Position numbers and translations under genes: made by a program
NCBI GenBank assembly: GCA_000182565.2
Contig: KQ257458.1
Origin: Spizellomyces punctatus DAOM BR117
Lineage: Eukaryota
Reading direction: 5' to 3' (one strand)
DNA length: 63,525 nt
The notes under the pieces: generated by a model
The model's input: the letters and a program-made list of their open reading frames with translations, nothing else
Told to the model about the DNA's origin: nothing
Databases searched by the model: none
In this document: positions 1 through 63,525 of the stretch, one piece after another
Layout: every line of letters starts with the position of its first letter
How positions within the stretch are numbered: the first letter of the stretch is position 1

Positions 1-2384
<2,384 letters not shown>

Positions 2385-2758
2385 ATATACGGGCCTTTCC
2401 TTGTACACATGTGTTTTCTGTGAGTATGGATTTGAAGACTGATAGTTTGCCGACTGACATGACTCTGCTTTATATATACTATCGCATAACCGCCTGTATC
2501 CGGCAAACCAACAGCGATAGATACAAATTATAGGTTCATCCACCACTACACTAAACACAAATCTACACTAAACTTTATTACAGAAATATAACATATCGAG
2601 TTTCGCGTCCAGCGCCGACTCAATACCTCTAGTTGCCAAGCGTGCTGTCATTTGGATAGGTGACTTGATCGGACGATTGACGTGATCAACCGACACAGAG
2701 GAGCTATCCATAGGTCATATTCACAAGCCATAGAAAGAAGAATGAAATTGGTGCGAGC

Positions 2759-3466
2759 TCATAGATTACTCAAGCAAACAACCGGAAAGATGCCCTTCGC
2801 GCCGGATGTTACGTTGACACCCCAGCCCCAACCTGATGCAAAAATGAAGGGGTAAGGTGTCAACGACAGGTTCGTCAAATAGTATCATCAGTGCCATGGA
2901 AGATATTCGCTCTTACCATCCTCAAAGACTTTGAAAACATTCACCAAATCCCCAATTTTTAACTCCATTTCATCGTCCTCAAATGCTTCGTAAGGTTCCG
3001 ATACAATTGCTTTGTGACATGCCGGGAGTGGGAGGTTGGCATTCAAGTCGTCCGCGAGAGATCCGATATTGTAAGAGTGAGAGCGAACCGAAAAGCGAGA
3101 TGAGACTGAGACAGCTCGTTTGTGCTTTGATTTCGTGTGAATAGGATAATAGTCGTCCTGGGCTAGCGTGTCAATTGTAAGGGCGACTGAAGGGGGGCGT
3201 AGAGAGCATGGATGGAGGGTGTCTTCTGGTGGTGGTACTGGAGCGGTAAGTTCCAGCTGAGAGGAATTTGTGGATGGGAGGTTGAACTTTTCACGAGTAA
3301 AGTGCGAAGAACGTTTACTACTGCGTCGCTGTTCCGTTTCTGCAACTGTGCTTTGACTTGTGAACCGAGTTCGAACAAAGGTGTGCGCGGAGAAGCCTAG
3401 TGCTATCACCGCGCAAATGGAACCGACAACTGTGCCCGCTACTAGGGCTAGTTGGTCAAGCGTCAT
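2759..3466 (-). CDS. Single-pass membrane protein with C-terminal SH3 domain (2 exons)
   Basis: N-terminal hydrophobic helix (LALVAGTVVGSICAVIALGF). SH3 motif EPYEAFEDDEMELKIGDLVNVFKVFEDG is joined across a GT-AG intron (~2833-2916) to WGWGVNVTSGAKGIFPVVCL*. Confidence 0.8.
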
Positions 3467-3705
3467 CAATGCTGGTTGGCAATTCTCACCGAACTGTTCG
3501 ACATGCGTTTCAACGGCACACGCCTCAGCATTGCAACTCCCCCTGGGCGTGCCATGGAAACACTCTATTTCACGTGACCAAGTCGTGTGAGGAAGGGCAG
3601 GACAACGCAAGAACCCTGTCCACACAGAAGGCCGTTTGGGGATAAGCTCAAGGAGAAAGGGAGAAGCATCCATCGCTTCCGTCCTTTCACATCGTTCCAT
3701 CCATC

Positions 3706-5054
3706 ATGGAAGTGCTTAGCACCAACTTGTTTGGTAAAGATCTATGCTGTGTTTTTTGGAGAGGATGGATGAATGGAGGAAGGAGGTGGTGACTGTGATC
3801 ATGGTGGACAGTGGATACTGAATTGGGATTTGTACATGCATATTGTAGCCCTGCTCGGCGACGACGAGGGTGGTGACGCCCCCGTGGCGAAAGCTCCCGC
3901 TCCGGCACAAAAGGACGCCAAGAAGGCTACTCCAAAGAAGGAAGCCGCGGTCGCCCGCTCGGAGAAGAAACCCAACGACCGGCCCATCCGCAACGAATAC
4001 CCTCGTCGCGGCGGCTACCAACAGCGTGGTGGTGCAGTTGAAGGCGGTGGTGAGTGTCTTTTGTGCATTGGGTGCTAGGATCTTGACGAGTGAACAAAGT
4101 TGATTCCGATACAATAAGGCCCATGAATGAATGGAGATGTTTGAGTTCGGGTGCAACGTGCAACGGTGCTGATTCAATTTTGGTACTAAAATGGGATTTC
4201 CTTTGCGCGCTCTACAGCTCGTCCCCCACGTAACCGTGATCGCGATTCTGGTGATGCTGAGCCTCGCGAAGGAGGACGCGACAACCGTGAGCGAGGCGGA
4301 TTCCGCGGCAGTCGTGGCGGTCGCGGCCGCGGTGGCTTCCGTGGTCGTGAATTCGACCGTCACAGTGGCACTGGCCGCGTTGATGGCGTAAAGAAGGAGG
4401 TTGCTGGCAGGGGCTCCTGGGGTAATCCTTTGACTGCTGAGGAGGAGGCGAAGAAAGAAGTTCAGGAGGAGACTGCGGAAGCGTAAGTATTTTGGTAGGA
4501 ATGAGCAGGGTGGATTGAAACTCTTATACGCTCTTTAGTACTCCCGAGAAGACTGACGGTGAAGCTGTTGAGTCCCGTGCTGCCGAGAACGAGGAGAACA
4601 AAGAACCTGAGGAAGTCCTCAAAACCCTCGACCAATACCTTGCGGAGAAAAACAAGCGCGCCGCTGAACTCAATGTCAGGAAGGCTAACGAAGGCGCAGA
4701 CGACGCTCAATGGAAGGATGCCGTCGTCTTGAAGAAAGAGGAGGATGAGCAGTTGTTTGCGGAGCTTGCCAAGGTACCGTGTAGCTGCTCTGCTATCAGG
4801 TTTGAGATATTCATACCAACACCCTTTAGCAGCCCGGAAAGAAGAAGGGCGGAGCCAAGGAGAAGGCACAAAAGGCGTTCGTCAACATCGACCAACGCTT
4901 CGCGGATGAGCAGCGTGGATTCAACAACCGTGGCCGTGGACGTGGGGAGTTCCGCGGTCGTGGCGACAGAAACGGCGATCGTCGACGGGGCAAGAATGCT
5001 GGTGTTGTCAATGTTGAGGACCAGACTGCGTTTCCTTCGCTTGGAAGCAAATAA
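3706..5054 (+). CDS. Stm1/SERBP1 (HABP4_PAI-RBP1) family RGG-rich ribosome/RNA-binding protein
   Basis: Spliced MEVLSTNLFALLGDDE..., RGG repeats, REFDRHSGTGR..KKEVAGRGSWG, KTLDQYLAEK, and C-terminal NVEDQTAFPSLG, all typical of the family. Confidence 0.85.
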
Positions 5055-5433
5055 GCAGCTCTCAAATGCTGTATATTCATTCATTTGTGGCGGGTCCATG
5101 GGGCGTTGGGTAGACTCCAATCTCGAAAATACGATGTGCCAACCTTTTGAGGCAGGGCTCCTAGTACACTAGTACCATTGAGAATCTCTTGATATCCCTG
5201 TGACAGCCTCAGAGGGGGCCTGTTGCTTCAGCCTTCTCTCTGGACTTTTTTAATGGAATTTGTACAGTGAACTATTATTCTGCTGAGTCCTGCCGTTCCC
5301 TCGAATGCATCTGCTGTAGGAAACCACTAACATGAACTGGCCATGATTGTACTCCAGCGAGGATTGTTCATGACATGAACAAATTCAAATTTTTAGCATG
5401 GAAATGCGAGTGAATTATAGCTATGGAACAGAT

Positions 5434-8400
5434 CTAGGGCACTTGTTGATCGAGTCCGTTGAACGTCTCGTCGTCCGCGACAGGGGCATCCACGAATGAA
5501 ACTGTCGAAGCTGTCCGTTCTGGAGTTTCAACTTCGGCCACAGGGAACAGTTCTGTAGCATGCCTTACAAAGAACTCTACAAGTGCATTTTTCGCGCTCG
5601 ATTCAGCCATGTCGAGTTGCATCTCTTCATGCGCTGGTCGAACGAGAGATGGCCCAAATACTACGCCCAAATTTGTAGGTGTCATGAGATTCTCGCTGCT
5701 GTGTTGCTGTACTCTGTTTGAAATATGCGTGAGTGCAATGTGAGTGACATGTTGCCATTACTATGCAACGTTCAGTACCTGTGAAGATGCATAATTAGGT
5801 AGGATAGGGTTGTGAAATGTGCGGGGGGTAGTCTTCGGAGGAGCTCGATTATCTTCGGCAAGCGAGCTTCGTCGTCCTCTGTGCTTTCTTTTTAAATATT
5901 AGTCAACTATAGCGACATTAAAGTGTTCGCGGTCGCTACCACGAGACTTACTCATAACACCTGTGAGGTCTGCGTAAAGGGAAGAAACAAGTAAAGGTTC
6001 CGGCAACTCTCTAAAAAACTGCTTGAGGACGGAGGTAACAGCCATTATATCAATATCGCTCTCGTCGCTTGTAAGGTCAGGCACTTCGCCTCTATTTATG
6101 CTTGCAATGATCTTATTGATTTGCGTGAGGGGCCCGGATTTGCGATATATTCCCTCAAAAGTCATTCCTGCATATCAAGAGAGAGGTAAATAAGGCCTTC
6201 AAAAGGAATGGTGTCCCCTCTTGATTTGGTACAGTACCTCGCATCTCCACTGCCGCTATGCAGGCTGTCACGACATTGGGAACTCTGCCGCCTTCTATCT
6301 CCAGCAATTTCACGAGATCAGTGCCGAAAACAACAACTCCGCTTTCGCCTGCATGAACCACTCATCAGCGTTAATAATTTACCGCTAGCGAAAACTTTGG
6401 CATACCTGTTAATCTTTGATCGCTCTCCGTAGCGACATTGCTGGAAAAGCACTGACCTATGACCTGCGGGGAGCATTTTTGGTGACAATGGTAACCGCAA
6501 GCTGAGTAGGAACGGACGATAAGTTTCCTGTTGTGTTTAAAGAAAACTTGTTCGGAGGCAGTTTCGTTACGGAACCCACCCTCACAACGCAGTTCTTTGC
6601 CCCACAAGGTATCATGGCAAAAGTCGCACTTCCGAGGCGAGCGGTAGGAATGTAGTTGGAAAGAATGGGCACTTTTGTCACCTTTTGCTGGTGAAAAACC
6701 GATCTGTGAAAGATCGCCATCTATTTGCCTTGTTAGGGGGCAATGAATGACAGAATAAGACAAGATGTGTCTCACCGCTCTTCGACATGGCCTTCTTTGA
6801 ACCCAACTTGAACATGCCGTGGCCGTAAGAAAGCAGTCCCGTGGTTGATCCACCAACAGCATCGGCATTCTCGCCCGTATGAGTCTTGCTCTGTGGAATA
6901 GCTTTCTTTAGCTTTGTCTTTGTTGCCTTCAGATTTGTCTTCCATTCCTTCTTCCATTTATCTTTTTTTGGCACGGGCGGCGGCGCAGAGAGATCTACTG
7001 CCTCCTCCTTGCGTGGGGGCTGGTAGATTGTGTCGCCCCGTGAATCCTGCCGGGGACCTAATGGACGTGTGGTCGTTCTCGGCGGAGGTGCGGGTGGCAA
7101 TTTAGCTCCTAATTCATCTGTCGAAACTGTTCTTTCCAGTTCCTCCATTTGTGGGTACATCCCTGGTTCAGGCAACAATATAGAGTCCACCGCTTGCACA
7201 TGATCTGCGGAGGCAACTAACTGCTTCGTTATCTGGTCGTGGCGGACTTCCAGCTGCTTGTTCTCTTCTATTAGCCGAGATATATTGTTGAAGTGATCTT
7301 CACGTGTTGACCGAAGTGTCTCCACTTCCTGTCGCAATACGTCGCGCTCTTGCTGCAGGTTTGACACTTCTTCAAAAAACCGGGCTTTGATTTGCTCAAG
7401 CTCTTTTTTGAGGTCTGCGTGAGGGTCCGCAGTTTCAGCCGTGCCTCTGCAGGTAACCGAATCAGTAAGATTGCTAATCTCAACAAGTAGAATATTCGCT
7501 TACCCATCTGCCAACGAGGAGTGCTTATTCTCCAATAAATGCCCGACTTCAATGGAGAGAGCTTCCTTTTTCCCACTGAGTTGACGAATATCATCCTCCA
7601 AAGTCGATCGCTGAGACAGCAGGAATTTCACTTCTTGATTTAACCTTAGGATGTTTTCCTCGATCCTAGCGCGTCTGGCATCCGCCTGAATCATACTAGA
7701 CAGTTCATTCCGCAATCCTGCAATGTGCGTTTCTGCCTGCTGCCGTCGAAGAGCCTCTTTTTGATACGATTCGTTGATCTTTTTAAACTCTTCTAAGGCT
7801 TTTTTACTGGTATTCTGCATACATAGGAAAGCGACGCTGAGAACGGTCCCACTAGCACCAAGTACTAATGCATGCAGATTCTACCTTGATTCTCTGAAGA
7901 TCGTTCTCACATTTAGACAGCTGTCGACTTCTTTCCTCAAGTTCGTGCTCCAGCTGGATTATGTATTCATTACTACTTATGTTATTGCCGAGCTCTGCCA
8001 CGGACGATCCACCACTGACATCTTCAAACGAAGAAATAGATGAGACATTGATAAAAGCTAGCGGCTTCTTTCTTGTCAAAAGTAGCTACTCACCGCCGCG
8101 AGACACATCTGGAACGGTAGCGTCCACATTGCTCTCCTTTCGAATAGCACTCTCTTGAGTCGATAACCGATTCGGTGACGTACGGCCGCTGCCTCGAGCT
8201 TGTTCAGAGTGACATCCCATGCACAATAGTGTCTAAAACAAACCGAGGAACAGCACTGGTGTAATTAAAGCTTCACGCGAAAATGTATGATAAAAAGGAT
8301 ACTGCAAAATTGACCCGTCACGTACATCATCCACCTGCGTGAAGGATAAGTCTTCTATTGCTTTCCCGCAGGCCTGACAACGAAAGCAGGCCATGTGAAA

Positions 8401-8758
8401 TGTATCGTCGCCCGTTGTAATGGCCTCTTCTAGGATGGGCTGGCCGCAAAGTTTACATTTAAAGGAACAGTTGACACACAGAGCCTGCGAGTTTCGACGA
8501 GGACTACGAGTTAGTAGATGTGCTAAGCTCCGGGAGCCTTCAGCCACCAGCGTTAACGGCCAGTTACGATACCTTGCCGTTTTCACCTAACAGCACCACA
8601 CTGTTCTCGTAGTCGATGGGAACACGACAGCAGGAGCAGGTAAAGCAGTCGGCGTGATACAGACTCCCAGAGAAGTTGATTAAATTTCCATCTGTCTCAC
8701 TGTCGATGGGTTTGTCACAACCACTACAAGTTCCAGGTGTAGGATGTTCTGGATCCAT
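5434..8758 (-). CDS. LIM-LIM / coiled-coil / C1 / RhoGAP protein (Rga1/Rga2-like)
   Basis: CSGC...HADCFTCSCC and CKLC...HMACFRCQAC LIM domains; C1 motif HSFQLHSYRSPRKCDFC; RhoGAP motifs EGIYRKSG, VLKQFFRELPEPL and MTPTNLGVVFGPSL; multiple GT-AG introns. Confidence 0.9.
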
Positions 8759-9019
8759 GTCAGGCGTTTCGTATTTCCCGGCCTGCGTGCTGCCCGAACT
8801 CGGGGCTTGTCAACCATTCCCCACACAAGGAACAAGCTGCTGCTAGAACGCGTCTTCAGTCCCAAAATATCCCATCATTTTGTTGACCTGATCGGGCGTG
8901 CCTTCAAATGGCGTTGCGCGACAAAACAATATCCACGTTCACTGGATTCTGTAGATCTATCCACACTTTATTACGGTCAGAATAATTTACCAGCACTATG
9001 TACAGCAGTATGTATATGG

Positions 9020-10375
9020 TTATAATATCCGATTGAGTGCATATTTGCTTCCTTCCACTCCTAGAAAGAACGCAGCACTCGCTGGAAACGCCCTGATGAG
9101 TGTCGGTCCCAGACCTCGAAACAACGCAGGAAGGCCGCCTTCGGCCAGAGTTTGCCGGAAACAGGTAGCCAGAGACACTGGCGCACCGCCTGATTGATAG
9201 CGTGATTTCACAGTGTCAAACGGTATGGCTACCGTCCAATTTGCCATGCCAGCAAGTCCTTCGCAAAACATCAGGCAAAATACCTGACGGTTCAAACAAC
9301 ATACGACTTACCTCCAGCCAACAGAATAGTCCCTGCATTCAACTCAACACCAATATCCGAACTCAACCCACGCTTAACCGCTTCATAGGTCGCAAAATAA
9401 AAGAAGCTACCTGGGACATCACGTAACAATGTAAGACCAGTGCCCCGAAACAGAGACCGTACACCGCCCTCTCGAACTATCTGCCTTATGATTTCCGTAG
9501 CGGTTCCTTTGCCCGTTTTGACCTGTAATCGTATCTTGATCTGTTCCGCTGGACCAAGGATGGCGGCAGTCGGAATAGCGGAAAATGCGCCTATTGGACC
9601 ATGTCGCGTCAAACACTTTCCATAGAGTCTCATATAAGCCATTCTGTACCGGCAAGAGCAATTTGCGACAAGGACAGCGTGTCCACGAGTTCAACGTTGC
9701 CGGATGTCGGCGAACGCCGGCGACCTGGACCTCCTGTCACATCGCGCACGAGTACTTGGCCTATGTAATAAGCTAGTGGGCGCAAAGTCAGGTCACCTTG
9801 ATACAATGACGTGAAGAATTCGCCAACAGATTCTTACACCAAAGACAGGTCGCCAGGACAGGCTAAGAGCAACGTGTGGACAGGCAAAATAAGCACACTG
9901 CAAGCTACCTTATGCCATATAAAATCGGGGATACATTAAAAGCGTCCAGTACTCACCGGCGTCCCGATCAACACTGGCGCAACTCCTTTGTACAACCCAC
10001 GAGGTCCATTGTTAACGAATATATTCCTCATTGCCCGAAAGGTATTGGTCTCATGTTTTGTGGAGGTTTGCATAAGAACTTTGACAAGGTCAAACGGGTG
10101 TGACACGCCAACCTGTGAGATCAAATGAATGAGCCTATTAGAGTCAATTTAGGGAGACTGAGCTCCGTAAATTCTTATCGGAGAAGAGCGATGATTCTAA
10201 GTGCCGTATGCTTCCTCTACTCCAACTGCTGTGAAGCTCACATGCCCATTACTCTCCATGGAACTTTGGGGCTCCTACCCTGAATGTCACTTACCATCAC
10301 AACACCACCACCACCTCCAGATAAAAAAGATTTCAACGCAGCATGTCGCTGTCTATTGTCTTTAGAATCGTCCAT
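9020..10375 (-). CDS. Mitochondrial carrier (SLC25), carnitine/acylcarnitine-carrier-like
   Basis: Three carrier signatures (HPFDLVKV, GPAEQIKIRLQ, IPFDTVKSRYQ) plus GLYKG, SLFRG..LTLLRDVPGS..YF and ALFRGLGPTLIRAFPASAAFF. Confidence 0.88.
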
Positions 10376-10607
10376 TTGCATCTGTAAACCGTTCAACACC
10401 AATGACAGTTCATCTCGCCCAAAATCGTTTAATGACGTTTAATGACGCCACCCACTTGAGCGCGACGCGATCGCTTTGGTTATTGCAAGAACTCGTCTTG
10501 TCGTTTGACGCTGACTCCATCTTTTCAGGCATACCTACCCGCCACGATATCGTAAAATCCGGTCGTAGATGCCGCCTTTACCAGAGACTGAAGAAAATTC
10601 AACAGGG

Positions 10608-12837
10608 ATGGCCGAAGGAGAAGATGTAGATCTGAAGGGCCAGCCACAACAGCTGAATTCAGTTCTAGTTGAGAGCACAGACGTTCCATTGTCCACTGTA
10701 GCGTCGGCAGCCGAGGCTGCTGAGAACTTTCATGAAAAGTAGGTCACTTTGCGTAATACCTACTGACACCTCGAAGGGAATCCAAAAACAAATGCTGATC
10801 CAGATCTGTTTAGACATGTTCCACCACCCCCAACCCTCTTGCGGGACCACAACCGGGCGCACTCGAATGCAATAAGACGTTCACGAAGCATATCCCAGAT
10901 GTCCCTCACGTCCGAAACAAGCAAAGTCTCGTACCTCACTCTCCCCGGAAGCGTTATTGGAGAAGACGGCTATGCAACTGGAGTCGTCTATGAATATTAC
11001 AAGGGAGACTTTGGAGCACTTCCTGACTTCAACACCTTGGAACACTTCAGCGCCGGGATATCAAAGTCCATCTCCATCGATGCCAAAACAGAAGCAACCT
11101 TTTTTGACCCGGGATTGCAAAAAGGGCGATCAACCGAAGGTATGTTGCTTTGCGTCGCAGATTCACTTTGATTCGTTCCGTTGATGACTTGGCATACTTC
11201 CACCTTGTGGGTTACAGTGGGAAATTTTGCAGTACGATTCACTGCGCAGGTGTGCTGGAAGCGACGATATGATGACAACTGGAACACTAGTCTAATTTTG
11301 TTGGTTTAGCTCAAAATACCTCACGCCGGAACATGGACATTTTACTTGTCATCCAATGATGGGTGAGATTGTTTGCGCAAGATTGTCTTCCCAGAAGCGC
11401 TCTGTCTCTGACTGCGTGAGATGACCAGGTCGGCGCTGTATGTATCCGGAAAGAAAGTCATTGACAATGATGGATCTGTAAGTCACATGTGTGTAACCCC
11501 TATGATCCCTTCGTTTCTCACGTATCCCTTTGCAGCATTATTCCGTGGAGAAAGAGGGTAACTCCGTCACTTGTACCAAATGGAGTCGACTATTTTCATC
11601 TTGCTGACATGTTGCATTAGGAACGCTTCGAATACCCGGTCCCGGATACTATCCCATAACTGTGTGTTTCTTCCATCGAAACGGAAAGCTTCTTGAGGGT
11701 ATGCCCCGGAAACTTGTATTTGTCATGGATGTCCCTTCTCAACTATTATTGTGGTATAGGAGTGCGACAGGGAGCCTCGTTGTCTCTTTCGGTAAGACTC
11801 TGCAGCGTCATTTTTTGATGCTAGACAACTTCCTCATTGAGAACGACACTCCATAGTATTACTGTGCTGGAACGGTAATGAGAGTCCCCACAAAACCCGA
11901 GTTGAAGATCATGAACTTATTTGATAACATAGGGGTGGTTGCCATACCCGTCAGATCGGGTTGCAAAAACTGTTATTCCTGAATCCTCCCTGTTTTACAA
12001 TCCTCGGGAAGAGAAGGTTGTCCGAATTCTGGATTCATCGCATGCCATGGTGAGAACGAGGGTTAGGGGTTGTTCGTGCGTGTTCAATCGGATGACTTTC
12101 ATTCTGTTTCAAGGCGTGGGATCTTCCTGATGAGAATGAAGAGTCTAGATTACTGAATTTGGAGGAGGTATGAGATGTCCCACCCGTAATATGGTCTTGT
12201 AAGATTATGACACTGCTGTCCTCAGGATTTGCGAGATATGTCTGACAGACTCGTGAGCGTCCAACGGGCGCTAGAAAACGAACGCCAGAGGTCGCAGGAG
12301 CTAGTGAGCCGGCTATTGGAGATGCCGCTATTCCGTCGTTCTTCGGATCAGTCGTTCAATCTCCTGTTGGAACACCACGCCCATGGATCAGACGAATTAT
12401 TTGAGAACATGCATGTCCAACAGGTTCGTCCATTATCGGCTTACCGTACAGCAGCGGCCTAGGTTAATGCGTTGAATACTCTCTCAGATGGAATTCGTGA
12501 CGAAGCACGTCGCCGATGTGAAGCGGCTGAAGACGGCTTACTTCTTTGCGTTGGGTGTTCAAGCAAAAATGAGGCAGGGGCAAAATAACTTTAGCGTCCA
12601 AGTAGGTCAATCTGGTTTAGAAGTCTGCATATATTTCTCATTGCTCAATAATCGCGATCTCATAAGGAGGCATACGAGCGTTGTGTGAGAGACAACATTC
12701 CAGTAGAGGTACAGAGAATTCGTAAAATTTCGTCCCCGATTTCGATATTGATCTCTTGTGATGGTTTCTAGGATTGGCCGGGGTTTCTCCGAACTGCCAT
12801 GGCACAAGCTAAAGACAATCCCCGGTTAACACAGTAG
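10608..12837 (+). CDS. PA14-domain protein with coiled coil, highly intronated
   Basis: Spliced GVVYEYYKG..LPDF, NFAVRFTAQLKIPHAGTWTFYLSSNDGSALYVSGKKVIDNDG, GYYPITVCFF (PA14 pattern). More than 10 short GT-AG introns; stop TAG at 12835-12837. Confidence 0.75.
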
Positions 12838-13197
12838 TGCATTGGACATCAACGTATTAGCTCGAACTCTATGATTATCGCGCGTGCCACCCGCAAACCT
12901 CTGATATTGACCTAGTACCCTCATTTCGGCGGACGGCGTACTCGTGAAACGACTACCATATTTTGCAACATTACTAGGTGCGAAATCTTTATATATTGCT
13001 GGAAACCTTCCGTGACAGATATATGTGCAAAATTGTAAACTTAATCATGAATATTCATTCATATATTAAATATTTGAACACCCACGCGTGAATTTATATA
13101 ACTTTGTGTCTGTATGCCGTAAGTCGCGTCTCTCTATGAATCGAAATCAACATCATATGGCTCGCCAGGAAGGGATTCTAGGAATGCCTGCGTATTA

Positions 13198-15325
13198 TCA
13201 ACGTCGCGATTTTCTTTGACTTCGCTGACTTCGAGCTGGTGGGAATCGCTCGAAGGGGTACCCTGATCGTATGAGGATCATTATATATATCTTGGTTATA
13301 CGCGGAGCAAACTGAACACGTACGGTGAGATTGGGCACATTGGTATCTTTCATCAATCGCGGAGGTCGTCCGGTAGCTGTAAAGATGGAAACAATATTGG
13401 CTAGAGTGACATTGAGATACTTTGCTCGACCCGTCGGCTTAAAAGTCGAGATCTGCAACTGGCGGTTAATGTTTGACTCGCATCTTCAGCTCAGCACATG
13501 CTGCACCTTTCGAAGTTCCAAAACCGTTCCATTACATATTGCATCACCAAAGTGATCAAATACATTCCGATGAATGGCTCCTTGCATTTCACCTGCCCGC
13601 CGAGAGGAGTAGTATCAGATATTGGTCCCATTGCTGTATACCTTCCCATTTTATCCACCTGTTGGGTCTTTAAATATTGCTGCACCATCTACGTCCGTCT
13701 TTCGCAGTTCCTTGATTAGGGCGATCAGATCCGGTATCTTGTGTTCATATGACGTGCGCAGAAACGCTGAGATTCCGTTGAGGGATGCTAGGGGAGGTCT
13801 TTGCCTTTAGAATTGATACACCGACGGAAATCATCGGGAGTATTACCATTGTATTCTTTGATCGTATTCAACATATTTGACCAAGCCAAAGTAGTAAAGT
13901 CTTCATCTTGTTGGGAGAGTGTTGTACGCGTTACAGTGGGCAATCTTTTGCCGTTGCTCGCTTCTTCCGCGTCTGACATGGGCCTACTTCTTTTGACGCC
14001 TTTGAGCAATATAGATGCTGATTTCGAGCCGAATAACATCGCTTTCTCTGCATGTGTCTGATTGAGTCTCGACAGATGAGTTACACGGGCCAACACTTCT
14101 CACTGGTGCTGTCCGAAACATACCAGTGTCGGTAGCTTTCCAGCGGGGCCTGGCAGACGTGGTTTGGCAGAAATATCGGCATTGGGAACACGCTCCTGTG
14201 TGGATTGTGCTCCTACCATATGTACATTTACTTCAGCACCAAATTGCTCGGGAAGAGGTGGGGGTGTATGAGAGGGCAATCTTTCAGCTCTTGCATGAAG
14301 ATACTCAGACGGTTGCGTAGGTATGAGAGGATCGCGGTGCGGGGTTGTTCTTGGAGGACTGACAGAAGATGTACTGATCGCACTCTTCCTGTTGACCCTA
14401 AGGTCAAAGATGGGCTTGGTAAGAGGCTTTGGAGAAGGGATCGCCGGCTCATGTGATTGTTTGGGATGTCCAAAGCTTGCGGTCAGCTGGGTTGATTCTT
14501 GATCTTGGAAGGCCTTGTTCAGACTATTTGAGGATTCACCTGCAGCTTGTTCCGCTAACGAAGGTGACGATGATTTTAACTGTCTACCATGCGTGAACCT
14601 GCTTGTTCTGTCTGGTGACAACGCGCCAGCATTGGGAGGTACGTCGCTTTCGATGGGTAGGTGATTTGAATGCGTAGGCACCGCAAGAAATGCAGTGGGG
14701 TCTCTGCGTCCCAGCGGTCTTCGTGGCTGCAAGGGTCTCGAAGCTGGCGTGCTTTGAATGTGCGAGGGGGATTGCTGTTGATTTGCAGGCGGCGATGAAG
14801 ATGCTGGCGTCAAGTGGTGCGAGGATAATGAAGTTTGAGTTGGCACGAGAGGTCTGTGAGACAACGAAGGGGCACTTAGAGAAGGACCAGTATTCGGATC
14901 ATCAAGGAGGGTCAGAAGGTCGTCATTGAGTGCAAACTCAAGGCAGTTTTCATCAAACTCGTCCACTGAGTCCTGCACAGTCAGAGCGGGCTGCGTAGTA
15001 GGTAACTCTTTTGCACCGCCCGGACATGTGTCCTTGCTGCCCTTTGCCTCCTTCTGACCAGAGAAATAGCCGTTCAGTAACTAGAATCAGTATTCCTCAA
15101 GACAAGTGGCTTCTAACCTTTGGTGAAGGTACTTTGAATGCGGCAGCAAGTCTTTGTGCGTCACCGTCGTATGCAGTGGATTTGCTTTCCTGACGTTGAG
15201 GCAGTAGTGAAGGACGTTGTGACTTGGCGCCAGCTCTCGCTTTCGATATTCCCTATATAAAAGTTACTCGTTTATCACACAAAACATCTCAATGCAATCC
15301 AGGCAGGAGAACCAACCTTGAACAT
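13198..15325 (-). CDS. HROB/MCM8IP-like OB-fold protein (DUF4539) with long disordered N-terminus
   Basis: C-terminal DGAAIFKDPTG...GTIHRNV....GDAICNGTVLELRKV...YLNVTLANIVSIF matches the DUF4539 OB-fold pattern. Upstream PRLPGPAGKLP motif. The start (MFK micro-exon) is inferred from splice sites. Confidence 0.7.
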
Positions 15326-15670
15326 GCGGCTGCTAATAACAGGTGTCGCTGCTCGCCAACGCAAATGTTCGCAACTGTGGGCTAGTGGACTTGGACAGTA
15401 GGAGGCTGTGCAATCTATTAAACCATTTGTGTCTGAAATTGGCTCTGCTGACTCATCACCGAAATGCAAATGATACTTAATCGCCGTGCAAGTTGCATGA
15501 ACTCAAAAAAAAAGTATGGTTCACCCATATTTGCAGGATAGACTCTCAAGAGTCTAATCAAGAGTCATCAGAATACACAAAATTATACGCTTGCTTTCAC
15601 GCATGGCCAACCCATGTAGTGAACCACCTCAGTGAATCCTTCTCTGTCAGCTTGTCATCGACCCAACACA

Positions 15671-18380
15671 TTACTGGCGTGCAGACTGTCTTCTTTTCCA
15701 CAGCTTGTCCTGAAACGGAGGTGAAACCCTGGTGTTACTTATCAGAATGTTACTAATTGAAGCATCTCCACTTACGTCTCCATTCATCTTAGGTCCATTA
15801 ACAGGACCACTGGTAGCACGCATCAACGATGGAGAATGTACTTCTGTGGGAACAGCGCCATCACTCTGAATCCGACGAAAGTCCGCTAATGAAAAGCGGT
15901 GGTAGGGTGAGCGCGGAGTGCTATTATGCGGAGGCAGTGGAGCGGATGTGTCGCTGACCGCCGTGGATGGTCTGTTATGGGATTCGTTGGAAGGGTCGTG
16001 TTGGGGCTGAGACAGAGCAGACCCACCCAAGCCTAATAGCGCTTTGAGATGATTTTCTGGGTTATCACTACTGGGTATCTCAGGCCTGCTGCTATACACC
16101 TCCGATTGATAGCGTTCTAATGTGGCCAATGCAGGGGCATTGAAATTTGGTGGACCAGGTGTGCTCAGTGGCCATCTGCTCGCACTGTCAGCACCGCTGC
16201 TTGCTTGATTACCGCCAACACCTCCACCACCAATTCCCAACATCATCTTCAAGTGCGATTCCGCTTGCCCTGTGTTGGCTATCGGTAATGTTGGGTTCGA
16301 TGGCCCCTGTTCAGTCACGCTCCCGCGATTCTCGCCCATCAATATATCCAGCAACATCCGTTGCTTGGCTGGACCACGGTCCGCATTGCTAGTTACTGAC
16401 GCTCGTGACGGTGGCCCCGAAAATGCTTCTCGTAGAGGTTCAGAATCATAATTTGGTGGTAGAACGGTCGGTCTCGACGGCATCACTACGGGTTCCGCAC
16501 CCTGGAATGGTATCGTGGGAGGCGGTGGATTGATCGGGACAGGTATGGTGGCTTCCGGGTATGCGGCCGAACCCTTTGTCAAAATATCCAATAAGCTCTG
16601 CTTATGAGTCTGCTGGCCGCTGACGGCAGCAGGCATTGGCATAGGCACGGTGGACGCGATCTCATGGCGGCTCCTGGGAAGGAGAATCTGATTAGGTAAA
16701 TAAGGATGATGTTGGGAAAGATCAGGGTGGGTAGGAGTGGGGATAGGTACGCGGGCCTCTTGTCTTATGGATTGGGGTGTCCCGCTAGCTGCAGGTTGGC
16801 CAAACACCATCCCGAGGTTGGGAGCAATTCCCACAGGGAAAGACGGCGGTGCTCCGACTGCACTATGTGGCGTAGAAATGGTCAACGTAGTTGAGCTAGA
16901 ATGGGGTAATTGCGCAGACTGATACTGCTGAGTGTGTGCATGAAAGGGAGGAACAGGCTGCTCCACGGGTTCATTGAGCGTTGTCGACCGCACGGAAACG
17001 CCAAATACCACCGGGGGCATCTCCTTCGACACATGTGATTGCATATCGACTTGCACTCCAACGGCAGGAGTATTTACAGATGCCCCCACCCCAATCAATG
17101 CCTTGATAGATTGTGCTGCCACTTGTGCATCCATGACAGGAGTCGCTGCACCTTGTTTGGCCACATCTGTCCGTCGTAATAGTTGATAGTTGCCAACCAC
17201 CGACGCTGTTGGCATCCTTGAGTCGATGCCCGACTCTGTACCGGATCGGATGCCGGCGTCCGATGTCGCCCCTTCCCCTTCGCTGTCCGTTGCAGTATTG
17301 TAGCCCATTACTATGGAAAGATGACGCCCATTCCGCGCTTTGCCCTGGCGCTTCGCTTTTCGATATTTACTCATCCACTGCCGAAGGCCGCTAACGAATG
17401 CTGTGACCATGTAGTATTTTTGACGCCTCTCCCCTTTGGAGACTGGTACGTTCTCATCTTTGTTCCATCCCGGCAGATCATTAAGTTTGTGCCACCTGAT
17501 ATCCTGAATTGAATCAGTATAAGCATGAAGGTACAAACAGTGAACGAGCAGAACAGTCCTAAGAAGAAAACCATCTTACCCCGATCTCCTTTCGAGTTTG
17601 TGGAATGAATGTGGTTGCCTCAGGAACACCGGTCAAAATGTATAATCGTATTCTTTGTCCCTTGATCGTCCTCTCTACATACTCATTAACGCGTAAATAT
17701 GGAGTTATGTCGAATCCTGTCTCTTCTTTGACCTTGTGCCCAAAAGAACGATCAGGAGGAATATTTGGATGCGCTGACCATCAATACCATTCTTACCTCA
17801 CGAATAGCACATGGAGCTTCTGGCTCATCCTTATTTATTTTTCCTTTCGGAAAACCCCAACCTGAACTTGATTTCCAGCCTTTCACCAACAAAACCTAAG
17901 GTGGACGTTAGCAAGGAGCCGACCACTAGACACAGAACACTGTACCTTATCCAAACGCTCGTTGAGGATGATTGCTCCACATACTGGCACACGGACTTTG
18001 TACTCCATAAAGTTTTGAAAGGCTTTCTCGTGATCGTGAGCCCATCGATGGAGGAGTGGACAGTGCCGAAAAAACTGGGCGCAAAAGTTTTTTAAGGAAA
18101 ATGAAGGCAGTCGCGGGTTCTCTTCGCGAACGAAGTCCTCGTAAAACCAATGAGCTTGCTCTATTTGAAAACATATTCTTTCAACCGACGCTAGTTCTTC
18201 TTCTGGAATGTTAATGATGAAACGGCTGAGAGAGGGCGGAAGTCGGTGTGAGCTACAAACATCCGACGCATGGCCAAAAAGAATACTGTGCAAAATTCCA
18301 GCTATCATCTAGTTTCCACCATCGCTGTACCTTTGCAGATCGTCCAAAACTTCTTGGAACGTCAGGTCCTGAAATGACAT
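15671..18380 (-). CDS. DCP2: mRNA decapping enzyme Dcp2 (Box A + Nudix + long disordered tail with helical leucine-rich motifs)
   Basis: [55 protein letters not shown]...CAIREV.EETGFD. The tail has SLLDILTKG / MLLDILMG / HLKALLG HLM-like motifs. The 3' end may be spliced differently. Confidence 0.93.
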
Positions 18381-18495
18381 AATTTGTCGTGGGGTAAAAG
18401 GGAGCTTTTAACACTAGCTCACACACACAAGATTCAATGTCCATTATGGCACGTGATCCGCCGTGTGTAAGCCACCTTCCCCCGCATATCGATAA

Positions 18496-19175
18496 CACTA
18501 GGACCCATTATTATCCGGATTAATCCGGTTAATCATATCGCATAATCAGAACCCCCATCTATTGCTCAAAGCGGTGTGGCATGCTAATGTAACTTTTTTT
18601 TTAAACTGCGGTGAGGCACATGTTGAAGGTCTATAAAAGGGGGGCCTTTGCTGTCTCTTCCCTCTTTCCTCTTTACCCATCCTTGACTCTCAAACCATCT
18701 GCGCAACTCTCATCGCGAGTCCATCATGAGAATGCAGATGTGGTGGTGCCGAGGACCTTGCCCTCCCGACTACAACCAACTGGAACCAGCAACAATCACT
18801 CGGAACCAACAAAGCTGCTATTATGCTGCCACATTAGTTGAGCTTGGTTGGTATGTGCTGATTGCATCATTTCATTCTGTTATTCATCTCGCTGACATGC
18901 AGTTTTTTATAGTCTCCAAGTCTTGTCACTGAACATCCTCCAGCTTGCGAGTCTCCCCAATGTTGTGAAGACTCTGGCTTCAATGCCATCAAGAGTTCTG
19001 GATCAAGGCTTAGTAGGGACCGTGTGTGGTGGTGGGCAATTATCCGGTTAGAACCAACCGTTACGTATTGCGTGTATAATTGCCTAGTAGTAGTTAGATA
19101 GCTTTTCCGAACCGGTTGTCGCCGGTTTATTCCCTGGTGTAGTAGCTAGTGCCAGTTTCTGTCACCTCTACACTA
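18496..19175 (+). mobile_element. Non-autonomous Fanzor1-type 'ghost' element, copy 1 (left TIR mostly lost)
   Basis: Aligns along its length with 20845-21577 and with the reverse complement of 47766-48375. Right TIR CTAGTGCCAGTTTCTGTCACCTCTACACTA is intact; the left end starts at CACTAG. Confidence 0.85.
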
Positions 19176-19195
19176 TATTTTACAATGTCACCAAC
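19101..19195 (+). ncRNA. Putative Fanzor omegaRNA: 75-nt scaffold (19101-19175) + flank-derived guide TATTTTACAATGTCACCAAC
   Basis: GCTTTTCCGAACCGGTTGTCGCCGGTTTATTCCCTGGTGTAGTAGCTAGTGCC...CTACACTA, with stems AACCGG/CCGGTT and TGGTGTAG/CTACACTA. Closely resembles the SpuFz1 omegaRNA scaffold as I recall it (alignment needed). Guide length is assumed. Confidence 0.75.
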
Positions 19196-19229
19196 GATAC
19201 AATGAGCTATATACATGAGCTGCTTCCAA

Positions 19230-20093
19230 TCAAACCAGAATCAAAGCCACAGCAACGCCAGCCAAGCTCAGGCCAGCATTTCTAACTAAGGTCGAACCAG
19301 CAGACTTTGGCGCAGTTGAAGATCCAGTATTGGTTGCTGAGGAAGAAGAGGTCTTGAGCAAAACAGTCCATTCGCTGTTTGATTTGACGCTCGCACTCGT
19401 TGAGGCCGTCTTGTTTTCATCGGCATCAAATTTCGAGGTCTTTTCATCGACCATCCAAGCACCGTTCTAAATCGACAAATGTTAAAATGTGATTGGACGA
19501 ATTATGTAGACACAAATAGTGTTACCTGTACGAAAGCCAATCTAGTATCCATTAATTTGGCACCTGCACCACCAGCAGCGGTCACAGCTGCAGCGCTGAC
19601 TGCAAACTCAATCTTGGCACTTGCACCAGCAGCGAGAGCAGTACGATAGGTTACTTTCCAGGAGTTCTTGGCGAGTAATTTGAACCCGGATGGGACTGTG
19701 GATATGGATGGTGTACCAGATGTTACGGTCTAAAAATTGAAATTATAGGTTATTAGCACATACAGGAAACAGATAAAGCAAATAGTAAATTTGACAACCA
19801 ACCACTGTATTTGCCACGGTCGAATTGACATCTAACTCAAACCCATCAGGGTAAGTTACATCAACTTTCTTGCCAGCTACGAGAGTAACAGGAGTGTTTA
19901 GTGTGGCATTCACGCGCACACCATCCTTGTCGTCGTCTCCTTCCTCCTTCTCTTGACGTGCGAAAAGCACTTGATTTGTGCGTGAAAATTGAGTTACCGC
20001 CGCGATGTCTTGGCTAGGAGTTACGGCTGCGGCGGCAGCAGAGATGCCGAGAAGCATCAAGGCAAAAGTAGAAGAGAAGATCATTTTAACCAT
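19230..20093 (-). CDS. Secreted, probably GPI-anchored cell-surface protein (3 exons)
   Basis: Signal peptide MVKMIFSSTFALMLLGISAAAA; two GT-AG introns; S/T-rich linker and hydrophobic C-terminus SAGSTLVRNAGLSLAGVAVALILV*; TATAAAA ~65 nt upstream. Confidence 0.8.
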
Positions 20094-20820
20094 GACTAAG
20101 AAGGCGATGGCAAGAAAAGCAAGAAGATTGGAGGCAAGGTGCCCAGCTGAGTCTCCTTTTATAGACCATTTCTGTTGCCCCTTGTCCTCTTCAGCAATGG
20201 ATATATCGGCTGTTGCCAAGATAATTTGCATACATAGTCTGAGGTATCATGTCAATTCACAAGGGTAGGTAGCTTGGATGTTTGGGGTGGCTTTACAAGT
20301 AAGTTTAATGGAGGGCTTTGTGATGTCTCTTTGCGTATATGGATATTCGCAACGGGTGTCCAGAGCACAGAAATTATGTTCTACTTTCATGGTAAACCAA
20401 TCAGGGTTCTCTTGGCGCATATGGATTTGTTCTGACGGTGGAGGATTCTGCAACGGTGTCAGAACATTGGAAATTCTTGTTCTAAATCAATCCCCATTCA
20501 ACCGTGGTAGCGTCACTCTCACACGATCACAAAGGCCGAAATTTGAAAGTTGAATCATCTTCCCCAGTCCCATTTAGCCACGGACAATGCGAACCATCTC
20601 TATCCCTGAGGGAGCCCTAGAGCAATGGTGTGAACTTGAATTACTTGCCAAGAGCATGTAATGTCCAATTTCCAACAAATCTATTTACGTTGCCAAGACC
20701 GAGGCGGAGTGGGAGTGGTTGATTATCTATCAGCCCGAACCTAATCGACATTCTCATCTGTTGGAAAAGCCGATACGCAAATGTATCTCTGGCTTTCAGT
20801 GTCGACATGACTGGCCAACA

Positions 20821-21577
20821 TAGTGTGGAGGTGATTGAAAATGGCACTAGGACCCATTATTATCCGGATAATCCGGTTAATCATATCGAATAATCAGAAC
20901 CCCCTCTATCGCTCAAAGCGGTGTGGCATGCATGTAATGTTTTTTTTTTAAACTGCGGTGAGGCGCATGCCAAAGGTCTATAAAAGGGGGGCCTTTTCCC
21001 TCTTTCCTCTTTACCCATCCTCGACTCACAAGCATCTGCCCAACGCTCATCGCAACCCACATTGCAACCTCATAGTGACCCACATTGCAACCTCATTGCG
21101 ACTCGGTCAATCATGAGCATGCAGATGTGGTGGTGTCGAGGACCTCGTCCGCCCGACAGCAACAACGGCCAGAACCAGCAGCAACCAGTTGGATCTGTTG
21201 ACAAACCTACTATTATGCTGCCACATTTGTTGAGCTTGGTTGGTATGTACCGATGGCATCATTTCTTATCATCTGGTCATCTTCTGACATGCAGTTCTAG
21301 TCTCCAAGCCTTCGTTACTGAACATCCTCCGGCTTGCGAGTCTCCCTGACGATATTAACTCTCTTGCGACGACTCTCGCTTCAATGTCGATCAAGAGTTG
21401 CGGATCAAGGCCCAGTAGGAACGCGTGTGGTGGTGGGCAATTATCCGGTTAGAACCAACCGTTACGGATTGCGTGTATAATTGCCTAGTAGTTAGTTAGT
21501 TAGCTTTTCCAAACCGGTTGTCGCCGGTTTATTCCCTGGTGTAGTAGCTAGTGCCATTTTCTGTCACCTCTACACTA
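20821..21577 (+). mobile_element. Non-autonomous Fanzor1-type 'ghost' element, copy 2 (complete, 757 bp)
   Basis: 30-bp TIRs at 20821-20850 and 21548-21577 (27/30 match), each bounded by TA. Left junction reads CAACA|TAGTG (CATA). No transposase or nuclease ORF. Confidence 0.9.
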
Positions 21578-21597
21578 CAAAGAAATGATACGTGTGC
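21503..21597 (+). ncRNA. Putative Fanzor omegaRNA: scaffold 21503-21577 + guide CAAAGAAATGATACGTGTGC
   Basis: Scaffold differs from copy 1 at only two positions; similarity stops abruptly after ...CACTA. Confidence 0.75.
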
Positions 21598-22453
21598 TTA
21601 GATCAGCAAGCCCCAGTGGCGCATATTAAGCCACGCTTAAGTCGACTAAGCCTATGACGCAATGTGCATTAATTGTTTAATTGAGGTGAGTTGTGTCTTT
21701 TTTTGTACTGCGCAAAAAAGGCCCTCCGAGAACATGGAATAAAATGTAGGTTCGATCGATGCCCATGTGAAGAGTGTGAAATATGGATTAGAGATGGCTA
21801 TGAAAGATAGATGTGGATATGAGATTAGTGCAATGCAAATGTTGCATGGCCAATGTGCAATGGATATGTTTAATCGCAGGATAGTTCTAGATACGAAGAT
21901 GTCATGATTGCGTTGGGGGGGGGGGGGGGGAAGGAAGCACAGGAAGGAAAATCATTTCCCCTTTTACTATTGAAAGTGTGTCAATTTGAACAGCCCGGGG
22001 GGGAAAAGGCAACCTGTCACTTTTCCCCGCGTTGATTTTTTCATACGCAACTCATACTCACAGACGTCACTCGCGGCAACTGGCCATGAACAAAAGAAAA
22101 AAAAACATGCAATGAAATGGCTATGTTTTTCTGCCTTGGTTTTTGATTTTACGTTTTTTTTGGCTTGTCCATTAGCGCGTGAGTGTGATCTCACCCTTGG
22201 CTTCTTGATTACGCATTACTCACACGAACGGACCTTTTGGATTATACCTTTATCCTTCTCCTCTGTTCGTCCCCTAGGAAGGAATTTCATTGCTTTCTGT
22301 CAAAATATCCAAAAAGCAACTGTCGACATTTAGGAGCGGATAATCAAGAAGAAAGTAAAAATCTAACGTCTTTTCGATCTGTCAACTTTGGGTAAGTTGC
22401 TTTGTTTTGTTTTCCACGCGCGTCAAATCGCCCTGGTCTTTGCGACCCAAAGG

Positions 22454-25400
22454 ATGGTCGTTCATCAAAGGGTGAAACAGCTGCGGGGGGATTGGGTGCC
22501 ATCCACCACGCTTCGTCGCTCACGCTCCCAGACTTTCTTGCAGCACAGCATGGTCAACCGCTGGTCCGTTCTCCCGGGAGGAACGCCAAAGGCCCGCAAC
22601 GCTATCGCTCCCGTCGAATCCAGTCCCTCCCTTACACAGTCTGACTTTGAAAAGTTGACGCGCATCTACGCGCTTGTCGCTCACCGAGCTCGCCGTCTCG
22701 CCATCCTCCATCGCCATAAAGACAACAAGGCCCTCGTCACATCCTACCAGGAACTCGTCATCGACTGTCACTCCTTGCTCGCCCTCGTAGAAGAACGGTA
22801 TTTCCCGTCGCGTACCGAAAAGGGTGGGCATCAGTTTGCAACATGGTCCTCTCCGTCTGGGCATCATGCGAACGCACCAAGACCTGCGAGCGATCTTAAA
22901 TTTCCTGGAGCAAAACAGTTGGCCTTGATTCAAGCGGTTGGAACATTAAAGGATGCATTAAATACTTTGTCGCGTACCATCCGGCGGATATCATCTGGTA
23001 CACCACCGCCAGGAAGCGAGAGCACCGCAAAAGGTGAACAAGACCCTCTCGAGCGGGATCTCGCAACCGTCCTAACATCAGCACGATCGATCCTGGATGT
23101 TGCCAGCAAGTTTGAGCCTTCCCAAAGAAACGATCATCGGGCATTGAACAAACGTGCATCGTTGGGATCGATCTTCTCTCGCTTTGGCAATGGCAATGGC
23201 AACGGCAACACGAGCAACAGTAACAACAACAACCACAACAGCAACAGCAACAACAGCAGCACAAACAAACTCAATCGATCCTTTTCCGACCCAGTAACTG
23301 TAGAAGAGGCCCGTGATGCAAACGGGTCGTCGGGAACAAACGTCAAAAAGACCTTGTCTCTCGCCAAAGAGTCTCGCAAACGTCGCAGCGGGCTAACCAG
23401 TGAACGCCCTACCAGTGATCCTCTCTCAAAAGACTTTCGCAATGCCCTGTCTGTATTGTCTCAACTGACTACAGTGATTGGCAGCAATCTCCAAGAGTTT
23501 CGCCTTTTGCAGAGTAACATTTCAAATTCTTCCACGCCACTCGATCATAAACTCGTAATGGATATGGAAGTACTGGAACGCTGTTACGAAGATGCATTAG
23601 ATCAGCTAGTACCGCTCAGCTCATCCCTCGCGACACTATGGGAACAAGCCTTTGTCGGCAGCATCGGCGCCATCCAGCGTCTACGCCAATCAAACGCAGA
23701 AAAGGACCAGGAAATGTCTCGTCTGACAAGGCAATGCGAGGAATTCCAAAAAATGAACACAGCACTCTTGGAAGAGAATACACTGCTGAAGCGCGAAATG
23801 GAATTCATTCGTCGAACGGGCATGGAACCCTGTGCGACCCCCATGTCTGAGGACATGCGCTCCATAATCTCCCTCCCCCTCCCTAGCCCCGCTCTCGAGC
23901 TGGAACTGGTTGAAACAGATCTAGTCCCCAGCGCAATGTCCTCTATCGTCGTCTCACCCCCCGAACTCGACTATGTGGAAATCGTCGAGGAACAAACCAA
24001 CCATGCCGACGCGGTCGTTTTGAATAGATTGTACAGTGAAGTACGGGAAGCGCAGGCTTTGTTGGATGATGTGGAGAAGCGGAGGAGGAGTGTCATGGGA
24101 TCTTTGGATAGACCTGCTCGACCTAGATCCGAAAAGGCGCTCACCTTGCCTCGTATTGCAAGTTCTGCGCCCTTGTGGCACGATGTAGGTTGAAGTCTTT
24201 CTGGGCGTATTGTTTTATTATTTCCGATACTCAACGTTCTACAGTTTTTCCCTCAGGATCCCAAAGCCAAGGCATGTGTCATTATCCAAGCACGCTGGCG
24301 AGGCTATAGGGCGCGGAAAACTTTCAAAGGCATCAAACTCCGTTTGATGATTGTAAACGAAATGCTCGACACGGAGGCATCCTACGTGAAGGGCCTTCTG
24401 ACCATTCACAAGGTAAATATTTATCAAACCCACATTGTGTTTCTTTAGCGCTAACTTTCTTTTGACAGGAATTTATGATTCCACTCAAAGAAGAAATGAA
24501 TCAGAACAGCAGCATTATCAGTCGCAAGGATTATGACTGCATCTTTCGGCACGTGGAAGAGATTATGGCGTTCAACCAGCTCTTGTTGGATGATTTGGTC
24601 GAGCGGGTGGCGTTTTGGCATTTTGAGCAGGTTTTGGGGGATATTTTCATTCGTGCTGTAAGTATCTTGCAAGTGTTTAAGTTGATTGGGTATGTGGCCC
24701 TAACGCGCGGATCATGTAGGCCGAATCGATGAAAATATATGCGCACTTTGTCAACAAGTAGGTCCAATAGATAGCGGTAGTTATCCGTTTTTGATGTGAC
24801 TGACTTGCTTTTCAGTTACGACCAAGCTGTCGAAACCCTTAACCGTGTCTCAGAAAATCCAGCCTTTGAAAAAAAGCTACAGGTAACGACGCTCTAAAGA
24901 ATGCTGGAGATATAACGCATCCTAACACCTTGAGATGCAGGATATCAGCAAAAACATGGGCACCCGCGCCCCAAATTTGACCGACCTCCTCATCACACCA
25001 GTTCAACGTCCTCCTCGCTACCTTCTCATGCTCAAGGTAACCCACCAACCCCGTATTTCCCACGCCCTTGCACATCTAACCCCCGTTTCAAAACAGGAAC
25101 TCTTGAAGCGTACACCATCTACCCACCCCGACCATAACTCCCTCACCACCGCTCTCCAGAAAATGGAACGCACTGTCCAAATCATTAATGAACGCAAAAA
25201 GCGGTTCGAGATGATGAAAAAGGTTCAGGACATGGTTATCGGGAGTCCATTTGTAAGTCACACCGTGATATCAACATTCGTTGGCCGCGATACTTATATA
25301 TTTTTCTTTTGTCATTCTGTAGGAACTCGTGACACCTGGCCGGTACCTAACCCACCAGGGCCCCCTTCTCGAACTAAATGATCAAGGACCCGCTGCCGAC

Positions 25401-26230
25401 TCACGAACACTTCGTACCGTATTTTTGTTTACGGATTTGATTGTGTGTGCTGAGGAAGTTGTCGTGTCTGGGGAAAAGAAGGCCGAGTTTCGGTGGGCGC
25501 TGCCGGTGGGTGATGTGGTTGGGATTCAGAGTGGTGAGTTATTTTTATTGTTTTTGGAATGATTCGCTAGATTTTTGACGTTTTTGTTTTGGGTAGGATC
25601 CAAACCGGAAGATGGACTTTGTATTCGTCTTTCATGGAAGTCTACCACGTCTCTTGGTGTCAAAGTGTACGTGCACTTGTTCACTGTCTTTTTAACAAAC
25701 ACTGTCTAATCTCTTTCGACATAGGTTCTACGCACTGGGAAGAGACGAACATAAACATTGGACAGCGGTATGTACCCCATATCTGATATACTCATCCACG
25801 AATCTGTACTGAACTCGCCATGTAGATCCTAAACTTTGCCCAAAAAAACTCTACAAAACTCGCACGCCAGTCCTCACTCCTTGGCACTGGTCTCATTCTC
25901 CCACCCAGCGACGCCACTAAAACACAGGTAACTAATCCACGCCTCTCACCCACTCTCTCTCACCCAACTCGCAATCTAAATTATTACCGTTAGCCTCTAA
26001 CCCTTCAAAACCTCCAAACAACTCTCTCAACCCTCCAATCCCAAATCACGCACGAAACACAATTATTGAATGGTTTTACTGTTCTTGAGAATTTGGTGTC
26101 GCAGCGGGGAGATAAAGGGGTTGGTATGGTGCATCGTCAGCGGGATGAGTGTTTTAGGAGGTTGGGTGTTTTGAGGGGCGAGGTGTTGAGACGGGAGGTT
26201 TTGAGACGGGAGCTTGAGGGGTTGGAATAG
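22454..26230 (+). CDS. Rho guanine nucleotide exchange factor (coiled coil, IQ, DH, PH)
   Basis: IQ motif IIQARWRGYRARK; DH motifs IVNEMLDTEASYVKGL, LGDIF, LLITPVQRPPRYLLMLKELLKRTPSTHPDH; PH-like RTVFLFTDLIVCA; N/S microsatellite at ~23190-23270. Confidence 0.88.
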
Positions 26231-26768
26231 TGTTGTGGTTGTGGGTGAGAAGGGATTTTGTATAGGGTGATTGATACCATTTGTGTTTGGATTTTTTTTT
26301 ATAATTTTTGGTATTGGATTTTTTTTGTTTTTGTAAATGTAGTATTTCAATACATTTGAAAGTGTTCATTGTAATGCGTATATTCTTGCTGAGATGGCTG
26401 TTTTTTGCTGAATCCTAATCCTTGCAGATGCGCAACCCTTGATCCCAGCCCGTAATTTTGGCAAAGTTAAACCTTAATTATTTTAGGGTTGCCCCCTGAT
26501 CCCCTTATTCATCAATTGACGCACACGACAACTTTAACCTTAAATACGATTTTGGAATGTTCCTGTTCACAACAGGATATCACGCTGAAATATGCGAGCT
26601 AATGCATCAATGGGAATTGCACTGTGAGCCAAGGCAAGCGGTCGAAGAAAAGAGCATTTCTTGAGGAATTAGACTAGGAACCTGAATGCTCTACACAAGC
26701 AACGAATTATTCGAGAGAGGAGCCAAAATATTGCCATGATTAAAAAAATGAGCACTACATAACTTCGA

Positions 26769-26840
26769 GGGCTCAGCCGGGAATCGAACCCGGGACCACC
26801 CGCACCCTAAGCGGGTATTATACCACTAAACCACTGAGCC
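26769..26840 (-). tRNA. tRNA-Pro(AGG)
   Basis: 72-nt cloverleaf GGCTCAG...CTGAGCC with anticodon arm CCCGC-TT-AGG-GT-GCGGG and GGTTCGATTCC T-loop; identical to 57203-57274. Confidence 0.97.
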
Positions 26841-29352
26841 GCCGTTCTCTTCTTCAATCGCTATGTATTACCACATTTAACTGCTCAATGCATCAGTGAG
26901 GAAAACCAGTTGGAACGATACCCACCGTCGAAGGCAATGCAATGGGTTAGTTGACGGTGCCTAGGAGGACAGCAGATCTTTTATACTTTTAGACGCGCAT
27001 GGCATGTTTGACAATGTAATAATACATTACTGGTAACGCCTTCTGGTGGCAGCCAGTCCATATCGAGCACGGTCCAAAGGGCCTGGACATATTCTGCACA
27101 CTCTTTGTCTTAAAACCCCGCATGTCCACAAGAGGCTGTGAAGAGCACAGCACTTTTTATATCTCCTGACGTGTGGCCTCAGCGTCTGGGGACCCTTTCA
27201 GAAGGCTACAGGGACCTGGGAGGCACAAACAAAGCCCTAGTCGGAGAAACGTTGTCCGTGACCATTTTACTTGGCGACCGATGTGAACGTGAATTCTTCC
27301 ACTAGCACGCACGATATGGTTGGGGCGGGGCAGTAAGCGACAAATGGCATTTCTGTGCAGGGATCTCCCTCCCCCCCTTTTACTTTTATTCTTTTATCCG
27401 CAACTTGTTTCCCTCCCGAACAGCTGCCTAATCCCAACAAGAAAACGCGGTGCACGATCTCGTTTAAACCATTTGGGTAATCAACTTGCAACCGCGCCCA
27501 AATGCATTGGAATGTCCTTTGTTAGTTTCTTGTCGCCAAACGTGAGCGCTCATCAGTGTTATCGATTAGAAGCAACTGGCGGGCTCAAAAAAGCAAAAAA
27601 AAAATATATTACCAAGGTGTGAAATTCAAAAAAGCCATGCGGGGGCAGTGAAGGAGGAGGAAGAAGAAGAAGAAGCACTGCCAGGAGGAATCAAAGAAGA
27701 CAAGGGGGTGTTAATGTCCAATATCTGCATGTGCTTTGGAATGGTTCGGATGAGTGATGTGTGGGGAGGCTGTGTTAGCTCTTAAAATGGCAGTGTCCTT
27801 GTCCTGCTCTGGCCCAGGGCTCGGAACTACTACGGCGGCGGCGGGGGATGTGCCAAAAGGCAAGCCCGACCCCAACTTACGACAGTACACACACACAACG
27901 TTTAAACTCCGTCCAATTTGAGAGTAAATTGCATACAGGCAGATTTCTTCATTGTATCCGCGCCACGTCCACGACGACGGCATTTGTTAAAAGCTGTCAA
28001 ACCTTTTGCACATTGTTCCAATTCCCGCGGTAGCGTTCTGCGTTTGCGCCAATCCAAGTTCTTCCTAAAGGGGTATGGACGTATCTCCTGTCTTGTCCAA
28101 TTAGTTTGTTTTTCCCTGCATATTAGTTTTGTCTGCTCGGTATTTCGGCTGGCTGGCGGTGCACCGACCACAAACTGCAATTCGTGAAGGGTCAAGAGGC
28201 AAACAAGATCTCATAAAGTCGCTTTTAGCTTGCCCGCAACGTTTTCAGGGGGGAGTATCATTCGATCGTCACCAAGAGATAAAAATACCCTTTTACACGC
28301 GACACAACCGACGGTGGTGGTAAGTTGCGGCTATCTTAGATCTTTGACCAGGGTGCGTATCGGTGACGTCTATCCCTCGTGGTTTTGAGTTTCCCTTCTT
28401 CTTGTCTTGGTCATCATCATCTTTGAGGAAATGGGGGAAAACGAAAAGTGACTTTTTCACTTTTGCTGTGCCCATGGCTTCCGATTAACCCAACTGATTT
28501 TGTCTAGAATTGCTGCTCCTGTGGGCGTTTTGGAGTAGGAGAAAGAGATTTGCTACGTTTTCCCCCTGAAGGCAGTGAACAGAAGACAAGCTCAGCGCTA
28601 TACAGCAACTCCCCTCTCTTGCATCGCCCTCGTCTAGAAAACTGTCACCCGCATCCCTTTAATATAACAACAAGGTAAGAAAACGACAACAAGCCACGTT
28701 CAAGAGCCGCCCGCATGCATTTCATTTCTTGCGTTTGGGCTTGGGTTGAAAAAGCGATGATGGGCAGTGGGGGGGACCCCCAATCGCTCAAGGGCTGGGT
28801 GCTTGGTGACGCGTGGTTTGACATTTGGCTCAACTCCTCTGGACGCGCTACGGCGATCCCGAACACTCTTGAGGCTTTGATAACCTCAGGGGTAGAACAC
28901 GGATTTGGGGGAGGTGATATTAAGGGTTACTGCGCGCGCGGCATCTAAAAGCTAAAGGCAGAGAAGGTCCCGTCACGCACGCACATGGGGACATTTTTGG
29001 CTTGGGCGGTGACAAGAACAATTCCGGCATTGACGTATTTTCTTTTTTTTATTGCGTATTTTCCATGCACTTTTCCCTCTATCCACGGCGCATTTTACCC
29101 CTTCCTCGTCTTTTGCTTCTTTCGCACACTGTCCCGCCCGTCTTCGTCTTACTATCCTGTCACACACATTCAAATCGTTCGGTATCGCCTTTCACTGCCT
29201 TATCTACTTGCCACGTTTTTTCATCCCCCCTCACCTAGCGGATAGCGGTGGTCACTCATTTCCGGGCTTGGTCGATCAGTTATCATTGCCGAATCTACCG
29301 AAATTGCGACCACAGCAAACAAGTGTCAGTGAGCACAAAAATATATAGTCAT

Positions 29353-30630
29353 ATGTCTATTTCGAAAATGACGGCCAAGCAGCACCTAGCATTCCATCTG
29401 CACGGTCGGGTTTCTCATACGTCATATATTCTTTCAACGTCAGAAAAGCCCAACATCTTGTCTGAGATCCTGTCACCTTCCCTTCGCACGGCGCTTTTCA
29501 CGACGTCTACCAAACTAGATAATTCCGCGTCGGCATCGTCATCTGCACCATCATCATCGCCCTGGTACTCTCCACCCAGGAGAACCTGGCTAAGCTCCGA
29601 CATGATCTACCACAAGCGATCATCGGTTACAAGGTCGCGGATGTCGGAAGGTCCCAAGACGGTCGCCAAACGACGATCGAGGTCGTTGACCGTCTGGAAA
29701 GAAGGTGAAAATGGCAAGCAAACGACCGATGGCGAGATTCGCAGTAGGCGATCCAGAAGCGCAAGTCCAGTTGTCGGCAGGAAGGAATGGAAAAGTGTTC
29801 CAAAAAAGCGGGACATGCGAAGCGAGTACGCCAACGCGAACCCAAAGCGCAAATCAACCTCCAAGATCCACCCGCAATCCAGTCCTTTGCCGACCGAAAG
29901 CCCAAATGTGCTGCCAGCCAACCTTCCGCAAATCCAGCCATGTTTCCCATTACCTGCCCGGCTGCCCGCTCACATCGAACAACAATTATATCTTCTTTCG
30001 TATACAAAGCTTCTCTCCCCTCGACGCCCCGCACATTCCCGCACGACCATCCAAAATCTAATGCTATACATCCAATCCGTGCATCCGGGAGTCGAAACTC
30101 TCTCCCACCTCCCCCCATCCCCGACACTCCCAGCTCATTCAACTCAAGCCCCATGGTCCATCAACACGCCAACCAAACGCCCATCGTTCTCCGCAAGAAA
30201 ATCCAATCGCCGTCGGTTAGCAAAACTTGCGGCGGGCACGACTGTTGGACCAGGTCCTTCCCCGCTGCGTTATAGCTTCTCGCCCGATTCCGCATACACC
30301 CATCACATTCAGAGTTTGACCCGCGCTGCGGCTGTTGCTGCCACACAAGCGGTGTACCACAAAAAGCAACACGATATCGCCATCGAGGTCCCGGTGACTG
30401 CAATGGTACCAGTCAAACACAAGAAAGATACCCCGACGAAACGGTTCTTGGGATTACTCAAGAAATTCCTCAAAGTCGACTCGGAGCGAGCAAGGAGGCG
30501 GGAATCCGCTTTTTACGCTGGTGCCGGAAAGTTTCCCGCTCGCTCTTGCGTCTCTTGTGACAATGACGGTGTAGTTGAGATTGACTTTGGGAAAGGACCC
30601 AAGGGAGGTGTACATGTTTTAATTGCTTAA
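29353..30630 (+). CDS. Zds1-like protein (divergent Zds_C motif); start codon uncertain
   Basis: Long S/P/R-rich ORF containing RLPAHIEQQLYLLSYTKLLSPRRPAHSRTTIQNLMLYI, which resembles the fungal Zds C-terminal motif (R.P...ERAIYRLSH.KL..PRRPL..QV..SN.M..YL). Confidence 0.65.
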   Translation: MSISKMTAKQHLAFHLHGRVSHTSYILSTSEKPNILSEILSPSLRTALFTTSTKLDNSASASSSAPSSSPWYSPPRRTWLSSDMIYHKRSSVTRSRMSEGPKTVAKRRSRSLTVWKEGENGKQTTDGEIRSRRSRSASPVVGRKEWKSVPKKRDMRSEYANANPKRKSTSKIHPQSSPLPTESPNVLPANLPQIQPCFPLPARLPAHIEQQLYLLSYTKLLSPRRPAHSRTTIQNLMLYIQSVHPGVETLSHLPPSPTLPAHSTQAPWSINTPTKRPSFSARKSNRRRLAKLAAGTTVGPGPSPLRYSFSPDSAYTHHIQSLTRAAAVAATQAVYHKKQHDIAIEVPVTAMVPVKHKKDTPTKRFLGLLKKFLKVDSERARRRESAFYAGAGKFPARSCVSCDNDGVVEIDFGKGPKGGVHVLIA

Positions 30631-31281
30631 TGGACGCTTTTTGTTTTGTTCAAAGGCGTTTTGGTTTTCTACCCTATGTACCAGGATGTTTTGTATGTCT
30701 GTACTTTTGTCCGCTTTGTTCCTTACTTTCTTTGATATTTGTAACTGCGTGGTATACTGTAAGGGCTGTAGTAGTTGGACGTTACTGGTTTAGGTTTAAG
30801 GATTAAGGATTTCTAGTATGTACGCTTTAACGGGTGTAAATATTCAAAAAAAAAAAAAAGAAGAAGGTAGTTTTTTTATGTTTCCTGCAGGACGGGGGGC
30901 TTGTTGTGTGCAGCTGGCAAAACGTCATAAAAGCTTTGCATTTTAAAGCTTACTCAGCATGTAACCAGCCCAAGCGATGTTGCCCTCAATCTGTTGTTTT
31001 TTTTTTTTTCAAAATGGAGTGCTTTAGCTTGTTTCATGAGCGATTATCCCAACGAACGAAGGGGACATCAAACGATTACACGCGAGTCAGCATTCTTATT
31101 ACATCTAAAATCCAATTGTCTCAGAACAAGTGTACAGTCCAACAACATTTGGACCACTTTCATCTACTATAAATACTGAAAGTGGGATTTGGCTCAAATA
31201 TCCCTTCGCCAGTATATACTCCCCTTCCCATCCAGTCAACAATAAATGTAAATATATGAGGAAAATCAACAAAAAAAGAAA

Positions 31282-34200
31282 CTATCCAAAAAAGTCTAAA
31301 ATACCCTTCACACCCTGCTCTAGTCTCTCAAGATGGCCCATTCCGCCCTTCCAATCCTCAGAGACCAAACACCAGTTGTCTAAAACTATTTTACCACGTT
31401 CAAGTCGGTTCGCCACATACTCGACTCCTTGATCCGCTTCACCTTGCAGGCTCTCCAAATACCTCTCAACATACTCTGTGACCATGTCACAAAAATAAGG
31501 TATGGATGTCGTTTTGTATCGGGTTGTAAATGCTGTCGACGGGGTCGTTGGGGTGGATGGCGTAGGTGGGTCAGTCGGAGAGGCAATGAAGTCGCCGCGG
31601 AGGTGCGATATGAGGCGGAGAATGGTGGTGCAGTTGTTGATGAGAGGGGCGTGAATGGACGGTTGAGGCGGAATGGTTACTGTAACGGGCTCAAGTTGGG
31701 TAGGAACCGAGAGGGCATGCAACTTCTCCTCCGTGTCTAGAAATTGTGAATAGTTGCTAGAAACGGATCCAGCCATTCCTTCCGTGCCCAAAGATTCCGC
31801 AGCAGGAACACGGACCAGTCCCATGAGTTCATCTTCCAGTTCCTTGAGATCAGGAATAGAGACGGCCCGAGACACAATCATGCTGGTTGTTGCCGGGGGC
31901 GGCGCTACGGGTGTTGATGGCAGAGGAGTGGTCGGTAACGGTAGCGCACTAGTTGGAGCAGGTTTGGCCGGTGGGATCGCGGGTTGATAAGTTTCCTCCC
32001 GAACCGTTGGCGTCGACGGAATACTAGAAGGATTTTGCTTGGGAGACGGGGGTGGGGTTCCGGACTGCTGCTCAACTCCGCGGGATGGTTGTGCGTAAAC
32101 ATTTGTTGAAACGGGAGGAGGTACTGATGGCACTAGCGTTTGCCTCATCTCATCACTCTTCAGATTTCCGTTCACCGGGACAGATCCGTTGCTCAATACT
32201 GCTGCCGCCTGCGGCGCCGCGGAAACGTGGACAACTGCCCCACCAGCACCTTGATCCCTTTCCACCAACTCTCGCAAACTCTGCCGCCACGCTCCTACCT
32301 TGTGCACGCTAGGATGTTTCGGCCAGCGAAGTGTGTCATCCCTAAGGCGTTTACCCGCAGCCGCGTCTACAAAGCCATTTTTGACCACTCTTCGGGCCCC
32401 ATACCTCGGGGAACCAGGTCTCTTGGATGCAGAGGCCATATCGCTTCCACTTCCCTCGTCGTCAGAAGCGACCCCTCTGCTCATTCTTGTTAAAAGGAAC
32501 GTCCAGCGTTTAAATTCTTGAGCAGAGGGCGCACATAGAACATAATCTTTTGACTTTGTACGAACGATGAATGTGCGTGACTTTTTGGCTTCAGGATCTT
32601 TAGGCGGTTGCCTGACAAGTGATCTCACGCTTATGATCGATGATGTAGGAATGATCCACTTGGGTAGGTAGTACCCTTTTGCCCATACATCTGGCTTGCC
32701 GTCCTTGTTATCTTCTCCAATTGAAGCAACAAGCGGGTTAGTTAAACTAGGCATTGGTGGATCGGTGGGATAGAAGCGCTGCAGGGCTTGGGCAAATTCT
32801 CGTCCCATGTTGTTGTCTTGGAATTTGTCGGGGGAAAATGTAAGCAAATTGGAGTTTGCAGGGAGACGGTATTCTTTTGGCGATAGACAAATGAGGAGTA
32901 CTCCGTCGAACCGGAAGAGGCTGCCAATGAAGATTAATCAGAAAATAGTGCAAAGAGGTCAATTACCCAGATACACTGCTTACCGCTTTTGAAACCGTTT
33001 ATGTCGGTTCTGCTTCAACAAATATCCAGAGAAAATCATAGAGGTGAATTCATTCTCGGTTGGCACAACCGAGTGGGATTTCGCATCATGTGCAGGAGGC
33101 TGCATTGAGAAGGTATTTCTTGTGTCTATCATTTGGCTATCTCGTTCAGGAGAGTCCTGATACTGAGGAGGCTTGTTGTACACTGTGTGTGACATGCTTC
33201 GCTCTGCCGCCGTGGCAACCGGTGACCCGCGATGATAACTCTGCGATGAGAGATTGGAATCCGCTCGTGATCGCCCACTACCGGGTTCGTACCGATGAGG
33301 GTGACGTTCAAGTAAAGCAGGTGATCCACGACCGTGTCGGTTATTTTCCTCCAATGCCTTAGCGTAGGCGCCAGCGCCCGCACCCGGTTCAGATCGCATA
33401 TGTATCATACTTATATTCGCCTGTGGATTGCCCATCTCCAATACAGAAGCACGCATTTTGGGTGACTGCTCTGTGGATCCAGGTGACTCTGTTCCTGCCT
33501 TTCCAAACGGTAAGTCCAAGGTTGCATCATCTAATAAAACGGTTCTGGTTTTCGGCGACTCGATCTCATTATCTACAGTTTCCTCAGTCTCTGCCTTTTG
33601 GCGGACAACTGAGGAGGACACGGACGCTTCCGATGCACCAGAACTTGTTTGGGAGCCGGTTGTGTCCTGCTTTTCCGAGTTCTTCCTCGGTGGTGGAGGT
33701 AACGAGCCCCGAACAGATTCCATCGGTGGTGATATGAAGGAGCCCCGCACTTCCATTGCTACCGGAGCATACATGGAGTCGTGGCCATATTGACTGAAGA
33801 GGCCTGTTGCAGACGATGAAGGTCGTTCACCAGAAGTATGGTCAAACGTGCCTCCGGGTGGCCCATAAGACGCATTGCCGTCAATATAGGAACGCATGCG
33901 AGCAGGGGAGAGTGAGCGCGAGCGGCGATTATCACGCGTCTGCTGTCTATTCACTCCATGTTGATCTCCTCTACCTCTAAATTCTTCTGATCTAGCGCCA
34001 TTAAGATACTGGCGGTGTGTAGGCGGGACTCCATGTTTGTGATTGCTTGCCAGATACTGACTATCGCCGCTGACGAATGCACGGTTCGGGATTGAAGGGA
34101 GAGCTCCACTCGGTGGCGGAGAAAGCGGTGGAAGTAGTTGTTTCTCGTGGATGAGTTTCGTCTGGATGCTTAAGGGTTGGATCCGACCTTGGGGGCCATG

Positions 34201-34480
34201 AGCAATGTGTACGGCTTTGAGGGAGGACGTTCGTACGCGTGAATTCACTTCAGAATCAAAGCTTTGTTTCTTCTAGTGTCAAAAAAACACACAAGTCAGT
34301 CAGCGGTTTCCCAGATCTCCGGATGAATCCACAATAAAGACTGTCCCTAGAAGCCACAGTTGCCCGAACCATAGGTCTACTTCACTACCCCCAAGACCCT
34401 TACGGAACCTATTTTTCATATGACCCTTAAAAGCCTCACCTTTGGTTTCGCAGCCTGTTTACCTTGCCCTTGCTCCCCAT
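31282..34480 (-). CDS. PH-domain protein with predicted N-myristoylated, polybasic N-terminus (3 exons)
   Basis: Micro-exon MGSKGK splices (intron 34273-34462) in frame to KKQSFDSEVNSR. Split PH: IFSGYLLKQNRHKRFQKR|LFRFDG ... RTFIVRTKSKDYVLCAPSAQEFKRWTFLL. Confidence 0.75.
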
Positions 34481-35467
34481 TTACAAGGGGAGACGACGTG
34501 CGTGGCAAATGTTGCATTGCAGTCGGTGGGTATCGTCCAGGCTGTCCTGATTCGCGCATTCACTCGTGAGCCACAAAGGGCGTATTGAGGATTGTGTGTC
34601 TACAATACAAGTTCTATCCAATTGAACTTTTTGAGTACCAGCCATTCTTTTGCACAAGGATATGCCCTTGTCCACCTACCAGTTTCCTACTGATAATTTA
34701 AGATGCCCGGCTTCAATCGGCAGCAGCTCGCCAACTCCGTTTGTCGTCCAATTCCCCAAGCTTCGTCTGTTTTTTTCCCACGTTCAACTTGCAAAAGCCG
34801 TGGTTTGCTTGTACCGATTTCTTGGATTTCTTGCCTTTTGCGGCTTCGTCCCACACAGGTCACATGGCTGCCCAGATAGCTGGTTGGATCCGGCTAGAAA
34901 CTTTGTGGGCTTTGTCGGAGTTTGGTGCATCGCCCATTCCGGTGACAGCAACACTTGTCCGATACGCTAGGCGCTACAGTGCTTGCTCATTCATATCACC
35001 CAGGGTGTCATGGCAGAGATTCGAAAGAGCCTTAAATGGCAGCAGCGGGAAACATCCGATTTGGACCATTGCACATATCATTTACTGTTAGCTCTGTGAT
35101 GGGTTATCCAAATTGAAACTGCCCGGCATCACAAGCCAAGTGCAGTCCCTGCTTGTAATAGTCCAAGTCGTGTGCTTTAAATAGAATGTACTCAAGCCTG
35201 GGTTGAGCACTCTATGGACTCATTAGGCCAAATAGGGATACATCGGATGCTTACTTGATAATTAACACTCCGATCCGCTCGTCAAGGGCCATATCATTCA
35301 GTCTCCCTATTGTTGATTGTATTATATATTATATCTTCTGAGTATAGAACGTTTGATGGAATTGGACGGCCTATGCAGAGCAGTTGGAATCTGGTGCGTT
35401 TACCCTTGAAATATCTGGGGTAGCAGAGCGCCTTGCGGAAATTCGTCACTGGGTCCGTGACTGTGGA

Positions 35468-38400
35468 ATGATGCTTGGTCAAGTTCTCTCGCTGGTCTGT
35501 TTGGCTATTCTGCTTCAGGTTTCCCGCTCTGCCGTTGTCAGTGGTAGGGTAGACTCTATAACACTAGACATTGCATTGTCAGATGTGTTGGGACGGCAGG
35601 CATCTGCAGGAAGTGTGCCCACTGGATTGCTATCTACGTCAGCATCAGCCACAGCGACAAGTCTCAGTTCTTCACCCCAATCGAGTGCTACATCAACGTG
35701 GGACTCATCGTCGAGTCTCTCCCCCTCCAGTACCAATGCTTTCCCATCATCTTCAGCGTCATTTGGTACTGCATCCTCATCGTCATCTTCCTCCGCCCCC
35801 ATCACTACCTCTACCCCGATAACTGTCTCTTCCTCGGCATCGGGACACTCTTCCACTGCCGGCTCTGCCACCTCGAGTACATTTGCGCCAACGCCTCTTC
35901 CGTCTGCTATTGCGCCTTCCCCAATTACAGTTACGGCCATCGAACCACCCACTCTGTACACAAACCGTGGTCGACAAAATATTATACTTTCAGGAAATGG
36001 CTTTTCGATCTTGCGAGCGGCCGAGTTCTCTGTCAGTTTCACAAATATCACCATTCCAGCTGGAGCAACCACCGTGACAACTTTGTCAGATTCAGTTGTC
36101 GCAGTCACCGTCGATACCGATGCCATTAGCTTAAATGGCGACGTGTACCGTAACGGCTCCCTCATTATCTCCATTAGAGGAGCCGCCGACACCGTAAGGG
36201 ATGTGCGGTGGGTGGATCCCGTGAAGTCAATAGCAACGATAGTTTCGCCGAGCAAGGTGACCATTGGAGTGGGCAGCCCAGTGCATATAACAGGAATCAA
36301 TTTGCTCCCCCCAGTAGGGCAAGCACTTTGCGTGTTTAATGCCACCAGAATATCAGCAACAAACGCTACGTATGATAACGGAACCTATACCTGCCTTGCC
36401 CCTGATATGTATGGAAGCGGTATCCTGGAAGTGAATCTTCTCTACTATACACCTCAGCGGGATCTCTCGTCTTTTGGCGGCAGAAACTCTACCGACTATA
36501 ACCGGCCAACTGACTATGTCAGTACTGTAGTTGGGCAACCCCTATTGCTGTATTACCGTGCCGGTCCTCCAAAGGTCATCTATGCTCGTTTTACTATAAC
36601 CGGAGCAATCGAGTTTCGGTATGATCGGCCGGTGACAGTGTACGACGCAAATCTCTTCGCAGTGGATCCCAAAGCCAGTCATTCCACCTTGATTAGTGCT
36701 CTAAACGGTCGGGAAACCTTTACTTGTGAAAAGATGTTCCTGAATCCTAATGGAGGGACAGGACGCTTGTGGGTCACCCAAGCAAATGCAGAATGTTATA
36801 TCCAGCGAATGGATGCAAGGACTTTTAGGATTATCATTGGTGCGAGTGAAGCCCAGAAGATAATTGAAGCTGGCCTTTCCCCAGTGGTGGCAGGTGACTC
36901 GCTGTCACTAAAGCCAGGTGCAGTGTGGACAGCAGGTGAGGAGCTGAGCGAGACAGGGACGGGGTCTACCATCGTTGAGGGAATTCTTTCGCCGAACCGC
37001 ATCGTGCGTCCTACCGTACTTGTTAAGGCACCGCAAATCATTGGCAGCTGCTCTGATGTGACTTTTGATCTGTCGAGGTCGATGGGATCGGCTGGACGTA
37101 ATTTCAATCAAAGCACTTTCAGTGTCGCCCCCGCTGTAGATTCACTGCAAGCAGAGCTGACCGCGTTTGCCAAAGCTTTCATTTTGCGTAATGAGCTGGT
37201 GTACACTATTGCGGCATCCAAAATCCCTGTTGGAAGATACCAATTCACCTTTACCTTAAGGAACTTCCTTGGAGGAGTTGGAACGTCGACCTTCATATTA
37301 GAGAAATTTGACCGGCGAGATATTCCTTATGTTACTATAACGGGTCCGGCCAACGATGCTCCATTGGACCAGTTGCACACTATAACGGCCGAGGTTGCTG
37401 CGACATGTGGAGCTCTCCGACCAGTGAGTTTTCAATGGGAATCGCAAGACGTACTCATTTCTACGGCAAATGGCACAATGGTTACAATGGAAGCGTATTC
37501 TTTGAGTCATCAAAGTCGATACTCCTTTATAGCTCGTGCTAAGTTCACGGATGAACCTAGTCCAACGCTGTGGACGTTGAATTACACGTTTACGACAGAG
37601 CTGGATCGAGTCATGCCAGTTACCATCACAGAGGTGTTAGCCGGTGGTGGAACGAATAAGAATGCTTCTCAGTCTCCATTGCTTCTATCAACGACACTTT
37701 TTGACAGTGGCTATCCGCCCAGTAATGTCAACATCTCTGACTTTACTTGTATATGGAATTGCACCCGAGTGGGAGAACCTTTCGGGACTCCATGCATCAA
37801 AGAAGAGACAGGGCAAGGAGCTTCTATTCCCGCCATCTGTACTGGTGCCGATATCACTGGCTACTTAGATACAGGAAGATATGCTTTTACTTTAGAGACC
37901 GTACGGATCGGTACTGGAGCTATCAGCTCGACAGACGAGAGTGGAGCACCAATGTTCGTCGATGTAATCGACCAGTGGATCCCGCTAGTTACCGTTACCC
38001 CAAATATGCCATACCCTTCGCGCTGGGACTTGTACGAGCTACGCGCAGGCGTCAACCCAATCTCTGTTCTCAATGGTGTTGACAAGGTGAGGTATTCTTG
38101 GTTTTCCAACGAATCTTGTCACGGAGACATCTTCTCCACGGTAGACGTGGCGGACACGTCCAAGGTGCAATGGCAGCCAGGTGCACCAACCCTCCGTTTC
38201 CTGCCACAAACCCTGCTAGCGGCTGGAAAGTATTGCTTCACTGTGTTCGCGAATGATACGGCACGGAACGCTATTGGTCAAGCGTCTATAGTGGTGTCTG
38301 TTCGGGAAGCACCGTTTGCTGGATACTGTTCTTTGAATGCTACCGATGGACTCGCCTATCAGTCGGTATTCAGGATAAGTTGCGCTGGGTGGGTCACGGA

Positions 38401-40159
38401 TCCTCAATCGAATCCCCTGTTCTACACCTATTGGATTCGAAAAGTCGGTGACATACCCTGGAGCAATTTGGGCCCACGCTCACAATTTTCCGTGCTCGAC
38501 ACGGTGCTCGCGGAGGGAACATATGAAGTTACAGTCAACGTTACAGATGCTGCAGGCTCTGTTGGTGCTCTACAACCCGTCTACAGGCTGACGGTCAGAC
38601 CTCGCCTCACTAGGCGACAGGTGCAGCCAATTTCAGAACCCGCCGTCACGGCCTTCGCCTTTCTGAACGCTTCTATAGAGAGCTATCTAGCCACCTCCGA
38701 CTACCGAACAGCTCAAACCAACCTTGTTGTGGCTATTCAAGATCTGAGCCCAGAGTTGCTGAATACTGCGTACCACGATACTCTCCTCACATTTTTTGGC
38801 TACCTTCTCAACTCTGGAAGCATTTACATGGACGCCCAATCTGGAGGCCCTTATATGTTGCACGCGCTGCAATCCATGACAATGGACTGTTACAATCTTA
38901 CGACGAATATTACTACCAGGCTACTGAGTTCTTTGAATGCCGTTATGACACAGATTGACGAGACCACCCGAGGGGCGGGAAACTGTGTTGGAAGCGCAGC
39001 TACGAATGATGCAATGAAGGTTTTGGATGCAGTGATGGGCTCACTAACACATCATCCAGATGAAGGGGATTATAGAATTATCACACAGCTGGATGGAATC
39101 ATGAAGAGGATTGAAAGCTGTGTGTATCGAACGTTAACGTGTGGTGGACCTGTTTTCACCGTCGATCAACAATTTGTAAACAAAACGGTGGGAATCGCTC
39201 AAGTCGATCCTTCTACTGGCCATTTGGACTTCTGCGGGCGGTTCAACCTTCCTGCCTCAGCTAGTCCGGTTAGCAGTGGTTCTTGTCTCAAGTTCAGCTG
39301 TGCCGTAGTAAATAGTAATGCGCTCACATCATCAGTGGGCACAGCTGCCATGGCGGGTCTTGGAAGCAACCTCACTAGCTTATCGTTGTACGGAAGCACG
39401 CCCATGGTGCCCTTGAATATCTCACTGCCAGACCAAAGCATTAATATTACTCTTGGTGTCGATCGTGAGATTCTCGCTCGGCAGCAGGCGCAGCCTGGAT
39501 CATCACTTGTTTGTGCATGGTTTGACTATGTGAAAGATGGAGGGCGATGGTCGACAGACGGATGCACCTTGGCCGCATTGAATGAGACAACCTTGACAGG
39601 TGTTTGCCAGTGCAGCCACCTGACGGACTTTGTAATAGACCTTCAAAATCCAGGTGGAAGTACCCCACTTGTCCAGCCATCGATACCAACTCCAACGTCA
39701 ACGTCTACCACGTCGCCTGACGACATGAAACCACCGATTGCCGAACCTCAAGGAGCACCGACACCATCTGCATCTTCAACTGAGAGCGTGCTAGCAGGCC
39801 CTCCCCAAGATCAAGTGTCTAGCAACTCTGGTAAAATAGCAGGAGCAGTTGTGGGGTCGACAGCAGCCGTAGCTCTCCTTGCCGGTCTATTATTTTGGTA
39901 CCGTCGCAATCATAACCACAAGTGGTGGACATTCCAGGGCCTTCCCAGAGCAATCCCACCTCCGCAGCAGCCGCTCCCAACATCTCTCCCCCGTCAACCG
40001 CTACCAATGGCCGTTCCTGGCCCACCTCGCGCATACGGTTTCAGAGAAGCACGACGTGAGGAGTTGCCCGAATACGTGTTTCCGCCGACGTGGCAGGAGC
40101 ATTTGGAAAATGTTGGCCAGGCTGGGGGGAGTACAGAGAGGCTACACACAGGAGGTTGA
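35468..40159 (+). CDS. Polycystin-1/REJ-like single-pass receptor: signal peptide, S/T mucin region, IPT-like, REJ, GAIN/GPS, TM
   Basis: Intronless ORF of ~1560 aa. REJ-like motifs DLSRSMGSAGR and P..GYCS...TDGLAYQSVFRISCAGWVTDP..PLFYTYW; GPS CAWFD...WSTDGC.....CQCSHLTDF; TM IAGAVVGSTAAVALLAGLLFWYRR. Confidence 0.85.
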   Translation: MMLGQVLSLVCLAILLQVSRSAVVSGRVDSITLDIALSDVLGRQASAGSVPTGLLSTSASATATSLSSSPQSSATSTWDSSSSLSPSSTNAFPSSSASFGTASSSSSSSAPITTSTPITVSSSASGHSSTAGSATSSTFAPTPLPSAIAPSPITVTAIEPPTLYTNRGRQNIILSGNGFSILRAAEFSVSFTNITIPAGATTVTTLSDSVVAVTVDTDAISLNGDVYRNGSLIISIRGAADTVRDVRWVDPVKSIATIVSPSKVTIGVGSPVHITGINLLPPVGQALCVFNATRISATNATYDNGTYTCLAPDMYGSGILEVNLLYYTPQRDLSSFGGRNSTDYNRPTDYVSTVVGQPLLLYYRAGPPKVIYARFTITGAIEFRYDRPVTVYDANLFAVDPKASHSTLISALNGRETFTCEKMFLNPNGGTGRLWVTQANAECYIQRMDARTFRIIIGASEAQKIIEAGLSPVVAGDSLSLKPGAVWTAGEELSETGTGSTIVEGILSPNRIVRPTVLVKAPQIIGSCSDVTFDLSRSMGSAGRNFNQSTFSVAPAVDSLQAELTAFAKAFILRNELVYTIAASKIPVGRYQFTFTLRNFLGGVGTSTFILEKFDRRDIPYVTITGPANDAPLDQLHTITAEVAATCGALRPVSFQWESQDVLISTANGTMVTMEAYSLSHQSRYSFIARAKFTDEPSPTLWTLNYTFTTELDRVMPVTITEVLAGGGTNKNASQSPLLLSTTLFDSGYPPSNVNISDFTCIWNCTRVGEPFGTPCIKEETGQGASIPAICTGADITGYLDTGRYAFTLETVRIGTGAISSTDESGAPMFVDVIDQWIPLVTVTPNMPYPSRWDLYELRAGVNPISVLNGVDKVRYSWFSNESCHGDIFSTVDVADTSKVQWQPGAPTLRFLPQTLLAAGKYCFTVFANDTARNAIGQASIVVSVREAPFAGYCSLNATDGLAYQSVFRISCAGWVTDPQSNPLFYTYWIRKVGDIPWSNLGPRSQFSVLDTVLAEGTYEVTVNVTDAAGSVGALQPVYRLTVRPRLTRRQVQPISEPAVTAFAFLNASIESYLATSDYRTAQTNLVVAIQDLSPELLNTAYHDTLLTFFGYLLNSGSIYMDAQSGGPYMLHALQSMTMDCYNLTTNITTRLLSSLNAVMTQIDETTRGAGNCVGSAATNDAMKVLDAVMGSLTHHPDEGDYRIITQLDGIMKRIESCVYRTLTCGGPVFTVDQQFVNKTVGIAQVDPSTGHLDFCGRFNLPASASPVSSGSCLKFSCAVVNSNALTSSVGTAAMAGLGSNLTSLSLYGSTPMVPLNISLPDQSINITLGVDREILARQQAQPGSSLVCAWFDYVKDGGRWSTDGCTLAALNETTLTGVCQCSHLTDFVIDLQNPGGSTPLVQPSIPTPTSTSTTSPDDMKPPIAEPQGAPTPSASSTESVLAGPPQDQVSSNSGKIAGAVVGSTAAVALLAGLLFWYRRNHNHKWWTFQGLPRAIPPPQQPLPTSLPRQPLPMAVPGPPRAYGFREARREELPEYVFPPTWQEHLENVGQAGGSTERLHTGG

Positions 40160-41764
40160 GATGGGTATGTAGATGCTGGTGAACGAGAATGGGCACTTTG
40201 AATATATATATCAATAAATTGGATTTTGTGACATAATGTTCGGTACGGGCAAAGACTCGTTAGTGCGAAATTGAAGCATGCCGGTTTCGTAATTGCTCGC
40301 AGCTTGGCTAGGCTGGGTCATTTTTCAAAGTGCCGTTCGGTAAGTTTCTGAACATCCAAAAGATGAAAACTAAATATATTACCGATGTTCGGAGCTAATA
40401 ATGCTTATCGTGCATTGTCACTTGGTAAAAATAAGGCAAGATATCTCCTCGATCAACACCAATAGATAAGGAAAAGTGCTACTAGATTAGGAACTGAATC
40501 ACGTTTGCTCGTCAATGGGATTCATTGAGGTATTTATTATACAAGTTACGACTGACACGGAGGCTCCACTTGCAAAATTGAGAGAATGGTGGAAACAATC
40601 CAGGAATCAACGATATTATACGCGAATGCCCCCAAGTTTGAAAAGGCACTAGTGCTGCGTCTGCCCGCACGCCTTTACATGTCGCATATTACGCAAATGT
40701 GAAATATTAAAGAAGTAAGCGTTCATTTTTGGAGTTCAACTCATTGTATTTGAATAATCCTCCTGCTTGAGATATATATTTGTCTGTTTACAACACAAAA
40801 TAATAACGTATTCTGGTAATGACAAGGGTCGCAACACCGGTATACCTGCAACTCGAGTGCAGACGGAGGATGCTGGCTGGGCGGCCAGACCTATCTTTCA
40901 GCGCATTCAGCAAGGCCGCGGCAAGAGTAACATTCCTTTCATACATTTGTTTGGAAATCCATAAAGTACTGGACGGCACAGTAATTTGAGGAGGTCGCCG
41001 CTCAGCGCATATGTGAAGGATGTGACGACACCATAAACGGTCTTGAGTCTGGACTAGGTAAACCCTTCATTTGGTCACCCTTTGTTTATACGACTTACGC
41101 AATCAGGCTTGGTGTGGCCGCCGTCACGTGAATCGGCCATCAAACGCCAAATCCCCCCGCATGGCCTGTCAACCGTTCCGTCGCCTGTTCACCCTCTGCT
41201 TTTGCTGTCAACAGCGTCCCACTGCCGATTCCGACGCTTCATAACCTGCACGATATATTTTTGTACATATTTGGTGTTCGTCATAGTGTGCAGCAATTCC
41301 GTAGGCTAGCGCCCGTGGTAAGTCAATCGGTTGACACGGAAAGTTTTCTTGTACCTAGATGAGGGACGCAGGGAGGGTATATGAAAGCGGGCATATTGTC
41401 AGTATGCGTTTCGGTGTGGTATCCATGGGGAGGAGTGTATTTAATAGGCTGTAAATGCTTTGGATGTTGGTCGGGCAATTTGTCATGAGGTACGGAGTGA
41501 GTCGTATGTACTGGAGGGAGCTACTATGACCTGTGCGGTATTACTCGTATGTTGCTATCGCATGTAAACACAGCAAGTGTATAGTTCCTTTCTAACAGGC
41601 AGCAATAAAATTGTTTCCAATTCCTGATAACACTTGTCCCTTGGATCTATGCTGAAAGCTCCCTCTCCCGCAGGAACACTTGTAATTCTTTCAGGAACGT
41701 CCCGATCATCGCGGGAACACAGCTGTACAGCCTCTCCAGAGACTGTAATTAAGAATAGCTAATA

Positions 41765-43088
41765 ATGGCGGACGACGAAGCTTTTGATCTGTATGGAGAT
41801 GATCCATTCGTTTCAAAATCGGTAAGTTTTAGGTGGTTAATCGACTGTTCGATTTGTGCTTTGACCTTATACCCGATTTGACTGAGCAGAGCGACCTTCT
41901 TTACGATGACCTATTGTCAACGAATGCAGATGAGCCACAATTGAACACGTACGTTGAGGACGACGTGTTGAGTTTTGGGATGAATGGTAAGACCACGTCT
42001 ATCAAAGACAAATAGATGCAATATTGATACAAACTCCCTTTTGTAACAAGCTGAACACGAGGAAGCACAAGCAGCTCTTGACTTTGAAGGGAAATCGGCG
42101 GTTGAAACGCCCGATTCGAAAGACCTTGACTCAAGCGGCGGGCATCAATCACATCTCACCGGTCAAAACGCTCTGCACTCCCAATCATCGACAAATACTC
42201 CATCAGGACCGACAGGCATCATAGTCGGCGATCTAACATGGGTTTGTATTCATACAAGGAGCGAATGCGTAGAGTGCGAACTTTAACATATTTTTCGCTA
42301 GTGGACAAGCGATGAGGACCTCCGCTCGATTGCTGTAGATGCTGGTGTTGGTGACCAATTGGTGGCAACAGAGACTACCTTCCAGGAGCATAAGGTCAAT
42401 GGGAAATCGCGCGGGATTGCATATATGACCTTTCAAACGCCAGACGCTGCGAAGACCGTGAAGGGAATGCTGGAGATGATGTAGGTTGGCGCCCTGCGAT
42501 TGCTGATCACTGTTTTAGTCCATGCATTGACGGGTGATTTCGCATGTTTGTGCATCTACATCTGGCAGTGAAATACACGGTAAAAAGCCGACAGTTGCCT
42601 TTGCTGATCCAGCACAGAGAAAAAACCCCTTCCGACACGTCCCGAGAGACCCGAAAGAAGCACGCGCCGCAAATGCACTTCGGAGCACCCATCAAAGTCC
42701 TCAAGGGACACCCACCCTTGGAACTGGAACCGTGGGGCCAATACGTGTATCGGCCAACCGTCTACAACAGCAACAACAACTGCGAGCCAGCCCTTACGCC
42801 AAACCACGGCCTGCAGCCAATGGCGCCGCAAGAACGCCAGCACTTTCTGCTGCTGCTGGAATGGGAATGCCGTACAGCGGTGCCGGGTTTGGTGTGCGAC
42901 CGCCGGCCGGTGGACCATACGGAGGTCCTATGGAATGGGACATGGAGTTCTATGGTGGTCCAAGACCGCCCATGCCAATGTATGGCGGCGGCCCAGGCTC
43001 AGGAAGGCATCATATGGGAGCTGGCGGTGGGTTCCCACCCATCCCACCATCGCATGGAAGGCCTTATGGAAGGCCTGGGTGGAGATGA
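41765..43088 (+). CDS. CPSF6/CPSF7 (CFIm68/59)-like RRM protein
   Basis: N-terminal FDLYGDD; RRM IVGDLTW|WTSDEDL...FQEHKVNGKSRGIAYMTF; G/P-rich tail. Confidence 0.8.
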
Positions 43089-43364
43089 TTGTGTAGTGTT
43101 GGCGTTGCTAGAATGTACCATATAGGCGAAAGGTTGTATGAGTATTCACTCTGTGTAATTTGTAATTATGCGATTTTACTTTCAGTTTCTGTCGCTTCAA
43201 CCATGTACATTTTGATAATCAATAGAAGCCTTGAAGTTACGTTTAAGCTCGTGGTTCCCACATATGTGTACAAAATACCACTTTACACCTCTGCTTTGTT
43301 GATACTCAACGACTGATTGTGTTTTATCACCAACATAAGTTTCAAGTCAACTCACTGATTTCAA

Positions 43365-43450
43365 GCTTCCGTGGCGCAATTGGTTAGCGCGTTCGGCTGT
43401 TATCTCGTATAGCTACCGAGAGGTTGCCAGTTCGACCCTGGCCGGGAGCG
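43365..43450 (+). tRNA. tRNA-Asn(GTT) with 12-nt intron (43403-43414)
   Basis: Acceptor GCTTCCG/CGGGAGC, D arm TGGCGCAATTGGTTAGCGC, anticodon CT-GTT-A^A with the intron at canonical 37/38, T arm GCCAG-TTCGACC-CTGGC. Confidence 0.95.
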
Positions 43451-43651
43451 TCCACCCCAACCTGAAGGATTTTTTTTCTTGGGAGTTCATTCGAAGCACC
43501 AATGAACCGGTTGCAACATTTAACCAGCAAAACGGTTGTTGTGTCATCGCGGTTCAGCACAAACTGTATTTGCTGTTTCCCCAAGTTTGCATTTGACTTT
43601 CATGTTTGGAATTCAACTGCAAACCGAGGGTCCCTTCTGGACGTAAATATC

Positions 43652-44434
43652 ATGGCAGTGAAACAAGCTTCCGAGTTGTTCTTGACACTATTAGTCCTCG
43701 TCCTCATTCACTCCACAACCGCCGCTAACTGGAGGTCAGGTCATGCAACCCATTACGGCCCTTACCCCTCCGTTCCGGCCCAATCCGAATTTGGATACCT
43801 CCCCAATGATGTTGGTGTAGGCTGTTCAACCGGAGAGCCCGGCGGAGACCCTCGCTGGAACGACATCCTCTCCAAAGGCGTTTACCAAAACCCAGTGTAC
43901 AATCAAACCGTATGGCCAAAACAGGCTACGGTTGCGGTATCGGAAGCGGTGTATGCGAGCACACCTGCCGATAAGACTCGGGTGTGTTTCCAAAAAGTGC
44001 GGATCAAAAGTCGAGTCAATGGAGTAGAATTGGAGGCTTTTATTGTGGATTTTTGTCCGGCTGTTGGGTGTAATTGGTCCCAAGAAGAGCGGGGGAATAA
44101 TGTGGATCTCTATGGAGAGTATACTTGGAAAGCATTAGGAGGGGAGGATGGTGGGGGTATGTTGGCTGTGGATATTGTGTGGCCGGATGGACTTGGATTG
44201 GATTCTGGTCGTGGATCTGGGTTGGCGGGAATTGTTATTGCGGCGATTGTGGTTTCTTGTTTGGCGTTCTTGGCGACTCTTGGATGGGCGATATGGTGGC
44301 ATGTCAAGCGACGGAGGTCGTTGGCGGCTTTTGAGGCACAGAAGAGTAATTGGACTCCTGCGGCGCCGGGAGCTGGGGTGGACTCATCGGCTGGACCGGT
44401 GACGCCGCCTCCAGTTGCGTTGACGTCGGCGTAA
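43652..44434 (+). CDS. Expansin/loosenin-like double-psi beta-barrel (RlpA-like) protein with C-terminal TM anchor
   Basis: Signal peptide; SGHATHY, VGC, TVAVS, CFQKVRI, AFIVDFCP..GC, VDL...TWKALG DPBB pattern; TM GIVIAAIVVSCLAFLATLGWAIWW followed by KRRR. Confidence 0.75.
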   Translation: MAVKQASELFLTLLVLVLIHSTTAANWRSGHATHYGPYPSVPAQSEFGYLPNDVGVGCSTGEPGGDPRWNDILSKGVYQNPVYNQTVWPKQATVAVSEAVYASTPADKTRVCFQKVRIKSRVNGVELEAFIVDFCPAVGCNWSQEERGNNVDLYGEYTWKALGGEDGGGMLAVDIVWPDGLGLDSGRGSGLAGIVIAAIVVSCLAFLATLGWAIWWHVKRRRSLAAFEAQKSNWTPAAPGAGVDSSAGPVTPPPVALTSA

Positions 44435-44578
44435 AAGACGTTATGGACATTTTGGAACTGTTACTACCTCATTGTTACATGTAGTCTCATTTGTTATACA
44501 GTACATAATTCAATTTTTATGCATATAGAATCACGTACACAAAAACTTATATATTATGAAAAAAAAATAATGAGGTGA

Positions 44579-47562
44579 TTACACGCCATCAAAAATATTC
44601 TTGGTCGGTGCTTTGGCTGGTCCTGCTTTTCGAGATGATGGGGGTGTTTTCTGCGCACCAGCACTCCCAGCAGTCTTGTTTTCATCACTCCAGTTTGATC
44701 CAAGCCCTCCCCATCCCCCACCTCCGCTATCTGTTTTTGATGCTGTGGATGTCCCAGATACCACACCAAACTTGCGACCACTTTTTGTTTGATTGTTTGT
44801 CTTTAGAGACTCTCTGCTACCAAATCCTTCTCGTCCACCCACAGATTCCAAGTCTTCCTCAAGTCGCTGGAACTTTCCACCTCCGTCTGTTGGGGCGGCC
44901 GGTGATTTTAATGCCGACAAGCCAAACCCTTTGAACGGGTTGGCCTTTTTGAACGTCCACAGACCACCCGCGTTGGTGCCATCAGCCGTACCCGCAGGTA
45001 CATTGACGGTCGAATTAATATCGTTGCTCGGTGCCCCTCGCCCAAATCTACCACCTGATTTGTACTTTGCTAGCAAATCCTTTGCTGTTCCAGCTGTTCG
45101 CGTGCTTCCAATTCGGCTTTGTCGCGACGTGGATGTAATGTCATTTGAGAATCGGGAATCGATCGTGCCACCAGTTCGTTTACGCTCTTCAACGGCACGG
45201 GCTGTGAATCATATTCACTCGTCAGCCGTTAATATGATACACGATGCAATCCTGTGGCAACTGACCTTGCTCAATAATTTGTCGTCCTTCTTCAATATCC
45301 GCATCATTCGGCGCAATGGCCTCATAATATGAATAATGTTTGATTTTAAACAGTCGCAGGAGCCGTCCGTGCATATTGAAGAGCGTCAGAAGCGCAAAAA
45401 TAAGAACGATTTCTGGCAGCCACTTGTTGTATCCTTCACCCAAAAGAGGCGTTAAGCTGACGGCTTTTCCCTGATACTAAAGGAAAGACATTTTAGTAAG
45501 CAAGTTCCCGAGCAAGTATGTCCCTGACGAGGAAAAAAAAATGGTAGATATAACGTACGGTTACAAACATGGTCTCATCGTCAGTGACCATGTTTAGGAA
45601 ATTATAACAAAGTGGAAAGGTCAGCTTGCTGTGAGATGAAATGAATGAGATTCGGATACTGATCAAAGAGAGCCGAATACCACTGTCAAGATCATATCAC
45701 GCACCATAGGTAACTCCCAATGAAGAGCAAGCTTCCTTCATCTGTATGATGTTCTGGTACCAGGTAGTAATCGAAAAATTTGATCTTGAAGAGGGTTGAA
45801 TATGCGCAAACACACATGTACAAAATGAAGCCCATTGCAACAAGCTGAGAAAAGTTTTGTCAGGGTCCGTAGTAGTTGATGCTCTACTTAAAAAAACAGC
45901 GAATACCTCCAAAGCAACATATCCAATATATGGCGACTTTAAAATCACGGCTGGCACGGATAATGTGACACTCTCCACTTGGAAGGTCGATTCCGACCAA
46001 ATGACGGCCAGGGAGGCCAGCACCGCAATGATACTGAGAAAGCGGAGAGCGATAGGACGAATCCAGACATAATACCACCAATCTGAAAGGCCAATATTAT
46101 ACACCTGTAAGGTGCAGTAGTTGTTTAACATCAAAATAACGTACATGATCGAAGTTTTATATCCTTAAAGCGATCTTCGGATACGGTGACAAGCGTAGAC
46201 TGGAATTTTCTGCAGCCAAAATGTCAGATCAGATCAGCTGAACGTAACCAAGGCGCGGCAGAAGACCACGGACCTATCCTTGTTTCGATAATTTTCAATA
46301 ACGTCCTGGTACAGGAAGGCCTTCTGCAGCAAAAACTGGTACTGCGCTTGCGTTCGATCCAAAACTTTAACAGCTCGTTTTATCCGTGCATGCAGGCTAA
46401 TAAGGTAATCCTCATTGACAGTCGCTACCATCTCCTCTCGATCAATATTGCGCTCCTCTAACGCTAATGGGCACTGGAAGAGCAGAAGATTCGATTCGTT
46501 ACTCTACAGTCCAGCGGTTTATGAGTTTATGTCACTAACTTTTTCCATGAGCTTGTCAACAAGGGGCCGCAGAGCGTCGCCAAGCTCTATTTTCCTCGAT
46601 GCTATAGCAATTTCCTAATCGATAGATATTAACGACCATATTTCGTACGACGCATCAATCCGGAAAAGACAATAGTAATACCCTGGAAACGTCATACAGA
46701 TCGGCTTCAGCGTCCACCATACTCTCCTTCACTCGCGGCGCCGTAAACTCCATGTATCTCAGGCACCACTGGGTGTTCGCATCAAACCATAGCGTCCGTG
46801 GAATCTCCACCAAGCCATATCCCATCATAACGGTGCTTAAAAGCAGACCCCATGCATTCGCCGCAGCAATGCCCATTGAAAGAAGTGTATCTCTACGGAC
46901 ATGTGGCATCAGATGGTTGTGCGACGCTTGCAGTGATTTTCGAAGCACCTACTTATTGATATGCATCACAACTAATGTGTAGATGAGGAACACCAGTCCA
47001 ACAGCTCCGAGGCCACCGTAGTACACCAGATTATCTTTCAGTGATGCCCAGAGCCGACGGCCGAAACGAAAGTCGCCCGCACGGATCCACGTTTGCATAA
47101 GAGGAATGGTGAACCTGATGCAATTTCTCATGAGTTTACTGTACTCCAGATGGAGCCCTTTGCGCACACTGAACGAAGTTACCATGTCAAACAGAACATT
47201 GTCCAATACACAATCTGCCAAAAGGTGCGCAAAAATCCTTCGGAGACATAGGCTAACGGCCGGTCACATCTGATCGCATTCGCATCCTCCACGCACTTCC
47301 GATAATGGGTCTAAAAACCAGTGAGAGGTGCTTGTTCAGCGGTGGACCTGATTGAAATGCTACTCAAAAGCAAGTTCCCAATGCAACTCACCGATGCCAA
47401 GTCCAACGGTAGTATGAGGGGTAAAGAGAATGGGAAAAGCCACGCCAAAAAGGCCACAAGTAGTGCGTACCATGGCAGTTTTCGAAAGTCTCCAAAGTAT
47501 TGTAAAAGCCCCAGGACGAGAAATCCTAGTGCGACGAGGATGAGAATGACAATGCTGTACAT
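44579..47562 (-). CDS. LMBR1-domain membrane protein (LMBRD2-like)
   Basis: FLAWLFPFSLPLILPLDLAS, IPLMQ...AGDF, SLKDNLVYYG, AAANAWGL...MGYGLVEIPRTLW, YYLVPEHHTDEGSLLF, PLLGEGYNKWLP, DIEEGRQII; many introns. Confidence 0.88.
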
Positions 47563-47745
47563 GATGTTTCTCTTCAGCGGAGTTTTAGGCGCAATTGACA
47601 GTCAGGAGGGTGTGTTGGAGAGGAGCCCTCTCCGATCGATTGTGAGAAGCGACGGTATAGCAATGTCTTGGTAGTGTTTGGGCGGGTCGGAAGTTGAAAG
47701 CAAAACGATTGCGGGCGAAGCGGTGCTGTGGGTCAAAGGGTAAGC

Positions 47746-47841
47746 AAAGCCCCGTCTCACGCGCTTAGTGTATTAGGTGACAGAAACTGGCACTAGCTAC
47801 TACACCAGGGAATAAACCAGCGATAACTGGTTCGGAAAAGC
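47746..47841 (-). ncRNA. Putative Fanzor omegaRNA: scaffold 47841-47766 + guide AGCGCGTGAGACGGGGCTTT
   Basis: Scaffold GCTTTTCCGAACCAGTTATCGCTGGTTTATTCCCTGG...ATACACTA; stem 1 shows a compensatory G-C to A-T change relative to copies 1 and 2. Confidence 0.75.
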
Positions 47842-48400
47842 CAAGTAATTCCCTCCTTACAACCAACCAACTACTACTAGGCCCAATTACACATGCAATA
47901 CATTACGGTTGTTCTAACCGGGTAACTAGCGCCCACCACCACGAGAGAAATCCTACTAAGCCCTTGATTCCGAAATTCTTTAGTCGGAGGATGTTCAGAT
48001 ACTAATTAAACCAGAATTAGACTCGGAATACGCGTGGGAAAATACAAAGATAATGCATACCTGCGATCGTTGCAGCATAGTAGTAGCAGTGTTTGCAAGG
48101 GGTTATGTTGTTGTCGTTGTCGGGCGGACGAGGTCCTCGGCACCAGAGCAATATTCTCATGATGGACTGAGACTTGTTGGGCGGATGCTTTGAGTCGAGG
48201 ATGGGAAAAGAGGAAAGAGGGAAAAGGCCCCCCTTTTATAGACCTTTGGCATGCGCCTCACCGCAGTTTAAAAAAAAAGTTACATTAGCATGCCACACCG
48301 CTTTGAGCAATAGATGGGGGTTCTGATTATGCGATATGATTAACCGGATTAATCCGGATAATAATGGGTCCTAGTGCCATTTTCAATCACCTCCACACTA
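47766..48400 (-). mobile_element. Non-autonomous Fanzor1-type 'ghost' element, copy 3 (complete, 635 bp, more diverged interior)
   Basis: Left TIR (reverse complement of 48371-48400) is identical to that of copy 2 and preceded by CAACA; right TIR at 47766-47796; TA at both ends. Confidence 0.9.
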
Positions 48401-48738
48401 TGTTGATGAGGGGTTCTTCGACGGAGGTCGCAGTAAAAAGTGATATAGAAACTCAGATACAAGCTTTTATTTCTTAACGATGCTCCAGTGTTTATTCTGC
48501 TGCTCCAGTATATGACTCCCCAACTGATGATGGCCCTTTATACAGCTCCAGCTCATGCTATACCCATGTATATGACATCTTCCAAGATCATTGCTAGCTA
48601 AGAGAATATACAATATTCCATGACGTCCATGACTATACAACACAATTAATGGGCTCCCTTTTCTCACTTCAATGTTTTCCAGAAAATATCCAGATTGTAG
48701 CAGACGTTCTGAGCAAGCCTCTGTTCAGGTCGATTTAC

Positions 48739-49131
48739 TTATACCTTGGAATAGGTGCACGACCTGCTGCGGAGCGTGCCTCTTGTTTTATTCGATCGAA
48801 CATGGCTCTTTAACAGGGAAAGGGACGGGGACCTTTTTGCAAAGTAATCCGTCGTCATCATCTCTACTCCACTGTCCTGGCGGTCACAATTCGGACGATC
48901 CGATTTTCGTTTCTCGTAAACCTCGGGTATCGTTTCCAATTTGGGTCGTGGCCGGAAACCGGCTTGTTCAATATCCTCTATTTTTACATGTACAATGGCG
49001 ACGGCAGTGATGGTTGGAAGGTGATGTACAGAATCGCTATCGTCGAGGGTGGACTTTGACGCTTGTTTCCCAAAAACTGCCTTGATCCAACGGGGCACGA
49101 AGCCGACACGAGATTTCCGTACTTTGTGCAT
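48739..49131 (-). CDS. Hypothetical basic protein (~130 aa)
   Basis: ATG-initiated ORF only; no recognisable motif. Confidence 0.3.
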   Translation of the reverse strand: MHKVRKSRVGFVPRWIKAVFGKQASKSTLDDSDSVHHLPTITAVAIVHVKIEDIEQAGFRPRPKLETIPEVYEKRKSDRPNCDRQDSGVEMMTTDYFAKRSPSLSLLKSHVRSNKTRGTLRSRSCTYSKV

Positions 49132-49607
49132 GATACAGGAAAAAGGAATCAAGGCTTCAAGCTTTTAACATGCAGGATAACATGCAGGATGCATAGAAGT
49201 TTTCCTTGGCCTGGACCGCCGTCAGGGGTGGACCACACTAGTGAATGACTTAATTTAAAGCGCGACAAACCTAGACCTGTCAGGACATTTTCGAATGACA
49301 CTGTTCCCAGCAACTCCATCGAACAATAATTTCAAAGGTAATTTGGAAGCAAATCGGAAGTAGGCGGCTGATCCGTTGTCGCATGAGAAGGAATCGTGAT
49401 CAGTATTACATTTTAAATCCCTTTTTCACGGAAACGGGCGGAGACGCATGGAAAAAGATTGCTGATCATGGTGGAATGTGAAATCCCTTGATTACAGCAG
49501 CACTCTCATATTTTTTCAAATGTCAAATTAATACCAATACTCTAACATGTAGAATAAAAAATAGTCCATAAAAACCATAGGTAGAAAATCGTCAGACTAC
49601 GATATCC

Positions 49608-51011
49608 TCAGATCCCTCTATCCTTTCGAACATCAAACCTAGCGAATATAGGCCAATGATCTGAATCTAACGTTCCACAGTACTGTTTATAATTGTGTAA
49701 TGGATAGCTGTCCACAAGACGATCGCGCAAACCTCGACTGATGAGAACGTGGTCGATCAAGACGTGTTCGTTTCCCCCATCGTCCTTGCAGTCCCTGTTG
49801 CGGTCATACCAGTTTGTGTAACGCTCTGTTTGGTTTTCCCACAAGTTAGCTATGTTGAAAAGGGGTGGATTTGTGGCGGTGCGGAGGGTTGATAATGCCT
49901 GAATTGACACATCCGTGGTAAGAAATTTGGTCATAGGACAACTGTTCAGCTGACGAACAGCGCTTTTACCTTGCTGATGGGATGATCGAGTTCTCCTGCG
50001 GCATCCACCACCTCATCATCATAGTCATTAAAGTCACCCAGCACGATGACCTCATCGTGAGATTGTGTCAAAAGATGTCGTTGAATGGCATTGGAGATCA
50101 CCGATGCTTGTGCCTCGCGCTGCGCATCTCAACGTCAGTTAACGGATCTCATCGAAGAATATTCTAAAGCATTACCTTTTCGCATCGGTCGCGTTTGTCA
50201 GGGTACGCAATAAAGTGATTTCCGCTGAGGAGGATGGGTATCTCATTGACTTGGAACCTGGCAAAGTAGTTCTTTGTTGATCCGTACATCTGAGGAGGTG
50301 AACCGGGTTTGGTGAAGCCACACAGGGATCCTTTGATGGGGTAGAGAACACGCTCGTCGGTGCGGATCACATCGATAATCGGGTCTACCTTGGTGATGAA
50401 GCCCACTTGTTGCCCTAGGGCTGTGTCCCGCCCAGGAACTAGGTACGCGCGATATGCTCCTTTGGCGGCCGTATTCTCTGCTTCCAGAACCTCAATCAAC
50501 TTGTCAAGGGCATCACAGCTTTCGACTTCGCTAAGGTGGACAATATCCGGAAGACCCATCGCAGCAATTGTCTTTGCCACCCGGGAGAAATGCTCTAATG
50601 CCATTTTCTTGTTCTGTGACCAAGACAGGTCAATTCGACGCTCTCCATTGGGATACGATTTGATGAGATGCCACATACCTTCCAAGGACAAGATCTTCCC
50701 GGACACACCAGTCCACCTGTGCCACCATTGATGAAGAGCCATTCAGCGTTGAAATTTCCAACAGTAAGCTCGTCCTTGTTTTCGCGACGGTCACCCGCTT
50801 CAACTGGAGCCTGGGAACATAACCTCGGTGTAGGGCGTGTAGGGCGCTTGGGTCGCGGTAACAACAGAGATCCCGACAGCTGTACGTGCTCTATATGAAG
50901 CGGCCGTCCGAGAGTGTGCTGAGCAGGGAAGCCATGGGCAGTAACTTGTAAGGAAGGAGTAGAGAGAAGGAGCGAAACAACGACAGCGAACGAGGATAAG
51001 GTACCCAACAT
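49608..51011 (-). CDS. Secreted endonuclease/exonuclease/phosphatase (EEP) family protein
   Basis: Signal peptide; catalytic motifs NFNAEWLF, PDIVHLSEVE, GNHF, VIVLGDFND, IDHVLIS, SDHWPI; three introns. Confidence 0.88.
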
Positions 51012-52527
51012 GGGTTACAGCATGCAAACTTAAAATCTGTTCAAAGTATGGGAGGAACGTCTTTTCGCTTAAATATATGCTAGTCGCTCTAGTTGCAGCA
51101 CCTCATCGCCCGTCGTTGTCGTCCGCCCTCTCCCTTCCTATCGCGCTTTGTTATCGGAGTCCAGACGCGTTTCATTTGCTTGGACATGTGCCTTACAAAC
51201 AAGTGGATATTGGATACAACGTAATCTTGGTGACTGTGCCATAATCATATGACTTGATTTAGCAAGTCAGTTTCGCTAAACAAAAGAACATTGAAAAATA
51301 TCAGCAGGTATTTCTTTGTTACAAGATAATGACCAGGAATCACAGGACAGGTAAACCACCAGTACATTCATGTAAAAGTATCAATAGTTTTATTTCGCAC
51401 AGATATTTGGACACTACACGGGTCGGCGTCGACCCAACAGTCTCTTCTTCCGTGAGCGAGAGTTTTGCTTGTTCACTAAACTTCTGGGCACATTACGTAC
51501 AAGCGGTTAGCGACCAAAGGCAAGGTTCATTTCGCACAAGTGTACGAATCTACTTTTGCATCTCAGTGAAGATAAATGTGACAAATTGTAGACTAATCCA
51601 TTTGCCAGCGTACAAAACACTCATGATCAAAGGCTAGTGTTTTACCAATATTCAATTGATGAGACTGCCAAAGCATCACCATATCATTGTTGAAATAGAA
51701 AAGGAGACATAAGAATCGAACTCCCATTATCTTTGAAATTTTGGTTCACTCGTTCAATCTCTAGCAAATACCGTCTCCCATTCTACAAACTACAAAGACT
51801 CTGTAGCTGGTGCCGACTGGGCAGTATCCTCTTCCGTGAACGAGAGTCTTGGTCGCTTGCTATCATCACAATCAAGGGCATTTAAGAGCAATGCATCATT
51901 TGCATTTTCAGGTCCCCGTCTAGCGCAAGAGTAGATCTACTGTCCTTGCTGTTCGGCTGGGAAGGCCACCTTCAAAAGTTGAAACTGTTGCAATCGTGCG
52001 GTGCCAAAAAGCATGGTGCTTTTGGCCTTTCACCTAATGTTTTGCCCCGAATCTGTCCGGGGACTGAAGAGCAAGGTGCTGGCACTCAACGTCCAGAAAA
52101 CCATTCAAAAGTGGCACTTTCCTTGATGGCCAACCGATCAGACAACGGAAATTCGAGCTCATCAGTCGCACTCTCCAACACAGTTTCACGTTGCACTTTG
52201 CCGCTAGTGTCATGTGACTGTGCCGCCGTCATAATACCTCATATAGTTAAATTTCATGGTTTCAATTGGGTCTAAATGATTATTATCCAGAATTGGAGTT
52301 GAAAGTAAATCGGACGGGCAACGGAAAATGGAGACAATGTGGCCAAACAGCCCCCCAAGTGTCACTACTATTTCCATCAAACGACGAAGGAAATGTAGTG
52401 AAAATTTCAAAAGGATCGAAATAACAGGATTGAAATAAAAGGATGAAATGGAAAAAGGTCCCCGGCTTGTCTAGAGTCGACCTTGAGCTTGTCCTTTGCG
52501 TGCACACCTCTTTGAACAAAGCCAGTC

Positions 52528-53313
52528 ATGTCCTGGAGAGATTACGGCGGTGAAGTAGCACCACCGCAACCAGCTGGTAACCGCTGGGCGGCAGCTGCTG
52601 CGCAAGCTGCGGATGGGAACAGGTCGTCGACAGGCTATCGTTCTTGGGAGACTGTGGACGACGAACCAGAAGACTATGACAACACCGACTGGTTGCAACG
52701 CAAGACAAAAAAAGTCCAAAACGATTCCCTCCAGAGTACCCGTCGTGCCTTACAGCGTTTAAACGAGACCGATGCTATTGCTACCTCCAATTTAACAAGA
52801 CTGAACCAACAGTCGGAACAGCTTTACAAGGTCAACAGCCGTCTCGAAAGCGCTGAACAGCATGTCAAAGTCAGCGACTCTAAAGCAGATCATTTAAAAT
52901 CCCTCAATCGGTACTTTTTCCTACCGTCCTTTGGTGGCAAGAAAGCAAGAGAGCGAGAAGAGGCTGCTAAACGAGAAAACGCCGAACGCTCAACTCGTGA
53001 CGAATCCGCTCTTGAGCGGGACCGACAAGCTCGTGACGAGCGCTTCCAGTCCATTCGCAATGCAAACTACATGTCATCGACTCGTGGAATGTATTCCACT
53101 CCTCAAGGTATCGAACATGATAATACAGAGGAGGAAATCGACAACAATCTGGATCAAATTTCGTCCGGCTTGCAGAGATTGAAGATGATGAGTCAGAGCA
53201 TGAACACCGAGTTGGACTCGCAGAGGGATATGATTGGGAGGATATCAGATCGTACGGACCGTACTGGGGAGAGGATTAGAAATACGACAAGAAAGATTGA
53301 TCGGATCAAATAG
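52528..53313 (+). CDS. SEC9: Sec9/SNAP-25-like Qbc SNARE
   Basis: Two SNARE motifs: SLQSTRRALQRL..T...LNQQSEQL and EEEIDNNLDQISSGLQRLKMM...ELDSQRDMIGRI. Confidence 0.8.
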   Translation: MSWRDYGGEVAPPQPAGNRWAAAAAQAADGNRSSTGYRSWETVDDEPEDYDNTDWLQRKTKKVQNDSLQSTRRALQRLNETDAIATSNLTRLNQQSEQLYKVNSRLESAEQHVKVSDSKADHLKSLNRYFFLPSFGGKKAREREEAAKRENAERSTRDESALERDRQARDERFQSIRNANYMSSTRGMYSTPQGIEHDNTEEEIDNNLDQISSGLQRLKMMSQSMNTELDSQRDMIGRISDRTDRTGERIRNTTRKIDRIK

Positions 53314-53991
53314 ACAACAGAGGACGTGAGGAGCTACACATTGTAGAACAGAAATTTTGTATATAGGATTTTCTATGAATATGGATGCGTTTTAGCACCT
53401 TTTTCCGACATTTCTTGCCGAGTTTGAATGAATATCTAACGATATGGACGTTTTTTGTGATGGACCGCTGCGGGTCGCTACCTCACAGTGCGCCGTACAC
53501 AATAAAAGAAACAGGATATGAAAGCCACTATGCTGTCAACCAAAGCATTCTAGTAAAGCAACGCAGATTGCCGAAACAAATGTTATTTATACGAGAAGGC
53601 CACAGAAAATTGCCGTAGGCATGTTTACATTGTCAATGGGGGAAACTAATCAGCCTTGAAACCACTGCTGTTGACATGATAACCGTAACCATACTCAAAA
53701 AGCTCAACTATTGGCATAACCCCATTCAAGCCGTTAAATACACATGGGATGACCCTAAATAAAGTAGCATTGCAAAATGCGCCTCGATCGATTGCGTAAG
53801 CCGCGTCGTTTGCACCCGTTTATTTGCCCCATCGTCCATCAAGCCCCCATAATATATATTACACAGTGATGGTGGCTAGAACCCTTCCACTGTCGTTGCC
53901 CTCCTCCTCATGGAGCCACCGGCAAAGAGTCAAAGCCAGGAAGACCGTCCCCTGTTAAAGGTGGATTCCTTGGTGAAAAGATCTTTGTCGG

Positions 53992-54525
53992 TTGGTAGTA
54001 AGATGGCCAGAAACGGGAAGCAGATATCCATATCGCTATGTGGGGGTAGACGACAGAGTCAAGGGTGTACTGAGGGTAAGGGCGACATTATATCTGGGGG
54101 TCAAACAACCAGACGTGAAGAAGGTACTGTCGTTACAGAATAATCCGTTTCGCTTCCTCTCCAGTACTTATGATTGCGGCCTGCGTATTCTAGATACAGC
54201 TCACTGCATCGCCAACGGAAACCTGATATTAACAACTACTATCAAACGAACTCGTAACCTTATTGCAAACGGAAAGTCCATGACAGCCGGCCATGTCCGT
54301 CCGACAAGCCGCTCACCCACCAGATCCCCTGCTAAACCTCGCACCCCATCGCCCCCTCAAGAGCTTCATCCGATTGTACGAGGAATGTATCAAGGGATCG
54401 ATCTTCCTGTTCATGAGAACCCTGATCGGCATTTGGTTGCAGAGGCGGTTCGGTCCCCTGCGAGAGCAGTATGTACAGCAGAGTGTAGAGGAAAGATGGG
54501 AGCAGTGCACTGTGCAAGGCGGTGA
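53992..54525 (+). CDS. Hypothetical orphan ORF; 5' end unresolved
   Basis: 177-codon open frame without a clear ATG or motif. Confidence 0.3.
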   Translation: MVVRWPETGSRYPYRYVGVDDRVKGVLRVRATLYLGVKQPDVKKVLSLQNNPFRFLSSTYDCGLRILDTAHCIANGNLILTTTIKRTRNLIANGKSMTAGHVRPTSRSPTRSPAKPRTPSPPQELHPIVRGMYQGIDLPVHENPDRHLVAEAVRSPARAVCTAECRGKMGAVHCARR

Positions 54526-55020
54526 AATATTGCTTGCTGATGTATATACTTTTTTTCTTGTGACGTTCTTGAAACCAGTTTGTGGAGTGTGTTGGCTGCC
54601 TACTGGACTTGTATTGAATGGGTGTTTTATGTGCATTTGCAACGGGGGATCTTGCCCAGAAGAGACTTGGACATTCATAGTTTGATGCTCCCATGCTCCA
54701 AGCTGTTAACTCTATGAACTATCTGATATCTAACGAGAGCACTCGGTACCATTTTGAGGACTCAGTAGCGTGTAAGGATCAAGTCGGCACCAAAGCCAAC
54801 ATGCGGTTTCCATGCTGTTTCAGATCGAAAAGATGCACCCAAGCTAACGAGCATGAAATAATGTATTTATGCAAAACAATACAAGATTGCATGTATTTCA
54901 CTTCTTTTTTTTTGCATCTTCCCCACGGTTTTGCGATATTCTGCTTTCACTATTCCGATGGCTGCAAAAAAACCAGTCAATGATGATGAGCATTTCCCTT
55001 CAAAACAACATCTTAGATCT

Positions 55021-55900
55021 TTAGAATCCCCATTCCCCAGGGTAGAGCTCTGCAAAGAGCTCGTGATCGAGTTCTCCGTACAAATTTGTGAGGACTGGAG
55101 GGAGGTTGAGCTCGGGGGCAGCGGGGGAAGGATTTTCGGTGGAAGTAGGGGTAGCAACTACTGCGGTCGCAGGAGATAAACCTTCGGTGGAAGTAGAGGG
55201 AGAAACCACTACATTTGGGGGGGATAGACCTTCGGTGGAAGTAGAGGGAGAAACTAAGGTAGTGGGCGGATGACCTTCCGTAAAACTGACTGCCGCACGA
55301 GCTGAAGGCGGTTCCGAGGCTGACGGAGCCCTAATCAAATGTACGCTCGAGGATCCCCTTTTATAGGATGCTAACGATGTCGCCCGTACAACTGGGATGC
55401 TCAGCACCGTACCAATCCTCCAATACGCGTTCATTTCCGGGTTGTGCGGGCTTGTGAAGCGGTGAATCGCGAACGGCTGGTAGGTTTGCGGGACTATTTG
55501 CGGCGGTCCTGACATTCTGGGATCCATGGAGTTTCGGTAACCCTATAATCGAATGTTAGCATATCAAATAAGCAAACCATACTTTTGCAAGTTATATCAT
55601 TCTTACTTGTGAAGTCCAGTTGATGAAACTGAACATATCCCTATTGCTGATTTCATCGGGATGCCATAGAATGTATGATTGCTGAAGGGCGTGTAATCTT
55701 AATGATGCCTGCCTCGGCAGTTGAATGGTGATCCAGCATGGTGCTAAGTTCGAAATTGCGTAGTTGATTTTTACTGGGAGATATGTGTAACGGAGGACAT
55801 TGACCGGGAAATCATTGTTTTGGGGGAGATGTATCATTTCATGGTGTGGATCGACATCCACGTTGAGCTGTAGCTTCTTTTTTTGGCCGGGGGTGGACAT
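55021..55900 (-). CDS. Hypothetical orphan protein with three 16-aa S/T/P repeats (2 exons)
   Basis: Intron 55543-55606 (GTAAGA...CTAAC...TAG) joins two ORFs in frame; 48-nt repeats encode SPSTSTEGLSP units; TATAAAA ~70 nt upstream. Confidence 0.65.
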
Positions 55901-57202
55901 GGCAGCAAAGGACGAATGACAATGATATGGGTGGAAGAAGAACGAAAGCGACAGAAAAATGTTGCTTTTATAGACTATGGAGATGTGTGCATGTATGCGT
56001 GACGATACGTCTGCTGACGGTCAGCCTCACTTGCACCTCTCGACAAAGCCCTCCAGCTCAAACTCCCATTCGTACAGACAATTCATCATCATCCATCAAA
56101 AGCAAAACCTCATCATTATGGGATGCCATCAGCGTCAACTTACATATTTAGACAAAAGCCCTCACTAAACAATCGCTTTGACGAAACGCGCTACTGGCTT
56201 GATGAGTAAAAGAACACAACCCCCATTCCCATCCTATACCTTCATGCCGACACATGCATTTCGTTCCAGGAATCTATACAACAATGATGATATCTCCGGC
56301 GACATATCGCAGAGGAGCGCAATAATTGCATACTCTACACAAAATCCCCGGACGAAAGTCTCAAAGATCAAATTCAGGTGTTCTGTCAAAGGCGTAAAGT
56401 CCATGAACAAAAACACTCAAGCCTCAAACTGGTCCAGACCCTCATTCTTGTCGAGAAAGAGAGAGTTATCGCCACGTCAGAGATAACATATTCCCACACT
56501 TCGCAGGACGGAAACCTCCCATACGCTGCCACAGCAGATACAATGATCGAGCTCGAAACAAATCGAACAGAAATGAGCCCGTTGCTGGACTGGGAAGAGG
56601 AAATGGGAGTATATCGAGAAGCCCTCCTGACTGATTACTTTTGTCTCTAGAAGCTCTCTTTCAATGCCAGCGTTTAATGAAATAACCCAGGTGTGTTACA
56701 TATGTACAATTTGAGAATAGGTGCAGGTTGTGTCAACCCCAAGGGCTGTAATGCGCAAAAAAGTGATTTGGACTGGCCGAGCATAACATTCAGCCCTTCA
56801 AATGAATCAGAAGAATCATAAACATTAAAATACTAAGAACAGGCACAACGGGCAAGGGGCATATGCTTGCAACTCTTCAAAAGCTGCTGGGGGTAACAGC
56901 AGGACAGTACCGCTGCGAGCTACGAAGACACCGTTAGCAATCGAAAGCCACTCAATCAAACGTAAACGGCCCATTCAGTGGTAGTGTACCACTCGGCGGA
57001 GAGAGCCTGCCATGGCAGTTTATTAGTGTGCACTGAGTACCCCTCGGAGGAGGCAGTGCACACTTACGAGCCATTGCGGACGCAAGGCCATCGTAGGAAC
57101 ACATACGAGAAGCAGACCTGGTGACAAGTGACGAGATGATCTCAACGTTCTCAAGACATCGAATTGTTCATGTGGTTATGATCTGTCGTTCCAGGGCAAC
57201 CA

Positions 57203-57274
57203 GGCTCAGTGGTTTAGTGGTATAATACCCGCTTAGGGTGCGGGTGGTCCCGGGTTCGATTCCCGGCTGAGCCC
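57203..57274 (+). tRNA. tRNA-Pro(AGG)
   Basis: Canonical cloverleaf, identical to the copy at 26769-26840; T-run terminator at ~57296. Confidence 0.97.
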
Positions 57275-57336
57275 CTACATTTCAAAATGATTGTCTTTTT
57301 GCTTCTCGTCACCTAGTCAGTAAGTTTGTCATTTGG

Positions 57337-57400
57337 CCAACATGCCCTGAAATATACCGCCACAACTGGGTTGGTAGAAGGAGGAAACCACCCCCAATCA
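57337..57400 (-). repeat. Solo copy of the 79-bp repeat unit found in the 58.5-58.9 kb array
   Basis: ACCGCCACAACTGGGTTGGTAGAAGGAGGA is the exact reverse complement of the array core. Confidence 0.85.
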
Positions 57401-57563
57401 CTAGCACACGTTTGCTAGAGTGATAATACAAGTGCAGTACCACAGTACACCAGTCCTGACCTCTGATTGGCTGCACGCGGTTCATTGGTGTGCCCCTGGT
57501 AATTTATGTTAATACACGCGTGTCTAATTGTTTTGTAATATAGTAGCGTCCATAAATTTTAAC

Positions 57564-57757
57564 ATCGGACATCACGCAGGCAGCCGTCTCAGATCAGCTG
57601 TTTTCCTCTACTGTTCAGTGGTATTGAATACTAATATTACATGCTTTTAAAATACAGAAAAACAGGCGAGATACTTTCAATGCATTGGATAATAAATGAT
57701 ATAAATGTACTCTGTAACAAATCCAGCAGTATTTGCTATTCTAGTCTTAAAATGGGT
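57564..57757 (+). promoter_or_regulatory. Conserved upstream element of PPxY gene A
   Basis: Near-identical to the reverse complement of 60871-61060; core also present at 60064-60144 (reverse complement). Confidence 0.7.
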
Positions 57758-57901
57758 CAATGTTGTGCAATGGATATATAGGAGTTATATTTGATTTACA
57801 GACGCGTGGCAAGTCGCGTGAATCCGGCCCGAGTTGTGCCGACCAGTAGTCCATACAAAAGGCGCACACTGCGCGTCCGGCATCTCTATCCAACTTGGTC
57901 C

Positions 57902-59276
57902 ATGGACAAGCCGGCCGTAAGACTACCAACCGATGCAACTCATATTACGATTGTTCTTTATAGTGATGAGGCTGTAAAGGATGATGAGTATTATATGCGG
58001 GAGGTTCTGCAGTTACCTTTCCCGTGCTTATGGAAAGTGACTGCATGCCCAGTTCGCGGTGGACGGACCAGAGTCACTATAGTTTTGAGACCAGAAGATA
58101 AGGCTCTTTCTGATATTCTTGACCATTTAAGAATCATCAGCGATGGGCAATATGAAGTTAACAACTTTATTATTCATAGTAAATCAGGTCGAAGACTGGG
58201 TCTGGAAGAGTGCTGCTCTTCTAGTTTGGATCTGGAAAACACTTTGAGATGTTTGGGCATAATTGGTTAGTAGAGTTGGTTTCTCATTCTTATTTCCTCA
58301 TATCGCAAATTTACTGAATGCATGCTTTCAGTTCTGGATGCACCTCCGAATTATGCAGACCTGGTTCAAGAAGCGCTTGAAGGTAATATTGTATTCATGA
58401 TATTTGGCCTTATGACTTTCACCGTCTGGAGATGGATTCCCATAACCGCAGGACTTCGATTTGCGTTCTTACCATCGATTAGTATGGAGACCAGCTAAAG
58501 CATTCGGCCTGGTCAGTCAATCGGTGGCCATTCCCTCCTGCTGTAATTCGACCTGTGGCGGCTATATTCAAAGCAATTGGACGTAGCGGCAAGCGATATT
58601 ACTCTGCCTTTCTCTCCTGCTGTGATCTGACTTGCGGCGGCTATATTCAAAGCACCTGGGCGTAGCGGCAAGCGATATCACTCTGCCTTTCTCTCCTGCT
58701 GTGACCAACTTGGGTGCAGTGGCAAGCGGACTGGGGAGTGGTTCCTCCTTCTACCAACCCAGTTGTGGCGGTGTGGTTCAAAGCATGTTGGGACGCAGTG
58801 GCAAGCGGACTGGGGAGTGGTTCCTCCTTCTACCAACCCAGTTGTGGCGGTATGGTTCAAAGCAGGTTGCGGCACAGTGGCAAGCGGAGTGGGGTCGGTT
58901 GGTTGCATCATACCGAATGCGGCGGTTGCGTTGAAGTACTAGGCATCAAGTCGTTGGTCATTTCGTATTCGTCGTTCGATAGACGGATCCCATTTCCAGC
59001 TAAGTCGCGCTTTTGTGTGTATTCCTGATTTATCATTTATTATATTCCCAAACTTTAGAAAGGAAGAAAAGGGTCTGGACGGAACAAGTAGAAAAGGATC
59101 AAGAGGCAGACAGGAGACGCATGAAGGCGCGTTTAATAGATGCTATGGAGTAAGTAACCATTGACTTCTCTAGCTTTTTATTACAGATTATTTATCAAAT
59201 TCGTTACAGGGTTTTAGGTGACCGTGCGGCGGTGGTTCGGCTGGATCAGGATGGTTTTAGCTTTGTTTTGAAATGA
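57902..59276 (+). CDS. PPxY family paralog A (extra ~120-aa N-terminal region; 4 exons)
   Basis: Introns 58266-58331, 58383-59058 and 59150-59209 give an open frame ...VLDAPPNYADLVQEALEERKKRVW...EADRRRMKARLIDAMEVLGDRAAVVRLDQDGFSFVLK*. Confidence 0.65.
58497..58935. repeat. Tandem array of ~5-6 degenerate 79-bp units inside intron 2 of gene A
   Basis: Period of 79 bp (58561/58640; 58721/58800/58879); two sub-types share GGCAAGCG and TTCAAAGCA. Confidence 0.85.
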
Positions 59277-59432
59277 TGTATATACATTTTTTTAAATAAA
59301 TATATTTGTTTTTACCCTAGCTCTGGCTCGTGTACAGTATGTGCACATTACCACTCCTACATAAGTGCGAATTACAAGTCGTATCAACGTAATCACCGGA
59401 CAATTTGCGAACTGTATAGACTTTTGCCACCA

Positions 59433-59779
59433 TCATTTCAAAATGAATCGAACACCTTGATCGTCAATAATAACTTTCGCCACCCTGTCACCATAGCTCG
59501 TCATCATCACTCTATACGCGGGTAATACATGTTGTCAATTAAAACCCGAGCCGGGCCAAATGGACTGACTACCTACTCCATATAATCTCTCATACGAGCC
59601 CTGTCTCGCTCTTCTTCATGTGCAACCTGGTCGACCACGTCCGTATAATCTGGTGGGCTTTCGGCGCCAGTAGTAATCGCTGGACCGAGAATTTGAAATG
59701 AGCCAACGAGATACTAATATGCATTCAAGACTGACGACTAACTATTTTCCTCCAAGGTACTTGAGGGTTTGGTATCCAT
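59433..59779 (-). CDS. PPxY family paralog B (~72 aa, 3 exons)
   Basis: Spliced MDTKPSSTLEENTITTGAESPPDYTDVVDQVAHEEERDRARMRDYMEVMMTSYGDRVAKVIIDDQGVRFILK*; last intron in the same phase-2 Glu codon as in paralogs A and C. Confidence 0.72.
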
Positions 59780-59905
59780 GAGTACAGTGAATTGGCGAGT
59801 AAAACGAGTACAGTACACTGAATTGGCGAGTAAATCGAGTACAGTACACTGAATTGGCGAGTAAATCGAGTACAGTACGCTGAATTGGCGAGTAAATCGT
59901 ACCGT
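59780..59905. repeat. 31-bp tandem repeat (GAGTACAGTACACTGAATTGGCGAGTAAATC) x ~4
   Basis: Units at 59780 (shortened), 59806, 59837 and 59868; abuts the ATG of paralog B. Confidence 0.92.
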
Positions 59906-60063
59906 GAAATGGGGGAAAAACCTGGGCGTCAAAGCGTGTAGTCCAAACGATGGCGACTGAAGGTGTACTGGCGTGATCCCACGTGATCAGAGGCGTCCAA
60001 AAGACAAGTATACTAGTAACCCCAAATTTCGTTTTGATATGGCCGACGATGTATTTTATACAT

Positions 60064-60144
60064 ATTTTAAAGCATGTAGAACTAGTCTATTACGTTGAAC
60101 AGCAGAGGAAACAGTCGATGTGAGACCCTTGCCTCATGTCCGAC
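60064..60144 (-). promoter_or_regulatory. Diverged copy of the PPxY-gene upstream element (gene B)
   Basis: Reverse complement reads TCGGACAT...GTCTCACATCGACTGTTTCCTCTGCTGTTCA...TACATGCTTTAAAATA, matching 57564-57656. Confidence 0.6.
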
Positions 60145-60440
60145 AAAGAGATATGTAGGAGGTGTACATTTTGTACAAGTCTTCGAGGTTGATCATGTAG
60201 TGATAGCTATGCCTGGCTCAGCTCTGAACATTGCCGAAAAGAAACATGCCTCGTCAAGATGACACCAAAAGACAGAGCATTAGTAGATGGATGCAATTCA
60301 CGGTCAGGTAGTCGTGCTTTTAGTCACAAGAGTAGCATATGTTTTTCAGGTTGTATTATAAGATTGCCATTAACCTTTACATTCTTCCAGGATGCACTTC
60401 TTATCGATGCAACGTCGTATGGCTGGCAGCTTCCAGGGCC

Positions 60441-60718
60441 TCATTTCAAACTGAATCGAATCCCTTTATCGTCGACAGTAAGTTTCGCTATACAGTCACC
60501 ATAAACTCTCCTCACAGCTCTAAAACGAAACGTATGTACATTTTGTCAACTACAACCGAAGCCAAACCACGTGGATTGACGACTTACTCTGCACTGGCAA
60601 AGATCCGAGCCTGCGTTCTCTTGCGGTCCCGCTCTTCTTCCTCGCTGAATACCACGTCCCCATAAGCGGGTGGATTTTCTTGGTTTTCTTGGGCTGAAGG
60701 GTTAGAAGGGTTGTCCAT
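60441..60718 (-). CDS. PPxY family paralog C (~69 aa, 2 exons)
   Basis: Intron 60520-60587; MDNPSNPSAQENQENPPAYGDVVFSEEEERDRKRTQARIFASAEAVRRVYGDCIAKLTVDDKGIRFSLK*. Confidence 0.72.
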
Positions 60719-60870
60719 GATGCGAGATGATGGCTAGATGGAGAGGTCGTGTTGTGACAAGCGTGATTCCACATGATCCCACGCGTCGGGCGCCCAAGTT
60801 GGATGGAGATGCAGGACGCGCCTTTTTATTATGGACTCCTGGTCGCGCCAACACGGTTGCCACAACTATC

Positions 60871-61060
60871 ACCCATTTCCTTAATACTAGAATAGCAAAT
60901 ATTGCTGGATTTGTTACAGAGTACATGGACAGAATTTATTATGCGATGCATTGAAAGTATCTCGCCTATTTTTCTGTATTTCTGAAGTATGTAAAATTAG
61001 TATTTAATACCACTGAACAGTAGAGGAAAACAGCTGATCTGAGACGGCCTGAAGTCCGAT
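60871..61060 (-). promoter_or_regulatory. Conserved upstream element of PPxY gene C
   Basis: Inverted near-copy of 57564-57757. Confidence 0.7.
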
Positions 61061-61214
61061 AAAGAGTTATGGACATGTTTGGTCATGTAGGATCACGCCA
61101 GTACAATACTTGTAGTACTGGTAGGTCGATACTTTTTTGATTTGTTTATCAACCAAGCTATAGCCCCTGGATGCGATGAGCTTGCTGGGTAGCTTCGGTT
61201 TGCATTATGCGCAC

Positions 61215-63525
61215 GTGACCAATCAGATCTGTCCTGTTAAGCTTTTTGGTTGAACGATCATATTGGCGCTAGAATCTTTTTCTTCCCACTTTTTTCAATC
61301 ATTTGTTTGTAATGGAGAACCATAGGGAAAGATCAGAAGTCATACCTACTGGAACTCTCCAGCTACGTCGTCGCAATAGAGGCCCTCAGCGGGCACCCGA
61401 AGTATGTGAACATGAATATCGTCCATTTTAGACTTGCAGACTGGCCAAGATTCTTGATTATCCGTAATTTGCCTGGTGGATAGAATTAACCCAGGGGGGC
61501 GGGGAAACCGCCCAGAAACAAAGCGACACTAGCATATTTCGCCCACTGAGCGGATTGACAGTTTTTTTTGTGTGTTTTGTTTCACAGCTCCTGAGCCTTT
61601 TTTAGAGTCACAGGAGTCGCCGGCTGGGAGACACACATCTCAGCAGGTACGTAAGTTACATGAATGTCATCCAGACTGCCAAAATTTGTTGATTCTCGTA
61701 ATTTTCCATGTCATAAAAGGAACCCAAATGGCGCGCACCATCGGAAGCCGCGCCGGGTAAGAAACAGCGCAAGGTACGTGACAGTCTAATCTTTGTCTTT
61801 GACATTTCGTTGGGTGTGTTATTCATGCCACCAATTGTATCGTCAGAATCCCGCCTGCAAAGGGGCGGGGGACAAGATGCAGCAGCGCCCAACCATGTTG
61901 CAAGAATTAGGCGGAGGCAGCCTCCAGATACGTCAGAGGGTATTTGATGTAAGTATCATTGTGACATGATGAAGCTTTGTTTGGATATCCTAAAACTTTG
62001 TATTTTGGATCATTACACTCCGAAGATAAATACAAACAAGTTTAAAATTTAAGTCTCTGTGCATGATCTGTATTTGCATATATTAAATATATTCTTGTCT
62101 CAAAGTAAAAGAATTTGATTATCATCGACGCAAGCTGTAGACTCTGTGGAGGTGTTTACGTGAGTGGGAGTGGGGTGGACGTCAATTTCATGCAACGTCA
62201 CCAATCAGATCTATTTCACACGGACTTTGCGAACATATCAATTGAACAATCATATTGGTGCTAGACTCTTTTTTCCTCCTGCCTTTCAGTCATTTACTTG
62301 CAACGGCGGGCAAAAGGAAAACATTAGAAACATTCACACTCATTGGGACAAGTCAATATTCACCTGTCAAGCGGGTTGAATTGAATTATAGGTATGAAGC
62401 GGAGGTATGTGATTCACCTTAAATCGACGATAAACCTGATGACTCGGTTTCAATTGATGAAAGAGATGGGTCAAATGACACTGTCTCACTTGGTGAGGGC
62501 TTGGTACTCCTGGCTGAACGATTATATATTGTCGCTGGACTCTTTCCTCTTCCTCGCCTTTCAATCATCTGTCATTAGACTCTTTTTCTTCTTCCTGCCT
62601 TCTCAATCATTTATTTATATGGCATCAGAATCATAATCAGAATCTGAACCATTTCGTTTCTGGGACTCACCAGCTGGCCAGCGACAGAGGTTCTCAGCAG
62701 GCAGAGGAAGGATGTGTATGAATGTCATCCAGACGGCCAAACTTGTTTGATTCTCATATTTCCATTTCATAAAACAGCCAGACGGCGTGCAACCGCCGGA
62801 TCAACCATCGGAATCGTGCCGAGCAAGGTATGTTCCAGCATAATGTTTGTCCACTGAGTGAGTTGACATTTGGGTTTGTTTCATGTCACCAGCTATATTG
62901 ACGGAAATCCGCAACCAAACGGGCCGGGAGGGGAAATGGTACCCAAAGCCGCTTTTCAAGCTGTTCGGCAAATAGCTGAACAGCGGAGGGGTCAACCTCC
63001 AAATACCAAACACCGTTCTTGAGGTAAAGCATCATTGTGACATGACATGCATTGTATGGCGTTTTGGTTCCCTAAACTTTTTGTATTTTTGGATCATTGT
63101 GCACAGACGCTTCAGCTGATGAGCGAAGGCTTTATGGTGGCCTTCTTGGAAACTCGAACCTCCTCGCCCTGCCCTATCGAGAATCCGCAACCGGAAGGGC
63201 GAGAAGGGGAAAGCAGCGATCCCGAAAGCTGCCTTCGAGAGCGTTTGCCGGGGAGGTCTTAACGTAAGTACCATTGTGAATTGAATGAAAGCTTTTGTAT
63301 GGCTTTTGGTATCCTAAAATTTGTATTTTTGGATCATTGTGCACAGGGGCTTCAACTGAGCGAGGGATTTATGGTCGTAATTTCTGGGAGGTTCAAATTT
63401 GCTCGCTGAACACTGTCGCTGCCGGACGATACAGCATCGGAAGGATGATAAATCATCATTCTTTCGCTTGCTCTACAGTTCGGCGGCGACAGTGTTCGGC
63501 GAGGATATATGCATCTGTAAATTGT
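61215..63525 (+). pseudogene. Cluster of decayed tandemly duplicated multi-exon gene units
   Basis: Repeated leader (CCAATCAGATCT...TGAAC.ATCATATTGG.GCTAGA...) at ~61219 and ~62200, partial at ~62577. ATG in the first copy is ACG in the second. Homologous intron-like segments at 61647-61720/62715-62777 and 61949-62025/63024-63106/63264-63346; no long open spliced frame. Confidence 0.55.

Follow-up and report, generated by a model that had tools for sequence, protein, structure and literature searches.

A TATA box and a spliced leader transcript upstream of the omegaRNA scaffold in ghost elements of Spizellomyces punctatus

Three ghost copies and their layout

The window analyzed here, the whole stretch of 63,525 nt, holds exactly three copies of one gene-less element. 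Their extents and terminal features are as follows.

18496 to 19175, plus strand: ghost copy 1, 5'-truncated, with homology beginning inside the left inverted repeat
20821-20850 through 21577, plus strand: ghost copy 2, with both inverted repeats present
20819 to 20850, plus strand: CA dinucleotide and 30-nt left inverted repeat of copy 2
21548 to 21577, plus strand: right inverted repeat of copy 2, within the scaffold at 21503 to 21577
47766 to 48400, minus strand: ghost copy 3, with its right end at 47766
48371 to 48402, minus strand: CA dinucleotide and left inverted repeat of copy 3

Copy 1 has no left inverted repeat because its homology begins inside that repeat. The arms of copy 2 are 30-nt inverted repeats that are 90% complementary. 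The left inverted repeat is identical in copies 2 and 3, and the right arm of copy 3 was detected over 22 nt at 86%. The CA stands directly before the left inverted repeat in copies 2 and 3, at the place where copy 1 is truncated. The elements are 635-757 bp long as compared with the 638 aa of SpuFz1, and no Fanzor ORF lies between the inverted repeats.

In S. punctatus DAOM BR117, 134 ghost loci with 30-nt inverted repeats have been reported, outnumbering the nuclease genes (134 vs 42; PMC10432273, Saito et al., 2023). The sections of that article on ghost loci describe a CA upstream of the 5' inverted repeat, the lack of a Fanzor ORF, a body consisting of a conserved region of about 550 nt, and a 75-nt omegaRNA scaffold followed by a 14-15-nt guide from the flanking DNA (PMC10432273). 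The three repeats fit these "ghost Spu-1" elements, since the inverted repeats, the CA before the left one, the two-stem scaffold and the numbering of scaffold residues all match; the DNA-level comparison covers 3 of the 134 reported copies. The structured RNA regions lie in the right part of each element.

19101 to 19175, plus strand: omegaRNA scaffold of copy 1, 75 nt, two stems, reaching to the right inverted repeat
19176 to 19190, plus strand: expected 15-nt guide of copy 1 in the flank, placed from the published 14-15-nt extension (PMC10432273)
21503 to 21577, plus strand: omegaRNA scaffold of copy 2, 75 nt including the right inverted repeat
47766 to 47841, minus strand: omegaRNA scaffold of copy 3, 76 nt, with one compensatory pair in stem 1
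19030 to 19089, plus strand: predicted Y-shaped RNA fold of copy 1, upstream of the scaffold
21431 to 21490, plus strand: predicted Y-shaped RNA fold of copy 2
47872 to 47941, minus strand: predicted Y-shaped RNA fold of copy 3, with two compensatory pairs

Fold prediction gave the scaffold two stems and a linker (z of -4.1, -2.9 and -0.8). When numbered from 19101, the scaffold agrees with the residues named in PMC10432273 for the linker (A29-C34), U35, G37, A72 and A75; the 5' residues U5-C7 given there fit the copy 1 scaffold only with a 1-nt offset. A search of Rfam over 18300-21800 returned no match at E<=1. Conservation among the three copies is concentrated at the two ends: the left 200 nt, from the inverted repeat to the pyrimidine tract, are 70-93% invariant and the last 130 nt are 83-90% invariant, with 0-70% for the leader, ORF and intron. 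The similarity is also mosaic. Which copies agree best changes along the element: 1 and 3 show no difference for about 90 nt in the 5' block, the surroundings of the left inverted repeat and the TATA box are identical in 2 and 3, and in the body copy 1 is most similar to copy 2. This pattern suggests recombination or gene conversion among copies.

Published locus sizes speak against ghosts having arisen from the Fanzor gene simply by deletion, and that idea was rejected. The Fanzor-bearing locus measures 2.1 kb, its ORF encodes 638 aa, and about 80 nt follow the stop codon (PMC10432273). It would leave no room for the 290 nt that precede the ATG in a ghost, so the ghost body is probably not derived from it by deletion alone. 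The long ORFs adjoining copies 1 and 2 (15671-17575, minus strand; 22367-24193, plus strand) matched no Pfam family and no relevant solved structure, and no Fanzor gene was found in them.

Several other features were recorded in the window. The tRNA-Pro(AGG) gene is present twice, as identical copies in inverted orientation, at 26769-26840 (minus strand) and 57203-57275 (plus strand), and ARAGORN returned an anomalous prediction at 43365-43450, with an anticodon of 4 bases. An open frame of 1600 aa at 35357-40159 (plus strand) has a REJ domain and a GPS motif, which mark its predicted product as a polycystin-like receptor. Tandem repeats with units of 79 nt and 31 nt occupy 58527-58873 and 59781-59899, and a 168-nt inverted repeat pair was found at 57583-57750 and 60881-61048.

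Promoter-like signals, introns and open frames

The original prediction held that all three copies keep a TATAAAAG box, a pyrimidine tract and an ATG, and these signals were found at the predicted places in each of them.

18632 to 18639, plus strand: TATAAAAG box of copy 1
20979 to 20986, plus strand: TATAAAAG box of copy 2
48233 to 48240, minus strand: TATAAAAG box of copy 3
18646 to 18700, plus strand: pyrimidine tract of copy 1 (82%), with a copy-specific 9-nt insertion
20993 to 21030, plus strand: pyrimidine tract of copy 2 (84%), the likely transcript start region

The box occurs eight times on the two strands of the window, three of them at homologous places in the repeats. The tract downstream of it is 82-84% pyrimidine; 84% was reached in just 125 of the 126,974 38-nt windows. 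The first ATG after the TATA box lies at 18726 in copy 1 and 21113 in copy 2 (plus strand) and at 48160 in copy 3 (minus strand). The resulting leaders of 86, 126 and 72 nt are free of upstream ATG codons. In copy 2, the start of the leader (21018-21039) is complementary to 21121-21142, just after the ATG (22 nt, 73%).

An intron of about 60 nt had been predicted at the same place in every copy, and the signals were located there.

18851 to 18912, plus strand: 62-nt GT..AG intron of copy 1, supported by signals and junction reads
21243 to 21300, plus strand: 58-nt GT..AG intron of copy 2, supported by signals and junction reads
48002 to 48060, minus strand: 59-nt intron-like segment of copy 3 (GTATG, CTAAT, TAG), identified from its signals

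All three introns start with GTATG and end in TAG, with a CTRAY box 13-17 nt before that end. Across both strands of the window (127 kb), 5.19 occurrences of this intron pattern were expected and five were found, three of which lie in the ghost copies. The copy 3 intron had been described as unrelated in sequence between exons that still align, and this proved correct: it is only about 27-40% identical to the other two, which is roughly random, and the flanks align. By our own arithmetic, the chance of finding the pattern in copy 3 within 15 nt on either side of the homologous donor is about 1e-3. Judged from the alignment, the copy 3 intron has been replaced in sequence, yet its signals are retained.

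Removal of these introns opens a short reading frame in each copy.

18726 to 18850, plus strand: copy 1 mini-ORF, first-exon portion beginning with the ATG
18913 to 19051, plus strand: copy 1 mini-ORF, second-exon portion up to its stop codon
21113 to 21242, plus strand: copy 2 mini-ORF, first-exon portion beginning with the ATG
21301 to 21452, plus strand: copy 2 mini-ORF, second-exon portion up to its stop codon
48061 to 48160, minus strand: copy 3 mini-ORF, first-exon portion beginning with the ATG
47877 to 48001, minus strand: copy 3 mini-ORF, second-exon portion

The spliced frames have the predicted 87, 93 and 74 aa (68, 78 and 47 aa unspliced, in the order of copies 1, 2 and 3) and the predicted N-terminal WCRGPxPPD. 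Copies 1 and 2 indeed share LNILxLASLP and their C-terminal end, and in both of them the stop codon lies within the Y-shaped fold.

Among 1.84 billion representative proteins, four matched the copy 2 exon-1 peptide at E<=0.001. Three of the four, together with one cluster mate, are S. punctatus DAOM BR117 gene models of 70-86% identity.

SPPG_09019: S. punctatus gene model, 258 aa
SPPG_09412: S. punctatus gene model, 80 aa
SPPG_09407: S. punctatus gene model, 144 aa
SPPG_08830: S. punctatus gene model, 105 aa

Each of the four models has the same exon junction as the window copies, so the spliced form is recorded at four more ghost loci in the public annotation. Two of the four start at an ATG upstream of the TATA box. 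SPPG_09019 is one that starts upstream of the ghost TATA box. It uses the mini-intron, removes a second intron over the Y-structure and continues through the scaffold into an ALG12-like mannosyltransferase. It is a read-through model from a ghost into an ALG12-like gene, and ghost elements may feed read-through transcripts into neighboring genes. In a search with a 45-aa copy 1 reference for further models that read through the scaffold, nothing was found at E<=0.1 among 36 candidates. The repetitive protein P0004 (1163 aa, E 1.5e-5) was set aside as a chance match to a low-complexity stretch; apart from it, the protein searches of the 1.84 billion representatives returned no relative outside ghost copies. 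The exon-1 peptide matched nothing among solved structures at E<=10.

The WCRGPxPPD motif is present in all seven ORFs, that is, the three in the window and those of the four models. Placed on the spliced RNA of copy 2, the seven share a common frame for the first 15-30 aa only, after which all three frames are used, and they end in three different frames. A conserved protein is unlikely because the frames differ between copies, and the original view that frames shift midway under weak protein constraint was upheld. Conservation of the N-terminal motif could reflect RNA pairing with the complementary leader segment rather than the peptide. The window ORFs are nevertheless longer than about 99% of dinucleotide shuffles (P = 0.010, 0.013 and 0.012, values that are not independent given the relatedness of the copies), and the differences between copies 1 and 2 include frame-restoring indels. 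It seems, from the sequences compared, that the open frame as such has been retained.

Transcription and splicing in the reads

Reads from four runs were mapped over 18300-21700, i.e., over copies 1 and 2. X10 is an RNA run with raw reads of at most 60 letters. X4 and X5, of unrecorded run type, have an even depth of about 2 on the unique DNA between the copies and of 50-385 on the repeats; given this even cover of unique DNA, they behave like low-coverage DNA. X1 consists of contigs that are uncertainly RNA. For contig runs in general, depth is a poor measure.

Splicing was observed directly. In X10, a GT..AG joint from 18849 to 18912 (cut +1) skips 62 nt, with 508 reads whose first mate lies on the plus strand, 2 with it on the minus strand and 14 starts, and a joint from 21241 to 21300 skips 58 nt (49 plus, 0 minus, 13 starts). 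These RNA-seq joints fall exactly at the introns predicted for copies 1 and 2. Two cross-copy joints between equivalent donor and acceptor places (110 and 0 reads; 41 and 0 reads) derive from paralogues. Of 710 junction reads in X10, 708 lie on one strand, and the GT..AG orientation of the joints identifies the RNA as sense to the omegaRNA. The contigs of the DNA-like runs X4 and X5, which drop rare variants, contain no spliced joint, and record 16 of X4 reads across the intron in unspliced form. Contigs 6, 7 and 8 of X1 have no differences to copy 2 and break at 21242 and 21300; their loose ends correspond to the other exon, so the spliced form of copy 2 is also present in X1.

At the copy 1 acceptor, about 549 junction reads compare with an X10 depth of 770 at 18921, nine bases on, and at the copy 2 acceptor 159 junction reads compare with a depth of 268 at 21313. 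By our own arithmetic, half or more of the RNA is therefore spliced. As many as 83,272 of the 86,325 mapped X10 reads fit only in part, and at position 18759 of copy 1 another letter was read in 170 of 171 reads. Most reads on copy 1 thus come from paralogues, and they are evidence for the ghost family rather than for copy 1 itself.

The start of the transcript was approached through copy 2. Its sense depth in X10 is 7 at 20970, 9 nt before the TATA box, and rises to 2007 at 21029 and 1991 at 21040, whereas the DNA-like depth in X4 falls from 355 to 75 and 31 at the same positions. The jump suggests that the transcript begins between 20971 and 21029, probably inside the pyrimidine tract. No pile-up of read starts was listed, at the scaffold 5' end or elsewhere. 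Copy 1 has no such depth step because its private 9-nt insertion after the TATA box repels paralogue reads. Antisense reads were also recorded upstream of and around the copy 2 TATA box (20922-21035), with a bin depth of 91.8 on the other strand and 176 antisense as compared with 7 sense reads at 20970; they possibly represent divergent transcription from that promoter.

The 3' part of the unit is the most abundant. The Y-shaped fold coincides with the peak of RNA depth, 20,750 in X10 in the bin 18984-19097. Relative to X4 depth, the leader, exons and scaffold reach about 10-60 and the region 19010-19051 reaches 40-150 (a crude ratio by our own arithmetic), so that with this crude copy-number normalization the 3' structured part exceeds the exons 3-10-fold. 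Coverage also continues past the right end of copy 2, in the unique flank.

21578 to 21700, plus strand: guide (first 15 nt) and read-through in the unique flank of copy 2, with a depth of 47.5 over 21606-21700

Positions 21606-21700 are too distant to belong to a mature omegaRNA, and the depth there indicates read-through past the right end of copy 2. Copy 1 has none (depth 0.12 over 19212-19325).

Two further observations concern the structured region. At 19024-19096, a very abundant RNA is common to this stretch and then continues in unrelated sequence (4747 X10 reads, 0.99 agreement), and one X1 contig runs 92 nt beyond the same stretch. This RNA may be a ghost fragment contained in some other strongly expressed transcript, or a paralogue whose linker differs. 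At 19055-19119 and 19056-19096, small numbers of X10 reads (3-8 each) connect opposite strands; they are probably template-switch artefacts at hairpins.

Guide-RNA production and relation to known systems

How Fanzor guide RNA is made in eukaryotic cells is not a settled matter. Published Fanzor work has shown a 90-nt RNA and used artificial promoters for editing, and S. punctatus is described as transformable (PMC10432273). For the ghost elements, the evidence leans towards transcription of Pol II type that begins downstream of the TATA box and gives a spliced leader transcript with the omegaRNA at the 3' end. The TATA box and the pyrimidine-rich start region would drive a sense RNA, most likely by Pol II to judge from the splicing. 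The precursor would comprise a leader of 70-130 nt, the first AUG, a short and poorly conserved frame and one spliceosomal intron of 58-62 nt, followed in order by the Y-structure, the omegaRNA scaffold of 75-76 nt and read-through into the flank, which would supply the guide. Cleavage or trimming of the spliced precursor would release the mature omegaRNA, about 90 nt long, from its 3' part, for binding by SpuFz1, which would itself come from a Fanzor-bearing locus elsewhere. Retention of the intron and the open frame may serve expression, export or stability of the precursor rather than a protein.

The original prediction had proposed processing of the guide from a spliced Pol II transcript. 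Its first element, a spliced sense RNA of Pol II type starting just after the TATA box, is supported by the reads and by the four gene models. Derivation of the omegaRNA from the 3' end of that transcript is plausible, with scaffold-bridging reads and the read-through at copy 2 in its favor and the drop of X1 depth at the scaffold against it. The suggestion of an open frame retained without protein constraint fits the data, as the ORFs beat about 99% of shuffles and their frames differ between copies.

Three other explanations were weighed. There could be two separate RNAs, namely a spliced mini-transcript that ends before the scaffold and an omegaRNA initiated independently, for instance at a TATA-like box some 25 nt ahead of the scaffold. 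X1 contig depth falls from 180 over 18984-19097 to 9.9 over 19098-19211 at the copy 1 scaffold and is 0 over 21492-21605 in copy 2, which would fit a transcript ending before the scaffold. Copies 1 and 2 have a TATAAT 24-29 nt ahead of the scaffold, and the excess of the 3' region over the exons fits a separate transcript as well as a stable product. Yet 3759 X10 reads mapped up to 19093 continue into the first scaffold bases, with the linker spelled as in other copies, 4757 come in from the upstream arm at 19099, and X1 record 5 spans 19067-19153, all crossing from the upstream structure into the scaffold; X10 reads, at 60 nt or less, do not link exon 1 and the scaffold within one molecule. 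The TATAAT, moreover, belongs to a stem of the Y-structure and is absent in copy 3, and the listed X10 read starts include no pile-up at the scaffold 5' end. Two separate RNAs are accordingly regarded as unlikely. A Pol III transcript was also considered and set aside, as no fixed T-run follows the variable guide and reads bridge the scaffold 5' end.

The remaining two explanations concern the body of the element. It could be the decaying remnant of a captured or former gene that is spliced by inertia and has no role in guide production, and its low conservation (0-70% invariant, the least in the element), the differing frames and the mosaic similarity are all in keeping with decay. Decay accords poorly with the copy 3 intron, which has turned over fully and still retains donor, branch box and acceptor (about 1e-3 by chance), with three of three window ORFs staying open despite frame changes (P of about 0.01 each), with leaders that lack an AUG in all three copies, and with a parent gene that was not found among the 1.84 billion representatives (E<=0.001). 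A remnant with no role in guide production is considered slightly less likely than two separate RNAs. An accessory micropeptide of 74-105 aa, the alternative offered by the original prediction, would begin at the first AUG of the transcript and would account for the N-terminal motif in seven of seven ORFs and for ORFs longer than chance. It is disfavored by frames that diverge past 15-30 residues and end in all three frames, as well as by the lack of relatives outside ghost copies and of a solved-structure relative of the exon-1 peptide at E<=10, and a functional peptide is held to be very improbable.

The preferred reading of a spliced precursor with the omegaRNA at its 3' end can be taken further, tentatively and with less confidence. 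Ghosts might be dedicated Pol II guide-RNA genes with a capped, spliced, ORF-bearing leader that is open and spliced in order to survive quality control and be exported, and whose 3' end is turned into omegaRNAs for Fanzor, with the Y-structure as a processing or stabilizing signal. If true, this would be the first native route shown for the guide-RNA biogenesis of a eukaryotic RNA-guided nuclease. Should ghosts be spliced Pol II units, guide supply becomes testable through the promoter, splicing and RNA decay, the conservation of the approximately 550-nt body would be explained, and native 5' extensions, including the Y-shaped structure, would suggest themselves for guide design. At least four S. 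punctatus "hypothetical proteins" are flagged here as ghost transcripts, one of them fused to a neighboring gene.

The spliced leader transcript is a new feature of a known element. The text on ghost loci in PMC10432273 and PMC13434818 mentions no promoter, intron, ORF or host transcript, although the supplementary locus files may annotate such features. The preprint 10.1101/2023.08.09.552727 makes no mention of an intron, and the promoters it mentions are bacterial only. In the literature on Fanzor splicing, promoters and biogenesis, no work on this subject was recognized by title or by the start of the abstract among the matches listed. The claim that the feature is undescribed for ghost loci therefore holds for the text of the two articles. 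Public annotation already contains spliced ORF models from other ghost copies, entered as hypothetical proteins and not linked to ghost loci.

In their inverted repeats, CA, body of about 550 nt, 75-nt scaffold and flank-derived guide, the elements resemble ghost Spu-1 as described by Saito et al. (2023; PMC10432273). They differ from the description of ghosts given there in the promoter, intron and ORF found here and in the splicing seen in reads.

Other known systems offer partial parallels. In bacterial IS200/IS605 elements encoding TnpB, the omegaRNA is taken from the 3' part of the tnpB transcript. The likeness lies in a guide RNA at the 3' end of a longer transcript that crosses the right end of the transposon; unlike in TnpB elements, the ghost has no nuclease gene in cis, and it combines a eukaryotic TATA box and a spliceosomal intron with a nuclease supplied in trans. 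Eukaryotic snoRNA host genes are transcribed by Pol II, their transcripts are spliced and contain a short ORF of poor conservation, and their value resides in the processed small RNA. In these hosts the small RNA is usually intronic, whereas in the ghost it would occupy the 3' end of the last exon and extend into the flank. MITE-like non-autonomous elements share with ghosts their short length, bounding terminal inverted repeats, many copies and dependence on a protein in trans; what sets the ghosts apart from them is a promoter of their own, an intron and a guide-RNA scaffold.

What the first reader, a model, noticed from the sequence alone, without database searches (positions are those of the whole stretch)
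20816..21597. Three Fanzor1 'ghost' loci encoding RNA-guide (omegaRNA) cassettes, each with a different guide
SEEN: a ~0.65-0.75 kb element occurs three times (18496-19175 +, 20821-21577 +, 47766-48400 -). It has 30-bp TIRs bounded by TA, CATA at the left junction (copies 2 and 3), and a nearly invariant 75-nt right end that folds into two stems; similarity ends exactly at ...CACTA. No transposase or RuvC ORF is present. KNOWN: Fanzor1 (a eukaryotic TnpB relative) of Spizellomyces punctatus sits in TIR elements with a 5'-CATA TAM; its omegaRNA is encoded by the right end with the flank as guide, and ORF-less ghost copies exist. The scaffold here closely resembles that omegaRNA as I recall it. 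INFERENCE: these are guide donors for a trans-acting Fanzor, with guides TATTTTACAATGTCA.., CAAAGAAATGATACG.. and AGCGCGTGAGACGGG.., possibly a scaffold variant or a new host.
Basis: partly seen in the sequence, partly recalled or inferred. Interest (0 to 1): 0.92.

Follow-up and report, generated by a model that had tools for sequence, protein, structure and literature searches.

The report
Known Fanzor guide-RNA "ghost" transposons
Three short transposon copies in a Spizellomyces fungal genome carry the guide-RNA cassette of the Fanzor1 nuclease but not the nuclease gene; this class of "ghost" element was already described in 2023.

Summary
Three copies (680, 757 and 635 bp) of one element lie at the stated coordinates. 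They have 30-nt inverted repeats, CATA at both intact left junctions, and a 75-76-nt right end with 69 of 76 columns invariant that ends at CACTA. No ORF exceeds 93 aa.

The window is from Spizellomyces: one of its proteins is 94% identical to a named S. 'palustris' protein. Saito et al. 2023 (PMC10432273) describe 134 such "ghost Spu-1" loci in S. punctatus. Their features are 30-nt IRs, an upstream CA, a ~550-nt conserved core, a 75-nt omegaRNA scaffold plus a 14-15-nt guide, and TAM CATA. A 2026 paper catalogued 126 ghost scaffolds.

The right ends fold into two stems with the published 6-nt linker at positions 29-34. They match 15 of 18 nucleotides named in the structure text.

One addition from public RNA reads: the core is transcribed in sense and its 58-62-nt GT..AG intron is spliced. 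A TATA box lies upstream. RNA depth peaks on a folded module just 5' of the scaffold, and coverage crosses the right junction of copy 2.

The parts
18496..19175 (+). Ghost copy 1 (680 bp). The left IR is truncated to its inner 6 nt, so the copy is probably immobile.
18632..18639 (+). TATAAAAG box of copy 1, inside a 15-nt motif identical in all three copies. The same motif is at 20977-20991 (+) and 48228-48242 (-).
   Evidence: RNA depth in copy 2 rises only downstream of the box.
18851..18912 (+). 62-nt GT..AG intron of copy 1, spliced in RNA.
   Evidence: table 5: 336 RNA reads in X22 and 0 in DNA run X23.
19028..19091 (+). Conserved folded module 5' of the scaffold in copy 1. The equivalents are about 21429-21492 in copy 2 and about 47873-47940 (-) in copy 3.
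   Evidence: 2 compensatory pairs.: the highest RNA depth, 15,670, falls in bin 19002-19118.
19101..19175 (+). 75-nt omegaRNA scaffold of copy 1. It includes the right IR at 19146-19175.
19176..19190 (+). Predicted 15-nt guide of copy 1, taken from the flank.
   Evidence: unique in the window and preceded by ACTA.
20819..20822 (+). CATA at the left junction of copy 2: flank CA plus the IR's terminal TA. This is the TAM of SpuFz1.
   Evidence: TAM taken
20821..21577 (+). Ghost copy 2 (757 bp) with both IRs: left 20821-20850, right 21548-21577.
21243..21300 (+). 58-nt GT..AG intron of copy 2, spliced in RNA.
   Evidence: table 5: 46 RNA reads in X22 and 0 in DNA run X23. X4 contigs 13 and 14 end and begin at the exon borders.
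21503..21577 (+). 75-nt omegaRNA scaffold of copy 2.
21578..21592 (+). Predicted 15-nt guide of copy 2.
   Evidence: RNA depth is 112 in flank bin 21576-21692 and 0.29 in the next bin.
47766..48400 (-). Ghost copy 3 (635 bp) with both IRs: left 48371-48400, right 47766-47795. CATA lies at 48399-48402.
47766..47841 (-). 76-nt omegaRNA scaffold of copy 3. It has one extra nucleotide in stem 2 and one compensatory G-C to A-U change in stem 1.
47751..47765 (-). Predicted 15-nt guide of copy 3.

Best explanation
These are three 'ghost Spu-1' elements. They are non-autonomous relatives of the Fanzor1-carrying SPu-1 transposon of Spizellomyces, sharing its kind of inverted repeats and right-end RNA region, and they carry no nuclease gene.

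Proposed mechanism:
1. Each element is transcribed in sense from an internal promoter that contains a TATA box.
2. The transcript is spliced.
3. Its last 75-76 nt form the Fanzor1 omegaRNA scaffold: stem 1, a 6-nt linker and stem 2, which contains the right inverted repeat.
4. The first 14-15 nt of the flank serve as the guide.
5. SpuFz1 made from full-length loci elsewhere in the genome loads this RNA.
6. The complex cuts DNA that reads CATA followed by the flank sequence. That arrangement exists only at an unoccupied site (left flank CA + TA + right flank).
7. The occupied locus reads ACTA before the guide and should be spared.
8. The likely result is repair from the occupied copy, so the element is kept or copied.

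Shown here: the anatomy, the fold, sense transcription, splicing, and RNA crossing the right junction of copy 2.
Shown in the literature: ghost scaffolds support SpuFz1 cutting in human cells.
Inferred: maturation of the omegaRNA from the spliced transcript, and homing in the fungus.
For: Published description. Saito 2023 section 7 lists 30-nt IRs, CA upstream of the 5' IR, a ~550-nt conserved core without Fz, and a 75-nt region over the 3' IR. All are seen here.

Fold. Stem 1 spans positions 9-28, an unpaired AUUCCC spans 29-34, and stem 2 spans 35-75. This equals the 'two stems and a 6-nt linker, A29 to C34' of the structure text.

Named nucleotides. 15 of 18 match in copies 1 and 2. The misses are G22, C40 and G70. 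No other of 126,886 positions in the window exceeds 13. C40 and G70 lie in distal stem 2, where the paper says ghost and canonical scaffolds differ.

Covariation. One pair in stem 1 changes on both sides, G-C to A-U.

Host. A window ORF is 94% identical to a named Spizellomyces sp. 'palustris' protein.

RNA. Sense reads dominate. Introns are spliced in 336 and 46 reads, against 0 in the DNA run. Depth is 112 in the unique flank bin after copy 2 and 0.29 in the next bin.

DNA. Run X23 gives about 130-1000 reads of depth inside the elements against about 8 between them, as expected of a high-copy family.

Function in the literature. Ghost omegaRNAs from four loci, and later representatives chosen from 126 unique catalogued scaffolds, supported SpuFz1 editing.

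Guides. Each occurs once in the window, preceded by ACTA and not CATA.
Against: No residue-by-residue alignment to a published scaffold was possible. The sequences are in figures and supplements, which are not held or are closed, and text searches for them found nothing.

The 15 of 18 score needs a 1-nt shift of the 5' block. Copy 3 scores at most 10 of 18 in the script and 13 of 18 only when I counted by hand on its alignment to copies 1 and 2.

RNA ends could not be resolved. Bins were 117 nt wide, so the 14-15-nt extension is not shown. Reads inside the element come from the whole family, not these loci.

The RNA peak lies just upstream of the scaffold, not on it.

No Fanzor gene is in the window. 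The four ORFs of 500 aa or more gave no TnpB-type Pfam family. The three of them that were also run against PDB chains (601, 621 and 521 aa) gave no Fanzor hit. The whole genome is not held, so the trans-acting nuclease rests on the paper.

The species and strain are not proven, only the genus.

The ChIP origin of X23 may inflate depth on repeats.
Confidence: 0.85

Rival explanations
1. The element is an ordinary TA-targeting miniature inverted-repeat element. Its right-end resemblance to the omegaRNA is only inherited from SPu-1, and the ends are conserved for a transposase. The RNA would then have no role in the fungus.
For: TA lies at both termini and Bao & Jurka call it a putative TA target duplication. 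CCGG-containing motifs recur near both ends, such as the palindrome CCGGATTAATCCGG at 18515-18528, as expected of transposase binding sites. Copy 1 has lost its left IR yet persists. The RNA depth peak is not on the scaffold.
Against: Conservation runs 45 nt inward of the IR, across stem 1 and the linker. One stem pair changes on both sides and stays paired. Ghost scaffolds work with SpuFz1 in cells. RNA crosses the junction of copy 2. Being a MITE and donating guides do not exclude each other.
Confidence: 0.1
2. The conserved core is a small protein-coding gene of 87-93 aa after splicing. The element would then spread a peptide as well as, or instead of, a guide.
For: There is a TATA box, a conserved ATG context and a spliced intron. 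Copies 1 and 2 share the first 15 residues in 13 of 15 positions and the last 8 residues (CGGGQLSG) despite indels in between.
Against: Between those ends, copies 1 and 2 read different frames. Copy 3 reads exon 2 in another frame if its predicted intron is used. No homologue of 37-119 aa or of 120-2000 aa was found. No Pfam family and no significant PDB match was found. The peptide is not the N-terminus of a solved Fanzor.
Confidence: 0.04

Closest known systems
Ghost Spu-1 elements of Spizellomyces punctatus DAOM BR117 (Saito et al. 2023, PMC10432273; scaffolds gst1-126 in PMC13434818)
   Same: 30-nt IRs, CA before the 5' IR, a conserved core of roughly 550 nt without a Fz ORF, a 74-76-nt scaffold over the right IR, a flank-derived guide, and the host genus.
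   Different: Nothing structural differs. I could not confirm that these three loci are in the published lists because the supplements are closed. Splicing, the TATA box and the upstream folded module are not mentioned in the passages I read (sections 7, 10 and 11 and the figure legends shown of Saito 2023; the ghost passages of the 2026 paper).
SPu-1, the Fanzor1-carrying element (Bao & Jurka 2013, PMC3627910)
   Same: Terminal inverted repeats, putative TA duplication, and a right end that encodes the omegaRNA.
   Different: SPu-1 is about 2.1 kb with one 633-638-aa Fanzor1 ORF. According to Saito 2023 its IRs differ from ghost IRs at seven positions and its stem 2 has an 8-nt loop where ghosts have a 3-nt bulge. 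That comparison was not tested here.
TnpB omegaRNA of IS200/IS605 elements and their nuclease-less derivatives in bacteria (recalled, not looked up here)
   Same: The guide RNA is encoded by the right end and reads into the flank. The TAM sits at the left junction, so only the empty site is a target.
   Different: The bacterial elements move as single strands through TnpA, lack inverted repeats and target duplications, and their RNA has a pseudoknot that the SpuFz1 RNA lacks. Here the element is a eukaryotic inverted-repeat element with a spliced transcript.

Membership tests
Ghost Spu-1 element (Fanzor1 omegaRNA-only locus) | 30-nt inverted repeats at both ends | tested here: met
   copies 2 and 3 are complete, and the left and right IR of copy 2 agree at 27 of 30 positions. 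Copy 1 keeps only 6 nt of the left IR.
Ghost Spu-1 element (Fanzor1 omegaRNA-only locus) | Conserved CA upstream of the 5' IR (CATA together with the IR's TA) | tested here: met
   2 of 2 intact left junctions. Both in fact share CAACA.
Ghost Spu-1 element (Fanzor1 omegaRNA-only locus) | Conserved core of about 550 nt without a Fanzor ORF | tested here: met
   The elements are 635-757 bp and the longest reading frame is 93 aa after splicing.
Ghost Spu-1 element (Fanzor1 omegaRNA-only locus) | 75-nt right end similar to the SpuFz1 omegaRNA scaffold (two stems, 6-nt linker) | tested here: met
   The fold has the linker at positions 29-34. 15 of 18 named nucleotides match. The test is indirect because no published sequence was available.
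Ghost Spu-1 element (Fanzor1 omegaRNA-only locus) | RNA of 88-90 nt that runs 14-15 nt into the flank | tested here: inconclusive
   sense RNA crosses the right end of copy 2 (depth 112 in the flank bin, 0.29 in the next), but 117-nt bins give no ends.
Ghost Spu-1 element (Fanzor1 omegaRNA-only locus) | A Fanzor1 gene with related IRs in the same genome | not testable with these tools
   No genome is held and none was found in the window. Saito 2023 reports 42 Fz loci in S. punctatus.
Ghost Spu-1 element (Fanzor1 omegaRNA-only locus) | Host is Spizellomyces punctatus | tested here: inconclusive
   The genus is shown: 94% identity to a named S. 'palustris' protein, and an exact match in NCBI, UniRef and EukProt on a 1,037,365-bp contig. 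The species name is masked.
Tc1/mariner-type non-autonomous element | TA target duplication and mobilisation by a DD(E/D) transposase | tested here: inconclusive
   TA lies at both ends but cannot be told apart from the IR's own termini. No transposase was examined.

The most novel reading that the evidence does not exclude
Ghost Spu-1 elements may be self-contained Pol II 'guide genes'. A TATA promoter would drive a spliced, probably non-coding leader whose 3' end yields the omegaRNA. A second conserved folded module directly 5' of the 75-nt scaffold (19028-19091) is the most abundant RNA portion. It may be part of the native ghost guide RNA or a processing or stability signal. I found this in none of the passages I read.
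Probability: 0.3. Interest if true: 0.5.

Novelty: already known. Interest (0 to 1): 0.3.

Why it matters
Fanzor is the first programmable RNA-guided DNA nuclease found in eukaryotes, and ghost loci are its natural stock of extra guides. These three loci add nothing new in kind.

The RNA evidence does suggest how such guides are made in the fungus: from a spliced, promoter-bearing transcript, with an extra folded segment ahead of the scaffold. That is a testable point about guide maturation and may help scaffold design.

Tried and rejected
- Whole-genome search: no genome is held.
- Published scaffold sequence: text searches of the paper library and of two papers found none.
- Rfam: 0 matches at E up to 1 over 18300-21800. 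ARAGORN: 0 genes.
- Metagenome scans with a 23-nt right-end word and a 23-nt left-end word: 0 loci each. No further copies could be gathered, so family-wide covariation and frame tests were not possible.
- Mini-ORF: no PDB match better than E = 1, no Pfam family, and no homologue in two length classes. I rejected the idea that it is a remnant of the Fanzor N-terminus.
- Neighbouring ORFs 22388-24193, 15671-17536 and 31282-32847 as a hidden Fanzor: no such hit. These negatives assume the PDB copy holds SpuFz1, which I did not verify.
- Counting CATA in the window only gave the background rate: 446 observed against 442 expected.
- RNA/DNA differences such as 19113 C>T are best explained by one highly expressed paralogue and unequal read lengths, not editing.

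Full report
**Observation.** The window holds three copies of one element: 18496-19175 (+, 680 bp), 20821-21577 (+, 757 bp) and 47766-48400 (-, 635 bp). blastn of each copy against the window found nothing further.

The 30-nt left inverted repeat occurs exactly at 20821-20850 and 48371-48400. It pairs with the right repeat of copy 2 at 27 of 30 positions. No shuffle of 100 gave any match. Copy 1 has lost the outer 24 nt of its left repeat.

The two intact left junctions share CAACA before the repeat, which gives CATA across the junction (pair I7). All three copies end in CACTA, after which the flanks are unrelated.

The ends are better conserved than the middle:
- Left ~175-225 nt: 93-99% identity (pairs I1 and I3).
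- Right ~85 nt: 96% between copies 1 and 2, and 87-92% against copy 3 (D2, I4, I6).
- Whole elements 1 and 2: 79%.

**Host.** No genome is held for the window. The window has fungal-type introns and a REJ/GPS-domain ORF.

One window ORF (52528-53313) is present letter for letter in NCBI, UniRef and EukProt on a contig of 1,037,365 bases. Its only cluster mate is a named protein of Spizellomyces sp. 'palustris', at 94% identity. The window is therefore a Spizellomyces other than that strain. I recall, without a call to show it, that EukProt holds S. punctatus DAOM BR117, which would fit.

**What is published.** Saito et al. 2023 (PMC10432273; I read sections 7, 10 and 11 and the passages and figure legends returned) report the following in S. 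punctatus DAOM BR117:
- 42 Fanzor loci and 134 'ghost Spu-1' loci.
- Each ghost has a conserved region of about 550 nt between 30-nt inverted repeats, with CA upstream of the 5' repeat.
- A 75-nt region over the 3' repeat resembles the omegaRNA region of Fanzor loci.
- The omegaRNA is a 75-nt scaffold plus a 14-15-nt variable extension.
- The TAM is 5'-CATA.
- Ghost scaffolds from four loci edited human cells as well as the best canonical designs.
- The discussion proposes that ghost guides let Fanzor act in trans.

A 2026 paper (PMC13434818; passages only) collated 126 unique ghost scaffolds of 74-76 nt and tested representatives of them. Bao and Jurka 2013 (PMC3627910; passages) described SPu-1 with terminal inverted repeats and putative TA duplications.

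**Test against the published RNA.** The published sequences sit in figures and supplements that I could not see, and text searches found none. I therefore used two indirect tests.

The first test is the fold. Each right end folds alone into stem 1 (positions 9-28), an unpaired AUUCCC (29-34) and stem 2 (35-75), with z-scores of -3.6 to -3.8. The three-sequence consensus gives the same fold. The paper states two stems and a 6-nt linker from A29 to C34.

The second test uses the 18 scaffold nucleotides the paper names by number:
- Copies 1 and 2 match 15 of 18 when the 5' block is shifted by one base.
- The misses are G22, C40 and G70.
- No other of the 126,886 positions tested in the window exceeds 13.
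- C40 and G70 lie in distal stem 2, where ghost and canonical scaffolds are said to differ.
- Copy 3 has one extra base in stem 2 and scores at most 10 of 18 in the script. Aligned by hand to the other two copies, I count 13 of 18.

Copy 3 also carries one change on both sides of a stem-1 pair, G-C to A-U. Rfam has no matching family.

**Target logic.** The three predicted guides occur once each in the window. At their own locus they are preceded by ACTA. Joining the left flank (…CA), one TA and the right flank gives CATA + guide match. So only an unoccupied site carries the TAM. The paper reports that any TAM mutation abolishes cutting. This self-sparing, empty-site targeting is my inference by analogy with TnpB, and the authors also raise it.

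**New anatomy from reads (one lay of 18300-21800 at 97% likeness).** One limit applies throughout: reads inside the element come from the whole family, and only the flanks are locus-specific.

- Strand: RNA run X22 lies almost wholly on one strand, and the GT..AG introns show that strand to be the sense strand.
- Splicing: intron 18851-18912 is removed in 336 reads and intron 21243-21300 in 46 reads. DNA run X23 shows 0 for both. Joints between the two copies (98 and 34 reads) are mapping products of the repeat. Contigs of X4 stop and start at the same exon borders.
- Promoter: a TATAAAAG box, inside a 15-nt motif identical in all copies, lies upstream. In copy 2, sense depth is 4 in the bin ending at the box and 115 in the next.
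- Profile along copy 2: depth climbs 115, 167, 179, 389, 696. It is 112 in the unique flank bin 21576-21692 and 0.29 beyond. RNA therefore crosses the right junction and ends within 116 nt. The bins are too wide to show 14-15 nt.
- Peak in copy 1: the highest depth, 15,670, is in bin 19002-19118, against 2,850 in the next bin.
- Upstream module: that peak region holds a conserved folded module (19028-19091) with two further compensatory pairs in copy 3. Three sequences are too few to prove it.
- Copy number: run X23 gives about 130-1000 reads of depth in the elements against about 8 between them, in line with a family of tens to more than a hundred copies. ChIP enrichment may inflate this.

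**The short ORF.** After splicing, copy 1 reads 87 aa and copy 2 reads 93 aa. They share 13 of the first 15 residues and the last 8 residues, but use different frames in between. Copy 3 reads exon 2 in another frame if its predicted, untested 59-nt intron is used.

There is no Pfam family and no PDB match better than E = 1. No homologue of 37-119 aa or of 120-2000 aa was found. I read the transcript as a non-coding or leader RNA, and give a coding role about 4%.

**Nuclease gene.** The elements carry none. The window's four ORFs of 500 aa or more show no TnpB-type Pfam family. The 601-, 621- and 521-aa ORFs were also run against PDB chains and gave no Fanzor match; the 1591-aa ORF was not. The nuclease must come from elsewhere in the genome, as the paper reports.

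**Verdict.** The element class, its RNA, its TAM and the idea of trans guide donation are all in print, so the finding is already known. What may be new is that the ghost core behaves as a promoter-bearing, spliced transcription unit, with an abundant folded segment ahead of the scaffold. In my two library searches on Fanzor, only two of the papers listed contain the word 'ghost'. In the parts of those two that I read, this is not mentioned. Their supplements and figures, which I could not see, may bear on it.

Noticed in passing
window 19113, 21040 and 21313 (table 3): RNA reads carry another letter far more often than DNA reads. At 19113, C>T appears in 4985 of 8596 RNA reads against 5 of 825 DNA reads. 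At 21313, C>T appears in 90 of 238 RNA reads against 0 of 184 DNA reads. This is probably one strongly expressed paralogue plus unequal read lengths, but editing is not excluded.
   Followed up: no
window 19096 (table 7): 4658 RNA reads and one X4 contig follow the ghost sequence up to 19096 and then continue into unrelated sequence with 99% agreement. A highly expressed locus elsewhere shares the upstream module but not the scaffold.
   Followed up: no
window 18300-18416: DNA depth left of the truncated copy 1 is about 93, against about 8 in single-copy flank. Copy 1 therefore abuts another repeat, which may explain the loss of its left inverted repeat.
   Followed up: no
window 20874-20990 (-) and 20757-20873 (+): There is antisense RNA (depth 46) upstream of the TATA box, and sense RNA (depth 58) over the left repeat of copy 2. 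Both are unexplained.
   Followed up: no
window 18515-18528 and 48344-48357 (13-nt variant at 20864-20876): A perfect 14-bp palindrome, CCGGATTAATCCGG, lies just inside the left repeat. Related ATCCGGTTA motifs occur near the right end. These may be transposase or factor binding sites.
   Followed up: partly
window 57583-57750 and 60881-61048: Arms of 168 nt, 90% complementary, enclose 3.1 kb with tandem repeats of 79 and 31 nt. This is another candidate inverted-repeat element. A 72-nt perfect inverted pair also lies at 26769-26840 and 57203-57274.
   Followed up: no
window 35384-40159: A 1591-aa ORF has REJ and GPS domains, making it a polycystin- or adhesion-receptor-like protein in a chytrid.
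   Followed up: no

Follow-up and report, generated by a model that had tools for sequence, protein, structure and literature searches.

Stem-loop 1 of the Fanzor omegaRNA in ORF-less elements of Spizellomyces punctatus: a compensated pair that is probably an old shared allele

Main finding

Stem-loop 1 of the omegaRNA borne by ORF-less "ghost" elements of Spizellomyces punctatus is under RNA-type pairing constraint. This constraint is probably exerted as a filter when the elements are copied, and the G-C to A-U exchange at positions 13 and 23 of the stem is then best regarded as an old shared allele, supplied by CpG transitions and shuffled by recombination. An earlier note on this DNA had interpreted the exchange, seen in one of three copies, as a sign of selection on RNA structure in ORF-less copies. 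The stem as a whole bears out the pairing constraint, but the exchange itself cannot carry the second part of that claim. The window is the whole stretch of 63,525 nucleotides analysed here (contig KQ257458.1). Statements on PMC10432273, PMC13434818, PMC11423790, PMC3627910, PMC10690162 and PMC12695648 refer to the accessible portions of these papers.

Identity and layout of the window copies

The hairpin belongs to a published omegaRNA, that of the ghost Spu-1 Fanzor element, and forms its stem-loop 1. Ghost Spu-1 comprises 134 ORF-less loci in S. punctatus, with 30-nt inverted repeats (IRs), a CA upstream of the left IR and a 75-nt scaffold over the right IR (Saito 2023, PMC10432273); copy 3 of the window likewise has 30-nt IRs, the CA, no ORF and a 74-75-nt scaffold overlapping its right IR. 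Three hairpins, AACCGG-TTGTCG-CCGGTT in copies 1 and 2 and AACCAG-TTATCG-CTGGTT in copy 3, lie near the right end of three elements of 635-760 bp each with IRs of ~30 nt (Table 1), and the sequences, the swap and the loop change are as the earlier note had described them. The pattern has four matches in the window at up to three mismatches, against 0.30 expected by chance, and the right ends of copies 1-3 share the same two-stem fold (z = -3.5 to -3.9). The 75-nt scaffold, two stems and a linker, is homologous to the SpuFz1 omegaRNA. Both IRs are present in copy 3, the outer left one is missing from copy 1, and the left IRs of copies 2 and 3 are both preceded by CA (CA-TA, the hyphen standing before the left TA). 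No ATG ORF of at least 120 aa lies inside any of the three copies. At the Rfam 15 gathering score three tRNAs are the sole matches in the window, the ghost scaffold being unmatched.

Table 1. Features of the three ghost copies, in window positions
Feature	Position	Strand	Remarks
Ghost Spu-1 element, copy 3	47766..48400	-	without ORF, IR-flanked, CA-TA at left; layout as in Saito 2023
Copy 3 omegaRNA scaffold, 75 nt	47766..47840	-	from fold; numbering checked against ORF locus L141
Copy 3 hairpin	47815..47832	-	AACCAG-TTATCG-CTGGTT
Copy 3 stem-loop 1, 7 bp	47814..47833	-	A13 = 47828, U23 = 47819, loop A17 = 47824
Copy 3 right IR, also 3' strand of stem 2	47766..47796	-	repeat search, fold
Copy 3 putative 15-nt guide (flank)	47751..47765	-	suggested by the 14-15-nt extension in Saito 2023; low read-through
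Copy 3 left IR	48371..48400	-
Copy 3 upstream CA of CATA TAM	48401..48402	-
Copy 3 transcript intron, 59 nt	48002..48060	-	GT-AG; transcript runs into scaffold
Copy 3 TATA-like box TATAAAA	48234..48240	-	upstream of sense-read onset
Ghost copy 1	18496..19175	+	outer left IR missing; scaffold 19102-19175, G13-C23
Copy 1 hairpin	19110..19127	+	AACCGG-TTGTCG-CCGGTT
Ghost copy 2	20821..21577	+	scaffold 21504-21577, G13-C23 and A8-U28
Copy 2 hairpin	21512..21529	+	AACCGG-TTGTCG-CCGGTT

Stem-loop 1 has 7 bp rather than 6, G8 being paired with U or C28, and is also given as 7 bp in PMC11423790. In SpuFz1 numbering the copy 3 change is G13-C23 to A13-U23 with loop G17A. The residues named by Saito 2023 (U5, C6, G20, G22, A29-C34, C40-G70 and A75) fit the scaffold of ORF locus L141. 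SpuFz1 genes are present in the genome (55 protein matches to the SpuFz1 C-terminus), and ORF locus L155 encodes a 638-aa SpuFz1 matching the solved chain PDB 8gkh.

The ghost system and working A-U scaffolds are already published. Ghost1 and Ghost2 of Saito 2023 have the same A13-U23 pair as copy 3, which differs from the Saito ghosts by the additional loop G17A and one extra right-end base; Ghost4 is one base apart from the copy 1 scaffold. The gst1-gst126 panel (PMC13434818, 2026) lists A13-U23 with the copy 3 loop as gst6, gst89 and gst101, and the one A13-U23 scaffold tested there, gst28, is the panel's best. The exact copy 3 scaffold, with its G17A loop, is absent from the tested scaffolds in the accessible portions of PMC10432273 and PMC13434818. 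The accessible part of PMC10432273 holds no covariation or mutation-spectrum analysis, that of PMC13434818 is an engineering screen with no evolutionary test, and our literature search, with subscription papers mostly outside it, returned no paper on covariation in ghost stems. With the TnpB-omegaRNA of IS200/IS605 (PMC10690162) the ghosts share a guide taken from the flank beyond the right end and a target that is the empty site behind the TAM; unlike it, they are eukaryotic, IR-flanked and TA-duplicating, use a nuclease in trans and have no TnpB-type pseudoknot.

Pairing constraint on stem-loop 1

Right-end and left-end patterns gave 112 and 127 matches in the genome; the analysis rests on 100 of the 112 and 100 of the 127, and the copy set is thus incomplete. 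After removal of the duplicate L045, 146 ends were placed on SpuFz1 numbering. The ORF-less count excludes L037 and L109, in which stem 1 is missing, L061, whose 5' part is damaged, 15 ends of Fanzor type, and L154, L159 and L160, which carry an ORF but have ghost-like ends; 127 ORF-less ends remain.

Across 93 distinct scaffolds stem 1 is 97.7% paired. Three of its seven pairs (9/27, 12/24 and 13/23) show two-sided changes and six show G.U; a two-sided change is present in 70 cells, where shuffles give 17 and slid registers no more than 14. Two pair-count measures did not exceed the shuffles (120/500 for pairs with two-sided changes, 142/500 for further pair types). All 46 SPu-1 ORF loci keep every stem 1 pair, their variants being wobbles. 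The change A9-U27 to G-C is two-sided and non-CpG, and U12-A24 with G9-C27 forms a second compensated haplotype, found in ORF-less ends only. In the loop, U15, U16, C19 and G20 are invariant in 131 ORF-less-type ends, and G17 and U18 vary. The loop CpG C19-G20 never varies in these ends (rough Poisson p = 0.01-0.02), which could mean some in-place constraint. In the cryo-EM structure G20 pairs with C6 near the active site and stem-loop 1 contacts RuvC/NUC (PMC10432273).

Published activities agree with such a constraint. Ghost1 and Ghost2, both A13-U23, are described in the text of PMC10432273 as comparable in activity to the extended canonical RNA. In PMC13434818, gst28 (A13-U23, SPu-2-type loop) gave 55.8-61.1% indels, ghost1 (G-C) 43.7-58.1%, and gst25 (C12.A24 mismatch with a stem-2 change), the weakest true scaffold, 24.8-30.3%. 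Several other entries of that panel are of a different nature: in its Supplementary Data 1, gst3, gst7, gst73, gst98 and others represent left ends in reverse complement, and gst1, gst8, gst16 and more are right ends of SPu-3 type in truncated form, so that their low activity is explained. The "canonical" and gst2 rows in the Fig. 3c source data of the same paper are nearly identical in value.

The scaffold is better conserved than the element interior, as the earlier note had stated (identity to consensus 0.96 and 0.79 in 92 full-length copies). The left IR (0.96) and the left subterminal region 31-104 (0.93) of the same copies are conserved to a like degree, and the contrast is therefore not RNA-specific; it is as expected for any transposon end.

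Frequency and origin of the A13-U23 pair

Among the 127 ORF-less ends the 13/23 pair is G-C in 83, A-U in 32, G.U in 6, A.C in 5 and U.C in 1; in the subset of 109 ends found without using stem 1 the counts, in the same order, are 72, 26, 5, 5 and 1. A-U is hence a common shared allele and not an event of copy 3. The copy 3 loop base A17 occurs in 11 ends, all with A13. An unrelated soil RNA run yielded contig X3 (depth 3.4) with the copy 3 stem-loop unchanged and one difference outside the stem.

None of the 46 SPu-1 nuclease loci has A-U at 13/23, but both loci of the nuclease-coding SPu-2 do, with the stem-loop GAACCAG-TTTACG-C-TGGTTC. The SPu-2 Fanzor1 family (Bao and Jurka 2013, PMC3627910) has the same stem-loop 1 with A13-U23, U17 and A18; it encodes a Fanzor ~57-59% identical to SpuFz1 and differs from the ghosts in its ends and in its short, different stem 2. 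At both SPu-2 loci (L219 and L220, G000:C9 about 617-620 kb and 622-625 kb) a very short stem 2 follows stem-loop 1, which suggests from sequence an SPu-2 omegaRNA scaffold of ~45 nt only. An origin of A-U in ghosts, proposed on the grounds that the pair is missing from SPu-1 ORF loci, was dropped, since SPu-2 carries the pair. The compensation may have become fixed in a protein-coding lineage, and neither the origin of A13-U23 nor any selection on it need lie in an ORF-less copy.

A block of several changes (G10, A13, U17, A18, U23) is found on unrelated element backgrounds, and L097 has it whereas the near-identical L091 does not, which indicates that the stem-loop has been exchanged between copies as a short block. 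Ghost haplotypes with the SPu-2-type U17/A18 loop also stand on unrelated element backgrounds, and the ghost sequence directly upstream of the scaffold is nearer to SPu-2 (83-86% alike). A count of independent origins on a tree of the element remainder was abandoned, the blocks recurring on distant branches as expected from recombination; judged from the sequences, the origins of A13-U23 may be as few as one.

Both changes, G13A and C23U, are CpG transitions. Outside the scaffold such transitions affect 14.4% of cells against 5.2% for other C/G (~2.8-fold), and 68/72 CpG positions are variable against 132/240 other C/G; 5mC is limited to transposons in Spizellomyces (PMC12695648). A CCGG/CCGG hairpin allows four cross-arm combinations of CpG transitions, two of which are, by arithmetic, Watson-Crick compensated, and one compensated double in three copies is for this reason weak evidence. 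Given a shared allele also fixed in SPu-2, CpG transitions as its source and block exchange among copies, the swap cannot be ascribed to selection within ORF-less copies. A13-U23 and G13-C23 would rather be an old allele pair, shared with SPu-2, that owes its origin to deamination of CpG on opposite strands and its present distribution to short-tract recombination between copies.

Transcription

An ordinary RNA-seq run (X22, about 6% read, reads up to 60 nt) gave 187,281 reads at ≥90% likeness, and the ghost family is strongly transcribed. Sense depth is 33,142 over the stem (47806-47839, a family-level value), 6,993 over the IR, 302 across the end and 28 in the copy-3-unique bin 47704-47737: transcription runs on the scaffold strand into the flank, most reads coming from the family and not from copy 3 alone. 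Upstream, depth rises from 16 to ~5,900 between bins 48214-48247 and 48146-48179. The intron joint 48001-48061 is covered by 268 reads with 17 starts, which may derive from sister copies.

Level at which selection acts

In 87 full-length copies private substitutions amount to 4.53 per 1000 cells in the protein-contacting core, against ~4.8 in neighbouring conserved DNA (left subterminal 4.27, pre-scaffold 5.30; p = 1.0). The depletion of private mutations in the structured core that would mark a host-maintained non-coding RNA gene is absent from these 87 copies. Half-swapped copies are A.C in 5 cases and G.U in 6, with no sign of filtering, and 10/127 ghost stems are broken against 0/46 at ORF loci. 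Fully paired stems make up 8/9 of the ghost haplotypes seen twice or more and 4/10 of the private ones, a borderline contrast (p = 0.057), the broken haplotype A13.C23 being present in 4 copies. With private scaffold mutations undepleted and shared haplotypes paired, a filter at amplification and none at resting copies is the simplest reading.

The following course would account for these data. Ghost elements, as observed at family level, are transcribed through a spliced leader into scaffold and flank. The scaffold would load SpuFz1 made in trans, as suggested for the fungus by the support that ghost scaffolds, other than that of copy 3, give to SpuFz1 cutting in human cells; the guide would direct cutting of the empty CATA site, and repair from an element-bearing copy would restore the element. 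Elements with a paired stem 1 would thereby be copied and pairing-preserving variants amplified, resting copies decaying unfiltered.

It is unlikely, by comparison, that the compensated pair arose and was kept in ORF-less copies, each ghost locus being a functional RNA gene of benefit to the host or to a guide repertoire. The abundance of A-U in ghosts and its absence from the 46 SPu-1 ORF loci (p = 3e-5) would fit such genes, as would the high transcription of ghosts, the invariance of C19-G20 and the restriction of U12-A24 with G9-C27 to ORF-less ends. Against them stand the fixation of A-U in the ORF-bearing SPu-2, the undepleted private mutations, the near equality of A.C and G.U in half-swapped copies and the excess of broken stems in ghosts. 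Moreover, a genome search with the copy 3 guide at up to two mismatches found no CATA-preceded target beyond the element's own flank. The earlier note's proposal that ghosts are functional RNAs accordingly stands as regards activity, with published A13-U23 ghosts working and the family transcribed, and as regards retention is not borne out by this swap.

Still less probable, and already disfavoured, is the absence of any RNA-level selection, CpG decay and founder amplification producing the pattern and the end being conserved as a DNA transposon end. The two CpG transitions and the conservation of the left end agree with it, and linkage is widespread: 117/794 pairs of variable sites 5-15 nt apart have an r2 at least that of the 13/23 pair, and the CpG pair at consensus 625/633 reaches r = 0.82. 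A naive 2x2 test of 13/23 (odds ratio 95, p = 1.5e-19) was accordingly rejected as evidence, the copies being related and these nearby pairs equally linked. However, CpG-transition pairs with r > 0.75 are only 2/23, amplified variants are repeatedly G.U or two-sided, including the non-CpG change of A9-U27 to G-C, the sole tested copy with a stem-1 mismatch is the weakest true scaffold, and stem-loop 1 contacts the nuclease. Methylation-driven C>T, which the earlier note had named as a competing cause, thus explains where the mutations come from, but not the stem as a whole, in which amplified variants keep pairing.

That other linked CpG pair, in which C>T goes together with G>A (consensus 623-635, window 47881-47895, minus strand), lies in a 3-4-bp hairpin ~40 nt upstream of the scaffold and marks the copy 3 subfamily. 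It represents either more structure or a chance CpG "compensation".

In quasi-palindrome template switching a change is copied from one arm of a hairpin to the other. Such one-step DNA repair, yielding compensated doubles without selection, is the least probable explanation: the arms are near-perfect inverted repeats 6 nt apart and intermediates are rarer than doubles (11 against 32), but the left-end palindrome CCGG-ATTAAT-CCGG shows uncompensated single CpG changes only in 92 copies, which argues against it, and the G.T mismatches at 8/28 and 10/26 that persist in compensated haplotypes would be removed by correction at the DNA level.

Flank motifs and a second type of ghost

A transposase is expected to show a symmetric flank preference. 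In SPu-1-type ghosts CA precedes the left TA in 81/90 cases (background CA-TA 7%) and A stands at -1 in 88/90, against the mirror TG after the right TA in 4/90; this one-sided bias fits a TAM better than a symmetric transposase preference.

Another right end is common to 27 loci, 26 of them without a long ORF before it. The remaining one, a single copy, has a Fanzor-like ORF 24% identical to SpuFz1 and is SPu-3 of Bao and Jurka (PMC3627910). The first 540 nt of L100 share 88% identity with copy 3, and its last 193 nt share 96% identity with SPu-3. The left end and body of copy 3, joined to the last ~190 nt of the SPu-3 Fanzor locus, occur in the ghosts L099, L100, L102-L104, L110, L112, L115, L117, L121, L123-L127, L161-L164 and L167-L169 (G000). 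Where the left end is readable, ghosts with the SPu-3 right end follow T-TA in 18/19 cases (p about 2e-19 against the SPu-1 type). The T-TA family was discarded as an omega-less control, its right end being the 3' end of the SPu-3 Fanzor locus.

The switch of flank with right-end type suggests that each guide recruits its own Fanzor, and the SPu-3-type ghosts probably serve a second Fanzor with another TAM. We lean slightly towards the view that ghosts form a modular chassis, made up of left end, promoter and spliced leader, on which omegaRNA modules are exchanged between Fanzor families, the module deciding the site of persistence. The SPu-3 coding locus itself follows CA-TA, which speaks against reading the flank simply as a TAM, and the switch could also stem from another transposase or from a target choice tied to the right end. 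SPu-3-type ends also figure in the published list of ghosts, where they are not separated from Spu-1 ghosts; with SpuFz1, two truncated examples reached no more than 6-9% indels (PMC13434818). Our literature search, with subscription papers mostly outside it, nowhere found SPu-3-type ghosts as a separate class.

The SPu-3 Fanzor (L165:593-2480, G000:C7:73042-74929) has a frame that stops at 568 aa; beyond a 63-nt GT..AG stretch (L165:2261-2323) comes a frame that supplies the missing Cys pair and also the third RuvC motif. The gene, described by Bao and Jurka (PMC3627910) as one exon with stops, is on the strength of these motifs probably intact with one intron. A third right-end type (L113, L122, L131, L132, L134-L140, L143, L172) has the same stem-loop 1, but its stem 2 and IR belong to the SPu-3 left-end type. 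Where the IR differs, so does the 5' strand of stem 2, with pairing preserved; ~7,400 RNA reads match this type, and every readable left flank is CA-TA, whatever the left-end type.

Other features of genome and window

L105/L119 (G000:C8 about 909.1-909.7 kb) and L158 (G000:C6 about 278.4 kb) are rearranged elements, one with two facing left ends and one with two scaffold 5' halves head to head. Two 579-aa ORFs (window 15671-17410, minus strand, and 22454-24193, plus strand) point away from the interval holding ghost copies 1 and 2 and are possibly divergent duplicated genes. Dense repeats occupy window 57337-63516, with 79-nt and 31-nt tandem units, a 168-nt inverted repeat pair (57583-57750 and 60881-61048) and a 57-nt hairpin at 63389-63516; these are probably other transposon remnants. 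tRNA genes lie at 26769-26840 (-), 57203-57274 (+) and 43365-43450 (+), the first two identical over 72 nt.

Implications

Saito 2023 (PMC10432273) leaves the biological role of Fanzors open. A signature of selection on guides without a nuclease would bear on it, and the A13-U23 swap is not such a signature, being an inherited allele that tested scaffolds already carry. The constraint on stem 1 apparently acts at multiplication, which fits selfish retention rather than host use. The SPu-3-type ghosts are a lead worth following, with a testable TAM prediction for a second Fanzor. The modular chassis, if true, would provide evidence from within the genome that non-autonomous elements are retained through Fanzor-guided cutting of empty sites, and would predict a 5'-TTA-type TAM and an omegaRNA of 100-200 nt for the putative SPu-3 nuclease.
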